Sequence record: HQ641380.1
DNA length: 59,080 bases
Origin: Enterobacter phage EcP1
Direction: 5' to 3' (one strand)
Shown: positions 1-59,080 of the stretch, piece by piece
How the letters are laid out: each line of letters opens with the position of its first letter
Numbering within the stretch: position 1 is the stretch's first letter
Position numbers and translations under genes: made by a program
The notes under the pieces: generated by a model
What the model was told of the DNA's origin: nothing
What the model saw: the letters and a program-made list of their open reading frames with translations, nothing else
Databases searched by the model: none

Positions 1-27
1 ATTCCCTTTATTTTTTTGTAGGCTCAT

Positions 28-210
28 ATGATTGATATCACTAAATTGATAGTAATAATAAACAGTTTAGATACTGAAACTAAAACCAATATATGCGCAT
101 CAGTATATTGCTTTAAAGGTATAAATTGTGATGCTTGCCCATTAACTAATTTATACGAAAAAGAGGAATTGGATGAATGGTATAGTAGAAGTAATAATAA
201 GCTTAAGTGA
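28..210 (+). CDS. small Cys-motif protein, paralog family member 1 (C..C..NCxxCPL)
   Basis: 60 aa ORF; shares the C...C...NCDACPL motif with downstream paralogs; 3' end overlaps the next member and may carry a frameshift (no YGD tail). Confidence 0.4.
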   Translation: MIDITKLIVIINSLDTETKTNICASVYCFKGINCDACPLTNLYEKEELDEWYSRSNNKLK

Positions 211-361
211 GTATTCTAAAATAGAAGTACCAAGATTATGTCATGAAACTGGTTGTGATGAAGACACCGATAAATTACTTAATTGTGTTAATTGTCCTTT
301 AAGTTCTACTAAATTAATTAAGCATAATATTAAATTATTTTATGGGGATAATAATGAATAA
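173..361 (+). CDS. small four-Cys protein, paralog family member 2
   Basis: 62 aa; CHETGC...NCVNCPL...YGDNNE; stop overlaps the next MNNI start. Confidence 0.45.
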   Translation: MNGIVEVIISLSEYSKIEVPRLCHETGCDEDTDKLLNCVNCPLSSTKLIKHNIKLFYGDNNE

Positions 362-533
362 TATACTACTAATAGCTATTAATATGAATATTTTAAAAAA
401 TAAACATAAAAGTAAGCTATGTTTAAAAATTAATCAATGCATTCCTGATGAAATAAATTGTGAATCTTGCCCTTTTTTGTCAATGTCTGCTAACACAGAA
501 TTTAAAAAATCTTATGGTGACGAAAATGATTAA
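354..533 (+). CDS. small four-Cys protein, paralog family member 3
   Basis: MNNILL start; LCLKINQC...NCESCPF...SYGDEND; the track ORF start at 342 probably arises from an ATG inside the preceding YGD codons. Confidence 0.45.
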   Translation: MNNILLIAINMNILKNKHKSKLCLKINQCIPDEINCESCPFLSMSANTEFKKSYGDEND

Positions 534-726
534 AATTATCCTATCTTTTATTCTCTTGTTCTTTTGCTTTGGTTTATTTTCATTGTTCGTATCATCTGTG
601 AACCAAGAGAGAAATAACTATCGTATTCAAGGTGAATGTATAGCTAATTATATTAGTTCTGGTGTGGAGAGATCTGATATAGAATTAGTAGGGGCTACAG
701 GATGCAGAATAACATCTATCAAATAA
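526..726 (+). CDS. small membrane or secreted protein
   Basis: Internal ATG overlapping the stop of the previous gene (ATGA); hydrophobic N-terminus IILSFILLFFCFGLFSLFVSSV. Confidence 0.35.
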   Translation: MIKIILSFILLFFCFGLFSLFVSSVNQERNNYRIQGECIANYISSGVERSDIELVGATGCRITSIK

Positions 727-905
727 TTAGATCTATGTTTGATAACAATGGGTTATGTGAATATATACTACTTAAGTATGAAGATGCAAAATTCCCTGGA
801 TTAAAGGTATCTTGTCAAAAAATACGATGTACTAATTGTCCCCTTTATCATCAATCAGTTAGTTTCATTAAAAAATATGGTGACTGCAATGACCAATCTG
901 TTTGA
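702..905 (+). CDS. small four-Cys protein, paralog family member 4
   Basis: MQNNIYQII...C...C...CTNCPL...KKYGD; the YGD region overlaps the start of the next gene as in the other members. Confidence 0.45.
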   Translation: MQNNIYQIIRSMFDNNGLCEYILLKYEDAKFPGLKVSCQKIRCTNCPLYHQSVSFIKKYGDCNDQSV

Positions 906-1719
906 AACTCAAAAGTTAATTGAAGTAATGTACAACAAAAATCAGGAATATGATTTGGTTTCAAGAGACTTCATTAATGAACCAGAATTAATGAAAGTAG
1001 TGAATCAAGAGAATGAATTAGGATTACCACCTGAATTCTTCCTTGATATTCTGGTTAAGATGGCAGTACAGACTGATGTGCTCATTGATACATTATTAGG
1101 TCAGTTAGTTAAATACGCTCCTGATGATCTGTCTCTATTGGCTCAGGGTATTGTACTTGCTGCTGAACGTGACTTAATTAACATGAGTGTACGATTTGGT
1201 AAAATAGCAATTACAGCTATATACGTAGTAGACCACAAAACCAGATCTATTATTAAACAATATCAGTATATGCTACCTATGCTGGTTCAGCCTAAAGAGG
1301 TTACAAGTAATATAGGTAGTGGTTATCTGACTAAAACAGATGATTCACTTATCCTGAAAAACAATCATCATGATGGTGATATAGCTCTGGATTCTATCAA
1401 CAAGTTTAACTCTATTCCATTGGCTCTCAATGAACGTGTCATACGCAACATCAGAGACACCAGAAAGAGTTTATCCAAGCCAAAGGAAGATGAGTCTATC
1501 GAAGACTGGAAAGAGCGTGTAGCGGACTTTGAGCGCATGGAAAAGGAATCTATGAACGTGTTTGCAGTTATGATTAATAACGGTAACAGATTCTATCTTA
1601 CCCATAAAGTTGATAAACGTGGGAGGACTTATGCACAGGGTTATCACATATCTTATCAAGGAAATACTTATCGCAAGGCTGTAATAGAATTAGCAGATAA
1701 GGAATTGATAGATGAATAA
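877..1719 (+). CDS. N4-like RNA polymerase II small subunit (gp15-like)
   Basis: 280 aa, the size of N4 RNAPII p4; lies upstream of the 402 aa T7-like catalytic subunit; the true start may be the second ATG at 889. Confidence 0.55.
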   Translation: MVTAMTNLFETQKLIEVMYNKNQEYDLVSRDFINEPELMKVVNQENELGLPPEFFLDILVKMAVQTDVLIDTLLGQLVKYAPDDLSLLAQGIVLAAERDLINMSVRFGKIAITAIYVVDHKTRSIIKQYQYMLPMLVQPKEVTSNIGSGYLTKTDDSLILKNNHHDGDIALDSINKFNSIPLALNERVIRNIRDTRKSLSKPKEDESIEDWKERVADFERMEKESMNVFAVMINNGNRFYLTHKVDKRGRTYAQGYHISYQGNTYRKAVIELADKELIDE

Positions 1720-1918
1720 TATAAATAAAGTTTTGTATTCATTAATAGATTCACCAATTCACAATTTATGCGATAATAATGGTAAAAATGAAGCTACTTT
1801 AACTTGCGAACTTATAAGACCTTTTATTAACATAAATTGTTCTCAATGCCCATTATGCAATACTTTTCCCACCACTAGAGAATCAATTGATAAAATGAGG
1901 ATTAAGTATAATGAATAA
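1712..1918 (+). CDS. small four-Cys protein, paralog family member 5
   Basis: MNNINKVLYSL...C...C...NCSQCPLC; overlaps the next MNNI start. Confidence 0.45.
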   Translation: MNNINKVLYSLIDSPIHNLCDNNGKNEATLTCELIRPFININCSQCPLCNTFPTTRESIDKMRIKYNE

Positions 1919-2099
1919 TATCACCATTATATTAAATTCCATGGAATCTGATACGGATATATGTACAGAATTTCATAAGAAATTCCCTGAATGTATAAAC
2001 TTTGATTGCTATAATTGCCCATTATCTAAATGGGGAACTTATAAAACTATAGACGATTTAAGATACGCTGAAAAATTTAACAGTATTTACGGAGATTAG
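1911..2099 (+). CDS. small four-Cys protein, paralog family member 6
   Basis: MNNITIILNSM...C...C...DCYNCPL...SIYGD. Confidence 0.45.
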   Translation: MNNITIILNSMESDTDICTEFHKKFPECINFDCYNCPLSKWGTYKTIDDLRYAEKFNSIYGD

Positions 2100-2100
2100 T

Positions 2101-2349
2101 ATGTCACTTAAACCTTATGAACAAACAGCTCGTATTATGGAATTACTTCGTGATATTCCAGATGAAGTTGAAAAACATTTCTGCTCTACATCGCCTGATT
2201 GCATGAAACAAGGTGGATGCTTCATTAAACCAGATGGAACCAGAGACAGAAGTAATTGTGCTTTATTCTCTGCTCCTGTTGAGGAGAATAATAAAGAGAT
2301 TGAAAAGCGGTATAAAACAAACTTACTTTTAGGAAGATTTAATGAATAA
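2101..2349 (+). CDS. hypothetical small Cys-containing protein
   Basis: 82 aa ORF with several Cys, ends ...RFNE; overlaps the next MNNI start; possibly a divergent relative of the array. Confidence 0.4.
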   Translation: MSLKPYEQTARIMELLRDIPDEVEKHFCSTSPDCMKQGGCFIKPDGTRDRSNCALFSAPVEENNKEIEKRYKTNLLLGRFNE

Positions 2350-2560
2350 TATTATAGATATTTTCTATGCTATATCAGAAAATCGCAGCGGAAGTCATAA
2401 CTATAAAGCTGCTATGTGCAATAAGGTATTAGCTTTAAGCTCAAAATTAGTTGATGAAACTAAGTGTGGTGTAAGCATCCATTGTTCAAACTGTGTATTC
2501 AATAATTCCAAAACAGATAATATTCCTAAGTTGCGTAAGCAGCTTAAGAAAATAGACTAA
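2342..2560 (+). CDS. small Cys-motif protein, paralog family member 7 (divergent)
   Basis: MNNIIDIFYAIS...C...C...HCSNCVF. Confidence 0.4.
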   Translation: MNNIIDIFYAISENRSGSHNYKAAMCNKVLALSSKLVDETKCGVSIHCSNCVFNNSKTDNIPKLRKQLKKID

Positions 2561-2587
2561 TCTTTAACTTTCAATGAGGAACCAGTA

Positions 2588-3796
2588 ATGCAAACATTTA
2601 CAGGTAAAGAGTATCTGAAAATTGATATCGCTAATAACTTTGGTTTAGATAAAAAGTTATTTCATGAGCGTATCGAATGGTTTGACAGTAACAAGTTCCG
2701 TCTCAAAGAACTGGTAAATGAAGCTGAGGAACCAGCATTATTCATGGCAGGTATGTTCGCTTATGAAGATATGATTCAGCGTAAACCTACCGGTTATACA
2801 GTAGCTATGGATGCATGCAGTTCAGGATTGCAGATTATGGCTGCTATCACAGGTTGTCGTGAAACAGCTAAGAATACAGGTCTGGTAGATCCTGATGTTC
2901 GTCCTGACGTATATACCACCGGTCATGAAGTTATGGCTACTATGATGGATATAGGTCAGTATCCGAGGCATATCCTGAAAGATGCCATCATGACCTATTT
3001 CTATGGTTCAGAAGCACGTCCTAAAGCAGCATTTGGAGAAGGTTCCAAAGAACTGGATGTATTCTTCCAAGTAATGAAGATCATCGCTCCTGCTGCATTT
3101 GTACTGCGTAATAGCCTGATAGAATTATGGCAACCAAATGTATTAAAACATTCATGGGTACTTCCTGATAACTTCCATGTTGAAATCAAAACAATGGTAG
3201 AAGTAGAGGAAGAAGTACATGTAAAACAATTAGGTATTGTATTCAAACAGAAGCGTAAAGTTAACAAAGGACAGGAGAAAGGATTACATCTGGCAGCTAA
3301 TACTATTCACAGTATTGATGCATTCGTTGTACGTGAGATGAACAGAAGATGTAATTATAACAGAGAATTAGTTCTTTCTCTTTTGGCTCTGCCTTGTACA
3401 GGACAAGGGTTAAACAGAAATGTAGACCATGCTCTGAGTGCTCTTATAAACTGCTATAAGGAGTCTAAGTTGTTATCTGTACGTTGTATCGATTATATCG
3501 ATATTCATAACTACGGTATGTTACCGGAAGAAATGAGAGAGGAATTAGAAAGTATCCTTAATGGTATGCTTAAGTATAAGCCTTTCCATTTGCTGACTGT
3601 ACATGATTGTTTCAGATGTCACCCTAATTACATGAATTGGGTACGACTGAATTATATTAAAATCTTCATGCAACTGGCGGACAGTGATATCTTGCAAGAC
3701 ATTGTTTCTCAGATTCGTGGAGTACCAACTGTAGTTAACAAAGTAACTAATGATCTGAGCAAGTACATTGCAAAGTCCAATTACATGTTAAGTTAA
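2588..3796 (+). CDS. N4-like RNA polymerase II catalytic subunit (T7-like single-subunit RNAP core, gp16-like)
   Basis: 402 aa; T7-RNAP-like motif A (VAMDACSSGLQIM), motif B (KDAIMTYFYGS) and motif C (LTVHDCF). Confidence 0.8.
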   Translation: MQTFTGKEYLKIDIANNFGLDKKLFHERIEWFDSNKFRLKELVNEAEEPALFMAGMFAYEDMIQRKPTGYTVAMDACSSGLQIMAAITGCRETAKNTGLVDPDVRPDVYTTGHEVMATMMDIGQYPRHILKDAIMTYFYGSEARPKAAFGEGSKELDVFFQVMKIIAPAAFVLRNSLIELWQPNVLKHSWVLPDNFHVEIKTMVEVEEEVHVKQLGIVFKQKRKVNKGQEKGLHLAANTIHSIDAFVVREMNRRCNYNRELVLSLLALPCTGQGLNRNVDHALSALINCYKESKLLSVRCIDYIDIHNYGMLPEEMREELESILNGMLKYKPFHLLTVHDCFRCHPNYMNWVRLNYIKIFMQLADSDILQDIVSQIRGVPTVVNKVTNDLSKYIAKSNYMLS

Positions 3797-3802
3797 CAAA
3801 CA

Positions 3803-3831
3803 AAGCCAACCTTAGGGTTGGCTTATTTTTT
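3803..3831 (+). terminator. rho-independent terminator after the RNAPII gene
   Basis: AAGCCAACC-TTAG-GGTTGGCTT hairpin followed by ATTTTTTT. Confidence 0.7.
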
Positions 3832-3870
3832 AGGACGAAGACAGACTAAATTAATCTGAGGAATATAAAT

Positions 3871-4143
3871 ATGTGTGATTGTAGCAAAATAGTTTTAGAA
3901 AAAGTTGTTAATAAAATGAAATCAGAACTTACAAAAGGTTCTGTAGTTACTGTAAATCCTTATTGGGATAGCATGTCTCTGGTATCTATAAACGGAGTAT
4001 TTACTTCACGACTTTCTTTAAAAATAAGCGGGCGATATCGTAAAGGTAAAAAAGACGGTTCAACATCTATTACAGAAAGTAAACTAGACACCGCAGTATT
4101 ACCTTCATATTGTCCTTTCTGTGGCGTCAAGTATCCTAAATAA
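3871..4143 (+). CDS. zinc-ribbon-like small protein
   Basis: 90 aa; N-terminal CDC and C-terminal CPFCG. Confidence 0.4.
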   Translation: MCDCSKIVLEKVVNKMKSELTKGSVVTVNPYWDSMSLVSINGVFTSRLSLKISGRYRKGKKDGSTSITESKLDTAVLPSYCPFCGVKYPK

Positions 4144-4158
4144 TTTGGAGAACTAATT

Positions 4159-4353
4159 ATGATGTATATAGTTGCAGAAGCGCAATCACGATGGAGTGAT
4201 GATAAAAAATGTGTAGAGCATTTAGCACGTAAAGTAGTGCAAGTATGCAGAACTGAAAATGAAGCAGATCAGTGTGAATTTTTATGTAGTCAGGTAAATC
4301 CTGATATTAAATACATCGTTATAAACAGCCATCAGATAGGGGTATGGGTATGA
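4159..4353 (+). CDS. hypothetical protein
   Basis: 64 aa ORF in a same-strand gene string with an RBS. Confidence 0.3.
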   Translation: MMYIVAEAQSRWSDDKKCVEHLARKVVQVCRTENEADQCEFLCSQVNPDIKYIVINSHQIGVWV

Positions 4354-4613
4354 CATACAGAAAGCCTTTAGTAATTGTATTAGGTAATGGCGATAAAATG
4401 ATTTCTGATGTGGATACAGATATCGGATATTCCGGAATTTCTATAGCCACTTTAGTTAATCCAGTAGGTATTGGTGAAGAAGTAATTCACGAATCTCAAA
4501 AATTTACCGATGATTTTGATACAGAATTAATTATTTATTCCGATTCAGTTAAATCATTAGAAGTGTTAAAAGCCGCTGTTAACAGAGCCATAGAAACATT
4601 GGAGTCAAAATGA
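4344..4613 (+). CDS. hypothetical protein
   Basis: 89 aa ORF; start/stop overlaps with neighbours. Confidence 0.35.
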   Translation: MGMTYRKPLVIVLGNGDKMISDVDTDIGYSGISIATLVNPVGIGEEVIHESQKFTDDFDTELIIYSDSVKSLEVLKAAVNRAIETLESK

Positions 4614-4981
4614 ACAAATATCGTGACAAATCAGACTTTGAGATTAATAAGGCTGTGGCTGAATGTAAATATGGCATTGGATGTACAGGGAAAACTCAAG
4701 GGGGCGATGTCATAGTATTCACTGACAGTTTTACTGCTATTTTTGACCCATGCAACAACCCGGCGGACGCAATGCCAATTGTTATTGAAAACAATATCGA
4801 CCTTTTAAATGGTGATAATGTATCGCCTGATTTATTTGGTCATCATAGTGCGTATACATTGTTTAATTTTAGCCGACCAATAGCATCCGATTCATTAAAA
4901 GAAAGCAAAACTATTTATAGATTAGCTATGGAAGTATTCCTGATGATGGAGGGTGCAGAAAATGCTGGAAAACAATCCTAA
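4610..4981 (+). CDS. hypothetical protein with EINKAVA / DPCNN motifs (paralog of 8001..8297)
   Basis: Shares the EINKAVA and FDPCNNPADA motifs with ORF 8001..8297. Confidence 0.45.
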   Translation: MNKYRDKSDFEINKAVAECKYGIGCTGKTQGGDVIVFTDSFTAIFDPCNNPADAMPIVIENNIDLLNGDNVSPDLFGHHSAYTLFNFSRPIASDSLKESKTIYRLAMEVFLMMEGAENAGKQS

Positions 4982-5414
4982 AGTATTATTGCAAATGGCT
5001 GAGATTCTTAAACAAGAATCTAAGTGCGTAAAACACGCTGTGGCATGTTTAATTGTCAAAGGTAATACAATCATAGGTAATGGAGTAAATGGTACTCCTG
5101 CTGGGTACAAGAACTGCTGTGAAGTATTCAGTAAAGATACTGTACATCAGGAACCAGAGAGAACCAAACACAGAGAGTGGTCATTGATTAATGAACTTCA
5201 TGCAGAAGAAAATGCATTGATTAATGCTACTCAGAATGTACATGGTGCTGTATGGGCTATTACCAGACCACCATGTATTCATTGCCAGAAAAAGATAGCA
5301 GCAACCAATCCGAAGAAAGTCTACATCTTAAATAGTACAGGTATTAATCTGATTAAATTAGGAGGTGTTTTCTCTTTTGGTTCTGTCCCTTACGAAGTAT
5401 TTACAGGAATTTAA
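4962..5414 (+). CDS. dCMP (deoxycytidylate) deaminase
   Basis: HAEENAL (HxE) and PCIHCQKK (PCxxC) zinc-binding deaminase motifs; start chosen after the GGAGGG RBS. Confidence 0.75.
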   Translation: MLENNPKVLLQMAEILKQESKCVKHAVACLIVKGNTIIGNGVNGTPAGYKNCCEVFSKDTVHQEPERTKHREWSLINELHAEENALINATQNVHGAVWAITRPPCIHCQKKIAATNPKKVYILNSTGINLIKLGGVFSFGSVPYEVFTGI

Positions 5415-5415
5415 A

Positions 5416-5691
5416 ATGATCAAATCAATCATATTAATGCTTGCAGCCATATTATTAGTTGGATGCAGCGAGTTAAAAGAAGGCGATGCATTAAATATCT
5501 TCCACGATAATAATCGTTATGTAACTTGTTATGTTTACAAATCAGGCTATGCTGGTGGTATTTCATGCATACCAGACGATCAATTACCTGATCCCGAAAG
5601 TTGTGTACCGGGAACTAAAAACAAATCAGAAAACAGTGAATTTCCTGATTCATGTGTATCATTTAAAAATAAATATACAGATTTTTATTAA
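5416..5691 (+). CDS. putative lipoprotein
   Basis: MIKSIILMLAAILLVGC: signal peptide with an LVGC lipobox. Confidence 0.5.
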   Translation: MIKSIILMLAAILLVGCSELKEGDALNIFHDNNRYVTCYVYKSGYAGGISCIPDDQLPDPESCVPGTKNKSENSEFPDSCVSFKNKYTDFY

Positions 5692-5699
5692 GGTGAATT

Positions 5700-5879
5700 A
5701 TGGGAAAGTTACAGTTAGGATTTTCACCATTAACTAAAACTATTCAACTGGCAAGAATGAAAAATTTAGGAAATGGTGTGAAAGTCCGAGAAGGTAATAC
5801 ACCACCGAGAGATGTAACTAACGAAGCTGCACAATTGGTATGGCAATTAGTTATTGCAGAAGGTGGAACAATTCAATGA
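5700..5879 (+). CDS. hypothetical 59 aa protein (absent from the ORF track because it is under 60 aa)
   Basis: AGGTGA RBS 3 nt upstream of the ATG; fills an otherwise non-coding gap. Confidence 0.3.
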   Translation: MGKLQLGFSPLTKTIQLARMKNLGNGVKVREGNTPPRDVTNEAAQLVWQLVIAEGGTIQ

Positions 5880-5948
5880 GCAGAAAGAAAATGGTGAAAT
5901 TATGGAACTTTCTGCCAAATTAATAAAACCTTAAATACGGGGTGTACC

Positions 5949-6239
5949 ATGACTATTCATAAATGTTGGGCTTTTACTGAAAATGCTCAACAAAAATCAA
6001 AAGAAAATTCTGAAGAATATTCTAAAATTAAACATTTACGTAGTAAAGAACATATGGAATTTACTACATCCCCTCAGTATGCACATACCACTTTCCGTGG
6101 AAAACTTATTTCAGAAGAAGCTAAGAAATTAACTTCTGATGAAATTCTCTTAATCATGGATTCAGGAAATCTTTGCTTTGGTGGTGAATGCCGCAAAGGT
6201 AATGATGGCACATTCGCAGGAAGTTATAATACGGATTAA
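5949..6239 (+). CDS. hypothetical protein
   Basis: 96 aa ORF with a GGGG RBS. Confidence 0.4.
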   Translation: MTIHKCWAFTENAQQKSKENSEEYSKIKHLRSKEHMEFTTSPQYAHTTFRGKLISEEAKKLTSDEILLIMDSGNLCFGGECRKGNDGTFAGSYNTD

Positions 6240-6241
6240 AT

Positions 6242-6451
6242 ATGAATTTATTTGAACCAAATAAGAAAGTACATATTAACTTTACAGGTATGGATAGCAA
6301 TATCTTTTACCTTGAAGGCATGTGGGCTAAACATGCTCGTATGCAAGGCTGGTCACAGGAAGATATTGAAAAAGTATTGAACCATGTGAACCAACAGAAA
6401 AATTATAATGCAGCTGTAAAAGCATTATTAGATCACTCCAAAAAGGATTGA
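6242..6451 (+). CDS. hypothetical protein
   Basis: 69 aa ORF, tightly packed. Confidence 0.35.
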   Translation: MNLFEPNKKVHINFTGMDSNIFYLEGMWAKHARMQGWSQEDIEKVLNHVNQQKNYNAAVKALLDHSKKD

Positions 6452-7083
6452 AAATGAACGAAAAGAAAATGTTACTCGCCCATATTTTATCTTCACTGGT
6501 GCGTACCGGAAGTGTACCAACTCAACACGATTGGAACACTGCAATGAAATATGTAGACGATGTATTTTCAGGAACTGAAAAAGAAGTAAAAGTACTTTGT
6601 CTGCATACTGATCCTAAAAAGATGTTCACTAAAGGCACTGAGAAATCAGCAGCATTTGATCTGTTCGCTTATATGGTAGCTCAAGAACATACTGAAGTAG
6701 CTGAAGAATCAGTTGATGGTGTAACACCATTAAATATTGTTATTCAGCCAGGTGAAGTAGTAGAAGTAGATACCGGTATTCGTATTGATATGTCCGGTGA
6801 TTCTGCTTTAGCTTTTATCATGGCCCCTCGTTCAGGTGCCGGAACCAAAGGATTAGTATTAGGCAATGCTATTGGTTTAGTTGATAATGATTATACCGGT
6901 ATTCTTAAACTTCAGATGTGGAACCGCACAGACGAAGTAATTAAATATAGCTGGGAAAAAGCTGTAGCTCAGGGGTTCTTCATTGAAGTACCTAAAGTTA
7001 AACCTGTTTTTGTGAGTTCTATCGATGAGTTCGAAAAAACGGAACGTGGTTCAGAAGGTTTCGGAAGCACGGATAATCCATAA
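6448..7083 (+). CDS. dut: dUTP diphosphatase (trimeric dUTPase) with an N-terminal extension
   Basis: AAFDLFA motif and PRSGAGTKGLVLGNAIGLVDNDYTGIL (dUTPase motif III); about 45 extra N-terminal residues. Confidence 0.7.
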   Translation: MKMNEKKMLLAHILSSLVRTGSVPTQHDWNTAMKYVDDVFSGTEKEVKVLCLHTDPKKMFTKGTEKSAAFDLFAYMVAQEHTEVAEESVDGVTPLNIVIQPGEVVEVDTGIRIDMSGDSALAFIMAPRSGAGTKGLVLGNAIGLVDNDYTGILKLQMWNRTDEVIKYSWEKAVAQGFFIEVPKVKPVFVSSIDEFEKTERGSEGFGSTDNP

Positions 7084-7224
7084 AGAGTGGGTATTGTATA
7101 AAGGTCAGGAATCACTGGCTCAATGGCAAACTCATAAAGGAAAGATTGCAGTTTTAATTAATAAAGTATTTGTAGGCTTTGTTAAAGAAAACAAATCTTT
7201 CGACTTTTATCTGAAATTAGTTTA

Positions 7225-7250
7225 AGCCGGATTATTCCGGCTTTATTTTT
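7225..7250 (+). terminator. rho-independent terminator
   Basis: AGCCGG-ATTATT-CCGGCT hairpin followed by TTATTTTT. Confidence 0.6.
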
Positions 7251-7262
7251 AAGGAAAACATT

Positions 7263-7523
7263 ATGGCAACTGAGATATCAATAGCTAAGTTATCTTATGC
7301 TGGTGTGGATTATTGGGACAGAAGGGTATTTGCTTATTCTGGAGCATCTGACGGAAAGACACGTTACCTTTGTACTGTAGATATACTACATGATGGTAGT
7401 TCATCTAATGAAGTAATGGAACAGCTTAAATCTGCTGTAGGTCAGACAGGCTATTTATACACTAAAAGCCCTCAGACAGACTTTGAAGGTGAACCTAATT
7501 TTGCTATTAAATTGGTGGAATAA
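7263..7523 (+). CDS. hypothetical protein
   Basis: 86 aa ORF with an RBS. Confidence 0.4.
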   Translation: MATEISIAKLSYAGVDYWDRRVFAYSGASDGKTRYLCTVDILHDGSSSNEVMEQLKSAVGQTGYLYTKSPQTDFEGEPNFAIKLVE

Positions 7524-7525
7524 AT

Positions 7526-8008
7526 ATGAAAGAAAATCGTTTAGTTCAAGGATGGGGCAATACCTGTCCTCAATGTGATCATGATGATGCTACAGTTAAA
7601 ACTGAGCATACTAATCCAATTGGTTATATAAACACTGAAGATAAAGCAGTATGTAATTACTGCGGGTTAGAAGGTGAAGTTGATTCTGATGGTGATGCAG
7701 CATGGATTACATGGCAGGAACCAGAAGATAAACAAACTGATTTGTATCATGCTTCTGTAATTAACGCAGAGGTAGTTCAGTTTACTGGTTCAACTACATC
7801 CGGTAATGCTATTCAGTATTGGGTAGAAAAAGGTGAATACATAAATCGCAGTATTCATACTTGTGATATTCGTGTATACGCTTTTGATTTACCTAACGGC
7901 GATAAGCTGGTAATGCAACCGCAGGACTATATTATCAAGCTTTCTGATAAAAACTTTGTAGCTGTCAGTCCTACTGTGTTTAATAAATTATTTAATAAGG
8001 TTGGTTGA
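7526..8008 (+). CDS. zinc-ribbon domain protein (possibly Lar-related N-terminus)
   Basis: TCPQCDHD...CNYCG four-Cys ribbon, then AAWITW. Confidence 0.4.
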   Translation: MKENRLVQGWGNTCPQCDHDDATVKTEHTNPIGYINTEDKAVCNYCGLEGEVDSDGDAAWITWQEPEDKQTDLYHASVINAEVVQFTGSTTSGNAIQYWVEKGEYINRSIHTCDIRVYAFDLPNGDKLVMQPQDYIIKLSDKNFVAVSPTVFNKLFNKVG

Positions 8009-8297
8009 AATGTCAGTTGAATATGAAATCAATAAAGCAGTGGCGCTTAAGTTTGGTATAGAGCACAGGGTCAATGATCTGGTTGGTGTTGTTTCAGCTG
8101 ATAGGTATAGGAAGTGTTACTATGATCCATGCAACAACGCGCAGCAGGCGTGGGAGATTATGCTTGCTAACAATATTTGTGTTTTAAATGTAGGTGATAA
8201 TTACGTTGCTTTTAATGTAAAAGGTAAAAGTGTAGACAGGCATAAGTTAGATGCAAAACCATTCGTAGCAGCAATGCTTTTATTCCTGGAGATCTGA
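8001..8297 (+). CDS. hypothetical protein with EINKAVA / DPCNN motifs (paralog of 4610..4981)
   Basis: YEINKAVA and YDPCNNAQQAW motifs shared with ORF 4610..4981. Confidence 0.45.
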   Translation: MVEMSVEYEINKAVALKFGIEHRVNDLVGVVSADRYRKCYYDPCNNAQQAWEIMLANNICVLNVGDNYVAFNVKGKSVDRHKLDAKPFVAAMLLFLEI

Positions 8298-8452
8298 AAA
8301 TGAATATTGTACGACGGGACAAGTAAAGTAGCTGAAAAGTTAGGCTGTCCGGAAGATTTGGTAAATCTGTCTAATGATGTTTTAGTAATGTAATTCCCAT
8401 TTGATTAAGCAGAATATATACTCTTGTTGAACCAATAACAGGAGTATATGAA

Positions 8453-8971
8453 ATGATTACATATCCATGGCTTGAACAAGCTAAGAAATTAGAAGGTATT
8501 CACGAAGCTACCAAGGCAGGCTCAGAGGCTGTAGATCAGCTTTGGAGAGACTTTAAAATGTCTGGTAACGTTGGTAAGTCTACCTCCCTTCCGTGGTGTT
8601 CTGCGTTGATTGGTGGCTGTATGGAGCGATCTGGCATATCTACCAGACTTCCTGAAGGTACTAAAAATCCAATTTCAAAAGATAGCTCACAATACTGGAC
8701 TCAATGGGGAACCAAATTGGATAAACCAGTTGTAGGGGCTATCGTAGTATTCCGTTGGAGTCCTAATGCAGGTCACGTTGGATTCGTAGTAGGTAAAACT
8801 GCAAATGGTTTACTGTTAGTTTTAGGTGGTAATCAGAGCGATTCTGTATGTGTAAAAGCATTTAAAACAGATCGGATTGTTGGTTACTACTTCCCACGGA
8901 ACCAAGAAATAAAATCTTATGACTTACCGATTGGCACTGCGGCTGAAATGAGCGCAAGCCAAACAAGATAA
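8453..8971 (+). CDS. CHAP/NlpC-like peptidoglycan hydrolase (TIGR02594-like), candidate endolysin
   Basis: Conserved Cys (PWCSALIGGC) and His (NAGHVGFVV), spaced as in CHAP-type amidases/peptidases. Confidence 0.45.
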   Translation: MITYPWLEQAKKLEGIHEATKAGSEAVDQLWRDFKMSGNVGKSTSLPWCSALIGGCMERSGISTRLPEGTKNPISKDSSQYWTQWGTKLDKPVVGAIVVFRWSPNAGHVGFVVGKTANGLLLVLGGNQSDSVCVKAFKTDRIVGYYFPRNQEIKSYDLPIGTAAEMSASQTR

Positions 8972-9076
8972 ACACTTTTTTCTTTTTCGCTTTTTTTCTT
9001 TAACTTTAAATTACGAAGGTTTAACCGCATCACCTTCACTAGGATTTTCCAAAGATGCCTTATGTAAGGACAGATT

Positions 9077-9316
9077 ATGAATGAAATTGTACCAGAACTA
9101 AGTTTTGGTAAAAAAGCAGTAGGACTTACTTTTAATCCAAGTAATAAAACAGAAGTGGATACTGTCAAATGTTACTACGCGGATATCATCGACATGATGG
9201 ATAATTTACGTAAAAATACTGACAGTAAAGAAGTGCAACGACTGGCATCAATTGCTATCACCGAAGCACAAACAGCACAGATGTGGGCTGTTAAAGCCCT
9301 TACATGGAAAGACTAA
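9077..9316 (+). CDS. hypothetical protein
   Basis: 79 aa ORF with an RBS. Confidence 0.35.
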   Translation: MNEIVPELSFGKKAVGLTFNPSNKTEVDTVKCYYADIIDMMDNLRKNTDSKEVQRLASIAITEAQTAQMWAVKALTWKD

Positions 9317-9482
9317 TGAACTTACTGCTACGCTTCTTTTTAATCTTATGGCTTTTGATTAAAGAAGCAACACCAGAGATATTACATGAAAATATCTCTG
9401 CTTATTATTCACTGCCGGAACGCGCAGAACGCAAACCAGCGCATGCATTTGGAGCATGGTGACATAAGATAAAGCCAATACT

Positions 9483-9517
9483 GCCCTGATACTTGCACTA
9501 TCAGGGCTTTTTTTTTT
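9483..9517 (+). terminator. strong rho-independent terminator
   Basis: GCCCTGATA-CTTGCAC-TATCAGGGC, 9 bp stem, followed by T10. Confidence 0.8.
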
Positions 9518-9520
9518 AAC

Positions 9521-9690
9521 AGTCAGTATTGGGATTGGTGAATGCGAAGGCTGATTCGCCTCTTGGGTAGTAAAGGTGAGTAACTACCGGGTCATAACCA
9601 AACAAGTGCAAACGTACCGTGAATGCCCCTGTCGGCATTTAAGCACAAGCAGGAGTTCAGCACCTGCCACCAATCACCAATACTGACTAA
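9521..9690. other. structured non-coding element: inverted ATTGG/CCAAT repeats flanking three hairpins
   Basis: cagtattgggattggtga (9524-9541) is a near-perfect inverted repeat of caccaatcaccaatactg (9667-9685); between them lie hairpins GCGAA-n6-TTCGC, GGTAGT-n11-ACTACC and AATGCC-n6-GGCATT, and a GTGAATGC direct repeat. Confidence 0.4.
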
Positions 9691-9705
9691 GTAAGGATAA
9701 TTATT

Positions 9706-10182
9706 ATGGGATGCGATATTCACTGCTATTCTGAGAAAAGAAATAAAGAAACAGGTAAATGGGAACTGATACCTGAAATGATTAAAGAAATAGATGGAGA
9801 TTATACCGATTATCAAACAGATCAAATATTAAGTAATCGTAATTACATGCTATTTTCTATTTTAGCTGATGTGCGTAATTATGGTTTAAATGCTTATTGT
9901 ATTATCAGCGAACCAAAAGGACTTCCGGAAGATGTTTCAAATGAAGTAAAAGAAATGTCTGACTATTGGGATTGTGACGGACACTCGCATAGCTGGCATA
10001 CACTAAAAGATTTACTAGATCATTCTGCTAAATTTAAAAATGAAAGACGTCTATTAGAAATATTTCCGGAAGATTTAACAGAAGAATGGTATCTGAATCA
10101 AATTAATGAATGTATTCAACAAGCAGATGAATTAAATATTGAACCAGAAAATTACAGAATTGTATTTTGGTTTGATAACTAA
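9706..10182 (+). CDS. hypothetical protein (Cys/His clusters)
   Basis: 158 aa; GCDIHC and CDGHSHSW motifs. Confidence 0.4.
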   Translation: MGCDIHCYSEKRNKETGKWELIPEMIKEIDGDYTDYQTDQILSNRNYMLFSILADVRNYGLNAYCIISEPKGLPEDVSNEVKEMSDYWDCDGHSHSWHTLKDLLDHSAKFKNERRLLEIFPEDLTEEWYLNQINECIQQADELNIEPENYRIVFWFDN

Positions 10183-10191
10183 GGATTAAAT

Positions 10192-10428
10192 ATGGCTACT
10201 TATTATTGTGGTGTCTTGTATGGAGACACTCTCGATACAGCTACCTACGGTATGGGTAGCTTTTCTTTTTGTACCATTGACGGAAGACTGTCATTAGCAA
10301 AAGCTAAAGAAATTGCACGTCAACACGCTATAAGCGAATGTAAGTTTCGTAACAAAAAATATGTAGGTTTTGGTTTAACCAAAGGAATTAATTTTAACTG
10401 CTTAGATAAAGCTAAAAGGTATTCATAA
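10192..10428 (+). CDS. hypothetical protein
   Basis: 78 aa ORF. Confidence 0.35.
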   Translation: MATYYCGVLYGDTLDTATYGMGSFSFCTIDGRLSLAKAKEIARQHAISECKFRNKKYVGFGLTKGINFNCLDKAKRYS

Positions 10429-10937
10429 TGGATTTTACTTATAAGCAGGTACTACTAATTGCAGATAGCCTGTCTGATTCGTATGCTAAAAACTTTGTAC
10501 AGGAAACCATGAATTTAATTATTACGGTAGAACTGGCAATGTCTTTAGAGGAAGATCGTAAACCAAAAGCTGCACGTAAATGCCTTAAAGCTATGTGTAA
10601 AAATAAATATTACACTCATGGTTTAGTACGCAAAGATATCAAAGAAGGTAGCACAGCAAGTGATATTTATAGTTGGTTAAAATCTATAAAAGACAGACTT
10701 CATACCATCCTACTTTCAAGTGTTAAACAGCTACCAAATGCATCAGGCAAGCATTATGTATTTATGAACCAATCAGATAAAACTATCTGCATGTCAAATA
10801 AATATGCTGCTAAAAGCAAATGGCGATGTATTGGTAAATTTGCTAACTCAGAGGATGCAATGTCTGAAACTAAAAAGTTGATGGAAGATCATCAATTAAC
10901 CTTAATCCCTCAAGAGGAGTATATCCCTAATGTTTAA
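10428..10937 (+). CDS. hypothetical protein
   Basis: 169 aa ORF. Confidence 0.4.
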   Translation: MDFTYKQVLLIADSLSDSYAKNFVQETMNLIITVELAMSLEEDRKPKAARKCLKAMCKNKYYTHGLVRKDIKEGSTASDIYSWLKSIKDRLHTILLSSVKQLPNASGKHYVFMNQSDKTICMSNKYAAKSKWRCIGKFANSEDAMSETKKLMEDHQLTLIPQEEYIPNV

Positions 10938-11307
10938 GAAAATTATTTTATCTGTTTGCCTTTTTGGTTTTCTCTCTCCGGTAATGGCAGACTCAGCAGA
11001 TACCTATATCTGCGATGCTTATATCATGCGTCCGGATGCAAAAGATAACCTGAAAGTGGTTAGCACTACTAAACAGGAAACAGCTTTAGTAATCAGCCAT
11101 AAAATGACTAAGATTGCTATTGCTTCCCGTGAAGGTAAAGGAATCTGTTTCCCTAAACTGGATAAGAACACGCTACTGTATAACGGTGACAATTGTTCAT
11201 TTAATAAATCCACTCGTTTTTTCTTATTTGAGATGCCTTCAGGTAATTATATCGGTGCTCATAATTGTAATTTTGTAGGTGAACACGATGATAAACACGT
11301 TAACTAA
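10930..11307 (+). CDS. secreted/periplasmic protein (signal peptide)
   Basis: MFKKIILSVCLFGFLSPVMA-DS: a signal-peptidase I type cleavable leader. Confidence 0.45.
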   Translation: MFKKIILSVCLFGFLSPVMADSADTYICDAYIMRPDAKDNLKVVSTTKQETALVISHKMTKIAIASREGKGICFPKLDKNTLLYNGDNCSFNKSTRFFLFEMPSGNYIGAHNCNFVGEHDDKHVN

Positions 11308-11497
11308 GTTTTACCTTTCAATCATATTTATCTGTGTTCTAGCTTTAGTAGCTTTTGCTATTAAATCTGAAATACAACCTAAGATTGAACCAGAAACTAA
11401 GCTGGAAATGAAATACTTTCCTGAACAACATACCGCATGTTTCTACACGAAATATGCTATCGAATGTATTTACCTTTGGGATGAACTCCCTCGTTAA
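11279..11497 (+). CDS. small membrane protein
   Basis: TM segment LSIIFICVLALVAFAI. Confidence 0.35.
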   Translation: MNTMINTLTKFYLSIIFICVLALVAFAIKSEIQPKIEPETKLEMKYFPEQHTACFYTKYAIECIYLWDELPR

Positions 11498-11524
11498 TTA
11501 ATTAAATTTTTCGGAGAATAAATT

Positions 11525-12577
11525 ATGTCAACTAATGGCGCTTCTACTGTACGTTCACCTGATGTAATCATTGAAATGGCAGAACGTGTATTACGTGCAG
11601 GTCGTGTACCTTATATTGTTGGTTCACCGGGTACAGCTAAATCTTATGTGGCTCGTAAATTAGGTGACAAGCTTAATTTACAACTTATTGATCGTCGTTT
11701 AAGTCAAGCAGACCCTACTGATTTTCAGGGATTCCCATCACTGGATAAACAAGAAGATGGTATTAAACTGGCATCATATGTGCCATTTTCTGACTTCCCG
11801 ATTGAATCAACTCCATTACCGGAAGGTAAAGATGGTTGGTTAATCTTCTTTGATGAATTACCTTCAGCACCTCGTGCTACTTTGGCAGCAGCATACAAAA
11901 TTATGCTGGACAGAGAAGTAGGTGCACATAAACTTCACAAGCGTGTAGTTATTATGTGTGCTGGTAACTTATCATCAGATAAGGCCATCGTTAATAATAT
12001 CGGTACTGCAATGCAGTCACGTCTGATTACACTGCAAATGGGTACAGATTTACGTAGCTGGACTAAACATGCTACAGAATCTAACTTTGACAGTCGTGTA
12101 ATTGGTTTTCTTAACTTCAAATCTGACCTGCTGATGAACTTTGATCCAGATCATCAGGACGTAACTTTCCCATGTCCTCGCACATGGAACTTTGTCAGCG
12201 ATTTAGTCAAAGATGAAGAAGTTAATTACGCAAAAGATTACGCATTGTTAGCCGGTACTGTGGGCAAAGGTGCAGCAAACGAATTCATCACATTCTGTGA
12301 AATTTATCAGGGACTGCCATCCATTCAGGAAATTATGAATGATCCGAAAGGAACCAAAGTACCTGAAGAAATTACCACCAAATTTGCCATGATTTCATAT
12401 TTAGGCGATAAGCTTAATAAATCAAACGCAGAGAAGCTCATTCAATATGTGAGCCGTTTCCCTGCGGATATGCAGGTAGTCACCATGCGTATTGCATATG
12501 GACGTGATAACACTCTTATGAGTGGTTGCCCTGCATTCGAAGAAAAAATGACAAGTCTCGTTAACTTAATTCTGTAA
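11525..12577 (+). CDS. MoxR-like AAA+ ATPase
   Basis: Walker A GSPGTAKS and Walker B LIFFDELP; 350 aa. Confidence 0.7.
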   Translation: MSTNGASTVRSPDVIIEMAERVLRAGRVPYIVGSPGTAKSYVARKLGDKLNLQLIDRRLSQADPTDFQGFPSLDKQEDGIKLASYVPFSDFPIESTPLPEGKDGWLIFFDELPSAPRATLAAAYKIMLDREVGAHKLHKRVVIMCAGNLSSDKAIVNNIGTAMQSRLITLQMGTDLRSWTKHATESNFDSRVIGFLNFKSDLLMNFDPDHQDVTFPCPRTWNFVSDLVKDEEVNYAKDYALLAGTVGKGAANEFITFCEIYQGLPSIQEIMNDPKGTKVPEEITTKFAMISYLGDKLNKSNAEKLIQYVSRFPADMQVVTMRIAYGRDNTLMSGCPAFEEKMTSLVNLIL

Positions 12578-12587
12578 GGAAAATAAT

Positions 12588-13808
12588 ATGTCTGTACAGG
12601 CAGAAGCTGAAAAATTATATGAAAGTGCTTGTGTTAAATTGTTCACCAAAAAACAAGCTATGTTTATCTCTACTATCCTGTACGCGCATAAAGTTGAATT
12701 TACAGATGCGATCGATACGGCGTGTACAGATGGAAGGACTATGCTTATCAGTCCAACGTTTTTTACCAAACTTAACGCAGAAGAACGTGTGTTCTTAATT
12801 GCTCATGAGTGCTGGCATCCTGCGTTAGACCATCTTACACGCCGTGGTGAACGAGATCCTCAAATGTGGAATGCTGCATGCGATTACTTTATTAATGATT
12901 TATTAATCAGTAATGGCTATATCATGCCTAAAGGTGGATTACATGACACTCAATACAGGGACATGACAGCAGATCAGATTTATGAAAAGCTGAAACAAAA
13001 GCAAGATAAGAATCCGGGAGCAAAAACACCTCAGTGTGTGATTGGTCAGGATATTAAGGAACCAACAAAAGAATCTGAAAAGATGGATGGTTCCGGCAGT
13101 AGTGATGGATCTGGCGATGGTAATTCACCATCTCAAAATAACAGTAGTAACGGAATGTCTCCGGCAGAGTCTCTGGAAGCTCATATGGCTAGAGTATTAC
13201 AAAAAGCCTTAATGACCCATGACATGTATGGCGGAACATCAGCAGGAGATATCCCAGGCTCAATCAGGACTAAAATTAAAGACTTGTTTGAACCAAAACT
13301 GCCATGGTATAGCATTCTGCGTAATTATATGGATGCCTTTATAAAAGATGATTATTCATATCGTCGTCCTAATAAACGGTTCTATCCGGATGTATATCTT
13401 CCTACTTTATGTGGTGAAGGTATCGAAGAAATTGCATGGGCATTTGATATTTCTGGCTCAGTAACAGATGATCAAATTAAGCGATTCAACTCTGAAGTCG
13501 CCCATGTACAAGAAGCGTTAAACCCAAGAAAAACAACTATAGTATCATTCGATACTCGTATTCATGATGAGTTTGAATTTAATGAAGACGAGGAATTAGG
13601 CGGACTGGAATTTACAGGACGTGGTGGAACCTGTTTAAAATGTGTATTTGAGTATTTCCGTAAAAGAAATCCAAAAGTACTTATTGTATTCAGTGATCTG
13701 TATTGTTCTCGCATTACAGAGAAACCTCCATACCCTGTAGTATGGATTTGTATTGATAATCCTGCTGCTAAAGTAAATTTTGGTAAGCTAATTCATATCG
13801 ATAATTAA
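12588..13808 (+). CDS. vWA-domain protein with N-terminal HExxH (putative metallopeptidase) domain
   Basis: HECWH motif N-terminally; MIDAS DISGS motif C-terminally; a Gly/Ser/Asp-rich linker between them. Confidence 0.65.
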   Translation: MSVQAEAEKLYESACVKLFTKKQAMFISTILYAHKVEFTDAIDTACTDGRTMLISPTFFTKLNAEERVFLIAHECWHPALDHLTRRGERDPQMWNAACDYFINDLLISNGYIMPKGGLHDTQYRDMTADQIYEKLKQKQDKNPGAKTPQCVIGQDIKEPTKESEKMDGSGSSDGSGDGNSPSQNNSSNGMSPAESLEAHMARVLQKALMTHDMYGGTSAGDIPGSIRTKIKDLFEPKLPWYSILRNYMDAFIKDDYSYRRPNKRFYPDVYLPTLCGEGIEEIAWAFDISGSVTDDQIKRFNSEVAHVQEALNPRKTTIVSFDTRIHDEFEFNEDEELGGLEFTGRGGTCLKCVFEYFRKRNPKVLIVFSDLYCSRITEKPPYPVVWICIDNPAAKVNFGKLIHIDN

Positions 13809-13818
13809 TATTCTCCGT

Positions 13819-13844
13819 GCCCCTGTCCAAGGGGCTTTTTTTTT
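13819..13844 (+). terminator. rho-independent terminator
   Basis: GCCCCT-GTCCA-AGGGGC followed by T9. Confidence 0.75.
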
Positions 13845-13855
13845 ATAGATGACTT

Positions 13856-14083
13856 ATGACAAAGAAAATTAAAGTTTGTGGGTGTCCTTGTTGTGGAAAA
13901 TCTGCGTTCTGGTGTAAAGGTGACAAACAGACTCGTATGCTAGATTTCACGGAATGTGGAAATTGTGGATTACGTATAGAAGGTGATTATAAACCTCAGT
14001 CGTCTCTTGAATTATGGAATACTCGGGTTATGGATCATTATGTAGAAAATTGCTATTACAATATTGATGGTGAAAAATGTTAA
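13856..14083 (+). CDS. Lar-family restriction alleviation-like protein
   Basis: CGCPCCG...CGNCG zinc ribbon, then the ELWNTR motif characteristic of the Lar family (aWNrR). Confidence 0.5.
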   Translation: MTKKIKVCGCPCCGKSAFWCKGDKQTRMLDFTECGNCGLRIEGDYKPQSSLELWNTRVMDHYVENCYYNIDGEKC

Positions 14084-14280
14084 CCAATAGAGAGAAAGAA
14101 ATAATTGATAAGCTTTTGTCTGAATACACTGAAGCTTATGAAAATATTTATCGTTCTTTGGTTCCAAAAGGTTGGGACAGACCAAACTATGATTATCGTA
14201 AACAAATTAAATTATCAGATGCTGTAGCTAAAGCACGAAATAATTTGAACAATTATTTAAATGCTATAAAGGAAAAATAA
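14077..14280 (+). CDS. hypothetical protein
   Basis: 67 aa ORF. Confidence 0.35.
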   Translation: MLTNREKEIIDKLLSEYTEAYENIYRSLVPKGWDRPNYDYRKQIKLSDAVAKARNNLNNYLNAIKEK

Positions 14281-15554
14281 TGGAAGTAAAATTAAACGCA
14301 GATCAGGAAAAAGCAGTACGTGAAGTATCTGGATTTTTACTTGATGATACTAAAAAAGAACACGTTGTATCAGGTGCAGGCGGAACAGGCAAGACATTCA
14401 CTGTAGGGCGTGTATTGGATTCATTAGAAAGAATCAACACGACAGCAGCCCTGTTAGGTGCTAAGAAACTGAATAAGGTTTATTACACAGCATCTACCAA
14501 CAAAGCAGCAGAGGTTCTTTCTAATGCTTCTAATGGTACTGCTTCAACAATCCATAACCTGTTAGGGTTATCAGTAATTAACGATTTTCGTACCGGAAAA
14601 ACAAAGCTTAAGAAGACAGACAGAAATGCTGTAATTTCTGATGCTATTATTGTATGTGACGAAGCCTCTATGGTTAGTGCTGAACTGAAAGCTTTAATCA
14701 AACAGTATACTCAAAATTGTAAAATTATTTATACAGGAGATAAGTATCAATTATTCCCGATAGGTGAAGAAAGCAGCCCTGTATTTGATGATGCTACAAT
14801 AAGTCAGTCAATCTTACTTGAACCAATGAGACAAGATAAAGACTCGCCTATTTATAAACTATGCAATCAATTTCGAAAAACAGTAGAAACAGGTAAATTC
14901 TTTCCTATTATTGGTTCAAAAGGTCATGTTGATTATTTAACTACAGATCAGTATCGTGCAGAAATTATTCAAAATTTCGTACATGAACCAAGAGATGATA
15001 TGAAGATTCTCTGCTATACAAATCCTGAAGTAGTTGGATATAACACGAATATTCGAAAACTTCGTGGTCTACCTCCTACGTTTACAGCAGGGGAAACCAT
15101 TGTATCTAATAATGCTGCCAAATCGATGTCTCAAGATTCCATGCTTGTAATTGAGCGTGAATATCTCATTGATGATGTATCTCAAATTATCGAACATCCG
15201 CAGTATAAATTTAAATGCTATTACGTTTGGATTAATGGTAGCCAATACTTGCAGCCTGTTAATCAGGATGATGTAAAAAAAGTATTGCAACATCTTGCTA
15301 AGAAATCTAAACAAGATGGTGATTGGGAAGATTATTTTTATTTCAAAAATAACATTGCAGATCTGCGACAAAAAGATGCGTCTACTGTACATAAATCTCA
15401 AGGCTCTACATATGATACCGTGTATATTGATTTAAACGATATAGGTAAGTGTTTTAACCGAGTTGACGCCGCACGTTTATTATATGTAGCTGTATCTCGC
15501 CCAACTACCCGCATTGCTTTATACGGAAAATTACCTGACTACTACGGTGGTTAA
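14280..15554 (+). CDS. Dda/RecD-like SF1B DNA helicase
   Basis: Walker A GAGGTGKT, DEAS motif II, GDKYQLFPIG, and VHKSQGSTYD (motifs V/VI). Confidence 0.85.
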   Translation: MEVKLNADQEKAVREVSGFLLDDTKKEHVVSGAGGTGKTFTVGRVLDSLERINTTAALLGAKKLNKVYYTASTNKAAEVLSNASNGTASTIHNLLGLSVINDFRTGKTKLKKTDRNAVISDAIIVCDEASMVSAELKALIKQYTQNCKIIYTGDKYQLFPIGEESSPVFDDATISQSILLEPMRQDKDSPIYKLCNQFRKTVETGKFFPIIGSKGHVDYLTTDQYRAEIIQNFVHEPRDDMKILCYTNPEVVGYNTNIRKLRGLPPTFTAGETIVSNNAAKSMSQDSMLVIEREYLIDDVSQIIEHPQYKFKCYYVWINGSQYLQPVNQDDVKKVLQHLAKKSKQDGDWEDYFYFKNNIADLRQKDASTVHKSQGSTYDTVYIDLNDIGKCFNRVDAARLLYVAVSRPTTRIALYGKLPDYYGG

Positions 15555-15555
15555 T

Positions 15556-16035
15556 ATGAATAATTCATTGGATATCAAAATATGCATTAAAACTGCATTA
15601 TTTAAAAACATCAACGATCATTTAAAATCGACGCTATCAGATATTTTTGAAGCTCATAATAAAATGACAGGGTCTTCTCATAATAAATTTATGTATGATG
15701 GTGAAGTATATTATCGCAATCACACTGTAGCACCTTTTAACGAAACCTTGTTAGAATCGCCACTTCATAACAAGATGGATCAGTATTTAGAATTACTGAC
15801 AAAATATAAAAAAGATGAAAAATTGATTCTTAATTATATTGGCATAATTATATCTATTTCTAACACAGTAAAGGATACCTTTACAAAATTACCTAATGCA
15901 TTAACTGTATTTTGTAATCGTCATATAAATCCTCCACTGGATACAAATTATATTCAGTTTAAAGATTTTAAAAAATATGATGCAGAGATGGATAAATTAA
16001 TAACTTATTATTTAAATTATAATCTACTATTATGA
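15556..16035 (+). CDS. hypothetical protein
   Basis: Start taken just after the helicase stop (MNNSLDIKI). Confidence 0.4.
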   Translation: MNNSLDIKICIKTALFKNINDHLKSTLSDIFEAHNKMTGSSHNKFMYDGEVYYRNHTVAPFNETLLESPLHNKMDQYLELLTKYKKDEKLILNYIGIIISISNTVKDTFTKLPNALTVFCNRHINPPLDTNYIQFKDFKKYDAEMDKLITYYLNYNLLL

Positions 16036-16307
16036 ATATAAAATTAGTGGTACTAATCTGCCCTGCTAAGACTATCGGAGTTGTTAAACTTTTGTTAGGA
16101 GACTGTCCTGAATTTCTGGACAGAAGCCCATCGATAACATTTGGAGAGGAGTATCACTTTTTTTATGAAAATCCATCACTTAAAGTAGTTGACACAATTC
16201 ATAAATATGTAGATGAATGGAAAAAGAAGAACCTACCTTTCAGATGTGAGATAGTGTATAGCATCGGCAACACTGAAACTATCCTATCAGGAGAGTATGT
16301 TACATGA
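16032..16307 (+). CDS. hypothetical protein
   Basis: 91 aa ORF. Confidence 0.4.
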   Translation: MNIKLVVLICPAKTIGVVKLLLGDCPEFLDRSPSITFGEEYHFFYENPSLKVVDTIHKYVDEWKKKNLPFRCEIVYSIGNTETILSGEYVT

Positions 16308-18901
16308 AACATATACTTTATAAGTATAAAGAAAATTCTGGTAATTTTCCTATAGCTGTATTAATTAAAGAACAGCAATTAAGAAAAAAAGATATTGAAA
16401 CGCATTACGCTGAACCAATTAATAAACTGATTGGAGTAGATACAAATATATCTGCATTCGATTTAGTTTATGACACTCCAAAGAAAGTCAGTGCTTCTAC
16501 CATTGATGAATATTTAGAAGAATTACTTCCGGTATTAAATGATATTGGAACCAAACTGATTTATGTGTGTGACGCTAATTATTTTAAACGTCTCACTAAA
16601 ATGAAGAAAGCTGAACCTTACTTAGGATATGTATTGCCATGTACTAAAGAAGGTTATGAGCATTTTCAGGTAGTATTAGGTATTAATTGGGGAGCATTAT
16701 TTTATAACCCTAGTATTCAGGATAAGCTTGATTTAAGTATAAAAACACTCGCAGATATGTTTACTGGTTCATATGAAGAACTGGGAAAAGATATTATTAA
16801 GTTTGCTGAATATCCGGATACAGTTAAAGAAATTTCTGATTGGCTGCAAAAGCTTCATACATATCCTGCACTTTCTGCGGATATCGAAGCATGGAGTTTA
16901 AAATTCTATGAAGCCCGATTAGGTACAATTTCATTTGCATGGAACCAACATGAAGGAATTGCATTCGCCGTAGATTTTGAAAGAAACTATGAAGATGCAT
17001 TAGCAATACGATTATTATTGAAGGGATTCTTTACAGAGTATAAAGGAAAAATGTTATGGCATAACGGAAGCTATGACTTAACAGTAATAATCTATGAACT
17101 ATGGATGAATGGGTTGTTAGATCAGAAAGGTTTACTTACTGGTTTAGATGTCATGACTAAAAATTGGCATGATACTAAAATTATAACTTATTTAGCCACA
17201 AACTCATGTGCTGGTAATCATTTAGGACTCAAAGCTCAGTCTCATGAATACGCAGGTAATTACGCATTAGACGATATCAAAGATATCAGCTTAATACCTA
17301 AGAAAGATCTGGTTCGATATAACCTCATTGATAGTCTGTGTACGTGGTATGTCTATGGTAAGCATTGGCAAACCATGAATGATGATAATCAGAGAGAATT
17401 GTATGATGATCTGTTCATGCCATCTCTGAAAAATATTATTCAGATGCAGTTAACAGGCATTCCATTAGACATGGAAGAAGTATTAAAAGTAGAGAAGATA
17501 CTAATTAAGGAAAAAGTAACTTTTTACCAAGAGATGCTTAAATTCTCAGTTATTACTGATTTGGTTCATAGCGTGCGTAAACGCAAGTGTGAGAAGAAGA
17601 ATGCTTCTCTTAAAACTAAGCAGGTGACTGTAGAAGACTTTGATGATCAGTTTAATCCAGATAGTCCTCTCCAATTGCAAGAACTGTTGTATGACATTAT
17701 GGGGCTTCCTGTAATAGATTTGACAGATACTAAAGCTCCGGCAACTGGTGCAGAAACCATGGAAAAACTTAAGTTTAAAGTTAAAACTCCTGAACATGCT
17801 GAGTTATTGGATTTACTTATTAAATTTAGTAAAGTTAATAAGATAATCACGTCATTTATTCCTGCATTCAAGGCTGCACCTAAAGCAGAAGATGGTTGGC
17901 ATTATTTGTTTGGTTTCTTCAATTTAGGGGGAACAGTATCAGGAAGACTTTCATCAAGTAATCCAAACTTACAGCAAATACCTTCAAGTAAATCTCCGTA
18001 CTCAAAAGTAATCAAAAAATGTTTTAGAGCACCTAAAGGTTTTCTATTTGTTGGGTTAGATTTTGCTTCATTAGAAGACAGAATATCTGCGGTTACTACC
18101 AAAGATTCCAACAAATTGAAAGTGTATACCGATGGGTATGACGGGCACTGTTTACGTGCTTATGCGTACTTTAAAGATGAAATGCCAGACATTATTAACA
18201 CAGTGGAAAGCATTAATAGCATCGAAGGTAAATATAAAGATATACGTCAAAAAAGTAAAACTCCAACATTCTTACTTACCTACCGTGGTACATACATGGG
18301 TTTAATGCAGAAATGTGGTTTTGATGAACCAACTGCAAAACAAATTGAATCCCGATATCACGAACTTTATAAGGAATCTGATGATTGGGTTAATGCCCGA
18401 TTAGAAGAAGCTACTAAAGTTGGATACGTCACTGCTGCCTTTGGATTGCGCGTCAGAACGCCTCTGCTGCATCAGGTAGTAATGGGAACCAAACATACAC
18501 CTTATGAGGCAGAAGCTGAAGGGCGTACTGCTGGTAACGCATTAGGGCAATCATGGTGCTTACTTAATAACAGAGCAGCAGTTGATGTGGCTCAACGTCT
18601 GGAAAAATTACCTGAATTGCGTATGCAGATCAGACCGGGTGCTCATATCCATGATGCTCAGTATTATATTATTCCGGATAACATTGATGTACTTCATTGG
18701 TTAAACGAAAACTTAGTTGATGCTGTTAAATGGCAGGAACATCCTGAAATTGCCCATGATGAAGTTAAACTAGGCGGAGAATTATCAGTATTCTATCCAA
18801 CGTGGAAAGATGAAATTGAACTGCCTAACGGTGCAACCAAAGAAGAAATTATACAAATTTGTATTGATTCTCAGAAACCTAAAGAGGAACCAAAAAAATG
18901 A
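16304..18901 (+). CDS. family A DNA polymerase with 3'-5' exonuclease domain
   Basis: Exo I SADIEAW; pol motif A LDFASLEDR, motif B RQKSKTPTFLLTYRG, motif C HIHDAQ. Confidence 0.9.
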   Translation: MKHILYKYKENSGNFPIAVLIKEQQLRKKDIETHYAEPINKLIGVDTNISAFDLVYDTPKKVSASTIDEYLEELLPVLNDIGTKLIYVCDANYFKRLTKMKKAEPYLGYVLPCTKEGYEHFQVVLGINWGALFYNPSIQDKLDLSIKTLADMFTGSYEELGKDIIKFAEYPDTVKEISDWLQKLHTYPALSADIEAWSLKFYEARLGTISFAWNQHEGIAFAVDFERNYEDALAIRLLLKGFFTEYKGKMLWHNGSYDLTVIIYELWMNGLLDQKGLLTGLDVMTKNWHDTKIITYLATNSCAGNHLGLKAQSHEYAGNYALDDIKDISLIPKKDLVRYNLIDSLCTWYVYGKHWQTMNDDNQRELYDDLFMPSLKNIIQMQLTGIPLDMEEVLKVEKILIKEKVTFYQEMLKFSVITDLVHSVRKRKCEKKNASLKTKQVTVEDFDDQFNPDSPLQLQELLYDIMGLPVIDLTDTKAPATGAETMEKLKFKVKTPEHAELLDLLIKFSKVNKIITSFIPAFKAAPKAEDGWHYLFGFFNLGGTVSGRLSSSNPNLQQIPSSKSPYSKVIKKCFRAPKGFLFVGLDFASLEDRISAVTTKDSNKLKVYTDGYDGHCLRAYAYFKDEMPDIINTVESINSIEGKYKDIRQKSKTPTFLLTYRGTYMGLMQKCGFDEPTAKQIESRYHELYKESDDWVNARLEEATKVGYVTAAFGLRVRTPLLHQVVMGTKHTPYEAEAEGRTAGNALGQSWCLLNNRAAVDVAQRLEKLPELRMQIRPGAHIHDAQYYIIPDNIDVLHWLNENLVDAVKWQEHPEIAHDEVKLGGELSVFYPTWKDEIELPNGATKEEIIQICIDSQKPKEEPKK

Positions 18902-19518
18902 AAGCAACTGAATACCTGATGCATGGTATTAAAATCATGGAGCAGCGTGCTAAAGACCGTAATCCTGAAGCGTCTGAAGAACGTCAGATTACTGCTACCC
19001 GTAAAATTTACGAAGCCATTCAAAATAAAAATACCATCGATAATGATTATGATGGTTGGATGTGGATGGTAGCACTTAAATTAGCACGAGCACAAAATGG
19101 GTTTAATCAGGATGATTATATCGATGGTATTAATTATCTGGCTCTGGCTGCTGAATCTCGTGCTACAGATGGAGAAAAAACTGTCGAAGAAGGCAGTGAT
19201 TATTTTAAATCTGATTTAGTTAAAAAATATACTCATTTTGAAAGAGCATTAATATCTTCATCTATGTTTGAAGGTAAAGAAAGTAAAGTTGAATACGCAG
19301 AAGCTAAGAAAAATTTAACCTGGTTTTGCGTTAATGCTTTATATCCAGATGTGTGTGATGCAGATGTGACGGTAATTGTGGATAATTACTGCGAAGCTGT
19401 TTTACGCTTAAATTCTGCTAAAAGTGATTTAGAGTCAATTGAATTATTAAAAAATGCAGAACCTTCTCTGGAAGCTATGCGTGTACTTTTTTCAAAAATT
19501 GTGAGAAAAGATAAATGA
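18898..19518 (+). CDS. hypothetical protein
   Basis: 206 aa ORF overlapping the polymerase stop. Confidence 0.45.
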   Translation: MKATEYLMHGIKIMEQRAKDRNPEASEERQITATRKIYEAIQNKNTIDNDYDGWMWMVALKLARAQNGFNQDDYIDGINYLALAAESRATDGEKTVEEGSDYFKSDLVKKYTHFERALISSSMFEGKESKVEYAEAKKNLTWFCVNALYPDVCDADVTVIVDNYCEAVLRLNSAKSDLESIELLKNAEPSLEAMRVLFSKIVRKDK

Positions 19519-20144
19519 GCCAAGTTAAATTAGTTGCCATTACCCCTAATATTGAAAAACTGGCCTGCTATATTGCTCGTGTATCAAATCCTGCCAATCA
19601 GCAAAGTGAAAGTACAGCTTTGTTGGATTATTGCATTAAGCATCAGCATTGGTCAGTATTTGAGCATGGATTCATTACTCTTGAAATGAATACTACTCGT
19701 GCAATTTCAGCACAGTTACTCCGTCACCGCAGCTTTACCTTTCAGGAATTCAGCCAGCGTTACGCTAAAGTGGATATGCTGGAAATTGAAATTCCTGACC
19801 TACGCCTGCAAGACCATACCAACCGACAGAATTCCATTGATGCAATGGACAGTATTGAGAAAGATGCACTGCGCTATGAAATTGATGGATTATTTCAGCA
19901 AGTAGATCACGTATATTCATTGCTGTTAAACAAAGGTGTAGCCAAGGAATGTGCCAGAATGGTACTGCCTATGTGTGCTCCTACTAAAGTCTATATGTCT
20001 GGTTCTCTGCGTTCGTGGATTCATTATATTGAACTGCGTTCTGCAAACGGTACACAGAAAGAGCATATGGTATTAGCAGAAGAAGCTAAGAAAATTATCA
20101 GTGAGCAACTTCCGGTAGTTGCTAAAGCTCTGAAGTGGATTTAA
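19515..20144 (+). CDS. thyX: FAD-dependent thymidylate synthase ThyX
   Basis: ThyX signature RHRSFTFQEFSQRY. Confidence 0.8.
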   Translation: MSQVKLVAITPNIEKLACYIARVSNPANQQSESTALLDYCIKHQHWSVFEHGFITLEMNTTRAISAQLLRHRSFTFQEFSQRYAKVDMLEIEIPDLRLQDHTNRQNSIDAMDSIEKDALRYEIDGLFQQVDHVYSLLLNKGVAKECARMVLPMCAPTKVYMSGSLRSWIHYIELRSANGTQKEHMVLAEEAKKIISEQLPVVAKALKWI

Positions 20145-20159
20145 AAATAAACAGGAGAA

Positions 20160-20954
20160 ATGTCTATGGCAATGCCTAATTCATTAAGGCAGTTGCAAGG
20201 ACAACCTGACAGTAATATCAAGCGGGGGAATAAATTTATGATTCCCCCTACTGATTTACGCATTCAGGAAGGTTACAACGTCCGTGCAGCATTTAACCCG
20301 GAGTATTGGGAAACCGAAGAAGCAAAAGAGCGTATTAATTCATTTGCCCATTCATATACTGAAGGTAAATTTGTACCACCAATCGTTGTTCAGGTACGTG
20401 ACGGATTATGTTATATCCGTGATGGGGAACATCGTTATCGCGGTCTGGTTCAGGCTGTACAGGCCGGAGCACAAATTCAGCATGTAGACGTGGTTGAAGT
20501 ATCTGGCGATGAACTGGATGAACTTGATACCCTACATGATTCAAACAATGGTAAACCATGGGGAATAATGGAAAAAGCGATTATTGTAAGTCGCTACTCT
20601 GCTTACGGTCTTACCAATAAAGATATCGCTAAACGTATGCACCTCAGTGAGGCTACAATCTCCAATTATCTGTTGGTAATGCAGATGCCCCTTAATATGA
20701 AAAAACGTCTCAGCGACGGTTCTCTGCAACTTTCTGTAGCACTTGAGCAGTATCGTGCTCATGGAACCAAAGGACTTGAAAAACCGGTTAAATCTAAATC
20801 TATCAACGCAGTAAAGAAAAAGCTGATTGATATTTTCGCTGAACCAAAAGTAACAGAACAACCCGACGGTTATCATTTGGTTTTATCTGCTGATCAATAT
20901 GCTGCAATTATGGAGTATACTGACCTGCTCAAACCTGAACCAGAAGGGGAATGA
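20160..20954 (+). CDS. ParB-like nuclease domain protein
   Basis: IRDGEHRYRG (ParB/Srx-type DGxHR) motif. Confidence 0.5.
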   Translation: MSMAMPNSLRQLQGQPDSNIKRGNKFMIPPTDLRIQEGYNVRAAFNPEYWETEEAKERINSFAHSYTEGKFVPPIVVQVRDGLCYIRDGEHRYRGLVQAVQAGAQIQHVDVVEVSGDELDELDTLHDSNNGKPWGIMEKAIIVSRYSAYGLTNKDIAKRMHLSEATISNYLLVMQMPLNMKKRLSDGSLQLSVALEQYRAHGTKGLEKPVKSKSINAVKKKLIDIFAEPKVTEQPDGYHLVLSADQYAAIMEYTDLLKPEPEGE

Positions 20955-20955
20955 C

Positions 20956-21963
20956 ATGTCTGTTACTTTCACAAACAATAGCCGGATAGCGATCTATTCG
21001 GCTGTTTGGTTATTAACTGATGATTATGATTATCAGACAACACCAAATTACATATCTGTAACAACTCTGCTTAAGCCGCTGAAGCAAATCATTTTAGCAA
21101 AGCGCTTAAATCGTGACCCAAGCATACAAAGAAATATTGATATCAGTTCACTGATTAAATCTAAAATCGGTACTGCATGTCATGATTCTATTGAACGTGC
21201 GTGGGAATCAGTAGAGTCTCGTAAGAAGGCATTAGCTCTTATGGGTGTGCCTGAAAAAGTTGCAGATAAAATTCGTGTTAATCCAACTGAAGAAGATCTG
21301 AAAGAAGAAGATATCATTCCAATTTATATGGAAACCAGAACTCAGAAAGAGATTAATGGTTTCGTGATTGGTGGTAAATTCGACCTTATCTTTGAAGGCA
21401 GACTGGTAGACCATAAATCAACCAGTACTTTCACGTATGAGAAAGGTGTGAAAGAGGAAGATTATCAGATGCAGGGCAGTATTTATCGTTGGTTAAACGA
21501 TGATAAAGTTACCCATGACCATATGTATATCAACTTCATTTTCACAGATTGGAAACGTGCCATGGCTATGGCTAATCTGAAGTATCCGCAATCTCAGATT
21601 ATGGAACATCCGATCCCTTTATTAAGTCTGGAAGAAACTGAACGTCAGATCATCAATAAAACAGATTTAATCCGTAAGTACATGGATTCCGATGAAAAGG
21701 ATATCCCACCATGTACTGATGAAGAATTGTGGAGAAGTGCATTTGTCTGGAAATATTATAAAAATCCGGAAAATAAAACACGCTCTACTAAAAATTTTGA
21801 TAATGAGGGTGAAGCTCATGATCGCTGGATAGCTGATGGGCGTATAGGGATTGTAGAAAAAACAGGTGGAGAAGTTAAAGCCTGTTGTTACTGTCCTGCA
21901 TATGAAATCTGTACTCAGAAAGATGAGTATCTTAAATCCGGTGAACTTAACCCAATAATTTAA
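20956..21963 (+). CDS. PD-(D/E)xK nuclease, Cas4/RecB-like, with C-terminal Cys cluster
   Basis: FDLIFEGRLVDHKST (D...E.K) and C-terminal CCYCPAYEIC; start set to the ATG after the upstream stop. Confidence 0.5.
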   Translation: MSVTFTNNSRIAIYSAVWLLTDDYDYQTTPNYISVTTLLKPLKQIILAKRLNRDPSIQRNIDISSLIKSKIGTACHDSIERAWESVESRKKALALMGVPEKVADKIRVNPTEEDLKEEDIIPIYMETRTQKEINGFVIGGKFDLIFEGRLVDHKSTSTFTYEKGVKEEDYQMQGSIYRWLNDDKVTHDHMYINFIFTDWKRAMAMANLKYPQSQIMEHPIPLLSLEETERQIINKTDLIRKYMDSDEKDIPPCTDEELWRSAFVWKYYKNPENKTRSTKNFDNEGEAHDRWIADGRIGIVEKTGGEVKACCYCPAYEICTQKDEYLKSGELNPII

Positions 21964-21973
21964 GAGGAAAGAC

Positions 21974-24220
21974 ATGAAAGATTTGGCAGAGATCCCATAT
22001 CACAAGTTATCAGAGGATATTGTGGATGTTCTTATTAAAAAAACTCAGAATGATACACCGTTATTTTTCCGGGTTCAGGTAGCGTATTTTTTGGCTAAAG
22101 TGGCAGCAAGTATGCGAACCACAATTGATACGTTGGATCGCGGTTCTCTGCCTGTCAACGTGTATGCTATTAACTTAGCTCCATCCGGATTTGGTAAAGG
22201 CCATTCAACCAATATTATCGAAGAACAGATTATTAATCAGTTCCGGTATAATTTTACTCAGCATACATTCCCTGCTATCTCAGACCAGAGTCTGCAAAAG
22301 ATTGCCTCAGTACGAGCGCAGCGTGATGGCACTGACTATGATGATGAACTTGTTGCTGTACAGAAAGAGTTTAATTCTCTTGGTTCATTATTATTTTCAT
22401 TCAGTGAAGGTACATCTCCGGCTGTTAAGCAAATGCGACATAAAGTGCTTATGGCTGAGTGCGGTGCAATTAACTTTGAAATGGATGAAATGGGTTCTAA
22501 CTTAATGGGTAACATTGAAGTTTTAACCACATTTTTAGAATTGTACGATGTAGGCAAAGTGAAAGCTAAACTTACTAAAAACACTTCTGAATCCAAACGT
22601 AGTGAAGAAATTGACGGGCGTTCACCTACCAATATGCTGTTATTTGGTACTCCGGCTAAACTGCTTAATGGCGGTGCTGAAGAAAGTGAATTCTATTCAT
22701 TGCTTGAAACTGGTTATGCCAGACGTTGTTTATTTGGATACTCAAATATTGAGAAAACCAAACGTGAAATTACACCGGAAGAAGTATTCAAATTAGCGGT
22801 AGATAAGACTACCAATAATTTAGTAAGCCAACTGTCTCAATATTTTGGACGTTTAGCTAATCCGGCTAAGTATGGAACCAGTCTGATTATCAGTGAGGAA
22901 GCTACATTACTTCTCATTGAATATAAATTGCGTTGTGAAAATGAAGCAATGGACTTATCAGACCATGAAGAAATTCGTAAAGCAGAGATATCTCACCGGT
23001 ACTTTAAAGCTCTCAAACTGGCAGGTGCATACGCATTCGTTGATGAAAGCCCTGAAGTAACGATAGACCATATCTACTCAGCTATTAAGCTGACAGAAGA
23101 TTGTGGTGAAGCTTTTAAAAAGATTCTTAATCGTGAAAAAGCTCACATGAAGCTGGCACGTTATATCGCTGAAATTGGACGTGATGTGACTAATGCTGAT
23201 ATGGTAGAAGATTTACCATTCTATCCTAATACAGCAGCCAGAAAGAATGAAATGATGAACCTTGCTCGTGCATGGGGATATAAAAACAATATCATCATCA
23301 AGTCTCATATTGAAGAAGGTATTGAATTCTATTCAGGTGAAACTCTGGAAGTAACCGATCTGGATAAACTGAATATTTCCTATGGTACACACTTTGCGTA
23401 TAACTATCTCAGTGAACCAATTAAATTCGGTAACATTGCACGTCTGGCTCGTGTACAGGATATGAACTGGATTAACCATTATTTGATTAATGGTAAAGAA
23501 GGTAAAGGTCACAGAAACAGTCTTAACATTTTAGCCGGATTCAATATGGTTGTACTTGATATTGATGGCACAGCTACCATTGATATGGTTCGTGAATTAT
23601 TGGATGAATACAATTATCTGATTTACACAACCAAAAGTCATACACCGCAGGCTAATCGCTTCAGACTTATTATGCCGACTAACTATGTGCTTAAACTGGA
23701 TGAAGAAGAATTCAAAGACTTCATGCAAAACGTTTATGCATGGGTTCCATTTGAAGTAGATGACCAGACATTCGATCGTTGCCGTAAATGGGCGTGTAAT
23801 GAGAATGCTGAGGTTTATATCAATGTGGATGATGAATACGGTCAAAAGTTAAAAGAAGTGCTGACAGACCCTGCATATCACATTACAACCAATGCTTCAT
23901 GTAAGATGCTTGATGCATTACCATTCATTCCTAAAACTTCACGTAACGAAGAATACAAATCCAATTTAGCCAATCTGGAGAATCTGGATAACATTGAAAG
24001 ATGGTTTGCTTCACGCATGACATCAGGACAGCGTAATAACCAACTGTTCAAATATGCCATGATGTTAGCCAGCTCAGGTCTGGACGTACCGGCAATCCGT
24101 GAACGTGTAATTGCATTCAATGATAAAATGAAAGATAAGATTTCTGTAAAAGAAATTGATAATACTGTCATTACAACATTGGCTAAACGTTTACAGGATG
24201 GACGTGTTAAATCAAAATAA
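21974..24220 (+). CDS. DNA primase (prim-pol type C-terminal region), N4 gp43-like
   Basis: VVLDIDGT and TTKSHTPQANRFRLI prim-pol-like motifs; N-terminal GFGKGHS P-loop-like motif; 748 aa. Confidence 0.5.
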   Translation: MKDLAEIPYHKLSEDIVDVLIKKTQNDTPLFFRVQVAYFLAKVAASMRTTIDTLDRGSLPVNVYAINLAPSGFGKGHSTNIIEEQIINQFRYNFTQHTFPAISDQSLQKIASVRAQRDGTDYDDELVAVQKEFNSLGSLLFSFSEGTSPAVKQMRHKVLMAECGAINFEMDEMGSNLMGNIEVLTTFLELYDVGKVKAKLTKNTSESKRSEEIDGRSPTNMLLFGTPAKLLNGGAEESEFYSLLETGYARRCLFGYSNIEKTKREITPEEVFKLAVDKTTNNLVSQLSQYFGRLANPAKYGTSLIISEEATLLLIEYKLRCENEAMDLSDHEEIRKAEISHRYFKALKLAGAYAFVDESPEVTIDHIYSAIKLTEDCGEAFKKILNREKAHMKLARYIAEIGRDVTNADMVEDLPFYPNTAARKNEMMNLARAWGYKNNIIIKSHIEEGIEFYSGETLEVTDLDKLNISYGTHFAYNYLSEPIKFGNIARLARVQDMNWINHYLINGKEGKGHRNSLNILAGFNMVVLDIDGTATIDMVRELLDEYNYLIYTTKSHTPQANRFRLIMPTNYVLKLDEEEFKDFMQNVYAWVPFEVDDQTFDRCRKWACNENAEVYINVDDEYGQKLKEVLTDPAYHITTNASCKMLDALPFIPKTSRNEEYKSNLANLENLDNIERWFASRMTSGQRNNQLFKYAMMLASSGLDVPAIRERVIAFNDKMKDKISVKEIDNTVITTLAKRLQDGRVKSK

Positions 24221-24240
24221 GCCCTGTTCTTTGGGCTTTA
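24219..24240 (+). terminator. weak terminator-like hairpin
   Basis: AAGCCC-n8-GGGCTT followed by TAAAA. Confidence 0.3.
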
Positions 24241-24255
24241 AAACAGGATAGAGTC

Positions 24256-24996
24256 ATGTCAGATGAAATTTTTAACAAACAGTTAGTACTGATTGGCGGA
24301 GAATCCGCTACAGGAAAATCAGCATCATTACGAAATATTCGTGATCAGGAGAATACTTTATACCTGAATGCTGAAGCTGGTAAACGACTGCCATTCCGCA
24401 GTAAATTTAAACAAGCGGTAATTACTGACCCTATGCAAGTACCGCAGACTTTCAAAGATATCAAAACAGTTGAAGCCATTAAAGGAACCAAACTGCTTAT
24501 CTGCGACTCACTTACATTCCTGATGGATATGTATGAATCTACTCGCGTATTGAAAGCAAAAAACAAAATGGAAGGATGGTCAGACTTCCAGCAGTACTTT
24601 AAAGAATTAATGCAGGTTCATGTTGCATCAGCAAATCATGGTGTAATTTTTACTGCGCATACAAAGTCAGAACTGAATGAAGCAACAGGTTTGTATCAGA
24701 CTTCAGTTCCGATCAAAGGTGCTCTCAAAGGCAACGGTATCGAAGCATATTTCAGTACAGTAGTACACGCTAAGAAGATGCCATTAACTGCATTAGAGAA
24801 GTACCAATCAGATTTGTTACACATCACTGAAGATGATGAGATTGTAGGGTACAAACATGTATTCCAAACTCAGGTAACAAAAGAAACAGTCGGGGATCGT
24901 ATACGTTCACCCATGGGAATGTTTAGTCGGAATGAAACATTCATGGACAACGATGCTCAACTGCTGTTAGACCGTTTAAACGAATATTACAATTAA
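24256..24996 (+). CDS. P-loop NTPase (replication/recombination-associated ATPase)
   Basis: Walker A GESATGKS near the N-terminus; 246 aa. Confidence 0.45.
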   Translation: MSDEIFNKQLVLIGGESATGKSASLRNIRDQENTLYLNAEAGKRLPFRSKFKQAVITDPMQVPQTFKDIKTVEAIKGTKLLICDSLTFLMDMYESTRVLKAKNKMEGWSDFQQYFKELMQVHVASANHGVIFTAHTKSELNEATGLYQTSVPIKGALKGNGIEAYFSTVVHAKKMPLTALEKYQSDLLHITEDDEIVGYKHVFQTQVTKETVGDRIRSPMGMFSRNETFMDNDAQLLLDRLNEYYN

Positions 24997-25008
24997 GGAA
25001 ATTTCCAT

Positions 25009-25737
25009 ATGTCATTATTACAATCTGTTCAATCTGCCAACGATGTTGAAGAATCCCGCGATAGCTTAGGTGGTAATTTTAATACCATCAACTCAAACAT
25101 GTACCCGACTAAGCTTAAAGCTATCTATTTGGGGCAAGCTAAGAGCGGTGCTATTTCTGCAACCATTCTGGCAGATGTTATGGTAGATACTGATACTAAA
25201 GAAATGCATCAGTATTCCGAAACTCTGTATTTTACCAATAAACAAGGTAAGTCTTACTATGAAAAAGATGGTAAGAAACATTATCTGCCGGGTTTCAATA
25301 TCGTCAATGCGATCTGTGAACTGACTACCGGTAAAGGTATTCTGGAACAAAGCACTGAAAAACGTACTTTCAATATCTACAATTATGAAGATAAGAAAGA
25401 AGTACCAACTGAAGTTGAAACTCTGGTTAATACCATGGGTAAAGAACTTTACTTAGGTATCATTTTCCGTAAAGAAAATAAATCCAAAAAGAATGATGCC
25501 GGTGAATATGTGGATATCAATGAACCGCGTAACGTTAACGTTATTGATCTGGTTACTGATGTTGAAAAATTCACTGCCAACGAAAGACGTGCCAAAGCAG
25601 CCAAACCTGAATTCTTTGAAAAATGGGTTGAGAAATGGGGTAACGTAGTTGATGATCGTTACAAACATAACGATGATGCACCAGCAGAAGGCGCACCTGC
25701 AAATTCAGGTTCATCTACCAAATCACTGTTTGGTTAA
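25009..25737 (+). CDS. putative single-stranded DNA-binding protein (N4 gp45-like)
   Basis: Position between the primase/ATPase and the RusA-like gene; 242 aa; C-terminal KSLFG tail. Confidence 0.35.
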   Translation: MSLLQSVQSANDVEESRDSLGGNFNTINSNMYPTKLKAIYLGQAKSGAISATILADVMVDTDTKEMHQYSETLYFTNKQGKSYYEKDGKKHYLPGFNIVNAICELTTGKGILEQSTEKRTFNIYNYEDKKEVPTEVETLVNTMGKELYLGIIFRKENKSKKNDAGEYVDINEPRNVNVIDLVTDVEKFTANERRAKAAKPEFFEKWVEKWGNVVDDRYKHNDDAPAEGAPANSGSSTKSLFG

Positions 25738-25746
25738 TACGTGATA

Positions 25747-25774
25747 TACTCCGGTGTAAAAGCCGGAGTATTTT
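25747..25774 (+). terminator. rho-independent terminator
   Basis: TACTCCGG-n8-CCGGAGTA followed by TTTT. Confidence 0.65.
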
Positions 25775-25778
25775 CATA

Positions 25779-26165
25779 ATGAACCAACATATTTTAATAT
25801 CCCCTGTCAGTATTCCAGTATCCAGTAAAAAAGTATTCAGATTAAATTTAAATGAATATCGTAACGCTCACTATCACGTACTGAACCAAGCAAAAATCAA
25901 CTATAAATCCCACATGTCTGAACAAATATCGAAACTGCCTAAGATGTCTAAAATAGGTATTGAGTATCGATTATTTGTTGGTTCACGCAGACGATGTGAT
26001 GTTATGAATATTTGTTCAATTGTGGATAAATTTTTCTGTGATGCATTAACTGAATTAGGGAAAATAACGGATGATGATTATGATCATCTGCCAGCTATAA
26101 ATTGCAGATTCGGTGGATATGATAAAAATAATCCACGAGTCGAAATAATAATTGAGGAACTGTAA
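25779..26165 (+). CDS. RusA-like Holliday junction resolvase
   Basis: RRRCDVMN...DKFFCDAL...ITDDDY pattern (RusA D-D-N / K / DD). Confidence 0.5.
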   Translation: MNQHILISPVSIPVSSKKVFRLNLNEYRNAHYHVLNQAKINYKSHMSEQISKLPKMSKIGIEYRLFVGSRRRCDVMNICSIVDKFFCDALTELGKITDDDYDHLPAINCRFGGYDKNNPRVEIIIEEL

Positions 26166-26560
26166 TGCAAACTGTAATTAAAGAAGATGAGATCAAAACA
26201 GCAATCGAACAGTACATGAATAAAACGTACTTCCCTCATGCTGATTTTGAATATGCAATTGAAATCAAAGCTACCCGCGGTGCAGATGGCACTACTGCTG
26301 AAATTGAAGTTAATCCGAAAGGTATGCAGAAGACTGCTAAAGAACCTGTAAAGGCAGAAGTACCTGAACCAAAGAAAGAAGAGAAGTCTGAAGCAGTAGT
26401 TGAAGCCAAAACTGAAACTAAACCTGCTAAGACAGAAACCAAAGCAGAAGAAGTACAGGAAGAAAAACCTACTCGTGCTACTGGCTCACTCTTTGACAAG
26501 GTAGAAGACAAAGAAGAAGCTAAACCTGCTGAAGGTAAATCTCTGTTCGATCAAAAATAA
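26165..26560 (+). CDS. Lys/Glu-rich low-complexity protein
   Basis: KTETKPAKTETKAEE repeats; ends ...GKSLFDQK, the same SLF tail as the SSB-like protein. Confidence 0.45.
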   Translation: MQTVIKEDEIKTAIEQYMNKTYFPHADFEYAIEIKATRGADGTTAEIEVNPKGMQKTAKEPVKAEVPEPKKEEKSEAVVEAKTETKPAKTETKAEEVQEEKPTRATGSLFDKVEDKEEAKPAEGKSLFDQK

Positions 26561-26622
26561 GGTAATACATGAAACAAGTATGGCTGACTACTAAGGCTAT
26601 ACTGATCACTGTATTGATATTA

Positions 26623-26646
26623 GGGATGCTTTGGGCATCCCTTTTT
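26623..26646 (+). terminator. terminator hairpin at the end of the rightward block
   Basis: GGGATGC-n5-GCATCCC followed by TTTTTG. Confidence 0.5.
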
Positions 26647-26721
26647 GTTATTGCCTTTATCGGTATAGTCATATGGTATGTAATAGGCGCACTATGCATT
26701 TTTATCATAGTGCGCCTTGTA

Positions 26722-29700
26722 TTATCTAATAATTCTGACTAAATCACCGCCTGCCCCCCAAAGTGGGTGAGCGGTGATACCGTTAAACATGTTACCGAAT
26801 CCTAAGTTATAGGAGAAACTTCCGGTAATAGCATTGGCATCAAAGATATTAGGTACACTATTAATACCACTTAACATCATCAGAACTTTAATAGGATTTT
26901 CACGTAAAGTACGAATCAGTATTTTCTGAATACGAATCTTATAATTAAGGAACCAAGTAGCACCAATCGCTTCCAGATATGATCGTGTGCGGCTAGGCAG
27001 AATATTGTAGTTAACAAATTCATCCTTAACTCGTGTAAGTGCCTGCTCATGAGAAAGCGGATTACGCTGAGTTGTAAGTTTCTTATACAGAGAATATTTA
27101 GCAACAAAGTCACCATACTGAATTGATTTATTCAATACAGCATACGTAGCACTATCTTTGGTTATCAGGATATTTTTACCAACATTTGAAATACCGGTTG
27201 GAATTTTAGAAGTAATACCTTCCAGTTTTTTCATCAATTGGCCTTTATAACCAAAATCATCTGTATCAAATTTCTCAGATATAGCTGGTAATAACCCTTC
27301 TGCAATTAACGGAGCCAGTGGATTACGTGCCTGCTTATCGCGTAACTCAGATAAACGTGATTTGTATTTACCTTGCTCTGACGGATTCTGACCTAACTGA
27401 ATGAGGTGGCTTAAACGAATAATTTCACGCTCATTCTTGCGGAAGTCTTCAGCAGCAACAGTAGCCAGTGAAATATCTTTAGCCATCTGAATTGGTGACA
27501 CACCAACTGTAGCCAGATGAACCATATTGGAAATAATGTTAGCAGCAGAGACTACAACCGAACGTACAACAATCCAGTCTTTAGCATTGCTCACAAATTC
27601 TTTCCATCCACGTTCACCACGAGACAGGTATACAGCAGCTTTATCACCGAGAATATTACTGGCAACATCTTTAAATACTCGCTGGAATGCGTTCAGTTCT
27701 TCAGAATTTTTATTCCATAATTCTGTTACTGAAGGCATACGATAACCTAAAGCATTATTCAGTAAATCTTTACGGATAAAAAGCTTACCAGATACAATTT
27801 GTTCCTTGATATGGCTCTTCATTTCAGGAGGCATTAACCGATAGATTTCACGAATCTGCGGGTCAGAAGATTTTCCTGAAACTTCAATGTACTGATCTGC
27901 TTTACCTTCCTTCATATCTTTTTCATACGTTGCTTTCAGCACATCAACTAACGTAGCATTGAATTTATCAGCCATTGATTCTTCCAATATACGTCCTTCC
28001 CATGCTCCCATATTCTCAGCAAAATCGTTTGAAGTTTCTAAACGAGCATCTCTGTTAGCAAAATCCATCTGATACGAATAAGAAACAACAGCACCATTTC
28101 TGTCAACCATAGGCTGCATATAGTTACCTTCAACTGGTACTGCAACATTAGAATCAAACATGCTCTGCATAGCATTGCGTTTAGCTTCTGTCATTTTTGC
28201 TGCCTGAGAACCAGTATAACTAACTGTATTAACTCCATTGATAGTCTGGCCTGCATACGGGTCAACGCCTGCTATGGTATGACGCAGAGTGCTCATAACA
28301 CCAGATACCCAACGAGGATTAGCACCTTCATTACTCTGGAAGTAATACATTGGTTCACGGTTAAAATCTGATGGGTCACGAGCAACTTGATTACCCATCA
28401 CATAACCTTTGGCAATTAAATCACTTCTCTGTGATAAAGGAGCAATAACCACTTTCTTATTAGGATTACCTAATGAAGGTGAATAACCTTTAGGCGCAGC
28501 AAATGAACCATCTACATCCAGTTTTGATACTTCTTCTTTTTTAAGCATGTTGTAATAATTCATGGTAAATGTCAGACCATTATTTTCAGGGTCTTTAGAC
28601 ATTTCCTGATTCATTACTTCCAGCAGTTTATTTTTACTTACTGAATCTGTTTTCTGAATTGCATACAGAGAAGCCAGAGTATCAATAAGAGGTGCAGCAG
28701 CAACCGGAATATTAACATTAGCAACAGATTTACCTGTACCAATCACATGAGCGATTGAACGCGCATTAGGCAACTGATATGGCATAGGTGATACACCGGT
28801 AACAATTTGTTGACCTAAACCAAGAGCAGACTTTTTGTAGAATGTAGCAATTTCAGTATCAGGCTGAACTGCATCAATCTTCGCTTCTATATCCTTAATC
28901 TCTTTTGTAAGAGCCGCATTGTCCTCTACAAGAGTTTTAAGCTTAGTAATGTCATAACCGTTAGCATAAAGATAACTCATGTCAGAATTGATTACAGAGC
29001 GTTGTATCGCCTGTTTGCTTTCTTTATCTAAAGACACATACTGACTTTCAATAATCTCAGGAACTTCTTCACGTAATACCTGACGAGCCTTCTCCTGAAC
29101 CATAGCAGTATGATCTTTCATGTCATGAATAACTTTATTAGCATCATTGGTTCCCAGCATTTCCTGAACCAATTCACCAAATGCACCTAACTTTTTATCG
29201 TAAAGGTTATTGATGAAATTAGAGACACCTTCACGTACTGCACCGGCAGCTTGTTCAGATGCAATTGATGCAGCAACAGCAGCAGTAGGAGCAACTGCAA
29301 TTTTCACATATTTGTTCAGCTTATCTGATGCAGCACCTTTTAGCATGGCATCAGCAATAGTATCTCTCACTCCTTGAATTTTATCTTCATAAGGCTGCGC
29401 TAATTCAGCAGCCTTGTCTTCGATTTTATTCAGGATAGATTGACGTGACTCTGCATCAAAATGGCTGAGGTTACGGTTAAGCTTATCCAAACGTGAACCA
29501 ATAGTACCAGATACACCAGACTTGCCAGCCAGACCTGATACCTTAGACATGACCAGACCAACGTAATATTCGATATTCTCTTTTAATCCTACCGGCTCAG
29601 ATTTTTTAGGCTGATAACCTGCAAGATTATCCAGAATATTTCTGAATTGTTCGTTGGTTGCTGCTAATGCAAGGAAGTTAGCCAGACGATTAGATTTACC

Positions 29701-32700
29701 AGACGCATCTGCTTTAACTGCACTATTACCAAATACTGCATCGTATTTAGCTTTGGCTAATCCCATTGTCATAACGTTATTGATATCCGGATTATCTAAA
29801 AACATTTCCGGAGTAACAGCACGTTTAGCAGTTTCATACAGACGATTAGCCTCAACAGTCTTAAATCCAAATTCATCCAGACCAGCTTTAAGAGAAACCT
29901 GCATCATCTTAAATACCAGCATTTCTTTTTCACTCATATTAAAACCATGAGCGATAAATGAATCTGCTGAGGTATCTACTTCAGGTGAAAGGTTATTAAG
30001 CAGTAATGTATCTTCAAAGGTTTCAATCCCTTCAATTGGCTTACCACGCTGTTTAACCAGATCATAAATACCGTTGGTAACATTCTGGAAAACATTATTA
30101 AGATGGTTCAGATGTTCAATAGAACTGTTACCATCAGATAATCGGTCATACATTGCATTGGCAGTCATGTTATTAACTGCGTCTGCATTCTGCTGATACA
30201 GTGGAGTAGCAGATTCAGATTCTTTAGACGCTTTAACAGAATCAACCAGAGATACTGTGTTACCTAACAATTTAGTAAAGTAACTATTAATACGGGTATC
30301 GGAACCAATAGCAAACAATGATTTGATTGCATCATAGATTCTGGAAATAAACTTAGTTAATTTACCTGAAGATTTATTTGAAGAAAGGGAATCCTGCATA
30401 TGCTGGTTAGTTAATCCCCATGCAACAAATTCGCTTAATGCTTCAAACTTTTCACCATTGCTTAAATGGTCTTCGATTAAATTAATTACTCGTTGCGATT
30501 CATTTGTCTTATCGACATTAGTATCAGCCATAAATTCCTGCATCAGCGATTCCAGATTAGAAATGGAATTACGTGCGTGCTTAGGCATTTTTTCAGGAGC
30601 AGTATAATAATCCTGAATAGCCTGCTGAGTACCCGCATGAATCAGTTCATGAGTAACAGTTTCGATAGATGGATTAGCAACAAAAATATTATTACCGATA
30701 GTCACAGCATTACCATCAAAAGAAAGATTACTGAATAAATCAGGATATTCTTTTCTGAGGTGATCTGAAATCTTATCGATTGAACCAAACTGAATAACAG
30801 TATCGGCAGGAATAAGAGGCATGATTTTACCTAATACATACCGATTAATTTTATTCTGCTGAGTAGGTTCTTTACTGGTTCGCAGTGAAACAATACGATT
30901 AATCGCATCTGCATTAACTGAAGTGAGGCCATTAGCATCAGTAGTACCTAATGCTTTTACCATTTCATTTAATACATTATCAGGAGCAGATACTACACGG
31001 TTAGTTGCTCTGTTTGGTTCAACAGGCAGGTTTACAGAATGCATCCATTTTTCAAGTGGTGTCATAGAGTCGGTAATAATTTCTGATGCTTTCCCAGCAA
31101 CATGATTATTAACAACACCTGAACCTGTCATTTGGTCGATAGATGATGGAATACCTGATTTAAATAAACCATCTTTTAAAGCTTTAACCCGAGCAGCTTC
31201 ATACTGTAAATCCTTCTTGAATTCTGCAATAAATGCAGGGTCAACAGGGTTGGTTAAATTTTCATTCTTCTGCACTTTCTTATATGACTTTTCAAGACGT
31301 GCTATAGCAGCATCAGACAGATTCAGATTATTGAAATCTACCTGAGTACCCTTATCAAATTTAGAGAAGAAATCTGAAAGTAAATCAAAGTTAGCCCATG
31401 AATTGATAACACCATTGTTAATGGCATGACTGCTTTCTGTCATACCGGTAATTGGTGCTTCATAGCCATCAAACACGTTTAATGCAGTATGCGGGTTTTC
31501 CATACGGGCTACAGCCTGCATAGATGCTTCCATAGACTGAACCAATAAAGGCATAGCACGTACACCCGGGTCAGTGAATGTGATAGCCTCAGTGCGGGTT
31601 ACAGCTTTCTTACCGTTAACTTTAGTCATGGATTCAACATTCTTAGAAGTGGAATTTTCTTCAAAACCCATCTCACCAAGATAAATACCCTGACTGTTTT
31701 TAGCAGTATCAGTATTGTTTGCAGTAAGCACTGAATTAAAGATAGGAGCATACTCACTCAGTTCAAAGAAAATATCTTCTACCTGTTTGCGAGATAAGTC
31801 TTCATACTTACTCAGTTCTCCTGCTTCGCGCAGTTCTTTTGTTTTTTCTTCTACTCTCTCGTTAAACTTCTGCAAGAAGATTTCATGCATAAGGTTAGAA
31901 GCATAAACCATCATATTCGCACGTTTAATAATAGTACCAAATTTATCTTTAATTGCTCTATTAACGTACTTACCTAATCCCATAGATACATTAATTCTTA
32001 CTGCACGAATTTGCTCCGGGGTAAAAGAAAATTCACTAACTTTTGTAATTTTAACTGGAGTTCCTACTTCAAAACTTTTAGTCTTAAATACAGTAAGAGG
32101 ATTAATAGCCTGAACCATATTCTGCAACTCGGACAGAATCATTTTCTTCTGATTTACAGATACTGCATTCTTATACTGAAGATTTAAATCACTCAGTTTT
32201 TCATAGAAAGTATCAATAATACCCTTAGCAATTTTATTATTAATTGCTGTAGGGGAACCGGAATACACGGTAACAGTGATTGGATTCTTAAGCAAACCAC
32301 GCTTAATATTCACATCAGTACCAGCATTCTCATTCTGAGTGAGTGTAATATCACCAACGAAATGAGATGCAGCTCTGATAATAGAAGCCTCATGCTCAAC
32401 CAGAGCAATGTCAGATTCCAACATATATTTATTTTTGGTTCCCACCATTTTAGCTACTTCAGCTTTCCATTTAGGTAACTGATTTACCTTGTCGTAGAAT
32501 GCTGTTAAAGCCTGCTGGGAAACTGTAGAAGTATCTTCATACAAATCAGTGAAACCCTTATTGGCTTCTTTGAATGAGTTGTATAACTGACCTTCTTCAC
32601 CAAAGAACATTCCGCCTTTCTTCAAAAGATTAAGCTGATTCTGGCTTAAATCATTTAACCCTAACTGGATAATGGCGTTGAACGGGCCGTTAGTAATACC

Positions 32701-35700
32701 ATCCAGTTCAAGGGTAAGATTTATAGGTACAAAAGTTTGACCAGACTGTTTAGCCAAATCGTAACGAGCCTGTGCATACAGACCATGCATTGATTTAGTT
32801 TTCTCTCCACCTAATTCAACTGCTTTCAGGATTGTCTGACGAATAGCATCATCAGCCTGACCATCATTAAGGATATACTTAATAGCATTGAGAGCAGGTT
32901 TAAAATCAGTAGCGAGCTTATCTGCTAACTGTTTTTCAGAAGTTTCTACAGATTGTTTATCAACTTTAATTCCAAGGCTTTGAGCCACTGCTAAATTAAA
33001 GAAGCGTTCATGCTCTATATTACCTACTTCCACCTGAGAAGGTGGCACAGTAACTAACTCACGATGCAGTTTAGTAGTCTGCGGGTTCCAGTCAGCACTG
33101 GATAAGTTCAGACGATAGTTAACACCTAAGTTATAAGCAAAACGTACTTTTGCTGTAGCAGGATCAATTCCCGCATTATTCATACGGTTCCACCCTGTAT
33201 GCCAACGCTCAATATCATTCGCAACAGTACGATTATATCCTTCGACAGATTTCTCATGCTCTTTATTCAATCCTTCGATAGGCTTAATACCAAGCATATT
33301 TTCTACAAATGGTTCACCCATAATATCAAACAGGAAACTATTTAATTCAGTATTCACAACATGATGCTGTTCAGAAGCTTTACGACGAGATTTAGCCAAT
33401 AATTCAGGAGCTTTCTGGAAGACTCCATTATGAATATTATTATCGGTATATCTTACTGGTTCGTTGAAAGCAGCAGTTTTCTTCTCTCTTTCAGGTACAG
33501 CCAATTCACCAAGAATATCATTGGAATCTTTCAACAGAGTGATAATGTCATTTACTGTCTGGTTATCAGCAACGTTAACAAATACACGAGTATTTTTACG
33601 ATTATCCTCATTAACTAAAGTTGAACCAAGTGATTCAAGTTCACTATTGGAAATGTTAGTAATCTTAAACATGTCCATGTTAACGAGTGTATTGTAAGCA
33701 TCTACTGCAATACCTTTGGATACTGCATCCACTACAGATTGTGGCGCATTTACATCAGGAGAGATTGCCAGAGTTTTCATAATATCTCTGGATAAATCGC
33801 TGAGAATATTATTACGGTCTGTACCAATTTCACCTAATGCTTCCCAATGTTCAGCAGTTGGTTCGGTTTTATTATCCAGACCGAGAATATCCATTACTGC
33901 ACGAGAGTCATTATATTTGACGAGAGGAGCAGATTGACCAAACCAACGCAGAGCATTGAGCGCCATAGAATCGATAACATGTTGTGCAGGTGCATATACA
34001 GTTTCTCCGTTAATTTCACGAGGTACTGAAAAGTATTGAGTAGGATTAGAAGACCAGTAAATACGTTCACCTTCTTTAGGTAAACTATCTACGTTATCAA
34101 AGAATGTTTTACTGAATTTAGTTTTAAAATCTTCGTACTCTTTCAGTACAGAAATTTCGTGTTCTGTTACTTTGAGAGGATCAATATGATTTTTAACTAA
34201 CTCACGCACATCAGTCAGAGGATTAGCTGAGTTCAATGCTTCAGATAATTTCTGACCAAAGTTTTCAGTATTAAATGCAAAGTTTTTATTCTGAGGTTTA
34301 AACCATTTTTTAACCTGATTAGTTGCCAGATATTTTTTATCGATATCAGATATTTTTGCATTAGCTTTTGTCTCAGGAACTACAGTTTCAGCAGGAATTT
34401 CCTGCATAACTTTTTCAGATACTTTGATATCTGTTTTGGTTCCCTCATTGGTAAGGGTAGCAATTTCGTTTTCTGTTTCTGCTACTGGTTCTGCTGTCTG
34501 TGTTTCTTCTTCTTTTGCAGGTACTGCTGTTTCTTCCTGTACGGCATCAGGAGCAGTTTTAATTTCTGCTTGTTCAGTTGCAGGGGCAGACTCTGTAGGC
34601 TTAACAGTAGCTTGCTTAGTCTGTTTTTCAGCATCTACGTAAATAGATTTAAGAGAAGCATAAGCATTAACTACAGCCTGAGCATCATTTTTCATAGATT
34701 CCAGTAATTTCTTACTGCGAACCGGATGTGCTGTCATAGCTGAACCATCAAGAGAACGATATGACTCACCGGTAATAGGGTTAGTAACCACTACAGGCTG
34801 ATCACCACTCTGCATGCTATTCATTACAGATTCAAAAGTATCTGCTTTAGTCTGCATATGGTCTGCGAAACGTCCGAGACGATTAACCTGCTGTAATGCT
34901 ACAGGTAAGTTACCAGAGTTAAGAGCTGAAATAGTTCTCTGCTGATATTCATTAATTCCGGTAAAACCATCTGAACCATTCAGAACATCATTGCTTACAC
35001 CTTCAGTATTCTTCTTCATCTGAGATGCAATTTTTAATTGCTGAACCTGCGCAGGAGTTAATTTAATAGCATCTGCGTGAGTCAGTAATTTATCAATAAT
35101 GCTGGCAGGTACTTTGGTAGCATCCAGATTAACCTGCTGAAGAATAGGGATAACAGATTTATATGTCTCAGGGGTGAAATCACCTGCATCCATTTTGGTA
35201 TTAACTTCCTCAGCAACTTTAGTGATAGCAGCTTCGGACAATGACATACCGCTGAAAGATTTATTGATAAAATCTACCAGAGGACTAGCCATAATTTGAG
35301 AGAATGCATCAATACCAGCCTGATACTGTGCTTTCTGTGCATCATCAGTAGCTGAATTATATGCGTCTGTGTATGCATCAACATAAGCCTGATAAGTATC
35401 TACAGCAATCTTACCGGCAATAATCATGTCACGTTTGGTTGTAGCATCATTTTCAGAAGATTTAATACCATTGATAACACGAGTAAGTACATCAGCAGGA
35501 GCATCAGTATTGATATCTAAATTCTTGAAAGTCTCTTTGGCTTTCTCAGTATGAACCAATGAATCAACAGGTACTGGCTCAGAAACTTTATTTTCTTCAG
35601 GAACAAATTGTTGTGCCTGTTTAGCAGCTTCATTTAATTCAGTAGCCTGTTTCTCTTGTCGTTTGGTTCCCGCTTCTCCGGCACGTTTATTAAGTTGATT

Positions 35701-37230
35701 GGCTACTACATTCATACCGGCAGTAACAGTATTCTGAGCACCGGAACCAATAACAGGAATAGCATGCGCACCGGATACAGTTGCACCCATACCCAAGCCT
35801 GCAATTAATCCCTGAGCACCTGATTGACCTAAACCATCAGTAAGAGATTTATTTTTATCAGCAGTCTGCACACCAACGTTAGAAGCAAACTGACCTGTAA
35901 CGCCCTGACCTAATTCTTCAGTACCTTCTTTAACGATACCACCAACTTTTGCACGGACACCTTGCAATGAACCTCTGTTCAGAGCATTGCCTTCAAAATT
36001 AGCAGCACCGGTTAATTTAGATACAAGCATACCTGAAGCACCGGCAATTAATGCGGTCTTATCCGTAGCTAATCCAATTACTCGTTGTTTAGCAATTTCA
36101 GGGGAGTTACCAGCATCAATGAAATCACGATAAGCTTCTGAATTTTTCATCAGATCTTCATGACTCATTTTAAAAATTTCATCACGAGCCTGATCAGCAT
36201 TTGAGAAGCCTTCGGTTAAACCAATATAACCTAATGCTGCTTTCTCGGATGCTTTCATTAATTCTTTCTTACCAACTTCTGTAGCCAGATACTCAGCAGC
36301 TTTTTCTTTACCTAAATTCTGAGTAATACCTTTTACAGTAGTTTTGAGTGCAATCTTACCTACCGCACCAGCAGTAAGCAGATCAGGTGCAGATTCAGCG
36401 GTATCAGTTAATGCAGCAACAGGGTTATCAGTATAGTTACCTAAAGTATCAAAAAATTGCTGTGCCTGATTAATAGCTTCAGAGAAACCAGCATTCATAC
36501 CAGAATTGATACGATCTTTACTTTCTTTCTCACGTAATTTTTTGGATTCTTCATTATCCATTTCCTGACGTTTTTGTTGGAACTGTGCAACATCAGAATA
36601 ATTTTCTTTACGGTCTTCTACCCACTGAGCTAATTTCTGAGTAGCTCCATCTTTAGTCTGGTCTAAACCACCATAACCTAATGCATCAATAACCGCATCT
36701 TCACCACCATCAATGACAGAGGCTACATCACGCAGTACTTCGTTAGCTGTACGGTCTAACATATCTACTAAGCCAAGACCCATACGACCAGTCTGACCAG
36801 CCCAAACAGTAGCAGCGTTAGCAACGTCACCAGCAGCTTCACCTAAATTATATGGGATATTATCCATACGATTGGTTTCTGCTTCCTGAAGTGCATTGAC
36901 GCGTTTTAAATCGGTACTGTCTGTACCATATACAGAATCAAACGTATTAGCAGGCATACCTGTCAGATATTCTGAGAATTGATTAGCAGGAGTAGGCTGC
37001 TCTGGCTGAACCAAATTACCCTGATTATCAGTTACAGGAATATCATTAACAATTGCAGGAGTCTCTACAGTAGGTTGCGGTACGGTCAACTGAAGTAACT
37101 CATTCTCTTTGTTATTAAAAATAGTATCCATAGATTCTCTTTTCTGAGAACCTGCATACTCAAGCATGCCCTGCTTTGTGTTCTGTACTGCCTCATTTCT
37201 TTTGAGGTAGTCTTCAAAAGGATTAGCCAT
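26722..37230 (-). CDS. virion-encapsidated giant RNA polymerase (N4 vRNAP-like)
   Basis: About 3500 aa single ORF; T7-like motif A DGITNGPFNAIIQ and motif B KNPITVTVYSGS in its centre; start set at MANPF (AGGGGA RBS) rather than the upstream ATG at 37296. Confidence 0.8.
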   Translation of the reverse strand: MANPFEDYLKRNEAVQNTKQGMLEYAGSQKRESMDTIFNNKENELLQLTVPQPTVETPAIVNDIPVTDNQGNLVQPEQPTPANQFSEYLTGMPANTFDSVYGTDSTDLKRVNALQEAETNRMDNIPYNLGEAAGDVANAATVWAGQTGRMGLGLVDMLDRTANEVLRDVASVIDGGEDAVIDALGYGGLDQTKDGATQKLAQWVEDRKENYSDVAQFQQKRQEMDNEESKKLREKESKDRINSGMNAGFSEAINQAQQFFDTLGNYTDNPVAALTDTAESAPDLLTAGAVGKIALKTTVKGITQNLGKEKAAEYLATEVGKKELMKASEKAALGYIGLTEGFSNADQARDEIFKMSHEDLMKNSEAYRDFIDAGNSPEIAKQRVIGLATDKTALIAGASGMLVSKLTGAANFEGNALNRGSLQGVRAKVGGIVKEGTEELGQGVTGQFASNVGVQTADKNKSLTDGLGQSGAQGLIAGLGMGATVSGAHAIPVIGSGAQNTVTAGMNVVANQLNKRAGEAGTKRQEKQATELNEAAKQAQQFVPEENKVSEPVPVDSLVHTEKAKETFKNLDINTDAPADVLTRVINGIKSSENDATTKRDMIIAGKIAVDTYQAYVDAYTDAYNSATDDAQKAQYQAGIDAFSQIMASPLVDFINKSFSGMSLSEAAITKVAEEVNTKMDAGDFTPETYKSVIPILQQVNLDATKVPASIIDKLLTHADAIKLTPAQVQQLKIASQMKKNTEGVSNDVLNGSDGFTGINEYQQRTISALNSGNLPVALQQVNRLGRFADHMQTKADTFESVMNSMQSGDQPVVVTNPITGESYRSLDGSAMTAHPVRSKKLLESMKNDAQAVVNAYASLKSIYVDAEKQTKQATVKPTESAPATEQAEIKTAPDAVQEETAVPAKEEETQTAEPVAETENEIATLTNEGTKTDIKVSEKVMQEIPAETVVPETKANAKISDIDKKYLATNQVKKWFKPQNKNFAFNTENFGQKLSEALNSANPLTDVRELVKNHIDPLKVTEHEISVLKEYEDFKTKFSKTFFDNVDSLPKEGERIYWSSNPTQYFSVPREINGETVYAPAQHVIDSMALNALRWFGQSAPLVKYNDSRAVMDILGLDNKTEPTAEHWEALGEIGTDRNNILSDLSRDIMKTLAISPDVNAPQSVVDAVSKGIAVDAYNTLVNMDMFKITNISNSELESLGSTLVNEDNRKNTRVFVNVADNQTVNDIITLLKDSNDILGELAVPEREKKTAAFNEPVRYTDNNIHNGVFQKAPELLAKSRRKASEQHHVVNTELNSFLFDIMGEPFVENMLGIKPIEGLNKEHEKSVEGYNRTVANDIERWHTGWNRMNNAGIDPATAKVRFAYNLGVNYRLNLSSADWNPQTTKLHRELVTVPPSQVEVGNIEHERFFNLAVAQSLGIKVDKQSVETSEKQLADKLATDFKPALNAIKYILNDGQADDAIRQTILKAVELGGEKTKSMHGLYAQARYDLAKQSGQTFVPINLTLELDGITNGPFNAIIQLGLNDLSQNQLNLLKKGGMFFGEEGQLYNSFKEANKGFTDLYEDTSTVSQQALTAFYDKVNQLPKWKAEVAKMVGTKNKYMLESDIALVEHEASIIRAASHFVGDITLTQNENAGTDVNIKRGLLKNPITVTVYSGSPTAINNKIAKGIIDTFYEKLSDLNLQYKNAVSVNQKKMILSELQNMVQAINPLTVFKTKSFEVGTPVKITKVSEFSFTPEQIRAVRINVSMGLGKYVNRAIKDKFGTIIKRANMMVYASNLMHEIFLQKFNERVEEKTKELREAGELSKYEDLSRKQVEDIFFELSEYAPIFNSVLTANNTDTAKNSQGIYLGEMGFEENSTSKNVESMTKVNGKKAVTRTEAITFTDPGVRAMPLLVQSMEASMQAVARMENPHTALNVFDGYEAPITGMTESSHAINNGVINSWANFDLLSDFFSKFDKGTQVDFNNLNLSDAAIARLEKSYKKVQKNENLTNPVDPAFIAEFKKDLQYEAARVKALKDGLFKSGIPSSIDQMTGSGVVNNHVAGKASEIITDSMTPLEKWMHSVNLPVEPNRATNRVVSAPDNVLNEMVKALGTTDANGLTSVNADAINRIVSLRTSKEPTQQNKINRYVLGKIMPLIPADTVIQFGSIDKISDHLRKEYPDLFSNLSFDGNAVTIGNNIFVANPSIETVTHELIHAGTQQAIQDYYTAPEKMPKHARNSISNLESLMQEFMADTNVDKTNESQRVINLIEDHLSNGEKFEALSEFVAWGLTNQHMQDSLSSNKSSGKLTKFISRIYDAIKSLFAIGSDTRINSYFTKLLGNTVSLVDSVKASKESESATPLYQQNADAVNNMTANAMYDRLSDGNSSIEHLNHLNNVFQNVTNGIYDLVKQRGKPIEGIETFEDTLLLNNLSPEVDTSADSFIAHGFNMSEKEMLVFKMMQVSLKAGLDEFGFKTVEANRLYETAKRAVTPEMFLDNPDINNVMTMGLAKAKYDAVFGNSAVKADASGKSNRLANFLALAATNEQFRNILDNLAGYQPKKSEPVGLKENIEYYVGLVMSKVSGLAGKSGVSGTIGSRLDKLNRNLSHFDAESRQSILNKIEDKAAELAQPYEDKIQGVRDTIADAMLKGAASDKLNKYVKIAVAPTAAVAASIASEQAAGAVREGVSNFINNLYDKKLGAFGELVQEMLGTNDANKVIHDMKDHTAMVQEKARQVLREEVPEIIESQYVSLDKESKQAIQRSVINSDMSYLYANGYDITKLKTLVEDNAALTKEIKDIEAKIDAVQPDTEIATFYKKSALGLGQQIVTGVSPMPYQLPNARSIAHVIGTGKSVANVNIPVAAAPLIDTLASLYAIQKTDSVSKNKLLEVMNQEMSKDPENNGLTFTMNYYNMLKKEEVSKLDVDGSFAAPKGYSPSLGNPNKKVVIAPLSQRSDLIAKGYVMGNQVARDPSDFNREPMYYFQSNEGANPRWVSGVMSTLRHTIAGVDPYAGQTINGVNTVSYTGSQAAKMTEAKRNAMQSMFDSNVAVPVEGNYMQPMVDRNGAVVSYSYQMDFANRDARLETSNDFAENMGAWEGRILEESMADKFNATLVDVLKATYEKDMKEGKADQYIEVSGKSSDPQIREIYRLMPPEMKSHIKEQIVSGKLFIRKDLLNNALGYRMPSVTELWNKNSEELNAFQRVFKDVASNILGDKAAVYLSRGERGWKEFVSNAKDWIVVRSVVVSAANIISNMVHLATVGVSPIQMAKDISLATVAAEDFRKNEREIIRLSHLIQLGQNPSEQGKYKSRLSELRDKQARNPLAPLIAEGLLPAISEKFDTDDFGYKGQLMKKLEGITSKIPTGISNVGKNILITKDSATYAVLNKSIQYGDFVAKYSLYKKLTTQRNPLSHEQALTRVKDEFVNYNILPSRTRSYLEAIGATWFLNYKIRIQKILIRTLRENPIKVLMMLSGINSVPNIFDANAITGSFSYNLGFGNMFNGITAHPLWGAGGDLVRIIR

Positions 37231-37321
37231 TTTATCCCCTGTTAAAAATGAAAAAAGGTTTGTTGATATCTTACATTTAAAATGAAGAACCAACAAACCT
37301 AATATATAGCTTAAAGTGTAA

Positions 37322-38782
37322 TTACTGTGTACTTTTCAGAAGAAATCTTACTGCATCATTAATTTCTTCTACAGGATACCTTCCCTGATTGTAATCGCTG
37401 TAATTAGGAACCGGTACATTAACAGGCTGGATAGGCTGACCTGTATACATACTGCGACGAACTTCTAACGTAGCATTACGTTTGGCATCCTCCAGTTTAC
37501 GTATATCGGTACTGAATCGTTTATTGTTGATATTTTCCAACTCTTTAATACGGTTCATGGTTGCAGGATTAGACTGGATATCCTTAGCCTGTTTAGCTTG
37601 CTGTACTGCCAAATCCTTATCTATTTTAATAACATCATTACCAAAGTAGATACCGCCCTGTTGAGCAGAGTTTTTAAGGATATGGCTCACACCGTCAAGT
37701 GATAAGTTAGGATTTTCTTTTAATACAGCTTCAGCAGCATTACGAATATCTGCTTTGTCGTTATCAAAGATTCCTTCATTAAACAAACCATTGATTAAAT
37801 CACCTTTGGTTTTGATATCAGAATTTTTACCACCTAAGTTAACCGCTTCATAGGCAGAGCTTGATACACCAAGTGTATTCAAATCTTTCTTGAGTTGGTT
37901 ATCTTTAGCAGTACTTAAATCATCAATCATACCTTCGATTGGTTTAATTACCTGTTCATATGCCTGAGCAGGAATATCCATATTTTTAGCAAACAGATTC
38001 TCTACATCGCCAATCTTACTGGTAGCATCTTTTGCATCAATACCATACTGATTAGCAACTTTAAGAAATTCACTTTTACGCTCATTAGGATCACGACCGG
38101 CAGCAATATCCTGATTCCATCGTTCCTGCACATATTGACCAAATGCATCAGTTTTAGCACTTTTCATAGCACTGGCAGAAGGAGAATCTTTTTTATTTGA
38201 AGCAGCACGAGCCAATGCCAAACGCTGATTATCTAATGCAAACTGTCTGTCCTGATTTCGTTGGTTCATGAACATAGAAGCCAAATCAGTAGAGCCAGTT
38301 AGCTTATCGCTATTTGCAGCATACACATTAGCAGCAGACTGCATATCACCAGCAGCAATATATTTAAGAATCTCATCACGTAAAGGTTGTGCAGCCTGTT
38401 CACGTTGAGCCTGAGCAAGAGATAACTCACCTGACTCATCACGTATCAGATCACCTCTGCGGGCTGATAACTGTTTAGCTATGGCATTGGTATCTACAGC
38501 AGCTCCAAACCGTTCCTGAAGCTGTTCAGGGCTAAATTGACCTGATTGTACAGCAGCATCATAATCACCCAATGAACCAAGTGAAACTAACTGGTTAATT
38601 GCATTACCGGTATTTCTTTCTTTCTGGGTATTAAAATTAATATTCTGCATGTCACGATACTGACCGAGAGTATTATTTATTGTACCCATACCGAGATTAA
38701 TAAGATTAGCACCTGATTCCTGCAATCGTGCTACAGGAGTAAAATCAGGAGTATTAATATTACGCCAAGTAATTTCAGCCAT
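37322..38782 (-). CDS. virion structural protein (N4 gp51-like position)
   Basis: 486 aa, co-oriented and immediately downstream of the vRNAP in the late operon. Confidence 0.45.
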   Translation of the reverse strand: MAEITWRNINTPDFTPVARLQESGANLINLGMGTINNTLGQYRDMQNINFNTQKERNTGNAINQLVSLGSLGDYDAAVQSGQFSPEQLQERFGAAVDTNAIAKQLSARRGDLIRDESGELSLAQAQREQAAQPLRDEILKYIAAGDMQSAANVYAANSDKLTGSTDLASMFMNQRNQDRQFALDNQRLALARAASNKKDSPSASAMKSAKTDAFGQYVQERWNQDIAAGRDPNERKSEFLKVANQYGIDAKDATSKIGDVENLFAKNMDIPAQAYEQVIKPIEGMIDDLSTAKDNQLKKDLNTLGVSSSAYEAVNLGGKNSDIKTKGDLINGLFNEGIFDNDKADIRNAAEAVLKENPNLSLDGVSHILKNSAQQGGIYFGNDVIKIDKDLAVQQAKQAKDIQSNPATMNRIKELENINNKRFSTDIRKLEDAKRNATLEVRRSMYTGQPIQPVNVPVPNYSDYNQGRYPVEEINDAVRFLLKSTQ

Positions 38783-38787
38783 TTACA

Positions 38788-39291
38788 TTACTCCTTCAGT
38801 CCACGTTTATCCATTTCACGTTGGATATCTTCTTCTTTACCCTGGTAGTCTGAAGTACGTCCACGCAGACGATCTTCCATGCGGGTATTATACTCTTTGA
38901 TTTGGTTGGCTAAGTTTTGCTGATAAGCCTGCTTAGTAAAATTAAGCTGATCTTTTGCTAAACCTAAATTCTGCATACCTAACCAAGTCTGACCGATACC
39001 GGTTGCAGCACCCATAATTCCGGGAATAATACCTAATGATTGGTTTCCTGTAGCAGCATCAGTTCCACCAAATAAACTCATTTGAGTTTCCTGATCTAAA
39101 CCGATGTTATTAAGAAAACCATTAATAAATCCACCTCCGCCAGCAGGGGCAGCAGCACCAATAGCTGAACCAGAAGAAGGAGTAAAATTACCACGTTGCA
39201 GAAACTCAGGTAAGAATCCTGATTGTGCCTGCGGTTGAAACATAGTCGGGCTGAATTGTTGAGACGTCTTGCTAAAATCAATCATATGCAC
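38788..39291 (-). CDS. virion structural protein, Gly/Ala-rich
   Basis: 167 aa, in the late operon. Confidence 0.4.
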   Translation of the reverse strand: MHMIDFSKTSQQFSPTMFQPQAQSGFLPEFLQRGNFTPSSGSAIGAAAPAGGGGFINGFLNNIGLDQETQMSLFGGTDAATGNQSLGIIPGIMGAATGIGQTWLGMQNLGLAKDQLNFTKQAYQQNLANQIKEYNTRMEDRLRGRTSDYQGKEEDIQREMDKRGLKE

Positions 39292-39294
39292 CTC

Positions 39295-41640
39295 TTATAA
39301 ATTGGTTCCTTTAGGCAATGTTAAAGCATTGCGTACATAACTGCTAACAAAGTCCACGCTAAGTGTACCAGCATTATTTAATAAAGTTCTCTCATAAAAA
39401 GCATTAGGGTCTTCAAATAAATTAAAATATGCACTTCTTGCTATGGAACTTATATCTATATCTTTGGTTCCGGAGAATGCTTTCATTGCTTCTTCTAATT
39501 CTTTCTGACGATCTTCAAAATAACCAGCAGTAGCAATAGCATCATCCTGTATTTTACTTAACTCTTTATTTATGTAGTTATCAGCACCTTTAGTAACAGC
39601 CGGCACAATGCCTAACATTTCGTCTGCCCATGGTAAGCCTTGTTGAGCACCACCCATCTGCATTGCATAACTTGCAGCAGCATATACAGCCATTGCTAAA
39701 ATTATACCAAAGATTCCGTCTAAACCTATAATGTCGATTAAATATTGAACACCTACTGTTACACCTACTGAAACCAATACAGAAGTACCAATAAATTCAG
39801 CAGCAGCCATAGCAGCAGAAGTACCGGCTGCGGCAGCACCTGCCATAGCACCCTGTAAACCAGCTACAAATTGATATCCTCCGTATACTGCGATAACAAT
39901 AGTTACTACAATTGTAACCATCTGGAAAAATCCGGACTGATACCATTTACCAACAATCTCATCATATGAGTTAAATATGATATGAAGGCAATCAAAAGTC
40001 ATTTGAGTGAACTTTACTAATCCCATCGAGTGAACAACATCTTCACTTAGTGGAATAAGGAAAGATTCATTTTTCATATCATCCAGTACTTTCCAGCCGG
40101 AAGTATTTACTGAGTGTCCTTTATATACATGGTTAGAGTAATCTAAGCCACATACCTCTACTTCCTCATACTGAGTTTCAGATATCTGTTTACGAAAATA
40201 AATAACAGATACGTCAGCATCCAGTACCAGAGATTCATTAGGAGGTCTGGTTCCCCATTTAGGATCAGAAGGTGGCTTAAGTTGTATAGTCTGAGATTTA
40301 CCTTTCTCTCTTGTAACAGTACCTATTGAACCAATAGAACCAGTAACAGTAATTATTGAAGCGTATTGATATGAAATAGTTACATTGTATGGTTCCTGCC
40401 GTAATGATAAACGGTTAACAGGTGGTGGAATAGGAACCTCGTTAAGTTCACTTTCCGGATTATAATTTTCTAATTCTTTCAGATACTGAAGATATGCAAC
40501 TTTATCTGAAGGAGATTGTTTAGCCAGATATTTAAAGTACTCAAACAAGTATCTGATACTGTCCGGATATTTAGAATTAAGTGAGACACCAAATACAAAA
40601 AATGCATGGTCTACTTTATCGATATCAGGGTTAGCATTAATTTTTTCACCAATGTCACCTATCTTTAAACCAATCTTTTTGAGTATAGCTTTACTGCCCT
40701 TATACACATCAGCAGGAATTTTAGTAGGGTCTGTATAATCTGTACCATACAGACGTAAAGGAACAACCGGATAGTAAGGTGAACTTCCGGTAATATCGTT
40801 TTTTATGGAATCTAGTTCAGGATAAGTACCAGAACCAGCAATATAAAAGAAATAATGCTTAGATGATAACTTAGACATAGTTGTTTTAGTTACAATCTTT
40901 GTAACTTTGCTATCATCAGGATTAGTTGTAATTGTGGTAGTTATTTCTTTAGTAGTTAATTCAATAAATGAACCAATAACAATAGAAGTTGAAGTAGTTT
41001 TAGTTCCTTCTATATCGCCTTCTTCAAACGGTCTTTCTTCAGTAGAAGTTGTAGGAGGAAGTGATGTACCGGTACGGTATACAACCATGTAATAATCAGC
41101 CATCCAATCTATATCAAAAGTTTTCTTTTCTTCTTTTACTACTGTTTCACCTTCTACAAATTTAATAGTTACTTCACCAAAAATATCTACATCGTAGGTA
41201 ATAGTAGCGTTATTACTAACACCTGAAGGTGGGTTAAAAGAACCTAAATCTTCATCCCAATTGTAGGTATTAGTTAAGTATTCTTCCACCCAGTACGAAA
41301 CATCAGGTACGCCATAGTTAGCAATACCAAGTGATATAGTTTTATCAGGATGAAGTGTTTTAAGAACTTTTATAACTTCATCCTGATTAGGTACACCATA
41401 GGATATGGTTCCATCAGGTAAGCCGAGCACATAATGATCACGCCCATATTTATAAGCATTGCGAGCTTTTATGCCCATACCATGCAAATAAGAATAGGAT
41501 AATGTACCTGCTATATCACGGCTGTTCATAACAGATTCTGTGATTGTTTTTCGCAGGTAATTTGTCTGTTCATCGTCTCCTGCTAAGTTAACAGTAGTAG
41601 ACGAAACAACAATTTGTTTTGGTCTGCTAAATAGTCCCAT
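39295..41640 (-). CDS. large virion protein with Thr-rich region and Gly/Ala-rich transmembrane segments (candidate ejection/internal protein)
   Basis: 781 aa; TTKEITTTITTNPDDSKVTKIVTKTT low-complexity stretch; the C-terminal third has several hydrophobic G/A-rich helices. Confidence 0.45.
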   Translation of the reverse strand: MGLFSRPKQIVVSSTTVNLAGDDEQTNYLRKTITESVMNSRDIAGTLSYSYLHGMGIKARNAYKYGRDHYVLGLPDGTISYGVPNQDEVIKVLKTLHPDKTISLGIANYGVPDVSYWVEEYLTNTYNWDEDLGSFNPPSGVSNNATITYDVDIFGEVTIKFVEGETVVKEEKKTFDIDWMADYYMVVYRTGTSLPPTTSTEERPFEEGDIEGTKTTSTSIVIGSFIELTTKEITTTITTNPDDSKVTKIVTKTTMSKLSSKHYFFYIAGSGTYPELDSIKNDITGSSPYYPVVPLRLYGTDYTDPTKIPADVYKGSKAILKKIGLKIGDIGEKINANPDIDKVDHAFFVFGVSLNSKYPDSIRYLFEYFKYLAKQSPSDKVAYLQYLKELENYNPESELNEVPIPPPVNRLSLRQEPYNVTISYQYASIITVTGSIGSIGTVTREKGKSQTIQLKPPSDPKWGTRPPNESLVLDADVSVIYFRKQISETQYEEVEVCGLDYSNHVYKGHSVNTSGWKVLDDMKNESFLIPLSEDVVHSMGLVKFTQMTFDCLHIIFNSYDEIVGKWYQSGFFQMVTIVVTIVIAVYGGYQFVAGLQGAMAGAAAAGTSAAMAAAEFIGTSVLVSVGVTVGVQYLIDIIGLDGIFGIILAMAVYAAASYAMQMGGAQQGLPWADEMLGIVPAVTKGADNYINKELSKIQDDAIATAGYFEDRQKELEEAMKAFSGTKDIDISSIARSAYFNLFEDPNAFYERTLLNNAGTLSVDFVSSYVRNALTLPKGTNL

Positions 41641-41667
41641 AAAAATAAAGGGAGCATATAGCTCCCT
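41641..41667 (-). terminator. intra-operon terminator/attenuator on the minus strand
   Basis: AGGGAGC-ATATA-GCTCCCT followed on the minus strand by TTTATTTTT. Confidence 0.55.
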
Positions 41668-41684
41668 CTCCTTAGTTAATTGGT

Positions 41685-42347
41685 TCAGATAACTGAGTTC
41701 TCTTTATCAACTTTAATCCATGTATTGCTGATATATTCCTCAAGTTTCTGTGTATCCATACCGTTAGGTAATGGAGTACCTTCATCAACTGTTTTACGGG
41801 TAATCCACGTATCAGTCATAATCTTAAGGAATTTAGATTCAGCATCACGCTGGAAACCTAATCGCTGTTGTTCGTAAAGTTTAATCTGAGAACCAACTAA
41901 ACCAGAAACAGGTTTATCATCAATCTTACCTTGAGTCTGAGCTTTTTCAGTATCAACTTTTTGCCAGATAAGAGCAATCTGTGCATCATGTAATTGACCT
42001 TGTTTTTTCTCATTCTCAATCTGGATTGCTTTTAAAGCTAATTCCTGTTCAGCTAATTCAATCTGCTTTTTAGCAAGTTCGTTAGCCAACCATGCTTTAT
42101 CACGTTCCAGTAAAAACATTACAGATTGTTGAAGTACTTCACTTAGGGAACCAAGATAAACCGTTGCAAACTGATCTCCAACAATTCGGTTCTTATCGTA
42201 CTGGTCTTCTAAGTGAGCAGTAACGGTACGCATCAATTTATCAAACGTACCATTACCATCTAATTTCTGTTCAGTCAGGTCTTCATCAGTAAGCTTACGG
42301 ACAACAATAGTAGTATTGGAATCTTCTGGCTTAATGATATCAACCAT
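41685..42347 (-). CDS. virion structural protein (coiled-coil)
   Basis: 220 aa, in the late operon. Confidence 0.4.
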   Translation of the reverse strand: MVDIIKPEDSNTTIVVRKLTDEDLTEQKLDGNGTFDKLMRTVTAHLEDQYDKNRIVGDQFATVYLGSLSEVLQQSVMFLLERDKAWLANELAKKQIELAEQELALKAIQIENEKKQGQLHDAQIALIWQKVDTEKAQTQGKIDDKPVSGLVGSQIKLYEQQRLGFQRDAESKFLKIMTDTWITRKTVDEGTPLPNGMDTQKLEEYISNTWIKVDKENSVI

Positions 42348-42349
42348 TA

Positions 42350-42904
42350 TTAGTTACCACCGATACGCTGTTCAGCACTTTGCTCTTTAGCCAGTGCTTT
42401 AAGTTCATCTTCTGTTAATGCAGGTAGAATCTCGACATGAAATTCAGGAACCAATTGGAAAGTAGTGGTATCAATACCATTTACTTTAGCCGGAATAGCT
42501 ACTGAATGTTTCTTGCCAATGAGGGCATTAACAATAATCTGCGGAACGTGATAACCATTCTCATAGAATTTAGGATCAAACGGAATGAACTTTTTATAGA
42601 AACCAACAACACTGTTTCCTACAGAAATAATTTCGCCAGTCATTTGACGCTTATCCTGATTCATGAGAGTAATACGAACACGCACAAGCTTCTCAGCATC
42701 CATCTTATTTTTTACTACGAAACCTTGCGTATTTACTTCTGGTTCGCCTTTGCTCTTTTCTGCTAATTCTGCACGATGTTCTTCAATACGTTTTTGCAGA
42801 GTCTCATTAGAGATATTAGGAGAGAATGAAATACCTAATGTGGTAGCTTCTGCACGTAATGCTTCACGCATTGCTTCTTCTGAAATTTGAGTCTGATCTG
42901 TCAT
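42350..42904 (-). CDS. virion structural protein
   Basis: 184 aa, immediately downstream of the capsid gene. Confidence 0.4.
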   Translation of the reverse strand: MTDQTQISEEAMREALRAEATTLGISFSPNISNETLQKRIEEHRAELAEKSKGEPEVNTQGFVVKNKMDAEKLVRVRITLMNQDKRQMTGEIISVGNSVVGFYKKFIPFDPKFYENGYHVPQIIVNALIGKKHSVAIPAKVNGIDTTTFQLVPEFHVEILPALTEDELKALAKEQSAEQRIGGN

Positions 42905-42922
42905 TTTTAATTCCTCAAGATA

Positions 42923-42954
42923 TAAAAAAAAGGGAAGTATCTCTACTTCCCCTT
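42923..42954 (-). terminator. terminator immediately downstream of the major capsid gene (minus strand)
   Basis: AAGGGGAAGTA-n4-TACTTCCCTT hairpin followed by T8 on the minus strand. Confidence 0.65.
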
Positions 42955-42969
42955 ATTAAACGTCATTTA

Positions 42970-44172
42970 TTACATTGGGGCAACTGTTTTAATAACTGCC
43001 AGACGCTCTGTACGCTCAGGCAGGAAACCATACCACCATTTAATAGAGCAGAAGCCCATTTCACCGTATGGGTCAGTACGGTCAGCAGTTTCCATACCCG
43101 GCAGTTTAGAAATAATGCTAAACTTAGATTTCTCGCCAGAGTAGAAGAAACCAATAGTACTGAAGGATTCGGCACCTACAACCAGCAGAGGATAAATATC
43201 ATACTTGCTGTTAGTAGAATGCATAGGAGTAGTAGCAGCTCCAGTTACAGCAGCGCCAGCACCTTCCCATTTCAGCATTTCAGGTGGAGTAACAATACGG
43301 AACATACCAACTGTACCGACTTCGTGCTCCATGATAGTACCAGCATCACCATACTGTTCCACCGGAATCCACGCATCTTTCTTAGTATAGTTCTGCATGC
43401 TCATGAAATGCGGAAGCATATCAGAAGAAGCATACATGACATAACCTTTAGAAATGGTTCGGGTATCAATCATACGTGAACCATAGATGTACTGTGTCTG
43501 CTGCGGAGTACGGTTATCTTTCAGTACCAGATACAGCTTCATCAGATCATCAAAAGAAACCAGAGATGGAGTAGCACCTTCACCAGTTACTTCAGAGTCT
43601 TTAGTAGCAGCACCTGCATACATGACAACACCAGCACCATTCAGTAGATCAATTTGAAGCTGTGCTTCATACATCTGAGCAGCACCCTGAATTGCTTCAC
43701 GACGCATATGCTGATGAAGTTCTGCATCAGAGTCAAAATCCATGGATTCACGGGAGAATTCATAGAAGAAACCCATCTTATGCATGGAGCCTTCAATAAC
43801 TTTACGGGTGAAACCAACACGGTTAACACGACCACCGGTTTCAGACAGGGTAGGCAGTTTGCTTGAGATAGTACCTACGTCACGACTTGAACCATAGATA
43901 TTACCATTAGCGTACTGTGCGCCTTTAGCATCAATACCCTGATCGTTGACGTTCAGATCGCTCAGTAAAGGCATATAGTGATAAGCCTTAATAGTCTTAC
44001 CAAAATGCTTAGGCATGTTACGGACGTTAGCTAAACGGGAAAATACAATATCTTTCTCAGCATCGATAAGTGATTTTCGATCCCATTGATATGTATTCAT
44101 CTGTGGCCCGATAGTAGAAGGAGTACTTTCGGGCTTATTATATAAATGACCTGCTACAGTATTCTCAGCCAT
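42970..44172 (-). CDS. major capsid protein (N4 gp56-like, HK97 fold)
   Basis: 400 aa; positioned between the scaffold-like acidic protein and a strong terminator; N4 synteny. Confidence 0.65.
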   Translation of the reverse strand: MAENTVAGHLYNKPESTPSTIGPQMNTYQWDRKSLIDAEKDIVFSRLANVRNMPKHFGKTIKAYHYMPLLSDLNVNDQGIDAKGAQYANGNIYGSSRDVGTISSKLPTLSETGGRVNRVGFTRKVIEGSMHKMGFFYEFSRESMDFDSDAELHQHMRREAIQGAAQMYEAQLQIDLLNGAGVVMYAGAATKDSEVTGEGATPSLVSFDDLMKLYLVLKDNRTPQQTQYIYGSRMIDTRTISKGYVMYASSDMLPHFMSMQNYTKKDAWIPVEQYGDAGTIMEHEVGTVGMFRIVTPPEMLKWEGAGAAVTGAATTPMHSTNSKYDIYPLLVVGAESFSTIGFFYSGEKSKFSIISKLPGMETADRTDPYGEMGFCSIKWWYGFLPERTERLAVIKTVAPM

Positions 44173-44183
44173 AATTTTTCCTA

Positions 44184-45317
44184 TTATTTAAATTTACCAG
44201 CAGCTTTAAGAAATTCTTCATCCGACATGCCAACTACTTCTTCTAAAGCAACTTCATCTTTTACTACAGTTGGAGCTTGTTTAGTTGGAGCAGCAGCTTT
44301 ACGTTTGTCGTTTAAAGATTGATTTTTTTCAACTTTACTTGGTGCAGGCTGTCGAGCAATAGGCTGTTGTCCTGTGACCGGCTGAGAATTCTCAGTACCT
44401 AACAGATTTTGCTGTTGCATGTATGACAGAACCATGCCGTAAGCTTGAATCATTGGAACGTTGTTTAAACTTGGATTACCCAAAGTTTTTTCACGACGAA
44501 CCATATTCATAACTTTATCAAAAATACCAGATTCTTTCATTTTAGCAATGTCAGTAATTAAAGCAGGTTTCTCTGCAATAATACCTGCACTGTCTTGCCA
44601 TTCAGAATCTTTGGCAATCATATTAATTGTTTCTAAACCTTTTGGCAATGCAGAAACAGAATCTAATGTTTCTTTGAGTTCAATTTGTTTATCTGATACT
44701 TGGTAATCTTTAGCTTTATATTCAGTTGAACCATCTAAATTTAAATCCAAAGGGTCAATGCCAGAATCAGAAATAAGTTTAGCAATAGCTTCTTTATTTC
44801 CTTTACGGCATTCAATCATCAGGTTTAATACATCAGGATCAGTTAAGCCTTGCTCTTTTAAAGTTTCAAACACTTTCTGAGCAGGTTTAATTTGCTGCAT
44901 CTTATGTTCATAGTTAGCACCTTTCTGCATAAGACGTACAGCTTCTTCAGGAGTATTAACCTGCATATCATGACCATTTGCTTTAAATGGTTTAGATATT
45001 AGACTCCAATCAATTTCAGGTTCATTGGATTCTTCAGGTTTATTATCTTCCTGTTCTTCTTCGTTTTCCTGTTCCGGTTTATTTTCTTCTTCAGTAGTAA
45101 CAGGTTTTTCTTCCTGATTATCTAATTCCGGTTCAGGTTTAATTTCCGGTTCCTGCGGTTCAGCAGGATTGTTTTCTGGCTCAGATTCAGGAGTTTCTTT
45201 CTCAGGTTCCTCAATAGGTAATGCCCCATCATTTGACGGGGCAAAACTTGGAACACTGGAAAAAGATGCATTAGCAAAATCTGCGTCAGACATATTTTCA
45301 ATATTTTCCAGTGTCAT
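44184..45317 (-). CDS. scaffolding protein (acidic)
   Basis: Strongly acidic P/E-rich N-terminal half; immediately upstream of the capsid gene. Confidence 0.5.
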   Translation of the reverse strand: MTLENIENMSDADFANASFSSVPSFAPSNDGALPIEEPEKETPESEPENNPAEPQEPEIKPEPELDNQEEKPVTTEEENKPEQENEEEQEDNKPEESNEPEIDWSLISKPFKANGHDMQVNTPEEAVRLMQKGANYEHKMQQIKPAQKVFETLKEQGLTDPDVLNLMIECRKGNKEAIAKLISDSGIDPLDLNLDGSTEYKAKDYQVSDKQIELKETLDSVSALPKGLETINMIAKDSEWQDSAGIIAEKPALITDIAKMKESGIFDKVMNMVRREKTLGNPSLNNVPMIQAYGMVLSYMQQQNLLGTENSQPVTGQQPIARQPAPSKVEKNQSLNDKRKAAAPTKQAPTVVKDEVALEEVVGMSDEEFLKAAGKFK

Positions 45318-45320
45318 TTA

Positions 45321-45656
45321 TTAATCCTCTGCGCGAGCTTCTTCTAAAGCATTATCAATGCTACCGATAGTAGTTTCAGCATACTGACCGGCAGTTATGA
45401 ATTCATCCAGCATTACTTGAATATAACCGATAGCTTGCATACGTTCTTTAGCGCGTTCTTTAACTTCTGCCGGAGCAGCAGGAGAAACAGATACACGGTT
45501 CAGACGGCTAACTGTTTCTGAGAATAAATTATCTTCAAAGATTTCTTTGAATAAACGATTAGAACGCAGCTTCTGAACTTTTTCAGCAAATGCAATATCT
45601 TCGTGTGCTTTTGCTTTCTGTGCTTCTAAATCTTGAATTTCATTTACATCAGCCAT
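45321..45656 (-). CDS. hypothetical protein (coiled-coil)
   Basis: Start reassigned to MADVNEIQ to avoid overlapping the portal gene. Confidence 0.4.
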   Translation of the reverse strand: MADVNEIQDLEAQKAKAHEDIAFAEKVQKLRSNRLFKEIFEDNLFSETVSRLNRVSVSPAAPAEVKERAKERMQAIGYIQVMLDEFITAGQYAETTIGSIDNALEEARAED

Positions 45657-47808
45657 TACTTGTGTCCTCAACTGAGATTGGTTTAAAACTATTATTGGCA
45701 CTATTGCCGTTCGCAAATTTAGATTTAAGCAGAGCATCTAAAACTTTAGTTTTTGCCTGAGCTTTAGATTGTTCAGCACGTAATTCTTTCTCTCGTGCTT
45801 GCTTAACCCCTGATTCTTGTTCTATGAAGTCTAAATCAGTTTTATCTTTTTGTGAAGTGGCTAAACTACCTCTTTGTAAATAATATGCCTCTCTTGCAGC
45901 ACTTTCTTTAATTTCTTGCTGTAATTTTGCCAATTCGAGCTGTTTTTTCTGTTCTTCTAAAGGATCAGGCGTTGGCTCAAATTCTTTAATCATCTGTGCA
46001 ACATCAGGCATTTTGTTCAATCTTGAAATTTCAGTAAGCAATACTTTTGTAATTTCAAACGGAATTGTATTACCGATGGTCTGAACCAAAAAAGCTAATT
46101 GGTTAGACTTCTGCTGTTCTGCTTCAGGTGTAGAGATATCTACTTTTAAATCAAAATCTCCTGCCAGAGCTTCACGTTTAACATGTACGAATGCATCGTT
46201 AGTAATACGTATGATTTCCTCATCGGTAAGGAATTCCTGATTCATGGCAATAATCATACGGCCTAAATCTACCATACCTTTTTTCAGTCTACGCAGAATA
46301 GACATCTCACGTTTAGATGATGCATCCAATACACCTCTGATACCGGCTGCAACGTCACCTAATGAACCAGAACTAATACCTTCAGAGAATGCCTTAACTC
46401 CGGATAAAGACTCTGCTTCGTTATTCTGCTGCTGAATTAAGCCTGGAATAATAGAAGGTACTTCAGGTGTAGTCACAGTACGTATAGCTTCAGCTAATGG
46501 TACGTTAAGAGGGTTAGATTGAGCATCCTCACCAGCCATAAATTTACGGTAGTTAACAGGGTCAAATACATCTTTACGTATAATGTTTTGTCCGTTAGCT
46601 GAACGTGCAACCAGATCAATCATAGCTCGTGTAGAAGCACCAATAATAGCTTGGTTATCATAGATTAATTCAGCGTCTGGTTCACCGTATACAGAGCTAT
46701 CCATAGGCAGATATGGGATAACTACAAATGGTGGTTTACCATGTGGATATGGGTTCTCGCTACAACGAATTTTAACATCACCTACGTAAGCAACTACGAT
46801 AGGGGTCAGTACGCCTGAATCATCTATATCATAATATCCCCAATACTCTGTAACGTTAAAACGTTTACGGGATTTACCAGAGATGTTGTAATCAGTAGGA
46901 GTACTGGTTTTAATTTCATCGTCAGAAATGGAAGGAATTAACTCATCACTATCTTTAACAGTTAACTTATCCAGATTTTTATAGTTACCTGATTTTTTAA
47001 GTTCAGCTATAGATGTCTCAAAACGATGAATAACAAAAGTAGCTTTATCCATATCACCCTGACAGGAAGGATCAATATAAACGTTTTCAATATTGAGTAC
47101 TTCCACATATGGTTGATTCTGTAATACTTTGGTTTCTGTTACCTTTTCCATTTCACCAGTTTCAACTGCACGTACAGCGAAACCTTGTTCCAAGGTCATT
47201 TCTACAGAAGCTTTAACTGTATCAGGTAAATCATTAAACATGTTTGGATTACTTTCTTTCAGTTCTATAGCTTTAGAAATGAATTCCGTAAACTCCAAAT
47301 CATCACGTAAATCGTGATATTCATATACAGGTACTTCAGTCTGAATTTCTTTATAAGAATATATCCATGAAGCTTTAGCAATTGCTGTACCTTCCCTACA
47401 TAACTTACGAACCAATGAATCAATCAGATTCACTTTATTTAGTTTGTTATTGTATTGAAAGTTTAACAACATACCGTTTTGATATGCAGCTTCTCTGTCT
47501 TCCCATGTACGAGGCTCAACCATATAAATATCATCAGTAGACAGGAATGGTTCTGACAATGCAGCAGATCTCCATTCAGCCTGTTTACGGATTGTCTTTG
47601 GCTGTACTGATGAATGACCTTTTCTTTTAACCGGTTTAGCTTTTCCGCGAACAAAATATTGATCTGACCATTCAGCAACTTTAGATATATGCTCTCTTTG
47701 AGTTCCTGATATTGAATCAAAATCTTTCTGCAAATCGGAAATTGATGGCTCATTCTTCCAATTCGTTAATTTATCATCTCTGCTTATTGTGTCCATGTGC
47801 TTTCCCAT
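45649..47808 (-). CDS. portal protein (N4 gp59-like)
   Basis: 719 aa; upstream of the scaffold and capsid genes; acidic C-terminus. Confidence 0.6.
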   Translation of the reverse strand: MGKHMDTISRDDKLTNWKNEPSISDLQKDFDSISGTQREHISKVAEWSDQYFVRGKAKPVKRKGHSSVQPKTIRKQAEWRSAALSEPFLSTDDIYMVEPRTWEDREAAYQNGMLLNFQYNNKLNKVNLIDSLVRKLCREGTAIAKASWIYSYKEIQTEVPVYEYHDLRDDLEFTEFISKAIELKESNPNMFNDLPDTVKASVEMTLEQGFAVRAVETGEMEKVTETKVLQNQPYVEVLNIENVYIDPSCQGDMDKATFVIHRFETSIAELKKSGNYKNLDKLTVKDSDELIPSISDDEIKTSTPTDYNISGKSRKRFNVTEYWGYYDIDDSGVLTPIVVAYVGDVKIRCSENPYPHGKPPFVVIPYLPMDSSVYGEPDAELIYDNQAIIGASTRAMIDLVARSANGQNIIRKDVFDPVNYRKFMAGEDAQSNPLNVPLAEAIRTVTTPEVPSIIPGLIQQQNNEAESLSGVKAFSEGISSGSLGDVAAGIRGVLDASSKREMSILRRLKKGMVDLGRMIIAMNQEFLTDEEIIRITNDAFVHVKREALAGDFDLKVDISTPEAEQQKSNQLAFLVQTIGNTIPFEITKVLLTEISRLNKMPDVAQMIKEFEPTPDPLEEQKKQLELAKLQQEIKESAAREAYYLQRGSLATSQKDKTDLDFIEQESGVKQAREKELRAEQSKAQAKTKVLDALLKSKFANGNSANNSFKPISVEDTSNG

Positions 47809-47936
47809 GAATTAGTAATATTAAAGGTTACTATGTTTTATCATATCAAATGATATACAATTAATCCGAATTTTAAAATTTTAGATAGGATTTTTTATGA
47901 TAACAATAGCTGTGTTAACTACAAGGGGATGATTCC

Positions 47937-48326
47937 ATGAGTACAGCCCAACAAGCAACATCTATAGTTGCAGGATCTCTATCAGGTGTTGCAGCAGAAA
48001 AAATCTTTCCTTATGTTTCATCCCTTGAACCAAGTGTAATACTCGGTGCATTTATGGGAGCTACTATATACGCTTTGAGTAGTAAACCAATAGGAAAAAA
48101 GAAACAGATCATATTCTTCCTATTTTCTTTTGTAATGGGAGTGTCTAGTCTGTCTAAGGTTGCAGCAGATGTTTTATCTGAAGTGGTAGGGATTTTCCTG
48201 CCTAACCTTAATGTGCAATTCGATACATGGATAGGAGCTTTAGTAGCGTCTGCCTGCGCAATTCATATACTCTTATGGCTCATGAACAGAGCTAAGAATG
48301 TTGATAGCAAAGGAGATTCAGCATGA
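47937..48326 (+). CDS. holin-like membrane protein
   Basis: 129 aa with 3-4 TM helices; first gene of the lysis cassette; AAGGGGA RBS. Confidence 0.45.
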   Translation: MSTAQQATSIVAGSLSGVAAEKIFPYVSSLEPSVILGAFMGATIYALSSKPIGKKKQIIFFLFSFVMGVSSLSKVAADVLSEVVGIFLPNLNVQFDTWIGALVASACAIHILLWLMNRAKNVDSKGDSA

Positions 48327-48616
48327 GCATACTATACAATATCGCACCATTATCATTATTGAATGCGATAATATGTCTGCTTATATGTTATCGCATTTCT
48401 ACATATACCAGAGATACAAGTCAACTATTCAGGATGAACATTTCCTTGTTCGCATGGTTGATAAATGGTGCATCCTTCTATATTGCCATACGTATTTTTT
48501 ATGGCGTATACGTTACTACCGATCCTTCAGAAGTAATTCTTAATGCAGCCATCTGTATAGCTCTGTTTGCTAAGAAAGGAAACATTGCTCGCATCATTGA
48601 TTGGAGGCATAAGTAA
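48323..48616 (+). CDS. small membrane protein (second holin/antiholin-like)
   Basis: 97 aa with 3 predicted TM helices. Confidence 0.4.
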   Translation: MSILYNIAPLSLLNAIICLLICYRISTYTRDTSQLFRMNISLFAWLINGASFYIAIRIFYGVYVTTDPSEVILNAAICIALFAKKGNIARIIDWRHK

Positions 48617-49128
48617 TGAAAACTTTAATTGCATATGCAGTAGCAGGTATTGTTGTTTTTGGTTCAGGTTATGCAGCCGGTAAGTTTGTAGCCGATGCGA
48701 ACCATACTGAAGAAATGAACCAACTATTAACTAAACACAATAAAGCACTGCAAGCAGAAGCAGATAAAGCTGATGAAGAACGTAGAAATCATAATAAGGT
48801 ATCCCAAGAATTAGATGAGCTTAATGCTCGCTACTCAAAAGATATGCAGGAAAAAGATAATGAAGCTACTAAACTTAAGTCTGATATCATTGCTGGTTCT
48901 AAGCGGGTGCAGTTCTTATCAAGAGAGCTTACCAACGCCGAGAGAGCCAATCAAAGTGCCTCAGCCTGCACCGTGGGCATTAGTGAAATCGAATTCCCTA
49001 AATCTGTTCAACTCGATATTTCAGATCTCCACCAGTCCATTGAAGACGACGACAGAAAAATAAATTATTGGATAAACTATTCAAGAATGCTTTGGTTAAA
49101 GTTATATAATGAAAAAGCCCCTTTTTAA
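48616..49128 (+). CDS. i-spanin (Rz-like)
   Basis: N-terminal TM (LIAYAVAGIVVFGSGYAAG) and coiled-coil periplasmic domain; GGAGG RBS. Confidence 0.7.
   Translation: MKTLIAYAVAGIVVFGSGYAAGKFVADANHTEEMNQLLTKHNKALQAEADKADEERRNHNKVSQELDELNARYSKDMQEKDNEATKLKSDIIAGSKRVQFLSRELTNAERANQSASACTVGISEIEFPKSVQLDISDLHQSIEDDDRKINYWINYSRMLWLKLYNEKAPF
48860..49063 (+). CDS. o-spanin (Rz1-like lipoprotein) embedded in the +1 frame of the i-spanin
   Basis: MKLLNLSLISLLVLSGC lipobox; Pro-rich; fully embedded in the Rz-like gene; AGGAAA RBS. Confidence 0.65.
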   Translation: MKLLNLSLISLLVLSGCSSYQESLPTPREPIKVPQPAPWALVKSNSLNLFNSIFQISTSPLKTTTEK

Positions 49129-49144
49129 GGGGCTTTATTTTTAT
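49112..49144. terminator. bidirectional terminator
   Basis: AAGCCCC-n7-GGGGCTT hairpin flanked by an A-run and a T-run. Confidence 0.6.
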
Positions 49145-49152
49145 ATAGTTAG

Positions 49153-49186
49153 TAGCAACTTACTAGAACTACCTAGCAAGTTGCTA
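49153..49186 (-). terminator. second hairpin terminating the convergent tail-gene transcript
   Basis: TAGCAACTTACTAG-n6-CTAGCAAGTTGCTA, 13 of 14 bp stem. Confidence 0.45.
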
Positions 49187-49197
49187 TCTGGTTACAA

Positions 49198-51150
49198 TTA
49201 CTTATTGGTACACACAATCTCTACATTAAACTCAACACCATCTGGCAAGGAACTGATAGCAATTGGAGCCATAGTGGTCATATCGATCAGGTACAAATAT
49301 GCAGCACCTGTTGATACGCCAGACTGGTTGTAGAATGGTACAAGCTGATACTTATAGCCACTTGCTTGGTTAAGGCTCTGGGTGAAGATATAAGGATGCC
49401 AGTTACCAGAACCGGGTGTGTAGTTAATCTTAAGAGCAAAGCCACTATCAAAAGGCTCTACGCTTTGCACACCCTGCGGTGAGTATGGGTTTGTATTGAC
49501 TACGAAAGATCCATTACGCTTAGTCAAGCGGCAGATACGACGAAGGCCAATAGCATTGGTTTCCTGCGACTGAAATTTAGGCATTATGACGTTACTCAGA
49601 TTACCTAAATCAATCTCTTTAGGTTTGATGTTAGTCTCAAGAATGTTGTCACGCCCATCAGCACCACGAATGCTTGCAAGGTACTGACCTTGCTCACCGT
49701 AATAGCTGTAATCCCACACAAAATGCTTGAAGTGGTTCATACCACCACCATCTACCTGAATAGCCCATTTGCTTGTAGCCGACCACTGTTGGATAGAGTC
49801 AAACTCAAGCTGTCCTAACTGTGTATAGTATGGGTACTGACCAGCAACTTTAGGGACACATTTAACTGTAATACCATAATCAGCCATGATGATGTTATTC
49901 TTAAAGCTGCAAGCAGTCATCCAGTTAGTAGCCTCTGTGTAAGTAGCATCATCTGTAGGCTCATATGCTTCAATGTATAGGCCGTATTTACCATACTCAA
50001 GACTTAATCCATCAAAGCGACACCAGCATATTGAGTTACTACGCTTAATAGGGTTATTGGTACCATCACGTACGTTATCAAGACGTATACGTAATGAAGT
50101 ACCTAGACGTTCATTATAGTTAGGAAGAAGTTTTACATTCTCAATGGTTAAGTTGCGCAAGTTATTCTTACCAAGTACAAGAGCAACGTTATGATCCCAG
50201 CCCATTAGTTGTGAATCGACAGCTATACGCCCACCACCACGCTTGTCGCTACGGAAGTAGATGTTATCTGTCTCAAATACAAACATATCATCACGCAACG
50301 ATCTGTTAATAATTTGTGAACCAGATTTAAACAAAAAGTTCTTTTTAACATTTATTTTAGTATTGCAATCATAAGAACCGGCTGGAATTACAATTACATT
50401 AACTAAACTTTCATTCTGGAGATCTGCAAGTAATTGACCTATATCTGAACCAAATACTGCCCCTACAGTTCTTATATCTATGCTACCATCTGTAATTCTT
50501 TTTGCAGTCAGGGTATCATTAATACTAACATCTAATAAAGTTGCTGTAGCATTAGTTACATAATACTGTGCTGCACCACCGTCATTAATTGAATTGAATC
50601 CAGAAGTTATTACAAACGTACCTTCAGTAAAACTACCTGATTTTATATGCGCAGCTGTGTCTACATATACAGTGTTAGTACCACCGCTTTCAGTGTTTAT
50701 ATTAACCCACTTATTAAGTGCTTCTCCGCCTGTTGATGCAATTGTAGAATTAGGTGGTACAACTTTATTCAATTCACCATTCCAGCGATACAGACTTTTT
50801 TCAAAAGAAACAACCTGTGTCTTATCAGTTAATGTAAAACCTTTTGAAAAGGTTACATTATACAGAATGTGGTAATTACCGAATTTTAAATTATGTTCAG
50901 TAAGGTCTAATGTTTCTTTATCTGTAGTTAAAACAGGAGCAGAAAATGTAAAAATCTCTGAACCAATTAATTCGGGTAATAACCAGAATGTAGAAGTCTT
51001 GTTATCATAAATGCCTTTGACATTTAATAATTTGGTTCCTGCTTTAGCATATACCACTTCACTGTCATGAAGTCCGAATGAACGAGCTAAAGATAGCATA
51101 TTAGTAGTATGTGCAGTTGAACCGCGAGTTTGATCAAATAATTTTTTCAT
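49198..51150 (-). CDS. tail spike / receptor-binding protein with beta-helix (depolymerase-like) domain
   Basis: 650 aa; repetitive N/G/T/S-rich beta-strand pattern typical of a right-handed beta-helix; adjacent to a tail fiber gene. Confidence 0.5.
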   Translation of the reverse strand: MKKLFDQTRGSTAHTTNMLSLARSFGLHDSEVVYAKAGTKLLNVKGIYDNKTSTFWLLPELIGSEIFTFSAPVLTTDKETLDLTEHNLKFGNYHILYNVTFSKGFTLTDKTQVVSFEKSLYRWNGELNKVVPPNSTIASTGGEALNKWVNINTESGGTNTVYVDTAAHIKSGSFTEGTFVITSGFNSINDGGAAQYYVTNATATLLDVSINDTLTAKRITDGSIDIRTVGAVFGSDIGQLLADLQNESLVNVIVIPAGSYDCNTKINVKKNFLFKSGSQIINRSLRDDMFVFETDNIYFRSDKRGGGRIAVDSQLMGWDHNVALVLGKNNLRNLTIENVKLLPNYNERLGTSLRIRLDNVRDGTNNPIKRSNSICWCRFDGLSLEYGKYGLYIEAYEPTDDATYTEATNWMTACSFKNNIIMADYGITVKCVPKVAGQYPYYTQLGQLEFDSIQQWSATSKWAIQVDGGGMNHFKHFVWDYSYYGEQGQYLASIRGADGRDNILETNIKPKEIDLGNLSNVIMPKFQSQETNAIGLRRICRLTKRNGSFVVNTNPYSPQGVQSVEPFDSGFALKINYTPGSGNWHPYIFTQSLNQASGYKYQLVPFYNQSGVSTGAAYLYLIDMTTMAPIAISSLPDGVEFNVEIVCTNK

Positions 51151-52304
51151 TGAATTTCCTCAACACCTAAATTGCCATTTTCTATTTTTAATTTATAGGA
51201 TTTTAATGTAACTGAATCTTTTAAAATTATGTCATGTTTATTTAGTTCAATCCAAAGACCTAACGGATTTAAATAATTGAATATACCTCCATCAGTATTA
51301 ATCTGATCTGCGGCTACAGTATTTTCATTGATGTGTTTAGGATATACACCAATCCACTGATACCATTTTTTAGAAACACTGTCATAAATGTGATCATTAA
51401 TGGTACGCAAAGTTGCACCGCCTTTGAAAGTGTACCCAGACATTACATTAGGCAGCAGTAATGAATGCACATCTCCACCAATCTGAATAACTACAAAGTC
51501 ATTTTCTTTTACTGGTTCACGAAGCTGTACTAACCCTTCGCTGTTCCACGTAAAATGATACTGAGGTTCTTTACGCAATCCATTAATAAATACTGCTACA
51601 ACAGTTTTAAAGTTGTATGGCGGACGGAATGTTTGCTCACCACCGTTTGCTTTACCGTTATTGTAAACCCAGTTGAAATATTTAAAATTATCCACATTAG
51701 GTGTTTCAGGATCAGCCGGTAAACCAGACAACATAGCAATAACAGTATCACCTTCTTCCAAAGGTTGAGCTAAACGGATGGTCTGGCTTAACTCATCATA
51801 TTCAAAACCTAAACGAGGGTACTGATAATTACCATTTACATAAATACAGGTAACAGCCGCAGTCTGCTCAGGAACAATAATAGATTCCTCTCCACCTTGT
51901 GCAGAACCATTATTGTACACCCATGCAATATCACGAGAACCATCACCGCCTGTACCGGCAGAGGATGTTCCAACTTTAATCCATGAACCAGAATACTGAA
52001 TGCCATTAGGTTTGATGCCACTTTCATCATTATCAATGAAAGCATAATCGACGTATCGCTTCTCTAAACCATCCAGTTCATAAATACGGGCAAAGCGTAC
52101 CTGTTTAGCATCGATATTTTTAAGCTGCTCTACAGATTCAACACAGGCCAACATATTATATTGGGTAAGCATGTCATAGATTGTTTTGATGTAGTGCATG
52201 TTATCGGCAACAAACTTAACAGTCTGATAAGCAGTACCGATAAATTTCTGCACTAAACCTGCATTACCACAATCATGCGGGTAGTTATTCATCATTATAG
52301 CCAT
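51147..52304 (-). CDS. tail fiber / adaptor protein
   Basis: 385 aa; overlaps the start of the tail spike gene. Confidence 0.4.
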   Translation of the reverse strand: MAIMMNNYPHDCGNAGLVQKFIGTAYQTVKFVADNMHYIKTIYDMLTQYNMLACVESVEQLKNIDAKQVRFARIYELDGLEKRYVDYAFIDNDESGIKPNGIQYSGSWIKVGTSSAGTGGDGSRDIAWVYNNGSAQGGEESIIVPEQTAAVTCIYVNGNYQYPRLGFEYDELSQTIRLAQPLEEGDTVIAMLSGLPADPETPNVDNFKYFNWVYNNGKANGGEQTFRPPYNFKTVVAVFINGLRKEPQYHFTWNSEGLVQLREPVKENDFVVIQIGGDVHSLLLPNVMSGYTFKGGATLRTINDHIYDSVSKKWYQWIGVYPKHINENTVAADQINTDGGIFNYLNPLGLWIELNKHDIILKDSVTLKSYKLKIENGNLGVEEIQ

Positions 52305-52999
52305 CCTCGTATTTCGGATTTAATATTAGTGTCGTCTTGGTGTTCGTTGTTCAAATTACGCTGTTCAACTTGTTCACAAGAGTTCTCATATCTTGCCATA
52401 AACTCCTGAGCTTTGGCAGATAATATTTGATTATTCATGTTAGAAAACAAACGTGCAGCAACATAAAAAGATAATGCCTCTAACAAGTATGCAGGCAGAT
52501 CTATATTAGTTGTATCTGGATTTGCATCTAATGGAATCTTTTTCTGATTAGCCAGATAGGTAACAAAAATTACGTTACCATCTACAGGCTGTAAAATCTG
52601 AATACCATTATGTCCAACTTTTTTAAGTGAACAGTGGAATGAGTTATCATTAAAATTTAATTCATTACCGATCTCATTATGAACTTTATGAATACGTAAA
52701 ACATCATCATCAAAAGGTTCATACGGAGAATCAATAATGTATTTAATTGGTTCATCACTGTCAGAAGATTGTGCATACTTGCCATCTAAAATGTATGTGC
52801 CAATCTGTTCATGCATTTCAATAACTACAGATTTCTCATGTAGCATAAAGCGACTACATAAATCAGTAATACCATAATTAATATGAGAAATTACTGTAGG
52901 TATGTGCTTATCTTTAATGGTTCCTGAACCACTATCACCGATAGAAGTATTGGATAATTCACCATAAGATAAGTTTGATAAAAACTCTCTTAGTTTCAT
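52295..52999 (-). CDS. virion/tail-associated protein
   Basis: 234 aa, between the terminase and tail fiber genes. Confidence 0.35.
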   Translation of the reverse strand: MKLREFLSNLSYGELSNTSIGDSGSGTIKDKHIPTVISHINYGITDLCSRFMLHEKSVVIEMHEQIGTYILDGKYAQSSDSDEPIKYIIDSPYEPFDDDVLRIHKVHNEIGNELNFNDNSFHCSLKKVGHNGIQILQPVDGNVIFVTYLANQKKIPLDANPDTTNIDLPAYLLEALSFYVAARLFSNMNNQILSAKAQEFMARYENSCEQVEQRNLNNEHQDDTNIKSEIRGWL

Positions 53000-53008
53000 T
53001 TGGTTCCC

Positions 53009-54616
53009 TTATACAAGGTAGTTGTCCATAGGAGATGAAAGATCTTCATAAGAATCTTCCGTATAATATCTTCCGGCTGTTCCTACATTAGGATTATAAC
53101 TTACTCCGTCAAATGGTTTAACAGGATTCATTAACGGAAGCATAGAAATTGTATCGATACAGTCGTCATGTTTTGATTTAAACCCGCCAACCATAGCCAT
53201 AGACAATTCTTCCAACATTTCTACCATCAGTGGAGTATCTTTCATTTCGATAGGGAAATGAATCTTACCTAATTTAAATAATGGCAATGCCATTAAGAAA
53301 CGAGTCATTTTATCAGAAGCAGGGCGAATACCTGGCTGTTTGCTATTATTCGATGAAGCGAGTTGAAACCATATACTACGGAGCATCATCTCTCTCTGTA
53401 TTAGTGATATAAACCCTGCCTGCTGACCGGATACTTCCACACCGGCAGACTGCACATTATATGCTGGAACCAATCTGAATAACTCATCAAACGCCACATC
53501 GATAGTAGCTTTGGCACACCAACCATCTACCAGATACCAATCTCCTTGTGAGCTATACGCCCACACTGGTATAACGGAAAAGTCGTTTACCTGTTTACCA
53601 CCTACAGAGAAGTCAGAAGTGCTATAGAAAGTGTAATTTTGCGGATTAGTCATTAAATCCTTTCTGGAATACCACTTTATTTCATTGTCCTGAATTAATT
53701 TATCTTCATCAGAGGCGATACGTAACATGTATTCCTGATAGAATGCAGCAAGTTTACCCTGCTCTAAAGCAAACTCATACTCTCTCTTAACGAAAGAGTA
53801 CGGGAACCGGTCTTCCCATGCGCCTTTAAATTCTTTTTCCTCACAAGGGAATTTCTCACAAAGTGGGTATACGTTAACTACCCATGCTCCGGATTCAACC
53901 GCTTCATATAAAATATCTCGCTTATTAAATGGAGTACCGTTGAATATAACCTTACGCTTAAGCGGACTTAATGCAGGTAGTACGCCTTTATACACAGTGT
54001 CATTGATGGTAGCCATAGATGCCTTAGAGTTAGCATCCTCATCACTTACCAGATCATCCAGTACTGCTAATACAGGTCGTTTACCAAATATTTTGGAACC
54101 ACGAATACCAGTCTTAGCACCAAACATCTTCAAGCCAAACTTATTACCTTCCTGATTCACAAACTCAATATAGTTATCTGTAAATTTATATTGAGGAATC
54201 ATATTGAGAAGGAAGTCAGATGAATGGAATCTATGCTCCATATTCTTACGTAAGTTCTTAACACCGTTATCCATAGAGTCACTTACGTAGATAGCACCCG
54301 GTACTGAACCAAAATTAGGCAAGTCTCCGAATACGCCGATGTATAAAAACAGGTATTCAGCAAATACGGTAGTCTTTGCCATACCACGCGCGCATAAGTT
54401 AGCTACATATGGGTTAGGATCAACAATACCTTCCAGCATTTTTAAATGAACAGGAGGTGTTTTGTTTTCCTCGCCTTCTTCACCATTTACTAATTTAATG
54501 AATGAAACAAATTCAATAGCAAATTCGGTAGGAATGTATCGTTCATTTATATGAGCGTAGTCAACCGTATTAAGCCAATCGTCTACAGTTTTCTTCTTTG
54601 GTTGCAATATTGGCAT
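53009..54616 (-). CDS. terminase large subunit
   Basis: 535 aa; Walker A-like ARGMAKTT and Walker B VLAVLDDLVSDE; C-terminal nuclease-like region. Confidence 0.7.
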   Translation of the reverse strand: MPILQPKKKTVDDWLNTVDYAHINERYIPTEFAIEFVSFIKLVNGEEGEENKTPPVHLKMLEGIVDPNPYVANLCARGMAKTTVFAEYLFLYIGVFGDLPNFGSVPGAIYVSDSMDNGVKNLRKNMEHRFHSSDFLLNMIPQYKFTDNYIEFVNQEGNKFGLKMFGAKTGIRGSKIFGKRPVLAVLDDLVSDEDANSKASMATINDTVYKGVLPALSPLKRKVIFNGTPFNKRDILYEAVESGAWVVNVYPLCEKFPCEEKEFKGAWEDRFPYSFVKREYEFALEQGKLAAFYQEYMLRIASDEDKLIQDNEIKWYSRKDLMTNPQNYTFYSTSDFSVGGKQVNDFSVIPVWAYSSQGDWYLVDGWCAKATIDVAFDELFRLVPAYNVQSAGVEVSGQQAGFISLIQREMMLRSIWFQLASSNNSKQPGIRPASDKMTRFLMALPLFKLGKIHFPIEMKDTPLMVEMLEELSMAMVGGFKSKHDDCIDTISMLPLMNPVKPFDGVSYNPNVGTAGRYYTEDSYEDLSSPMDNYLV

Positions 54617-55299
54617 TAATCTTCATCCTTACCGTAGTTAAACAGCGACCGGTGTGCGACTTCTCTGGTAGTAGTCTCACCATTAACAATCTTAGCTTTC
54701 TCAAACGCAGCTAATTCGCTAAGAGTCTGACGCAGTGATACCAATTCAGAAGATTCACGATGGTTAACATCAAGCTGTACACGTTTAGTTTCAGGCTGTT
54801 TAAGGTTATCAGCTAACTTACTTGCAGCCTCAACACGAACTTTAGGTGACACATCCTCATCACGCATAATTGTAGCAAGAGTATTTATAGACTCCTGATA
54901 AATATCACGATTAAGAATATGAGTTGGTATAAGAGTTTGTTCTGTAATGAGATTAACTAACTTATTTTTATTGTATGCACTCACATAACTATGAATACTA
55001 TCCATGGGCTTGCCACTGCTCATATGTGCCTGATACCGATCAGGGAAAGTTTTGCAGTAAGCTTCAAAGTTAGAATGCCCCATCATTTTGAATGAGACAT
55101 ACCGAACAGCATTAATGTAATCATCCAATTTAAACTTACCTGAACCAAGTACAGAAGAATAAGAAATAATATTATCTCTCATCATCTCCTGAGTATCAGG
55201 GTCAGTAAGCAATTGGTTATACCGGTCTACAGTAGCCTGATCTACAGTCATACGTAGGCTTTGAGGTAAGGCATCTTTAAATTCTGCAATAGTAAGCAT
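54616..55299 (-). CDS. terminase small subunit (putative)
   Basis: 227 aa, immediately upstream of and overlapping the large-subunit start. Confidence 0.4.
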   Translation of the reverse strand: MLTIAEFKDALPQSLRMTVDQATVDRYNQLLTDPDTQEMMRDNIISYSSVLGSGKFKLDDYINAVRYVSFKMMGHSNFEAYCKTFPDRYQAHMSSGKPMDSIHSYVSAYNKNKLVNLITEQTLIPTHILNRDIYQESINTLATIMRDEDVSPKVRVEAASKLADNLKQPETKRVQLDVNHRESSELVSLRQTLSELAAFEKAKIVNGETTTREVAHRSLFNYGKDED

Positions 55300-55468
55300 A
55301 TCAAGTAATTCCTATCAGTGATTTTTAATTAGTCTATCAGCTACCTTTAAGTAAAAAAAGTACTAGACAATTTATTTCACTGTTGTATATTTAACTCAAG
55401 CAAACGTTCCTCAAGGAAAGTTAAAGAGCGAGTTCCCGCCACTCGTGCTAAAAAGGCGGAACAATTTA

Positions 55469-55543
55469 GGTAAGTTAGCTAATAGGTGAAGCACCTGACT
55501 GTTAATCAGTGATAGAGTGGTTCGATTCCACTACTTACCGCCA
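55469..55543 (+). tRNA. tRNA-Asn (GTT), tentative
   Basis: Acceptor GGTAAGT/ACTTACC, T-arm AGTGG-TTCGATT-CCACT, anticodon loop CTGTTAA, encoded CCA; one mismatch in the anticodon stem and a 3 bp D-stem. Confidence 0.5.
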
Positions 55544-55546
55544 TTT

Positions 55547-55623
55547 CGGGATATAGCTCAGTTTGGTAGAGTGTCTGCTTTGGGAGCAGAATGTCGTTGG
55601 TTCAAGTCCAGCTATCCCGACCA
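55547..55623 (+). tRNA. tRNA-Pro (TGG)
   Basis: Cloverleaf: acceptor CGGGATA/TATCCCG, D-arm GCTC..GAGT, anticodon loop TTTGGGA, T-arm GTTGG-TTCAAGT-CCAGC, encoded CCA. Confidence 0.75.
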
Positions 55624-55627
55624 ATTA

Positions 55628-55704
55628 GTGCCTTTAGCTCAGACGGTTAGAGCAGCCGACTCATAATCGGTAGGTCACAGGTTCAAATCCTGTAGGGCGC
55701 ACCA
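55628..55704 (+). tRNA. tRNA-Met (CAT)
   Basis: D-arm GCTC-AGACGGTTA-GAGC, anticodon loop CTCATAA, T-arm ACAGG-TTCAAAT-CCTGT, acceptor AGGGCGC, encoded CCA. Confidence 0.75.
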
Positions 55705-55739
55705 GAAGTTGCCATATGTCTTTCTCCCGAAGACCGTTT

Positions 55740-55763
55740 AGCCCCTACGTTAAGGGGCTTTTT
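55740..55763 (+). terminator. terminator after the tRNA cluster
   Basis: AGCCCCT-n6-AGGGGCT followed by TTTTT. Confidence 0.55.
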
Positions 55764-55784
55764 CATAACTATAGGAAAGTGATT

Positions 55785-55901
55785 ATGCTTACATTTGTGA
55801 TAGGTATTTTAATTGGTTTAGTTGTCGGTACTTATGTTACTGCTACAAAACCTGAATGGTATAAACCCTTAATCAAAAAAATTAATGGTATCAAGAAATG
55901 A
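55785..55901 (+). CDS. small membrane protein (38 aa)
   Basis: AGGAAA RBS; MLTFVIGILIGLVVGTYV TM helix; the longer track ORF would span the terminator. Confidence 0.35.
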   Translation: MLTFVIGILIGLVVGTYVTATKPEWYKPLIKKINGIKK

Positions 55902-56233
55902 ATTTCATCGACATTGAAACAGGTACTCAGGAAGTTGAAGCAGTACAAATTCAGAAGCAACTCAATGTGTATTATCCTCAATGGTTCGTAAATGCTCAGG
56001 CAAAAGGCCACATTAAAGTAAACAAAGAAGAACGCACATTTTCCATTACCCGCTACGGGCAGGAAATTAAAGCGTACATCAATGATTTTATTTTAATGAA
56101 ACCTAACGGTACATTCGAAGTAATGCCACCAATGCAATTCAGAGAAACCTATGAACGAAAAGAAGATCGACGAGCTGCTGAAGAAAAAGCAAGAGTTATG
56201 CGAGAGTATCTCAAACCTCGACAGACAGCTTGA
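55898..56233 (+). CDS. hypothetical protein
   Basis: 111 aa ORF; its 3' end overlaps an alternative-frame 45 aa ORF. Confidence 0.45.
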   Translation: MNFIDIETGTQEVEAVQIQKQLNVYYPQWFVNAQAKGHIKVNKEERTFSITRYGQEIKAYINDFILMKPNGTFEVMPPMQFRETYERKEDRRAAEEKARVMREYLKPRQTA

Positions 56234-56284
56234 TGAATTAACTGACGAACTATCTTCAGTTATTAAATCAATCAACGAATTACA

Positions 56285-56310
56285 AAGCCGCGAATAAGCG
56301 GCTTTTACTT
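56285..56310 (+). terminator. terminator-like hairpin
   Basis: AAGCCGC-GAATAA-GCGGCTT followed by TTTAC. Confidence 0.4.
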
Positions 56311-56324
56311 AGGAATAAAAACAT

Positions 56325-56648
56325 ATGGCTAAAACATTATACAGAATCTGTGTGGGACGCAGAGACGGCATCCGTGTCATAGAAGGTACGGCAAACAGAC
56401 AGACCCCGCAGGCATACTGCTCTATCACTTCAGATGGCATATTCGGATTATCTTCCATACCAAAAAGTGTATTAGAGCAAATCAAATTTGGCGATAACTT
56501 CTGGAATACATCTATCTATACAGATGAACCAAGTAAGATTGAACCAATGAAAGAAAAACTATCCGCCTATCTGAAGGGTAAGTACATAATGTACAAAGCG
56601 GAAACCACTAAAGAATTAAACGATATGGAGAAAGTAATCAATGGCTAA
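56325..56648 (+). CDS. hypothetical protein
   Basis: 107 aa ORF. Confidence 0.45.
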   Translation: MAKTLYRICVGRRDGIRVIEGTANRQTPQAYCSITSDGIFGLSSIPKSVLEQIKFGDNFWNTSIYTDEPSKIEPMKEKLSAYLKGKYIMYKAETTKELNDMEKVING

Positions 56649-56964
56649 TTTATGGTTAGTACAAATAAAAAATAATGCAATTAAAGTTGATATCGTAGAA
56701 GCAGATGAAACACCAAAGATGTATCGCAACATTCGCGGCAGTGATGATATTTGGATACGTTCAGTACGCAAAGCTGATTTAGATATGGTTATGTCTTCTT
56801 ATGGTTCAAACAAGCATGGCTATGCTGACTCGCGTGAATGTGCTGAGAAGCTAATTGCTGCAATGAAAGATAAAGTCATGCATGAAGCTGAACATAATCT
56901 TAAACAAGCTAATAAGCAGATACAGTTAGCTGAACTGCTACAACAACAAAAGGTAGTATTCTAA
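56641..56964 (+). CDS. hypothetical protein
   Basis: 107 aa ORF, overlapping start/stop. Confidence 0.45.
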   Translation: MANLWLVQIKNNAIKVDIVEADETPKMYRNIRGSDDIWIRSVRKADLDMVMSSYGSNKHGYADSRECAEKLIAAMKDKVMHEAEHNLKQANKQIQLAELLQQQKVVF

Positions 56965-57242
56965 TGATATTCCGTAAAGGTAGTTTAATACCTAAATGGT
57001 TAAACATTGTTGACATTCATCGTTCAGTAAGACACAAGGTTAAGTTTGGTTGTGATGTAGAGTTAGTTAAGTTAGGTTCAGGTAATGAACCAACTATAAT
57101 CAAACGGGTTGATCCTACATATCCAGCTAATACTTTACCTATGGTTCATATTGAAAACTTAGCTGGCATTAAACAGAAGAACGGAACATATAAAAAGATA
57201 AATGGAATAGGCATTCGTGAAGTTGTTATTGAATGGCCTTAA
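56964..57242 (+). CDS. hypothetical protein
   Basis: 92 aa ORF. Confidence 0.4.
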   Translation: MIFRKGSLIPKWLNIVDIHRSVRHKVKFGCDVELVKLGSGNEPTIIKRVDPTYPANTLPMVHIENLAGIKQKNGTYKKINGIGIREVVIEWP

Positions 57243-57483
57243 ATGAATAAAGGAAAGGACTCCTTTAATGATTGAATTAATTAGATAGTTTATTGAATAA
57301 ATATTTATTATTTTTATTCTACTTTTTGAAATAATTAGGTATGAGTTCAGTACACTGGTAATTCACACTCTCACGTCACACTAAACTACCCCCCCCCACT
57401 TCACACTATAATGACTCTACGAGTCTCGTGGGAGTATTGTCGCTCTCATCTTAACTATCTTTAACTTTCCTAGGAGTGTTACC
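57243..57483. promoter_or_regulatory. AT-rich non-coding region with two stem5/loop3 hairpins, a poly-C9 tract, TTCACACT x3 and a TATAAT box
   Basis: Hairpins AAAGG-ACT-CCTTT (57255-57267) and GACTC-TAC-GAGTC (57414-57426); C9 at 57390-57398; TTCACACT at 57363/57377(GTCACACT)/57402; TATAAT at 57408. Confidence 0.4.
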
Positions 57484-57810
57484 ATGTCTTTAGCTAAAAC
57501 TGTATCTATGACTTCTGCTATGTCTACCTCTGTTGTTGCAACGTTAGGTGCTGTACAAACTACTGCAATGGCTATCAATAATACTGCAACTGCTGCTGCT
57601 CATGCTACTGGTTGGCTGGCTGATGAAATCGCTGCTGCTGCTGATGATCGTGCTCATCGTCGTGTTGTTACTCGTGAAATCAAACGTTATACATTCGTCG
57701 CTGAAGCTGGTGTAGAGTTATCCGAAGCTCTTAAAGCTATGGAAGCTACTCGCTCTCAGCTCACTGATGATGTTAAAGCTCAGTTCGATGCAATCATTAA
57801 TGCAAAATAA
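57484..57810 (+). CDS. Ala-rich small protein with strongly biased (NNT) codon usage
   Basis: 108 aa; GGAG RBS; codon usage (gct/tct/act/gtt) distinct from the rest of the window; own upstream region and downstream terminator. Confidence 0.6.
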   Translation: MSLAKTVSMTSAMSTSVVATLGAVQTTAMAINNTATAAAHATGWLADEIAAAADDRAHRRVVTREIKRYTFVAEAGVELSEALKAMEATRSQLTDDVKAQFDAIINAK

Positions 57811-57839
57811 TTCTATCTAATTAATCTCAATTGAGATTG

Positions 57840-57869
57840 GGCTACTCCTATGAGTAGCCTTTATTTTTT
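57840..57869 (+). terminator. strong rho-independent terminator
   Basis: GGCTACTC-CTAT-GAGTAGCC followed by TTTATTTTTT. Confidence 0.8.
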
Positions 57870-57907
57870 ACTGTCTACTAGACAGAATACTACTAAGGAT
57901 ATCTCTC

Positions 57908-58333
57908 ATGAAATCTAAGACTGGTTATATTATCGGTACTCTTAAGAAGCGTAATGAATCTCTGTCTCAAGAGAATGACAAACTTAAAGATGAAGTAGAA
58001 AGACTGAACGTGGAACTTAGTGAAGCTGCACATAATATTAAAACTATGCAGGACTTCGCAAGCAAGAACCAAAGTGAATTAATTAATAAAGATAATCAGA
58101 TTCGTAATTTAGCTAAATCTCTGATGTATAAAGATGAGCGTAATACTAAACGAGATGTTTTATTGAAAAAGTATGACGCTGATAATAACAGGCTAAGTTT
58201 TGAATTATTTGAACAGACTACTGAAACTGAAAAGTGGAAGGAGAAGTATGAATCCTTACTTAAGTACGTAAGAAATATTGGTATCACTATCGTTATCTTC
58301 GGTTTAATCATTCTGTTCACTCAATACATGTAG
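57908..58333 (+). CDS. coiled-coil protein with C-terminal transmembrane anchor
   Basis: 141 aa; heptad-rich K/E sequence and C-terminal ITIVIFGLIILF. Confidence 0.5.
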   Translation: MKSKTGYIIGTLKKRNESLSQENDKLKDEVERLNVELSEAAHNIKTMQDFASKNQSELINKDNQIRNLAKSLMYKDERNTKRDVLLKKYDADNNRLSFELFEQTTETEKWKEKYESLLKYVRNIGITIVIFGLIILFTQYM

Positions 58334-58341
58334 GAATCAAT

Positions 58342-58521
58342 CATGTTCAATAACTTCTTCACAGGTATTGCTGTTATCAATGGGACAGCATTAGTAATTT
58401 ACTTTCTGATATGCGTGCTAGCTAATACAAAAACTCATATGTCACGAGTACTTCTGTACATCGTAATCTATACATTGGTATTCGCTACATTAGCTGCATG
58501 GTCTAAAGGAATACTTGTATA
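58342..58521 (+). CDS. small two-TM membrane protein (59 aa, not in the track)
   Basis: AGGAA RBS; hydrophobic helices GIAVINGTALVIYFLICVL and LLYIVIYTLVFATLAAW. Confidence 0.35.
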
Positions 58522-58757
58522 ATTATACAGTATCTTAATAGCTCCTGTATCGCATTCTAACGAGAGATAGCTCAGGGATGAGCATTGCTATAGAGAAATG
58601 GAGATCGTCAAGCTGGATGTCACTACATTCTGTTTAATCATATCTCCTTTTCTTTCTCTATCACTGTCTCTCTTAAACTAATATCTGCCTTAAACTCTAT
58701 CTCAAAATCTATCATTCCAACTTAACTCAACTTAAAGTTTAACTTTCAGGAGACTCC

Positions 58758-59080
58758 ATGTTTAATCTCATCCAAGGAGACATATTTAAACAACAAGCTG
58801 ATGCTGTGTGTATTACTACTAACGGTAATATACGTTCAGATGGCAGAGCTGTAATGGGTGCTGGCATAGCTAAGACATTCAGAGATTTGTTTCCTACCTT
58901 AGATTTAGAGTTAGCTGAATCACTGAGAACCAAAGGAAACATATGCACTGTACTAAGACAGCATTTCAATGGTGTATACATAATTGCTTTCCCTACCAAA
59001 CATAATTGGAGAGATAATTCATCTCTGGAACTGATAAAACAATCTGCTATACAACTTATTGAAATAGCAGACTCACTAAA
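58758..59080 (+). CDS. macro domain (ADP-ribose binding/processing) protein, 3' partial
   Basis: AGGAGA RBS; ADAVCITTNGNIRSDGRAVMGAGIAKTF matches the macro domain core (N..N, G.GI/VA); the ORF runs off the window end. Confidence 0.55.
   Translation, partial: MFNLIQGDIFKQQADAVCITTNGNIRSDGRAVMGAGIAKTFRDLFPTLDLELAESLRTKGNICTVLRQHFNGVYIIAFPTKHNWRDNSSLELIKQSAIQLIEIADSL

Follow-up and report, generated by a model that had tools for sequence, protein, structure and literature searches.

The first few kilobases of the Enterobacter phage EcP1 sequence analyzed here (HQ641380.1; the whole 59,080-nt stretch is referred to as the window) raise the question of why a run of small cysteine-containing proteins should be encoded among the genes of a phage RNA polymerase, and what these proteins might do. 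A preliminary description of positions 28–2560 proposed at least seven paralogous four-cysteine mini-proteins in tandem. The ORF listing shows exactly seven, all on the plus strand and coding for 59–72 aa, and reciprocal HMM searches show that they constitute a true family; no further copy was found in the 59 kb with the family HMM. All seven begin with an M-N-N-I hydrophobic helix and have four cysteines, and a proline follows the last cysteine in six of them. The skeleton first put forward holds for the MNNI helix, the four cysteines and the CxxC pair, although the spacing is C-x4-18-C-x4-10-C-x2-C and not the C-x(2-12)-C given for the first pair. The shared motif persists in a multiple alignment of 22 sequences from three phages, with all four cysteines invariant; they are likewise invariant in 73–81 diverse database relatives, and the N-terminal helix is similarly retained over very divergent phages. 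Between these fixed anchor residues the copies diverge strongly, as originally noted. Their isoelectric points range from 4.7 to 9.2, and no signal peptide or transmembrane segment was found.

The first copy, m1 (28–210; 60 aa, C-x4-C-x5-C-x2-C-P), had been regarded as frame-disrupted, but it is an intact ORF in which TGG replaces the TAA stop present at other junctions, and it reads on for 12 more codons into m2, with an overlap of 38 nt. Some version of the extended tail is retained in every close relative, with variation in the last residues. It is followed by m2 (173–361; 62 aa), m3 (354–533; 59 aa), m4 (702–905; 67 aa), m5 (1712–1918; 68 aa), m6 (1911–2099; 62 aa) and m7 (2342–2560; 72 aa, C-x15-C-x5-C-x2-C), the last of these being the copy without the proline.

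The array flanks the gene for an N4 gp15-like RNAPII small subunit (RNAPII-S; plus strand, 889–1719), recognized by homology to the Pollock protein 'RNA polymerase 1, N4 gp15-like', and separates it from the gene for the N4 gp16-like large subunit (RNAPII-L; plus strand, 2588–3796; PF00940 match, E=3e-17). Since gp15 and gp16 are adjacent in N4, the coordinates agree with the earlier statement that the array splits the two genes. RNAPII-S probably starts at ATG 889, which has GGTGA at −10, rather than at 877. Two other plus-strand genes lie in the same region. One (526–726) codes for a small membrane protein of 66 aa with a hydrophobic N-terminus that is not an array-family member; it matches phrog_19839 (E=2e-6; function unannotated) and has homologues at the equivalent place in Pollock, Pylas and L005. 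The other, p82 (2101–2349; 82 aa), also has four cysteines (C-x5-C-x5-C-x12-C) but belongs to a different family, phrog_22821, which only this ORF matches (E=2e-13). Pollock, Pylas, L005 and L015 also carry a p82 gene between their RNAPII genes, and the protein is 100% identical across 11 relatives (dN=0). We considered p82 as an eighth member and set it apart; the family HMM gives E values of ∼1.5–1.8 for the Pollock and Pylas p82 proteins, hhalign probabilities against the array family are 8–18% (the best, 18%, with P=0.0014), and the array copies do not have the HFCST-x-P-x-C ... C ... KCAL motif of the p82 family. On these sequence comparisons, a remote kinship between p82 and the array proteins is possible.

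The boundaries between the copies are indeed reused, as had been proposed. Four junctions are an 8-nt stop/start overlap, ATGAATAA, and one is ATGATTAA. The longer junction repeat AATGAATAATAT (repeat family D4), in which the upstream stop overlaps the start of the next cassette, has four matches in the whole 59 kb (353–364, 1711–1722, 1910–1921 and 2341–2352, plus strand), all of them at array gene starts. At most junctions neighboring genes of the operon share 8 to 38 nt, and each start codon has a Shine-Dalgarno-like core at −9 to −14. A YGD tail was described as common to the copies; it is present in four of the seven only, and its codons, TAY-GGN-GAY, contain a GGNGA Shine-Dalgarno core at −10 relative to the start of the following gene. 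The tail is thus at least partly the translation signal of the downstream gene, not a protein motif.

The seven copies, both RNAPII subunit genes, the membrane protein gene and p82 constitute one terminator-bounded operon. The window starts inside a terminator-like hairpin, of which the 3′ arm and T-run occupy positions 1–17 (ATTCCCTTTATTTTTTT, plus strand). In relatives this hairpin lies after the N4 gp2 homologue and directly upstream of copy 1; in L008 it reads GGGAATCTC-TCCG-GAGATTCCC followed by TTTATTTTTTT. A second hairpin on the plus strand at 3803–3824 (AAGCCAACC-TTAG-GGTTGGCTT, then ATTTTTT) ends the operon and is found at the same site in L008, and no terminator was found between the two. 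Sigma-70-like sites were below chance expectation in a promoter search, which identified none for the operon, and in L008 no recurring hairpin of the kind seen in N4 vRNAP promoters was found upstream. In N4, RNAPII (gp15/gp16) is an early product and its operon is transcribed by the injected vRNAP (PMC4496689). Sharing one operon and translational coupling with both subunit genes, the array genes are most likely expressed along with RNAPII in the first minutes of infection, in keeping with the early-region assignment of the preliminary description; with a hairpin directly upstream of copy 1 and an empty promoter search, this timing is drawn only from the linkage to RNAPII.

Neither the array nor the split RNAPII genes are unique to the window phage. 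Pollock has eight family copies and Pylas seven, and none lies in the first 11 kb of N4. All of the cultured Humphriesvirinae examined carry the family as hypothetical proteins or unannotated ORFs; the carriers include Pollock, Pylas, KpCHEMY26, MY01 and the Salmonella phages SP-058 and SP-076, the cultured ones infect E. coli, Klebsiella, Salmonella and Shigella, and the number of copies per phage across the group is 5–10. We note that several of the Humphriesvirinae copies are unannotated in their GenBank records. An HMM made from the Pollock and Pylas members only matches five of the seven window copies at E<1e-3 (best score 4e-7) and the other two at 0.012 and 0.044, with no unrelated ORF above them, and the reverse test succeeds too. 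The Humphriesvirinae Cys4 proteins ('MN-x-EL-I-x-IL ... C ... C ... C-x2-C') are thus the same family, with their cysteines in register. Their arrays likewise follow the gp2 homologue, lie around and between the genes for the two RNAPII subunits, and have p82 and the membrane protein as neighbors. The window phage nonetheless represents a distant, low-GC (36.9%) lineage. Its closest cultured relatives, the Humphriesvirinae, are only 49% identical in RNAPII-L, and window and enterobacterial copies share only about 20–30% identity; window copies start with MNNI and overlap by 8 nt, whereas Humphriesvirinae copies start with MNKEL and overlap by 4 nt. Megablast of window positions 1–6000 against 50,697 phage records gave no near-identical match, and an IMG/VR scan with RNAPII-S recovered four distant loci only, none with the family and one with a p82-like gene.

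The family was not recognized in the preliminary description, and this is right insofar as no curated family matches it, although its members were already on record in the Humphriesvirinae. No significant match was found in Pfam (at E≤1 for the window copies), NCBIfam, PADLOC (which covers defense systems, not inhibitors) or by PDB sequence profile; PDB fold searches gave no match, and full-text searches turned up no account of the family in papers on N4-like phages. The Humphriesvirinae proteins fall in phrog_14146 and phrog_16571, neither of which has an assigned function; direct PHROG matches of the window copies are weak, with E values of 1.6e-4 to 2e-2. The zinc ribbon suggested at first is not supported. 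That fold has three beta-strands and two CxxC/CxxH knuckles on beta-hairpins, and the array proteins have a single CxxC knuckle, their first cysteine pair being 4–18 residues apart; two AlphaFold2 models of low confidence (pLDDT 64 and 60) are mostly helical and differ from each other in their central part. With zinc-ribbon and treble-clef mini-domains the array proteins share their small size and a set of four cysteines with one CxxC, features that point to a metal-stabilized fold, but they differ in the single knuckle, the wide first pair, the low-confidence helical prediction and the missing match. From four invariant cysteines in a cytoplasmic protein we infer that the array proteins bind metal.

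Comparison of close relatives shows how the array changes. We used eleven distinct close relatives with an identical p82 protein; they have 5–8 copies each, and what distinguishes them is that entire cassettes have been inserted, deleted or replaced, exactly at the junction repeats. L012, L024 and L026 have copy m3, whereas L003 and L008 lack it; TTATGGKGAYRAWAATGA junction repeats stand on both sides of the indel. The m4 slot holds several unrelated-looking alleles, with only 50–59% nucleotide identity to L008 and L012 in a backbone of 90–98%; one allele has the fourth cysteine replaced by tyrosine, and others are truncated at the N-terminus. Copy m5, which is 69% identical in nucleotide sequence to that of L008, is removed by a clean 199-nt deletion in L012/L020, L019 and L025. 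There are two allele types of m6, A and B; L026 has A and B in tandem, L024 has B and a third type, L023 has a truncated copy, and L024 and L026 each have one extra copy. Overall, the m2, m4 and m5 slots show 50–82% nucleotide identity, versus 90–98% for RNAPII, p82, m6 and m7. The cassettes behave similarly in the Klebsiella phages Pylas, KpCHEMY26 and MY01.

The claim of rapid diversification is supported both by this gain, loss and replacement of whole cassettes and by substitution rates. Pooled dN for the array copies is 0.09–0.28, compared with 0.010 for RNAPII-L and 0 for p82, so that it exceeds RNAPII dN by 10–30 times. Whole-gene positive selection was rejected; pooled dN/dS among relatives is 0.27–0.54 (0.27 for m7), and only the loop between the second and third cysteines of m2 (residues 29–37) is above 1. 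This loop is hypervariable, with ten distinct m2 proteins in ten relatives and 4–6 residues per loop site, and the high dN is focused there; its dN/dS is ∼1.6, estimated from 6 alleles over 9 codons, whereas the remainder of m2 has 0.34. Over whole genes dN/dS stays below 1. In the array dS is raised as well (0.34–0.57 versus about 0.2), so that a large part of the divergence is due to old alleles imported by recombination, not to positive selection in place.

We consider it about an even chance that the array encodes an early-expressed family of metal-stabilized binders aimed at the host, either for takeover or for counter-defense. These would be small cytoplasmic proteins with a conserved N-terminal amphipathic helix, a predicted four-cysteine metal site, most likely holding structural zinc and possibly an iron-sulfur cluster, and variable loops. 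Translational coupling links the genes with each other and with the RNAPII subunit genes in the single operon, and the repeated junction (the Shine-Dalgarno-containing tail, ATGAATAA and the MNN start) would supply a short homology at which whole genes could be inserted, deleted or replaced while coupling is preserved. Point substitutions are concentrated in the inter-cysteine loops. Each copy would block or redirect a different host protein, be it a takeover target or a defense component, with which the spread of isoelectric points is compatible, and host diversity would keep many alleles circulating. The neighborhood does hold host-takeover genes, since the arrays of Pollock, Pylas and L005 contain a homologue of N4 gp8, which Pfam PF25713 describes as the DNA replication inhibitor of N4 (the L005 gene, 8630–8854, matches PF25713 at E=4e-28 and served as positive control); tblastn with gp8 found no homologue in the window, and no window copy matches PF25713. 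Beyond the whole-gene dN/dS below 1, the raised dS and the discordant low-confidence models, two observations run against a host-directed role: m6, m7 and p82 are fairly conserved, and an arms race for every member does not fit them, and N4 manages without the family.

A different role is suggested by the location itself, in that the array proteins could be accessory or regulatory factors of the phage RNAPII, for instance chaperones for its assembly, factors that set promoter specificity, or inhibitors controlling when middle transcription occurs. This would explain the interleaving and tight translational coupling with the two subunit genes, a layout conserved in the Humphriesvirinae, L005 and the window clade, and it is consistent with the invariance of p82, the possible remote relative that is always found between them. 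We nevertheless think it unlikely, because copy number (5 to 8 among near-identical genomes) and whole alleles shift while RNAPII barely changes (dN 0.010), which is not expected of a fixed partner; the role would suit p82 better than the array. The RNAPII of N4, moreover, works with gp1 and gp2 only (PMC4496689), and N4 has no family member. The same early operon, cassette turnover and old alleles in the population would also be expected if the proteins served in competition between phages, by superinfection exclusion or interference with co-infecting relatives, the targets then being other fast-evolving phages; many related phages do occur across sample series with neighboring accession numbers. 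Among N4-like phages, however, the exclusion proteins known so far are membrane or DNA-entry factors, and with no signal peptide or transmembrane segment in the array proteins this use seems quite improbable.

We also give little credence to the idea that the cassettes are nearly neutral passengers with products of little function, persisting through duplication and recombination at the junction and by carrying the ribosome-binding site of the next gene in their tails. Those tails do encode the downstream Shine-Dalgarno sequence, loss and truncation are frequent, one variant has exchanged a cysteine for tyrosine, and dN/dS is relaxed relative to RNAPII, but dN/dS outside the loops is clearly below 1, the cysteines and N-terminal helix are invariant over very divergent phages, and every phage of the group keeps 5–10 copies. 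As for the nature of the metal site, the four cysteines could hold a [4Fe-4S] or similar cluster, making the proteins small redox or Fe-S regulators comparable to the WhiB-like factors that bind a host sigma factor. The modal spacing in the family is C-x4-C-x2-C, often with a proline next, and one subgroup has C-x3-C-x2-C; two 63-aa members, P0110 and P0114, are automatically named 'Radical SAM' in UniRef/nr, and there are faint NCBIfam matches to the cluster-binding stretches of radical-SAM activases. These matches score ∼13 bits against cut-offs of 425–450, and neither named protein has any Pfam match, Radical_SAM and Fer4 included, even at E≤10. In radical SAM enzymes, CxxxCxxC sits in a partial TIM barrel of at least some 200 aa, whereas the array proteins have 59–72 aa, and we rejected the name as a cysteine-motif artefact. 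WhiB proteins have C-x14-22-C-x2-C-x5-C followed by a G[VI]WGG turn; a WhiB-like assignment was likewise rejected, since the order and spacing of the cysteines differ, the tryptophan-glycine turn is absent and there is no Pfam match. Small Cys4 sites are more often zinc sites. An Fe-S regulator seems improbable.

Returning to host-directed binders, a more specific version, which we offer only tentatively and regard as possible but doubtful, is that the array is an exchangeable repertoire. A fixed scaffold, made of the conserved N-terminal helix and the metal-stabilized Cys4 core, would carry inter-cysteine loops that determine specificity, each cassette would neutralize a different host immune or housekeeping protein, and the translationally coupled junction would double as a recombination site. 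Gene accordions in virus-host arms races, such as poxvirus K3L amplification and amplification of the T4 tifA region against toxIN, offer a parallel, in that tandem copy number varies between close relatives through recombination between repeated units. Accordions are recent, identical amplifications, whereas the array copies are old and strongly diverged and the recombining homology is only the 12–18 nt junction. N4 gp8 (N4 2593–2808) is similarly small, about 70 aa, and is encoded upstream of gp15/gp16 in the same part of the genome, but it is a single-copy gene with no Cys4 site and no sequence relation to the array.

Early, fast-evolving accessory genes are the usual home of counter-defense and takeover factors, but these are mostly single, unrelated genes, whereas here one undescribed scaffold is reused 5–10 times per genome. 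A natural series of alleles and presence/absence variants is already public, and cultured, tractable carriers make the retargeting of one small fold to many host proteins testable, along with the way in which a phage renews such a repertoire. If the array proteins turn out to be inert, or simple helpers of RNAPII, what is left is a corrected annotation for one phage subfamily. A junction that couples translation and at the same time delimits cassettes is a simple device that might be sought in other systems. If the exchangeable repertoire is real, co-infecting phages could swap, add or drop binders in exact register, and the array would be comparable to an integron cassette array devoted to counter-defense, but one that works without a recombinase.

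Eleven tightly packed open reading frames occupy the + strand between positions 28 and 3796 of the window, and seven of them encode members of a single family of 59–72 aa proteins (m1, 28–210; m2, 173–361; m3, 354–533; m4, 702–905; m5, 1712–1918; m6, 1911–2099; m7, 2342–2560). All seven have an N-terminal hydrophobic stretch beginning M-N-N-I, a polar tail, and four cysteines in the spacing C-x4-18-C-x4-10-C-x2-C, as a rule with Pro-Leu/Phe after the last. The preliminary description had proposed at least seven paralogues sharing this MNNI and four-Cys skeleton; a family HMM recovers exactly seven with no further copies elsewhere in the 59-kb window, and the four cysteines are invariant in a joint alignment of 22 sequences. 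The other + strand genes encode a small membrane protein embedded within the array (526–726), the N4 gp15-like subunit RNAPII-S (889/877–1719), the 82-aa four-Cys protein p82, which belongs to a different family (2101–2349; phrog_22821, E=2e-13), and the gp16-like subunit RNAPII-L (2588–3796; PF00940). The membrane protein matches phrog_19839 and phrog_25167, carries a conserved C-terminal motif (ECI..YISSG.ERSDIEL), and has homologues at the equivalent position in phages Pollock and Pylas and in the uncultured contig L005. The - strand encodes, in a 3524-aa ORF (26722–37296), the giant virion RNA polymerase that characterises N4-like phages.

Part of what the array genes have in common reflects how they are joined. 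A YGD tail is indeed present in m2, m3, m4 and m6, but its codons (TAY-GGN-GAY) place GGNGA exactly 10 nt upstream of the next start codon, and a Shine-Dalgarno-like core lies at -9 to -14 for every operon gene. The terminal NE of the tail is forced by the 8-nt overlap ATGAATAA, which joins the end of an array gene to the M-N-N of the next. Some of the skeleton is therefore a translation signal rather than a protein motif. AATGAATAATAT occurs four times in the window, each time at the start of a cassette. The first copy, m1, was thought to be frame-disrupted; it is an intact 60-aa ORF in which the TAA stop of the other junctions is replaced by TGG, so that it reads on for 12 codons across the m2 start, and the extended tail is retained in some form by all close relatives. 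RNAPII-S probably starts at ATG 889, which has GGTGA at -10, and not at the first ATG (877); its homologues in Pollock and L005 likewise start close to this position.

In relatives, a homologue of N4 gp2 lies directly upstream of the array and is followed by a hairpin with a 9-bp stem and a run of seven Ts (5813–5850 in L008, a close relative). The window starts inside this terminator-like hairpin (1–17), which separates the gp2 homologue from m1, with ∼10 nt between the T-run and the m1 ATG. A second terminator-like hairpin follows RNAPII-L (3803–3824). No terminator-like element is present on the + strand between the two and most of the genes overlap; transcription of the seven copies is therefore shared with the RNAPII genes, and translation probably is too. 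No operon promoter was found: sigma-70-like sites are rarer than expected by chance, and upstream in L008 there is no repeated hairpin motif similar to the N4 vRNAP promoters. Transcription of the operon may proceed by read-through of the upstream hairpin or start at an unrecognised promoter. The injected virion polymerase of N4 makes RNAPII and its cofactors early (PMC4496689), and by analogy the array would also be expressed early.

Family members are present well beyond the window. Pollock has 8 copies and Pylas 7, starting MN-K/Q-EL-I-x-IL with the same four cysteines, and L005, a 70.6-kb N4-like contig, has nine. An HMM built from the Pollock and Pylas copies alone detects all seven window copies, five at E<1e-3 and two at 0.012 and 0.044, with no unrelated ORF ranking above them; the reverse test also succeeds, and judged by these profiles the resemblance among m1–m7 exceeds chance. 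A full HMMER search of 1.84 billion representative proteins yielded only 67 matches at E<=1e-3, nearly all of 58–89 aa, and the four cysteines are invariant over 73–81 database relatives. When one Pylas copy was compared by tblastn with 50,697 phage records, 17 matched, belonging to Klebsiella, Salmonella, Escherichia and Shigella phages; where the taxonomy was looked up (Pollock, Pylas, KpCHEMY26 and MY01), it is Humphriesvirinae. N4 has no family member, and the family is absent from more distant IMG/VR N4-like contigs. The array does split the RNAPII genes, whose N4 counterparts gp15 and gp16 are adjacent, as originally noted, but this is not peculiar to the window: from the distribution across Pollock, Pylas, L005 and others, separation by p82 and the family is a common trait of this branch of the Schitoviridae. 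Within the branch the window phage is distant and low in GC (36.9%), and its RNAPII-L is 49% identical to that of the nearest cultured relatives. An N4-like phage sequence from a chicken tracheal sample (MT025940), with SP-058, SP-076 and Pollock among its best matches (PMC11861695), may be related to this lineage and might hint at its host.

Deposited genomes list the family only as 'hypothetical' or unannotated ORFs; members lacking annotation include Pollock 5923–6135 and a large part of the KpCHEMY26 and MY01 arrays (∼2600–3420). Three longer proteins on unrelated short contigs, P0048 (132 aa, L004), P0064 (291 aa) and P0090 (126 aa), contain two helix-plus-Cys4 modules per chain, so a fused-repeat form of the module may exist beyond N4-like phages.

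Eleven distinct relatives (L003/L021 are one contig, as are L012/L020), with arrays of 5 to 8 members, were recovered from public assemblies through exact matches to P0013, P0062, P0083 and the window p82. Copy m3 is found in the window, L012/L020, L024 and L026 but not in the other relatives, with the junction repeat TTATGGKGAYRAWAATGA flanking the indel. Copy m5 is cleanly missing from L012/L020, L019 and L025, the 199-nt gap corresponding to exactly one unit; an additional copy sits between m6 and p82 in L024 and L026, m6 is truncated in L023, and in the slot-4 allele of L012/L020 Tyr takes the place of the fourth Cys. Nucleotide identity to the window is 90–98% for the backbone (RNAPII genes, p82, m6 and m7), 68–82% for m2, 50–59% for m4 (against L008 and L012) and 69% for m5 (against L008). 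Pylas, KpCHEMY26 and MY01, cultured Klebsiella phages with 87–96% identity in the backbone, likewise differ by replaced and inserted cassettes.

The stop/start overlaps and rapid diversification originally proposed are borne out by the 8-nt junctions, by this turnover, and by pooled Nei-Gojobori dN values of 0.09–0.28 for m1, m2, m5, m6 and m7, against 0.010 for RNAPII-L and 0 for p82. For the same array copies dS is 0.34–0.57, compared with ∼0.2 for RNAPII-L and p82, and the alleles therefore predate the backbone and are undergoing exchange. Over whole copies dN/dS is 0.27–0.54 (RNAPII-L, 0.04; p82, 0), and only in the Cys2–Cys3 loop of m2, where nine residues have 4–6 states each in ten sequences, does it reach 1.6, compared with 0.34 elsewhere in m2; with so few codons this is a rough figure. 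Immediately after the operon terminator, a 90-aa ORF (3871–4143; CxC N-terminal, CPFC C-terminal) has 85% nucleotide identity to L003, where its neighbours have 95–99%, and is missing from L012; by these comparisons it is another variable accessory gene.

As first reported, the family is unrecognised, with no match in Pfam, NCBIfam, PADLOC or PDB sequence searches and only weak PHROG matches to families of unknown function. UniRef and nr label two 63-aa proteins, P0110 and P0114 (from Salmonella phage vB_SalP_TR2 and a metagenomic phage), as 'Radical SAM', an artefact of a CxxxCxxC string in proteins that are far too small and have no profile match. The suggested zinc ribbon is not upheld, there being one CxxC only. 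The natural reading of four invariant cysteines in a ∼60-aa cytoplasmic protein would be a metal site, with zinc as the default and Fe-S as the alternative. AlphaFold2 models of m6 and m4 score low overall (pLDDT 64 and 60) and differ in their middle regions, with an N-terminal helix that looks confident in both. With pI values spread from 4.7 to 9.2, the copies are neither all DNA-like nor all DNA-binding. Asn (AAT) is abundant in the array proteins. A cluster of three tRNA genes at 55469–55704 comprises Asn(GTT), Pro(TGG) and Met(CAT).

The p82 protein (motif HFCST-x-P-x-C ... KCAL) aligns with the family in matching order (helix, first Cys, last Cys then A/P-L), but the hhalign probability is only 18%. 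It is 100% identical across the eleven relatives despite dS of ∼0.2, and always lies between the RNAPII subunit genes, even in a distant IMG/VR phage without the array. In this lineage we consider it a candidate for a third RNAPII component, or for a cofactor of the enzyme. In the IMG/VR N4-like contigs L013 and L014 an HNH-endonuclease-like ORF directly follows RNAPII-S (∼4830–5350), in the array's position; the space separating the two subunit genes has the look of a general hot-spot for insertions. Enterobacterial relatives carry a homologue of N4 gp8 inside the array; Pfam PF25713 describes gp8 as an N4 inhibitor of DNA replication, which would fit a host-takeover role for the neighbourhood.

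We propose that the family comprises binders with a constant scaffold and a variable loop, made at the very start of infection and diversified by cassette exchange at the junction that would also couple translation, with host takeover or counter-defence as the most plausible purpose; to this reading as a whole we give roughly even chances. That the array proteins are RNAPII accessory factors seems unlikely, such a role suiting p82 better. We attach somewhat less weight again to action in competition between phages; Fe-S regulators are just as improbable, and the chance that the copies are near-neutral passengers appears equally slim.

No description of the family was found in the searchable literature. 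Hypervariable early accessory regions are already known in phages; the novelty here lies in the variant, one undescribed Cys4 scaffold present in 5–10 copies inside the RNAPII operon and turning over as in-register cassettes.

Follow-up and report, generated by a model that had tools for sequence, protein, structure and literature searches.

A covarying structured RNA module, shared between unrelated phages and related to the lambda N-leader hairpin, precedes a small open reading frame of Enterobacter phage EcP1

The window, i.e. the whole stretch of 59,080 nucleotides analysed here (Enterobacter phage EcP1, HQ641380.1), contains an ORF of 3524 amino acids, the size of a virion RNA polymerase. 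Its DNA polymerase and MoxR-like ATPase have counterparts in N4-like phages of Klebsiella and Vibrio, with an identity of only ~70%. On these sequence grounds the window can be classed as a novel N4-like lytic phage. INPHARED and IMG/VR contained no close relative, and a metagenome scan returned only distant homologues of the ORF starting at 9706 (ORF 9706); no empty site can therefore be recovered to define the insertion ends of the element described below. The element lies among small accessory ORFs. The gene block upstream of it closes with an intrinsic terminator, found by a terminator scan, in which GCCCTGATA and TATCAGGGC (9483–9507) form nine pairs around a loop of 7 nt and are followed by ten T residues (9508–9517), as an earlier note on this DNA had proposed. 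Two nucleotides after the T-run begins a discrete element of 170 nt on the plus strand (9520–9689), and its end is followed closely by the Shine–Dalgarno (SD) sequence of ORF 9706 (Table 1). No sigma-70-like promoter was found between the terminator and ORF 9706, so expression of this ORF would depend on read-through of the T10 terminator. An Acb2/Tad1-like anti-defence gene lies two ORFs upstream of the element, and a second short patch of the window, 8124–8316, is common to a temperate Proteus phage.

Table 1. Positions of the features at the locus and of the parts of the element
Feature	Position	Strand	Details
Intrinsic terminator of the upstream gene block	9483–9517	+	9-bp stem, 7-nt loop, T10; terminator scan and sequence
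P1, 5' strand	9520–9540	+	CAGUCAGUAUUGG followed by GAUUGGUG; closing stem, with a lower part of 13 bp and an upper part of 8 bp
Junction between P1 and P2	9541–9543	+	AAU; AAU, AGU or AAC in relatives, AA in Sf6-type leaders
P2 hairpin	9544–9559	+	GCGAA 9544–9548, loop GGCUGA 9549–9554, UUCGC 9555–9559
Variable interior ('cargo')	9560–9648	+	89 nt; local hairpins 9566–9571/9583–9588 and 9621–9627/9634–9640
P3 hairpin	9649–9667	+	GCAGG 9649–9653, loop AGUUCAGCA 9654–9662, CCUGC 9663–9667
P1, 3' strand	9668–9689	+	CACCAAUC, bulged A9676, CCAAUACUGACUA
Shine–Dalgarno sequence and start codon	9693–9697 (AAGGA), 9706–9708 (ATG)	+	SD starts 4 nt after the end of P1
Downstream ORF	9706–10182	+	158 aa (MGCDIHCY...), function unknown, phrog_10141

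The element is closed by a long-range stem, P1, in which CAGTCAGTATTGGGATTGGTG (9520–9540) pairs with CACCAATC-A-CCAATACTGACTA (9668–9689) over 21 bp, leaving one bulged A (9676). The earlier note had recognised the inner part of this stem as an 18-nt segment, cagtattgggattggtga (9524–9541), that is the near-perfect reverse complement of caccaatcaccaatactg (9668–9685), 126 nt downstream; the sole mismatch between these arms is the extra A9676, bulged on the 3' arm, and the complementarity runs outward to 9520 and 9689. The tandem ATTGG and CCAAT repeats described in the arms are present and correspond to the two strands of P1. A search of the whole window found no other long-range stem comparable to P1. 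The hairpins reported between the arms exist as well, but their number is at least four rather than three: P2 (9544–9559), 9566–9588, 9621–9640 and P3 (9649–9667). The octamer GTGAATGC, said to head two of the hairpin regions, does occur twice, at 9538–9545 and 9619–9626, with a hairpin following each copy. P3 adjoins P1 directly, with no spacer, and the P2 loop contains a GCUGA (9550–9554) that is complementary to the UCAGC of the P3 loop (9657–9661).

The predicted RNA fold of 9510–9700 has a free energy of −69.7 kcal/mol (z = −4.8), a stability that none of 200 shuffled sequences reached; the reverse strand folds about equally well, as expected for a mostly Watson–Crick structure. The G+C content of the element is 48.8% compared to 36.9% for the window, which ranks it among the highest 0.25% of all 170-nt windows, and this level is reached elsewhere in the window essentially only by tRNA genes. 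The element belongs to no curated Rfam family: at the gathering score Rfam matched only three tRNAs in the window (55469–55704), and an E-value scan of 9400–9760 gave nothing but noise, leaving the interior with no Rfam match. ARAGORN predicted no tRNA or tmRNA for the element, nor for any of 20 related loci. The ORFs that overlap the element (9516–9638 and 9592–9825 on the minus strand, 9576–9686 on the plus strand) are not conserved, in agreement with the view that no ORF explains this sequence; in related copies, which range from 79 to 209 nt in length, unrelated sequence replaces the interior.

A BLAST search with 9300–9900 against 50,697 phage records gave a single match, Providencia phage PSTRCR_117lys, with which 9520–9688 alone is shared at 95.3% identity; the flanks are unrelated, and the terminator (9483–9517) lies outside the shared element, as the match begins only at 9520. 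PSTRCR_117lys is a 41-kb temperate phage of the Hendrixvirinae, unrelated to the window phage, and carries its copy downstream of a repressor–moron block. About 25 related elements emerged when IMG/VR was scanned with a 17-mer of the arm and local BLAST was run thereafter. Further scans added Proteus-type copies, so that ~40 further copies are known from prophage contigs of IMG/VR and from genomes of Morganella. When one genome per species was scanned, the arm was found only in Morganella, with 2–3 copies per genome, all in prophage early regions; a plasmid BLAST gave no match to the element. Taken together, these comparisons identify the element as a horizontally shared module.

Three genomic contexts can be distinguished. 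Many of the copies are placed between nutL, with its boxA and boxB, and an N gene's ribosome-binding site. They form class B, from Morganella, and class C, from Proteus phage vB_PvuS_Pm34 and prophages: a PL-like promoter is followed by boxA (GCTCTTTTACAA) and a boxB-like hairpin, next comes the element, and then an N homologue with its SD and ATG (match to phrog_271, 'anti-termination protein N-like', E 1e-6). Class A copies, the type to which the window copy belongs, occupy a later position in these early-left operons or follow a repressor–moron block. Every copy in the family is co-oriented with its operon. The end of P1 is 0–6 nt from the SD in the window copy and in class B and C copies, and several copies lie 65–185 nt from the next start codon. 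Among the candidates named in the earlier note, a small structured RNA is borne out as far as the structured RNA is concerned, by covariation, strand-specific G·U pairs and co-directionality, but not as a free-standing small-RNA gene: relatives carry their copies within early operons, in 5' leaders or between genes, and no promoter or terminator belonging to the element itself was found. The sharing of the module between phages, the loop–loop pseudoknot and the kinship to the lambda N-leader hairpin had escaped that note.

All full-size copies have the same scaffold, in the order P1, junction AAU, P2, variable interior, and P3 abutting P1. Across the family, P1 comprises 13 + 8 bp with one bulged purine on the 3' strand, P2 has 5 bp and a 6–7-nt loop ending in GCUGA, and P3 has 5 bp and a 9–10-nt loop containing UCAGC. 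Base pairs were counted in a normalised alignment of 25 distinct copies, with AAAA in place of the interior and one unpaired base removed from the longer loops, because MAFFT mis-registered loops of different length when given the untrimmed scaffolds. Paired cells amounted to 97.0% compared to 89.3% in shuffles, and double changes were seen in 15 of the 36 pairs, a count reached by none of 500 shuffles; in slid controls, pairing was only 21–48%. All four helices covary, the loop–loop helix included, so the comparison with related phages that the earlier note had suggested comes out in favour of a conserved fold. In P2 (helix 2), double changes affect four of the five pairs and at least 10 different stem versions occur, all of them paired. 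P3 (helix 4) likewise has double changes in four of five pairs, with GCAGG/CCUGC replaced by GCCGG/CCGGC or GUAGG/CCUAC. The loop–loop contact (helix 3) has them in three of five: GCUGA:UCAGC is changed to UGACA:UGUCA in relatives L022 and L029, and L011 shows an in-register change from C-G to A-U. The 14 arm variants of P1 found in relatives keep at least 19 of the 21 pairs. Outer P1 is compensatory between classes (GUAUUGG/CCAAUAC versus UUUUUGG/CCAAAAA), upper P1 occurs in Proteus-type copies as GAUUGGUG/CACCAAUC, GAUGCGGU/ACCGCAUC and GAUGCUGU/ACAGCAUC, and only the core that flanks the bulge is invariant, UUGGGAU on the 5' strand (in the window within 9520–9540) and AUC(A/G)CCAA on the 3' strand (within 9668–9689).

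The paired cells contain 20 G·U combinations as opposed to 3 internal A·C combinations, indicating that the selected fold is that of the RNA of the gene strand and not of DNA. In the window copy every helix is intact. It differs from the copy in PSTRCR_117lys at eight positions, of which six fall in loops or unpaired positions, one converts a C-G pair to U-G and one breaks the outermost part of P1; this sparing of paired bases is suggestive, not conclusive, with p ~0.05 in a binomial estimate that takes ~60% of the bases as paired.

These data bear directly on two DNA-level candidates of the earlier note, an iteron-type replication origin and a protein-binding or operator-like site built on the ATTGG repeats. 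Tandem ATTGG/CCAAT units are indeed present in the arms, and in relative L007 the CACCAAT unit is expanded to five copies. However, the arms behave as an RNA helix with wobble pairs on one strand only (G·U 20 versus 3), the repeats are helix strands maintained by compensatory changes and number no more than two short tandem units in each arm, and a covarying loop–loop pseudoknot is part of the structure. There is neither a direct iteron array nor an AT-rich region or a nearby replication gene, and the element is G+C-rich. We consider a DNA-level function of either kind very improbable, and both candidates can be set aside.

The same covariation weighs against a second alternative, according to which the element would be a non-functional passenger, either MITE-like or prophage DNA that recombined illegitimately into an intergenic gap. 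Like MITE or ERIC-type elements, the family consists of short intergenic modules with inverted-repeat ends (9520–9540/9668–9689 in the window) that occur in unrelated genomic backgrounds; the module boundary is precise, with unrelated flanks in two phages; the G+C content is foreign; the patch at 8124–8316 is also common to a temperate Proteus phage; and homologues of ORF 9706 in other phages lack the element. Unlike such repeats, the element is present in low copy number (one in the window, 2–3 per Morganella genome), confined to prophage early operons and fixed in orientation, always co-directional with transcription. Neither an evident target-site duplication nor a large number of dispersed copies was found (the flanks are AA and AAG in the window, G and TTAC in PSTRCR_117lys), and there is no association with a transposase. 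The arms, although inverted repeats, covary as an RNA helix, the RNA-level covariation extends to the pseudoknot and denotes selection on the fold in the family, and the window helices are all intact. A passenger is thus quite unlikely. A high-copy host repeat was rejected on the distribution of the arm, which is limited to Morganella at 2–3 copies per genome.

In contrast to the scaffold, the interior is extremely variable. Copies longer than 100 nt fall into at least 18 mutually unrelated interior types, and within a type the identity is 96–100%, even across loci and genera. For instance, L019, which occupies a Morganella class A site, and L079, from a Proteus-type N leader, have interiors that are 96% identical, with P2 and P3 stems that differ by compensation. 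The short members (79–101 nt) have almost no interior. The interior of L011 is tRNA-like, scoring 36.7 bits with the Rfam tRNA model (gathering score 29) with intact D and T arms, and that of L036 scores 21 bits. The interior type of the window is common only to PSTRCR_117lys and is not tRNA-like. The longest antisense complementarity of the interiors was 11 nt in the window and 8–12 nt in their own loci, in both cases the same as in shuffles and foreign loci; an antisense mechanism or RNA immunity of the P4 type was discarded on this chance-level complementarity.

This pattern raises the possibility that P1, P2 and P3 serve as scaffold and excision signal for a cassette of trans-acting small RNA, with the interior as the product, set free early in infection, e.g. 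a decoy or a tRNA mimic directed at a host or defence factor. Such a reading is compatible with cleavage by RNase III and merely moves the function to the cargo. It would fit the 18 or more unrelated interiors behind a single scaffold, each type 96–100% conserved across loci and even genera; the pairing of the same interior with different P2 and P3 stems; the tRNA-like interiors of L011 (36.7 bits) and L036 (21 bits); the differences between the window and PSTRCR_117lys copies, which spare the interior stems; and the Acb2/Tad1-like gene two ORFs upstream of the window copy. On the other hand, short members (79–101 nt; 74 nt in HK542) are nearly devoid of interior and yet the locus is kept, antisense targets are not above chance in the window or in the interiors' own loci, the window interior has no match in Rfam, and the excised RNA is hypothetical. 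Small structured RNAs excised from leader transcripts are represented by P4 CI RNA, P1/P7 c4 RNA and YrlA. Some interiors of the family resemble these in mimicking the D-arm and T-arm of tRNA within a domain closed by a long stem; the window interior differs in not being tRNA-like, and no complementary targets were found. No Rfam match to Y RNA or c4 was obtained for the element, which is not Y RNA/YrlA-like itself, as the tRNA-like domain of some relatives is absent from the window interior. We regard the cassette as a serious possibility, though distinctly the less probable one compared to the processing site proposed below.

The position of class B and C copies is exactly that between nutL and N in phage lambda. 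The lambda N leader has the order nutL, GCUUUGG-GGUGUGUG ... CACACACC-A-CCAAAGC (8 bp, bulged A, 7 bp) and SD of N. RNase III cleaves this hairpin, which lies between NUTL and the ribosome-binding site of N, and cleavage relieves N autorepression. The cleavage positions, which we take to be near +88 and +197, would fall inside the conserved core, between UUGG and G and between CACC and AA. The action of RNase III on the N leader and N mRNA of lambda is described by Steege et al. 1987, as cited in PMC5371410, and by Wilson et al. 2002, as cited in PMC5725501, and is also documented in PMC8708148.

A covariance model (R1) built solely from Morganella and Proteus scaffolds identified the N-leader hairpin in the 48.5-kb lambda genome (35375–35507, minus strand; 28.2 bits, E ~2e-5) as its only real match, the next one having E 5.5; E-values of R1 are rough. 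R1 also matched the leaders of HK542 (28.2 bits) and vB_EcoP-683R2 (19.4 bits). It did not recover the Sf6-type leaders and split the window copy, on the plus strand, owing to the long insert; a covariance search with filters off missed lambda and Sf6, probably as their inserts exceed the window of the model, and arm-only nhmmer profiles gave no match at the lambda N leader. Leaders of coliphages and Shigella phages behave as cassettes too, with identical flanks around four different inserts of 74, 122, 136 and 232 nt. The 232-nt type (Sf6, mEp213, HK633 and HK544) has the full scaffold in unrelated sequence: P1 with a bulged A, junction AA, P2 GCCAG(CUAGUCA)CUGGC, and P3 GCUGG(AGCUAGACUA)CCAGC adjoining P1, with complementary loops UAGUC and GACUA. 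This scaffold is independent support for the architecture and for homology.

In the window copy, lambda, Sf6 and Pm34 the bulge has the same geometry. A long-range stem of about two helical turns closes a structured domain and consists of ~8 bp, a bulged A on the 3' strand and 7–13 bp. The window copy and the lambda hairpin also have the core UUGGG(A/G)U / A(U/C)C-A-CCAA in common, and each stands immediately upstream of an SD. Three findings, the match of the covariance model, the stem geometry and the genomic position, place the RNase III-sensitive N-leader hairpin of lambda in the same family as the element. The lambda version differs in having no kissing pair of P2 and P3 loops, a pair that the Sf6-type leaders do have. 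The window copy, in turn, is found in a lytic N4-like phage and outside an N leader, after a terminator and before an unrelated ORF, and cleavage by RNase III is known from lambda only. Like the class A prophage copies, the window copy thus represents a paralogue away from the context that defines the family. As neither a nut site nor an N gene was detected beside the window copy, the lambda-specific relief of N autorepression cannot apply here.

Considering the analogy with lambda, we infer that the window element is transcribed and cleaved, and the reading that we favour as the probable one is a cis-acting RNA module that provides an RNase III processing or uncoupling site in front of ORF 9706. 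In this reading a temperate phage of Morganellaceae was the source from which the N4-like lytic phage acquired its copy by horizontal transfer, and the copy would be co-transcribed with ORF 9706 by read-through of the T10 terminator. During transcription P2 would fold first, and the P3 loop, once made, would kiss the P2 loop; this contact would draw the distant strands of P1 together across 126 nt, whatever the interior contains, such that the two loops may act as a folding clasp. The resulting 21-bp duplex, with the UUGGG / C-A-CCAA core around the bulged purine, would be the substrate, and host RNase III would cut both strands close to this core. The cut would uncouple the downstream mRNA from the upstream RNA, leaving a short defined leader that begins shortly before the SD, with a free ribosome-binding site, and would release the P2–interior–P3 domain as an RNA of ~130–140 nt. 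At N-leader copies, the same cut would act as it does in lambda. A simple processing site does not account for interiors that are hypervariable yet conserved within types and sometimes tRNA-like.

A cis-regulator that is independent of RNase III could act at the same position, with the core UUGGGAU / AUC-R-CCAA bound by a protein of phage or host, or with the stem gating the ribosome-binding site or blocking 5'–3' decay. The invariance of the bulge core, while distal P1 covaries, suggests sequence-specific recognition, and 0–6 nt separate P1 from the SD in the window copy and the class B and C copies; in the MFE fold of the window, UAAGGA (9692–9697) pairs weakly with the upstream U-run. Gating of the SD cannot be general, however, as some copies are located 65–185 nt from the start codon, and for lambda, the member of the family that has been studied, the literature cited above describes an RNase III substrate. 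Such a regulator is unlikely, and the RNase III processing site remains our preferred explanation.

RNase III sites in phage intergenic stems are also known from the early mRNAs of T7 and T3 (R0.3, R0.5 and R1.1 among others), where they cut the polycistronic early transcript into units and define mRNA ends. In T7 the sites are ~50–60-nt hairpins that contain an internal loop and as a rule are cut on a single strand; unlike the element they have no long-range stem, enclosed variable domain or kissing loops. The rRNA operons offer a second comparison: a leader–trailer helix, with boxA and boxC, is cut by RNase III to release pre-16S rRNA (PMC10250234, PMC8632103). The likeness consists in a boxA followed by a long-range helix that encloses structured RNA, and in tRNA or tRNA-like units in the same transcript; the difference is that the helix of the rRNA operon spans 1.5 kb rather than ~0.1–0.2 kb, the enclosed RNA is rRNA, and a boxA is absent from the window copy.

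Leader hairpins processed by RNase III are, as such, already known from lambdoid phages. Compared with the literature and Rfam, what appears to be new is the family-wide scaffold with a covarying kissing loop and cassette-like interiors, including tRNA mimics, as well as the copies outside N leaders and the capture of one of them by a lytic N4-like phage. To our knowledge, the N-leader hairpin that RNase III cuts in lambda has so far been regarded as a regulatory detail specific to that phage; the family spans coliphages, Shigella phages and phages of Morganellaceae. It offers a defined RNA motif that is absent from Rfam and a candidate for a portable processing or insulator part. A more far-reaching reading, which we put forward tentatively and consider doubtful, is that the scaffold is a general RNase III-dependent launching pad for small structured RNAs in the early transcripts of phages. 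Interiors would be exchanged between phages as cassettes, and these cargos, tRNA mimics included, would work in trans, e.g. as decoys that counter host defences targeting RNA or tRNA. If this were true, it would explain why the N4-like phage captured the module next to an Acb2/Tad1-like gene, and the lambda N-leader hairpin would be a reduced member of a family of cargo-carrying RNAs.

The window belongs to a novel, N4-like phage, probably infecting a member of the Morganellaceae, and carries both an ORF of the size of the N4 virion RNA polymerase and a tRNA gene cluster (see table). A second short patch in common with the temperate Proteus phage vB_PmiP_RS51pmB (193 bp, 95.9% identity) was found at 8124-8316; in the temperate phage it spans ORF12 and reaches into the beginning of a Cro-family regulator, and in the window it overlaps an ORF (8001-8297) with a weak NinX-like match. 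No close DNA relatives were found for the remaining window sequence. The 79-aa ORF upstream of the structured element scores 37.5 bits against the Pfam Acb2/Tad1 hairpin domain (cut-off, 27 bits), a domain match suggesting that it is an anti-CBASS/anti-Thoeris sponge-like gene and that its surroundings are an accessory or anti-defence region.

In the immunity regions of the Morganella prophages (L-numbered loci with related element copies), moron-like genes surround the elements. They include ORFs in reverse orientation, in the stretch that separates N from the second copy of the element, and a gene for a 384-aa endonuclease-family protein (phrog_4225) that follows cI. One Morganella prophage contig also has an Rfam sRNA-Xcc1 match of 81 bits, with the element copy of that contig about 5 kb away.

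Within the leader elements of some of these prophages (L011, L036 and L007) sit tRNA-like domains, in which a D arm and a T arm, GGTTCGATTCC, are present and the acceptor and anticodon stems are imperfect; ARAGORN called none of the three a tRNA. In L007, the CACCAAT heptamer in the 3' arm of the long closing stem P1 has grown to five tandem units, which looks like slippage.

Coordinates of features in the window and in Morganella prophage loci
Feature	Location	Strand	Remark
79-aa ORF	window 9077-9316	+	two genes upstream of element
3524-aa ORF	window 26722-37296	-	N4 virion-RNA-polymerase size
Three tRNA genes	window 55469-55704	+	Asn-GTT, Pro-TGG, Met-CAT
Moron-like gene	L010 1747-2901	+	
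Moron-like gene	L010 3792-4241	-	
Moron-like gene	L036 2063-2566	-	
sRNA-Xcc1 match	L024 5631-5719	+	
tRNA-like domain	L011 1424-1492	-	Rfam tRNA, 36.7 bits
tRNA-like domain	L036 1602-1666	+	Rfam tRNA, 21 bits
tRNA-like domain	L007 about 3480-3510		
Expanded CACCAAT heptamer, P1 3' arm	L007 3410-3470	-	

Among the coliphage and Shigella phage loci with lambda-type nutL and N (L087-L093 and L071), the flanks of the N leader are identical, while the hairpin inserts between them are of four unrelated kinds, 74, 122, 136 and 232 nt long. Judged from these sequences, identical flanks around unrelated inserts mark the N-leader hairpin of E. coli phages, too, as a mosaic hot-spot.

Follow-up and report, generated by a model that had tools for sequence, protein, structure and literature searches.

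Predicted left genome end and first hairpin promoter of a divergent N4-like podophage within a permuted assembly

The 241-nt gap at 57243-57483 of the window (the whole 59,080-bp stretch of DNA analysed here), which runs from the stop codon of a 92-aa open reading frame (ORF) to the ATG at 57484, probably joins the right end of the unique sequence of a divergent N4-like phage to a single assembled copy of its terminal repeat, and it probably also carries P1, an early promoter for the virion RNA polymerase (vRNAP). We favor this explanation with considerable confidence; the architecture of the region, its recurrence and conservation in relatives, and the permutation of the assembly are direct results of sequence comparison. 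A left end and a first hairpin promoter are expected for the N4-like family, and the end signature described below is common across that family. The first-pass annotation had listed two hairpins, a C9 tract, three copies of [TG]TCACACT, and a TATAAT box in the gap, all of which are present, and had proposed that the gap may be the physical terminus of a permuted N4-type assembly. This proposal finds support in a gp1 homolog, in the match of a CAGTA...C9 arrangement to five phages with defined ends, and in contigs of relatives that bridge the two ends of the window; the end itself, like the transcription start site, is called by homology.

Judged against its relatives, the window is a permuted and incomplete assembly of a divergent N4-like (Schitoviridae) podophage, with about 5.7 kb of early genes absent. 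The ORF at 26722-37296 (3524 aa) encodes a vRNAP that aligns with N4 gp50 and keeps the catalytic residues D559, D951, K670, R666, and Y678, with only 27% identity to N4 in the polymerase domain. TerL is 59% identical to N4 gp68, and the closest terminase from beyond the phage's own clade is only 63% identical. Gene order is the same as in N4, running from the terminase operon through tRNAs and small ORFs to the gap and then to the gp1 homolog. Neither megablast nor blastn matched the region to any of 50,697 phage records, and Rfam identified three tRNAs only, none of them inside the gap. Logan contigs of relatives continue past the gap with about 10 kb of small early ORFs, a gp2 homolog, and RNAPII. 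In one relative (L001), the window end at 59080 corresponds to position 11595 and window position 1 to position 17267; we call the assembly permuted because relatives bridge the window end to the window start in this way, via the absent early genes. The ends of the Logan contigs were considered as a sign of the physical ends and rejected, their positions being arbitrary. De Bruijn assembly of a terminally repeated genome closes into a circle, and contig ends are therefore uninformative on physical ends.

The pentamer CAGTA at 57348-57352 (+ strand) is our guide to the left end. It is an instance of CAGTR, a motif that N4-like phages carry 2 to 3 nt to the left of the cut at their left end, according to a rule on CAGTR and a downstream C run that we derived from N4, IME11, G7C, Zuri, LUZ7, and LIT1. 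CAGTR precedes the left end by 2 to 3 nt in all five of the phages with defined ends: N4 (ttCAGTAtt/TGGTGGGG, where the slash marks the cut), IME11 (taCAGTGgtg/TGGCTGGGG; end reads from PMC3896407), Zuri (ggCAGTGtg/TACACCC), LUZ7 (tgCAGTActt/CAGTAACGG), and LIT1 (tgCAGTAct/TCAGTCTG). Together with the distance to the C run at 57389-57397, this CAGTR-N2-3 rule predicts that the left end, and with it the start of the direct terminal repeat, falls at about 57355-57357 (+ strand; ttCAGTAcac/TGGTAATTC), with TGGT to the right of the cut. Alignment with related left ends, a check suggested by the first-pass annotation, matches CAGTA-N3/TGGT to the mapped N4 end and finds the position of the C run in this order to be common to N4-like phages. 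The putative end also occupies the position of a left terminus, after the terminase-side right arm and with the gp1 homolog as the next gene; the gp1 gene lies no more than about 120 to 160 nt from the left end (mapped or deposited) in N4, IME11, G7C, Zuri, and JWAlpha. The JWAlpha record begins 5 nt before its C run, a start that is either an unmapped end or an exception to the rule. Among close relatives of the window, sequence is conserved from CAGTA onward, and the bases just upstream of CAGTA are variable. We predict that the direct terminal repeat, which in an N4-like genome would measure about 0.4-0.7 kb and stand at both ends, was collapsed to a single copy in the assembly and that the AT-rich spacer at 57268-57347 (assigned to neither strand) is the extreme right end of the unique sequence, before the repeat. 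The spacer holds TTAGATAG at 57281-57288, and TTAGATAG in N4 and ATAGATAG in the metagenomic lineage L013 are similarly distant from the end.

We judge it unlikely that P1 lies here while the physical ends lie elsewhere, for example in the divergent stretch at 55300-55468 upstream of the tRNAs, with CAGTA...C9 surviving as an inherited mark that is no longer cut. Such a history would fit a C run at nt 34-35 of the predicted genome rather than 29-33, a lineage in which the conserved terminal module has lost about 31 nt, and the fact that no Logan contig terminates at the 57355-57357 site. However, assemblies of this kind circularise, and hence contig ends carry no signal; the 55300-55468 stretch has no C run; and the alignment of CAGTA, 3 nt, and TGGT with the mapped N4 end, the onset of conservation exactly at CAGTA, and the short distance from left end to gp1 in other phages all argue for an end at this site.

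The C9 run at 57389-57397 (+ strand), the sole C or G run of at least 7 nt in all 59,080 bp, represents the C run that is conserved at the left terminus in N4-like phages. It starts at about nt 33-35 of the predicted genome, a slight overshoot relative to the nt 29-33 seen in phages with defined ends; runs of C6 to C9 at nt 29-33 occur in N4, G7C, IME11, Zuri, LUZ7, LIT1, L027, L041, and L042, the first six of which have C7 to C9, and a like arrangement is found in Pantoea phage G19 and the metagenomic lineages L013, L016-L020, L023-L027, L041, and L042. The left flank of the window's C9 matches the first C run of L027, the right flank (ACTTCA) matches the second block of Zuri, and MAFFT placed the C9 against the second C-rich block, not the first run. 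We therefore read the C9 not as a simple one-to-one homolog but as a run that was probably fused with the second conserved block (CCTACCCCACCTT) through a deletion of about 31 nt. The P1 hairpin begins at nt 58 of the predicted genome, compared with about nt 86-90 in seven other lineages.

The three [TG]TCACACT copies (57362-57369, 57375-57382, and 57400-57407, spanning 57362-57407 on the + strand), with a related GTACACT at 57350-57356, correspond to the YACAC repeats found on either side of the C run in relatives. Over the whole window and both strands, TCACACT occurs 6 times versus 8.4 expected, with three of these occurrences within 45 nt on one strand. N4 has cTACACc and tTACACc before its C run and gTACACg and tTACACg after it, followed by P1, and G7C, IME11, Zuri, L013, and L042 share this layout; L027 carries TCACACT-type copies together with an identical TCACACTAAA(G/C)TA-C7/9 flank. 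The L027 contig was the only match in an exact-pattern IMG/VR scan for the terminal motif, and exact-pattern scans of JGI metagenome contigs returned no match.

Alignment of these termini shows a C run kept at a fixed distance from the end across several subfamilies, which indicates selection on the run itself. A more speculative extension, which we regard as possible but lean against, is that the run forms half of a Schitoviridae-wide bipartite end-formation signal (CAGTR-N2-3, the cut, about 30 nt, and at least C6), the C-run half of which would also be present, at about 26-33 nt, in T7-, T3-, phiKMV-, and SP6-type podophages. We found no description of the CAGTR/C-run regularity in the searchable literature, and searches for work on such a run at the ends of N4-like genomes, among them one for the string CCCCCCCGGT, yielded no relevant description.

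The same elements had also been offered as a host sigma-70 regulatory region, in which a repressor or activator would act on the three TTCACACT repeats. In favor of such a promoter, a perfect TATAAT (57407-57412) stands beside repeated 8-mers about 13 nt apart. We nevertheless consider it very improbable: the hexamer, found also in L007, is replaced by CTCTCAT or CTATCAT in 8 of 10 recovered relatives, a consensus scan calls no -35/-10 pair at the site with hexamers at 16-18 nt spacing, the early genes of N4 are read by an injected polymerase and not by the host enzyme, and phages with defined termini have YACAC repeats of this kind around the physical end. Equally little credence attaches to the C9 as a phase-variation or slippage site, that is, a contingency locus tuning expression of the downstream gene. 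Long homopolymers slip readily, and one of the ten recovered relatives (L007) has C10; yet this lone C10 comes from a short-read assembly and may be an error, the other nine relatives and N4 all have C9, and the distance of the C6-C9 run from the end is fixed across several subfamilies. The run is also intergenic and is not a promoter spacer; a phase-variable tract would be expected inside an ORF or a promoter spacer and would vary in length among close strains.

Hairpin 2 (GACTC 57413-57417, TAC 57418-57420, GAGTC 57421-57425) is predicted to be a promoter of the N4 vRNAP type, with C-GTA-G on the template. This putative P1 (57413-57425, - strand) reads 5'-GACTC-GTA-GAGTC-3' on the template strand, an inverted repeat with a 5-bp stem (4-7 bp in this promoter class) and a 3-nt GNA loop closed by C:G, and the giant vRNAP that this class requires is encoded by the 3524-aa ORF. 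The DNA fold of the hairpin has an energy of -4.1 kcal/mol (z = -2.5), although at minimum energy the template strand adopts another form, with two helices instead of the plain 5-bp hairpin. Hairpin 2 falls in a far rarer class than plain 5-bp/3-nt hairpins: those with a non-template TNC loop closed by C:G number two in the window, counting both strands. A C-TNC-G scan of N4 returns exactly its three hairpins, upstream of gp1, gp2, and gp15. When the motif was sought elsewhere, as the first-pass annotation had advised, each of the eight close relatives long enough for the comparison proved to have exactly three such hairpins on the + strand, all intergenic and on the early strand, and none was found on the other strand in 20 kb of relatives. 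These sites lie upstream of the gp1 homolog, a DUF7279 ORF, and the gp2 homolog (only one of the three falls inside the window), and all are followed by a T-N-N-T-GG tail. Dinucleotide-preserving shuffles of a 20-kb relative gave a mean of 0.28 hairpins of this class and 0.037 with a TAC loop on the + strand, versus 3 observed. Stem positions 2 and 4 vary with compensation among the three sites; compensating changes are visible only between these paralogous sites because P1 is invariant among the close relatives recovered. The hairpin and the GG are as far apart as in N4 P1 and P2.

The N4 recognition determinants are retained in part. Template -10 G, -12 A, -9 C, and +1 C (at the predicted +1), along with the loop 5'-G-T-A-3' closed by C:G, agree with N4. 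For N4 vRNAP, however, -11 must be a purine and -8 must be G (PMC4496689); both positions are T here, and N4's own recognition rules are therefore broken. Across the three sites of the clade, -8 is T, T, and A, and the stem bases -9 C, -7 C, and -5 G are invariant. The vRNAP residues aligned to N4 D901 and R904 differ from those of N4, which is consistent with the altered -11 and -8 in an alignment at only 27% identity. We predict that P1 works in the N4 manner, yet we would not expect N4's own enzyme to read it.

The first-pass annotation had put forward both hairpins as N4-type promoters, which stands as a prediction for hairpin 2, with its N4 architecture and its two recurrences in the relatives' early region, but not for hairpin 1 (AAAGG 57254-57258, ACT 57259-57261, CCTTT 57262-57266; 57254-57266 overall). 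Each hairpin does fit the bare description of a 5-bp stem and 3-nt loop, but that both are vRNAP promoters is hardly credible, given that the template-strand loop of hairpin 1 is AGT and not GNA, its G:C closing pair is wrongly oriented, it has no TNNTGG tail, its stem is broken by an A-to-T change in L001 and L009, and it lies upstream of the predicted genome end. Plain 5-bp/3-nt hairpins are also common here (12 in the 6.8 kb made up of 55300-59080 plus 1-3000), and the presence of two in the gap is therefore unremarkable alone.

Hairpin 1 is contained in a longer stem-loop, TAAAGGA/AAGGAC/TCCTTTA (57248-57267, + strand), directly 3' of the stop codon of the 92-aa ORF. Relatives vary at 57256 (A to T or G), which breaks or wobbles the 5-bp stem of hairpin 1; in the longer fold the same base is a loop position. 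The RNA fold of 57248-57267 has a 7-bp stem, 2 of whose 7 pairs are G:C, and a 6-nt loop (z = -0.9), and it is not followed by the U tract that would make, with a GC-rich stem, an intrinsic terminator. The structure is retained also in relatives without the 92-aa ORF, and it may be a weak 3' stem-loop of the right-arm operon.

With the centre of the loop at 57419, transcription from P1 is predicted to start 11-13 nt further on, at the GGG at 57430-57432 (+ strand). N4 numbering puts the loop centre at -11, with C as the template base at +1 (PMC4496689), and the mapped early starts of LUZ7 are G residues 13-14 nt downstream of the hairpin centre (PMC9163698). The 5' leader of the gp1 homolog (57433-57483, + strand) contains TTTAACTTTC at 57460-57469 and a Shine-Dalgarno sequence, AGGAG, at 57472-57476; the window contains TTTAACTTTC in four exact copies, and three of these end 11-16 nt before a start codon. 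The gp1 homolog itself (57484-57810, + strand), at 108 aa the same length as N4 gp1, matches phrog_5020 over its full length (E = 2e-23), the family that N4 gp1 matches at 1.3e-46. BLASTP does not align the 108-aa ORF with N4 gp1, and Pfam assigns it to no significant family; the PHROG profile alone connects the two. A word-indexed search of a 5.8-billion-protein collection with the 108-aa protein recovered its own 98% cluster only, and no intermediate homologs. In N4, gp1 is the first gene at the left end, and its product is a cofactor of middle transcription (PMC4496689). An intrinsic terminator, GGGCTACTC-CTAT-GAGTAGCCT followed by a T run, lies 3' of the gp1 homolog at 57839-57870 (+ strand); N4 likewise has a terminator-like hairpin and T run between gp1 and P2.

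Taken in order along the DNA, these features suggest how the region would work. The weak stem-loop and the AT-rich spacer would end the right-arm operon, and CAGTA would mark the site at which the packaging nuclease cuts the left end, 2 to 3 nt downstream at about 57355-57357. Within roughly 60 nt of the genome start, the YACAC-type repeats and the C9, about 34 nt from the end, would form a family-wide cis-element at a fixed distance from the terminus, most likely aiding terminase recognition and positioning of the cut. The repeat at 57413-57425 would extrude as the template hairpin GACTC-GTA-GAGTC, to be used by the injected 3524-aa vRNAP as P1 with starts at G57430-57432. The resulting transcript would carry an epsilon-like leader and Shine-Dalgarno sequence, encode the gp1 homolog, and stop at the 57839-57870 terminator. 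Two further promoters of the P1 type would lie in the absent 5.7-kb early region, one of them directly upstream of the gp2 homolog.

This result fixes, by homology, the biological start of the genome sequence, recognises the assembly as permuted and incomplete, and identifies a predicted first early promoter and its gene. It suggests that a divergent lineage retains the N4 strategy with a GTA-loop promoter that breaks two N4 recognition rules, which makes that promoter a useful natural variant for work on hairpin-promoter specificity and polymerase co-evolution. The rule, which puts CAGTR 2 to 3 nt outside the end and the C run about 30 nt within the genome, is testable, could help to set the orientation and opening point of N4-like metagenome assemblies, and singles out a cis-element for mutational study of end formation. 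The bipartite signal, if true, would point to one mechanism shared by phages with short terminal repeats, either for recognising or measuring the cut at the left end or for keeping the leading end of the DNA in the tail.

Among known systems, the closest counterpart is the left end and P1 of N4 itself (NC_008720, nt 1-153; hairpin GTTGC-TTC-GCAAC at 90-102). Both run in the same order: CAGTA, the cut, TGGT, YACAC, C9, YACAC, a hairpin with a template GNA loop closed by C:G, 4 nt, GG, a leader, a 108-aa gp1, and a terminator. Overall nucleotide similarity between the two is undetectable, and they differ in the template loop (GTA in the window versus GAA or GGA in N4), at -11 (T) and -8 (T versus G in N4), and in that the window lacks the stretch separating the C run from the CCTACCCCACCTT block, such that its hairpin is at about nt 58 rather than nt 90. 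The early promoters of LUZ7, mapped by ONT-cappable-seq, are hairpins with stems of 4 bp or more and 3-nt loops, from which transcription begins at a G a fixed distance downstream (PMC9163698); those promoters were located by experiment, whereas the window promoter is predicted. LUZ7 also carries a TAC-loop candidate at 792-802. Run-off sequencing of the LUZ7 and LIT1 termini places CAGTA 2 to 3 nt before the end and C7GGT from nt 29-30, in genomes that, unlike the window, are GC-rich and have repeats of 655-660 bp. The IME11 termini were measured from high-frequency read starts, with end reads beginning (TG)TGGCTGGGGCTACAC (PMC3896407), while the window ends are predicted. In IME11, CAGTGgtg precedes the end, C7GGT lies at nt 32 ahead of the P1 hairpin, both C-rich blocks are retained, and the repeat is 401 bp, ending within gp1. 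Further afield, podophage genomes of the T7 group likewise end in short direct repeats, with a C run from nt 26 in T7 (C5), T3 (C8, aaagtaCCCCCCCC), and phiKMV (C5), and SP6 has C4 at nt 28. They belong to another family, use host sigma-70 and T7-type promoters, and follow the run with (A/G)TAGG and not GGT; the likeness of their C runs to those of N4-like phages may reflect a shared mechanism.

Protein comparisons place the phage in a divergent N4-like podophage lineage (Schitoviridae), an assignment made because its virion RNA polymerase aligns with that of N4, its terminase identities outside its own cluster reach at most 63%, and nucleotide searches with the region returned no match. The polymerase, a 3,524-aa ORF on the minus strand (26722-37296), aligns with N4 gp50 (vRNAP) and keeps the catalytic residues. 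The large terminase (53009-54616, minus strand) shares 59% identity with N4 gp68 and matches 481 phage records, every one at <60% identity; outside its own 99% cluster, the best match in a collection of 5.8 billion proteins reaches only 63%. Genes lie on the plus strand to ~26.5 kb, on the minus strand from 26.7 to 55.3 kb, and then on the plus strand again, where three tRNAs precede small ORFs that continue up to a non-coding gap (57243-57483). The 108-aa protein encoded after the gap occurs in identical sequence on ~20 contigs of public sequencing runs, six of them >50 kb (longest, 66.8 kb). Downstream of the gap, the long contigs carry ~10 kb of small plus-strand ORFs, a homolog of N4 gp2, and the same RNAPII genes that open the window. 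This continuous path from the gap through early genes to the window start agrees with the permuted assembly proposed in the first-pass annotation. Because window positions 59080 and 1 correspond to 11595 and 17267 of a relative's contig (L001), the assembly is, by this mapping, both permuted and incomplete, with ~5.7 kb of early region absent.

The gap had been read as the terminus and early-promoter region of such an N4-type assembly, and homology with experimentally characterized phages supports that reading and corrects its details. The N4 record, which holds one repeat copy, ends in ...GTGAGTTCAGTATT and starts with TGGTGGGGCTACACC...CA-C9-TG; its junction (marked here by a slash) is ..ttCAGTAtt/TGGTGGGG, with a C run (C9) from nt 32. 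Read starts map the IME11 junction (PMC3896407) to ..taCAGTGgtg/TGGCTGGGG (C7 from nt 32), run-off sequencing gives ..tgCAGTActt/CAGTAACGG for LUZ7 (C7 from nt 29) and ..tgCAGTAct/TCAGTCTG for LIT1 (C7 from nt 30), and the terminal repeats annotated in their records give ..ggCAGTGtg/TACACCC for Zuri (C7 from nt 33) and, for G7C, entered by C-run position only, C7 from nt 32. Comparison of these left ends finds CAGTR and a C run near the end in N4, IME11, Zuri, LUZ7, and LIT1. The corresponding predicted junction in the window is ..ttCAGTAcac/TGGTAATTC, with C9 (57389-57397) from nt 34; among close relatives CAGTACACTGG is invariant and the bases immediately upstream are variable. Based on the junctions of the other phages and this invariance, we predict the left end at 57355-57357. 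Because the C run keeps a constant spacing from the end, we infer that it may serve in recognizing or positioning the left-end cut; alternatively, it could hold the leading end of the DNA within the tail. Physical ends of the phage at another site are a less probable alternative and found no positive support.

The features listed for the gap in the first-pass annotation all lie where it placed them, and they exceed chance to unequal degrees. C9 is the sole C or G run of at least 7 in the whole window, and of the six TCACACT copies in the window, three crowd within 45 nt (57362-57407); plain hairpins with 5-bp stems and 3-nt loops are common in AT-rich DNA here (12 in 6.8 kb). Metagenomic lineages whose terminase identity is 53-62% (L013, L016-L020, L023-L027, L041, and L042) have runs of C6 to C8 in the same position, 5' of the first early gene, the first hairpin lying downstream of the run in most of them, and Pantoea phage G19 has a C run too. 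The early region of G19 (L034, PV483189) contains three C7 runs, two as CCCCCCCGGT, and only the last is upstream of a gp1-like ORF. Going inward from the terminus, the module common to the family begins with two or three YACAC repeats and the C run (after which GGT usually stands), continues with ~25-30 nt and a second block (CCTACCCCACCTT), and closes with further YACAC repeats and the P1 hairpin, which starts from about nt 86-90 in seven lineages. In the predicted genome of the window this hairpin begins at nt 58 and a separate second block is absent; on its left C9 has the flank of the first L027 run (TCACACTAAA[G/C]TA), and on its right ACTTCA, as in the second Zuri block. The simplest reading would be that a ~31-nt deletion between two C runs fused them into C9. 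In the marine-type N4-like group (L019-L026, IMG/VR), the GGGGCCCC palindrome replaces the 3-nt-loop hairpin; in L019, L020, and L023-L026 the palindrome, GGGGCCCC or GGGGGCCCCC, lies ~45 nt past a C8 run, and repeated CAGGTT(A/T)T motifs occur upstream. It may represent a different first-promoter type. The suggestion that C9 is a phase-variable switch conflicts with how well the run is conserved: it is C9 in 9 of 10 recovered relatives and C10 in the other, a pattern that does not resemble a switch.

Promoters of N4 are template-strand hairpins with a 5- to 7-bp stem, a 3-nt 5'-G-R-A-3' loop, and a C:G closing pair, and -11 (A or G), -10 G, -8 G, and +1 C take part in their recognition (PMC4496689). 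A scan for the non-template image, requiring 5 or more stem base pairs and a TNC loop with a closing C:G pair, returned exactly three sites within the leftmost 9 kb of N4; they precede gp1, gp2, and gp15, the genes transcribed by vRNAP (PMC13434306). The rest of the genome was searched through the eight close relatives of sufficient length to include the sites, and the motif again occurred exactly three times in each, always intergenic and on the plus strand. Site 1 is hairpin 2 of the gap, GACTC-TAC-GAGTC followed by tcgtGGGA (57413-57425, plus strand). Site 2, GCCTC-TAC-GAGGC with tggtGG (L001 15563-15575, plus strand), and site 3, GGCAC-TAC-GTGCC with tcatGGGA (L001 16778-16790, plus strand, just 5' of the gp2 homolog), have equivalents in L002-L007 and L010. 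Stem positions 2 and 4 vary among the three with compensating changes, and the loop, closing pair, and T-N-N-T-GG tail are constant; shuffling a 20-kb relative yielded 0.28 sites on average, and 0.037 when a TAC loop on the plus strand was required. Predicted promoters 2 and 3 both fall in the ~5.7 kb missing from the window, one upstream of a DUF7279 ORF and a DprA-like ORF and the other upstream of the gp2 homolog; in L003 the second site combines a 6-bp stem with a TGC loop.

Since the hairpin-to-GG spacing equals that of N4 P1 and P2, the N4 rule predicts a transcription start at G57430; by the mapped starts of LUZ7, which are G at 13-14 nt past the centre of the hairpin (PMC9163698), it would lie at 57432-57433. 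Unlike N4 promoters, hairpin 2 has T at -11 and T at -8, two departures from N4 determinants, and in line with this the window vRNAP differs at the positions of N4 D901 and R904 (in an alignment of only 27% identity). These differences suggest that hairpin 2, as a predicted N4-type virion-polymerase promoter, has probably changed in specificity. The promoter reading is tempered by its minimum-energy DNA fold, a two-helix alternative (-4.1 kcal/mol). Of the two hairpins put forward as N4-type promoters, hairpin 2 stands on its match to the scan; hairpin 1 (AAAGG-ACT-CCTTT, 57254-57266) was rejected, having an AGT template loop and a 5-bp stem disrupted in relatives, where A-to-T abolishes a pair and A-to-G reduces it to a G:T wobble. 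In an alternative fold (7-bp stem, 6-nt loop) the variable position lies in the loop; this fold is no better than shuffles (z = -0.9), and there is no U run downstream. Because the element is retained even in relatives without the preceding 92-aa ORF, it may act as a weak stem-loop at the 3' end of the right-arm operon. That ORF (phrog_29107, 56964-57242, just 5' of the gap) is absent from L002, L003, and L010, and its indel boundary adjoins the AAAGGA...TCCTTT stem-loop, immediately upstream. A sigma-70 promoter with operators, also proposed for the gap, is contradicted by an unconserved TATAAT (CTCTCAT or CTATCAT in 8 of 10 recovered relatives) and an absent -35 hexamer.

The gene directly after the gap is, by profile homology, gp1, which in N4 comes first among the genes of the left end; N4 gp1 and gp2 are cofactors of middle transcription (PMC4496689). 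BLASTP and Pfam gave no link between the 108-aa ORF and N4 gp1. Both match phrog_5020 over their full length (2e-23 for the window ORF, 1.3e-46 for N4 gp1), and both are 108 aa long. The motif TTTAACTTTC has four exact copies in the window, at 2563-2572, 57460-57469, and 58738-58747 (plus strand) and 55416-55425 (minus strand). Three end 11-16 nt 5' of a start codon, with AGGAG after the motif, in front of the RNAPII large subunit, the gp1 homolog, and a Macro-domain ORF; with one mismatch permitted the window holds 17 matches versus 10.2 expected. The motif resembles TTAACTTTA, the "epsilon" enhancer of translation from T7 gene 10. A second non-coding stretch (58523-58758, 236 nt) upstream of the Macro-domain ORF ends in a TTTAACTTTC-AGGAG leader and contains no GNA hairpin, Rfam match, or called sigma-70 site. 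The Macro-domain and DprA-like (DNA_processg_A) proteins of the early region (window 58759-59080; L001 11273-11713 and 15823-16344), both with weak Pfam matches, may have host-takeover or anti-defence functions. Tail-spike genes by the terminase operon (L001-L009 ~200-5000; window ~49200-52300) diverge strongly among relatives otherwise 93-98% identical: a Tail_spike_N head is common to all and the bodies differ, for example in Exo_endo_phos or GDPD domains. Such variation looks like an exchange of host-range modules.

A modest further result, and a testable one, is the conserved terminal signature. We found no description of the C-run regularity at left ends in the searchable literature, whose coverage excludes older subscription papers. 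The left ends of the T7 group also have a C run: C5 in T7 (NC_001604, nt 26-30), C8 in T3 (NC_003298, nt 26-33), C5 in phiKMV (NC_005045, nt 26-30), and C4 in SP6 (NC_004831, nt 28-31). There (A/G)TAGG comes next, and T3 aaagtaCCCCCCCC is much like aaagtaCCCCCCC of the N4-like contig L027.

Follow-up and report, generated by a model that had tools for sequence, protein, structure and literature searches.

The DarG antitoxins and the phage proteins named AdfM provide examples of macrodomains that act on ADP-ribosylated DNA. DarG (DarG2; PDB 5M31, 5M3E and 5M3I; NCBIfam model NF048014) is a protein of about 340 aa encoded in a bacterial toxin-antitoxin locus, and has a C-terminal DarT-binding domain in addition to its macrodomain; the macrodomain suffices alone as an antitoxin (PMC5179494). 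In the Thermus aquaticus (Taq) protein, K80 is essential, the N22A mutation strongly impairs activity, and a K29E mutant is also impaired (Jankevicius et al., PMC5179494). Trp83, which is Ala in the human protein TARG1, is placed to stack on the modified thymine, and the loop from G117 to G121 grips the ADP-ribose (PMC5179494). [quoted passage not shown] PhiKZ gp104, an AdfM, takes the ADP-ribose added by DarT2 off DNA and gives protection to the phage (Cell Rep 2026, PMC13309987), and T4 tk.4 was found by transposon sequencing and a clean knockout to be required on DarTG2 hosts (bioRxiv 10.1101/2025.11.20.689424). An orphan antitoxin against DarTG1, AdfN, is also carried by phages (Nat Commun 2025, PMC11825919); it is based on the NADAR domain, the DarG1/AdfN domain that erases the guanine adducts of DarT1 (PMC11825919). 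Macro domains are found in 11% of podoviruses and 41% of myoviruses, and the substrate range of a macrodomain is not reliably readable from its sequence (PMC9503650).

We examined a macro-domain gene located at the end of the window, by which we mean the whole 59,080-nt stretch of Enterobacter phage EcP1 (HQ641380.1) that was analyzed. The ORF opens with an ATG at 58758-58760 on the plus strand and continues stop-free for 107 codons plus 2 nt to the window end (58758..59080), with a Shine-Dalgarno-like AGGAG, read from the sequence, located 5 nt before the ATG (58748..58752, plus strand). Both peptides quoted in the original prediction, ADAVCITTNGN and DGRAVMGAGIAKTF, are found in this ORF. 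The prediction that a macro-domain ORF is cut by the window end was borne out by a large protein collection, in which P0001, a protein of 146 aa, is 100% identical to the fragment across all 107 aa. We therefore read the ORF as the 5' part of a gene for a 146-aa DarG2-like macrodomain, predicted to be of the AdfM type. The gene for P0001 is present on 13 contigs, of which nine measure 50-200 kb and the largest about 65.3 kb; the position of the macro gene varies among them, as expected for circularly permuted assemblies. The contigs have 93-97% nucleotide identity to the window, indicating that they are close relatives and represent a separate genome. For this reason the C-terminal 39 aa, including the phosphate-binding loop PGCSNGRL, which lie beyond the window, are deduced from the relatives. 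We considered whether the start of the window might carry on the macro ORF through circular permutation and rejected this idea, as no continuation of the frame is found there; about 6.4 kb of the genome, between the end of the window and its start, is absent from the window.

Two further features of this stretch were noted at the nucleotide level. An 86-aa TTG-initiated ORF on the minus strand (58739-58999) lies antisense to the macro gene and is almost certainly spurious, being wholly contained within a well-supported coding region. The 323 nt of the macro ORF have no differences from the relatives, and 58725-59080 is the longest run of perfect nucleotide identity, of at least 356 nt because the window end cuts it, against a mean divergence of 6.8%. 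Perfect conservation of the ORF was rejected as a mark of special selection, since other perfect runs of about 310 nt are found at 51465-51776, 52431-52738 and 52756-53065; these are consistent with ordinary mosaicism in a genome that is a recombination mosaic.

Profile searches were performed with both the fragment and the full-length protein. The fragment fails the Pfam Macro model (PF01661) with 13.8 bits against a gathering threshold of 22 bits, and the full-length 146-aa protein passes it with 29.9 bits. PHROG 335 is matched at an E-value of 1e-16 by the fragment and of 6e-31 by the full-length protein. The PADLOC DarG model gives 83.8 bits (E 4e-24) over profile positions 1-134 of 329, and antitoxin_DarG (NF048014), the only NCBIfam match, gives 79.9 bits (E 2e-22) over positions 3-136 of 338, a match confined to the macro part of the profile. 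These E-values place the macro assignment far outside what chance would give. Among PDB sequences, the DarG macrodomains of M. tuberculosis (E 2e-11) and T. aquaticus (E 2e-8) match best, followed by Thermosipho DarTG and then by human TARG1 at E 3e-4. With a family profile built from 25 relatives, the DarG entries are found at E 1e-19 and 9e-18 and TARG1 at 2e-12. An AlphaFold2 model built on the family alignment has a pLDDT of 94.1 and a pTM of 0.89, and in a Foldseek search of the PDB the top three hits to it are the three DarG macrodomain entries (TM 0.80-0.81), with TARG1 next. The model has the three-layer alpha/beta/alpha macro fold with a Gly-rich ADP-ribose-binding loop, all of its top PDB fold matches are macrodomains (TM about 0.8), and the loops AVMGAGIA (31-38) and PGCSNGRL are kept among the relatives. 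The nearest characterized relatives, by sequence and by predicted fold, are thus DarG antitoxin macrodomains.

The closest database relatives, at 47-51% identity, are proteins of T4-like Proteus, Morganella and Providencia phages that are labeled 'hypothetical' or 'phosphatase', and it is the label 'phosphatase' or 'A1pp motif', a legacy of PHROG 335 and T4 tk.4, that raises the alternative of an ADP-ribose-1''-phosphate phosphatase of the Poa1p/A1pp type, clearing by-products of tRNA or RNA repair. Such a role would fit the tRNAs carried by the phage, the position of the Proteus phage PM2 homologue five genes from an RNA ligase, and the RNA ligase at the locus of another homologue. In the Foldseek search, however, yeast Poa1p, from which the legacy label derives, appears only at rank 32 and lower, with 14-18% identity and an E-value of about 4e-6 as against 3e-12 for DarG, so that the closest similarity of the protein is not to Poa1p-like macro proteins. 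Furthermore, no RNA ligase, KptA or 2H gene is present in the annotated flanks of the phage gene, and T4 tk.4, which is labeled in the same way, acts as an anti-DarTG2 gene (bioRxiv 10.1101/2025.11.20.689424). We consider a phosphatase function highly improbable.

The residues required by DarG were located in an alignment of the family. Residues N22, T79, K80, W83, G117, N120 and G121 of Taq DarG correspond to N22, T80, K81, W84, G118, N121 and G122 of the phage protein. N22, K81, G118 and G122 are invariant in all 25 relatives, and the position of W84 is occupied by Trp in 22 of the 25 and by Tyr in the other 3. The part of the protein encoded within the window contains N22, the AVMGAGIA loop, T80 and K81 (the putative catalytic Lys), and W84. 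The original prediction had named the lack of the catalytic residues in the full-length protein as the finding that would speak against it; the full-length relative retains them, along with the C-terminal PGCSNGRL loop. Differences from DarG are seen as well: a 6-residue insertion (residues 24-29) after N22 marks the clade and is absent from DarG and from PhiKZ gp104, and Ala is found in place of Taq K29.

The same alignment serves to distinguish DarG from TARG1 (OARD1; PDB 4J5S). TARG1 is in the same macrodomain sub-clade, is similar in size, shares the catalytic Lys, and is the second-best neighbor by both structure and sequence, making it conceivable that the phage protein is a TARG1-like protein de-ADP-ribosylase that would reverse the modification of phage or host proteins by an ART toxin or defense system. 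TARG1 catalysis is assigned to Lys84 and Asp125; the Lys is kept in the phage protein as K81, but D125 aligns to a Gly (G122), as it does in DarG, and W84 aligns to the Ala of TARG1. The phage protein is therefore DarG-like at both of the positions that separate DarG from TARG1. TARG1 also scores below DarG, by 6-7 orders of magnitude with the family profile, and no ART gene is seen among the flanking genes. An enzyme of the TARG1 type acting on proteins is, from these comparisons, quite unlikely, and the residues favor the assignment to DarG.

Although DarG provides the best match by sequence and by fold, with N22, T79, K80, W83 and G117/N120/G121 conserved, the phage protein differs from it in organization. 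At 146 aa as opposed to about 340 aa it does not have the C-terminal DarT-binding domain, and its score of 79.9 bits against the NF048014 equivalog falls short of the 250-bit full-length cutoff. Its gene is in a lytic phage with no adjacent DarT gene, as opposed to a bacterial toxin-antitoxin locus; no member of the DarT/ART family was found next to the macro gene in precomputed Pfam hits covering up to 10 kb on each side in six related contigs. Having neither a DarT-binding domain nor a DarT neighbor, the protein is by its sequence a stand-alone "orphan antitoxin" and not a DarG. In AdfN as in the EcP1 protein, the enzymatic half of a DarTG antitoxin is carried by a phage, in the case of AdfN to erase ADP-ribose from DNA, but the NADAR and macro folds are unrelated, the adducts are on guanine in one case and thymine in the other, and EcP1 is without NADAR. 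Local HMM searches for a second anti-DarT module revealed neither a NADAR domain nor a YpsA-type SLOG domain in the window or in the missing segment.

The protein resembles AdfM in being a phage-encoded stand-alone DarG2-like macrodomain of about 150 aa (146 aa in an N4-like genome) with no toxin-binding domain, in belonging to PHROG 335, which is common to it, PhiKZ gp104 and T4 Tk.4, and in having the active-site Asn and Lys of PhiKZ AdfM (N23 and K78, equivalent to Taq DarG N22 and K80) as N22 and K81. It is 32% identical to PhiKZ gp104 (BLASTP E 2e-18, 64 bits; its score against M. tuberculosis DarG is also 64 bits) and 25% identical to T4 Tk.4 (E 5e-5). It is nearer to each of these validated proteins than they are to one another, PhiKZ gp104 and T4 Tk.4 being barely alignable (21 bits). 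Since two divergent AdfMs share a phenotype and the phage protein lies between them with the active site of DarG, the parsimonious reading is that it does the same job. The protein differs from the AdfMs in its low identity (32% and 25%) and in the insertion after N22. EcP1 is also an N4-like podovirus and does not form a phage nucleus as PhiKZ does, so no nuclear import would be involved. Unlike the EcP1 protein, T4 Tk.4 does not have the Asn, Lys and Trp; in the family alignment T4 tk.4 (locus L008, 8923-9390) has Gln at the catalytic Lys, Pro at the Trp, and no aligned Asn. Either Tk.4 uses another mechanism or the alignment may be unreliable at 25% identity.

A further alternative within the range of nucleic-acid substrates is that the protein removes ADP-ribose from RNA, for example to counter mRNA ADP-ribosylation by systems of the CmdTAC type. 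Defense by mRNA-targeting ARTs exists, and macrodomains can act on nucleic-acid adducts generally (PMC9503650). We found no specific similarity to an RNA-specific eraser and no pointer to RNA in the gene context, and all validated relatives act against DarT2, leaving an RNA substrate very unlikely.

The family to which the protein belongs is large. An exhaustive profile search identified 11,712 cluster representatives at E<=1e-3, of which 1,472 remain at the stricter E<=1e-30, and the best 150 members are mostly stand-alone proteins of 145-165 aa. Longer relatives of 290-405 aa with an N-terminal macro domain were considered as true DarG proteins and rejected, all of them scoring below 80 bits against the 250-bit cutoff. 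The extra domains of longer relatives include NADAR, YpsA and others, in the arrangements Macro-NADAR (P0077), NADAR-Macro-YpsA/SLOG (P0099), DUF4326-Macro-NADAR-YpsA (P0031, 634 aa), Macro-YpsA (P0119), SLOG-Macro (P0047), and Macro with the finger domain of DNA polymerase III alpha (P0108).

It is because the clade is fused to NADAR, SLOG and DUF4326 domains that the main rival to a DNA substrate is a role for the macrodomain in processing soluble ADP-ribose derivatives, such as the gcADPR or His-ADPR of Thoeris-type systems, O-acetyl-ADPr, or the products of NADase effectors. The protein would then work with DUF4326 and SLOG-like proteins of the phage, blunting signaling or NAD-depletion immunity with no repair of DNA. 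Exactly this role, the processing of soluble ADP-ribose derivatives, was proposed by Iyer, Burroughs and Aravind for DUF4326-SLOG-Macro-NADAR fusions (PMC9503650), and close relatives of the EcP1 protein are fused to YpsA/SLOG, NADAR and DUF4326, as in the 634-aa P0031. N4-like phages are reported to be rich in anti-signaling functions, and the ThsA of Thoeris II binds His-ADPR by a macro domain. The phage lineage itself has DUF4326 and weakly SLOG-like genes in the early block that contains the macro gene, about 5 kb further downstream: in related contig L001, within the segment missing from the window, 15356-15877 and 15889-16209 encode a protein matching DUF4326 at 90 bits and another, of 173 aa, whose DprA/SLOG hits fall below threshold. 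KpCHEMY26, an N4-like Klebsiella phage of another genus, also carries DUF4326 in the same arm.

Several points weigh against such a role. The closest characterized relatives by sequence and fold are the DNA-specific DarG macrodomains, and there is conservation of the Trp whose proposed role is stacking on the modified thymine. The phage is without NADAR, and the SLOG-like match is below the Pfam cutoffs. The NADAR domain has in the meantime proved to be an enzyme that removes ADP-ribose from guanine in DNA (PMC11825919), so the fusions suit a DNA substrate equally well. Indeed the Macro-NADAR protein looks, by its domain composition, like a dual eraser of DarT1 and DarT2 modifications in one polypeptide, a reading that backs action on DNA. 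The original prediction had offered the breakdown of ADP-ribose-derived signaling molecules as its alternative; we consider soluble derivatives an unlikely substrate. On a related proposal, which rests on the 6-residue insertion by the active-site Asn and on the recurrent fusion to NADAR, YpsA/SLOG and DUF4326, the macro clade would be one component of a phage pathway of several enzymes for erasing or recycling either ADP-ribose adducts or immune signals derived from ADP-ribose, divided here among the early genes for the macro, DUF4326 and SLOG-like proteins, and would not be a dedicated anti-DarT2 enzyme. This proposal we regard as doubtful, and we continue to favor modified DNA as the substrate.

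The position of the gene in the phage genome bears on when it might be expressed. The genome is that of an N4-like (Schitoviridae) podophage of about 65.3 kb with 36.9% G+C, recognizable by a minus-strand ORF of 3,524 aa, the size of a virion RNA polymerase (vRNAP), and by a terminase 59% identical to N4 gp68. Many N4 relatives are equally close to this terminase (59%), and megablast against 50,697 deposited phage genomes identified no close relative of the region. The late genes, which are on the minus strand, finish at 55299. The early block is opened from 55469 by three tandem tRNA genes (Asn-GTT, Pro-TGG and Met-CAT; 55469-55704, plus strand), which are kept in the relatives, and then comes a run of small plus-strand ORFs, the macro gene among them, that extends to the RNA polymerase genes; in the related contigs the macro gene is followed by an N4 gp2-like gene and a gene for a single-subunit RNA polymerase. 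The macro gene of KpCHEMY26 occupies the equivalent arm, just ahead of the genes for the RNA polymerase subunits. The macro gene sits in the early/middle arm, and by its syntenic position relative to N4 we infer that it would be expressed early. We also observed, among the minus-strand genes, a 650-aa tail-spike (49198-51150) of which only the N-terminal 280 aa or so match known phages; this part is the adaptor module of Ackermannviridae and of G7C-like phages of Enterobacterales, and the receptor-binding part has no match among known phages.

The original prediction also placed two small membrane proteins upstream of the macro gene, one with a coiled coil and a transmembrane segment and the other of 59 aa with two transmembrane segments. 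Both ORFs are present with predicted hydrophobic segments, on the basis of which both products are plausibly membrane-associated. The first, p141 (57908..58333, plus strand), is a 141-aa coiled-coil protein with weak coiled-coil-type Pfam hits and a C-terminal hydrophobic anchor, its single hydrophobic segment being at residues 120-138 (Kyte-Doolittle 1.95). Its central 77 aa or so (58026-58265) are wholly replaced in six close relatives, with the N-terminal 38 aa and the C-terminal anchor conserved, so that the center looks like a cassette swapped within one mosaic gene. The second, p59 (58343..58522, plus strand), has hydrophobic segments at residues 9-27 (Kyte-Doolittle 2.46) and 36-54 (2.07), and is intact in 6 of 6 relatives, with 4 synonymous and 4 non-synonymous differences.

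The suggestion that these membrane proteins are functionally linked to the macro gene did not find support. A non-coding spacer or 5' leader of 235 nt (58523..58757, plus strand) separates p59 from the macro gene, and no homologue of p141 or p59 was found at the seven other macro loci analyzed. The neighborhoods of the homologues are unrelated, consisting of head genes in PhiKZ, vs and tk in T4, genes for RNR, dCMP deaminase and dUTPase in a metagenomic phage, and a UvsW helicase gene in another; genes for DNA and nucleotide metabolism adjoin homologues of the macro gene. The plus strand of the spacer contains no sigma-70-like promoter and no terminator-like site. With no such terminator between p59 and the macro gene, co-transcription is possible, and p141, p59 and the macro gene are a possible transcription unit. 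Its upstream limit would be marked by a strong terminator-like hairpin and T-run just upstream of p141 (57839..57869, plus strand; 9-bp stem with 5 G-C pairs).

A structured RNA or riboswitch in the spacer was considered and rejected, there being no Rfam hit at E<=1 and a fold z-score of only -1.97. The apparent 98% conservation of the spacer is a consequence of the relatives being near-identical to one another; relative to the window it comes to about 95%, close to the figure for neighboring DNA. Within the spacer, 58561-58612 weakly resembles the 5' two-thirds of the tRNA-Pro of the phage (55547-55623), with a local alignment score of 30 compared to 17.8 +/- 3.5 (maximum 31) for shuffled sequences. 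Neither ARAGORN nor Rfam (E<=1) made a call for this stretch, which may be what is left of a decayed tRNA ahead of the macro gene. A perfect hairpin, CTGTCT-ACT-AGACAG (57871-57885; 6-bp stem and 3-nt loop), is found between the terminator-like hairpin, at 57839-57860, and the start of p141. Its geometry recalls the hairpin promoters of the N4 virion RNA polymerase, and it has no recurring flank. Hairpin promoters of the N4 type were set aside as evidence, the hairpins with a 5-6-bp stem and 3-nt loop being few, their flanks not recurring, and the comparison having no control.

The original prediction that the macro protein reverses DarT-like ADP-ribosylation is supported by its closeness to DarG in sequence and predicted fold, by the kept residues, and by its two validated phage homologues. 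From the sequence comparisons and the model, we conclude with high confidence that the protein is an active ADP-ribosyl hydrolase of the DarG/TARG1 clade. Its natural substrate is probably DNA modified by DarT2, an assignment in which our confidence is moderate. Taken as a whole, and drawing on the analogy to the validated AdfMs, the explanation that we favor and hold to be reasonably probable is that the protein hydrolyzes ADP-ribose from DarT2-modified thymidines in the phage DNA in the manner of AdfM. According to this explanation, the gene would be expressed from the early-gene arm of the N4-like podophage, and the protein would bind the ADP-ribose put by the DarT2 toxin of the host on thymidines of single-stranded phage DNA. 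Lys81 would cleave the bond between ribose and thymine, and Asn22 and Trp84 would hold the modified nucleotide in position. With the ADP-ribose released, the DNA would be replicable again, allowing the phage to evade the abortive defense mediated by DarTG2. The low identity to the AdfMs, the 6-residue insertion, the Ala at the position of Taq K29, and the fusions to SLOG and DUF4326 are points against this explanation.

The macro gene of EcP1 is by its sequence a further predicted member of the AdfM family, here in an N4-like phage; the mechanism is one already described, and the gene brings no new type of biology with it. If confirmed, the finding would extend AdfM counter-defense to the N4-like podophages, beyond the T4-like myophages and the nucleus-forming jumbo phages. 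It would also strengthen the case that a very large phage family, whose members have long been mislabeled as 'phosphatase' or 'ADP-ribose binding protein', is for the most part made up of anti-DarTG2 DNA de-ADP-ribosylases, and would help to correct the annotation of these proteins and to predict phage host range on strains carrying DarTG2, as for example in phage therapy. Should the multi-enzyme pathway instead prove true, it would provide the first defined role for DUF4326 and viral SLOG proteins.
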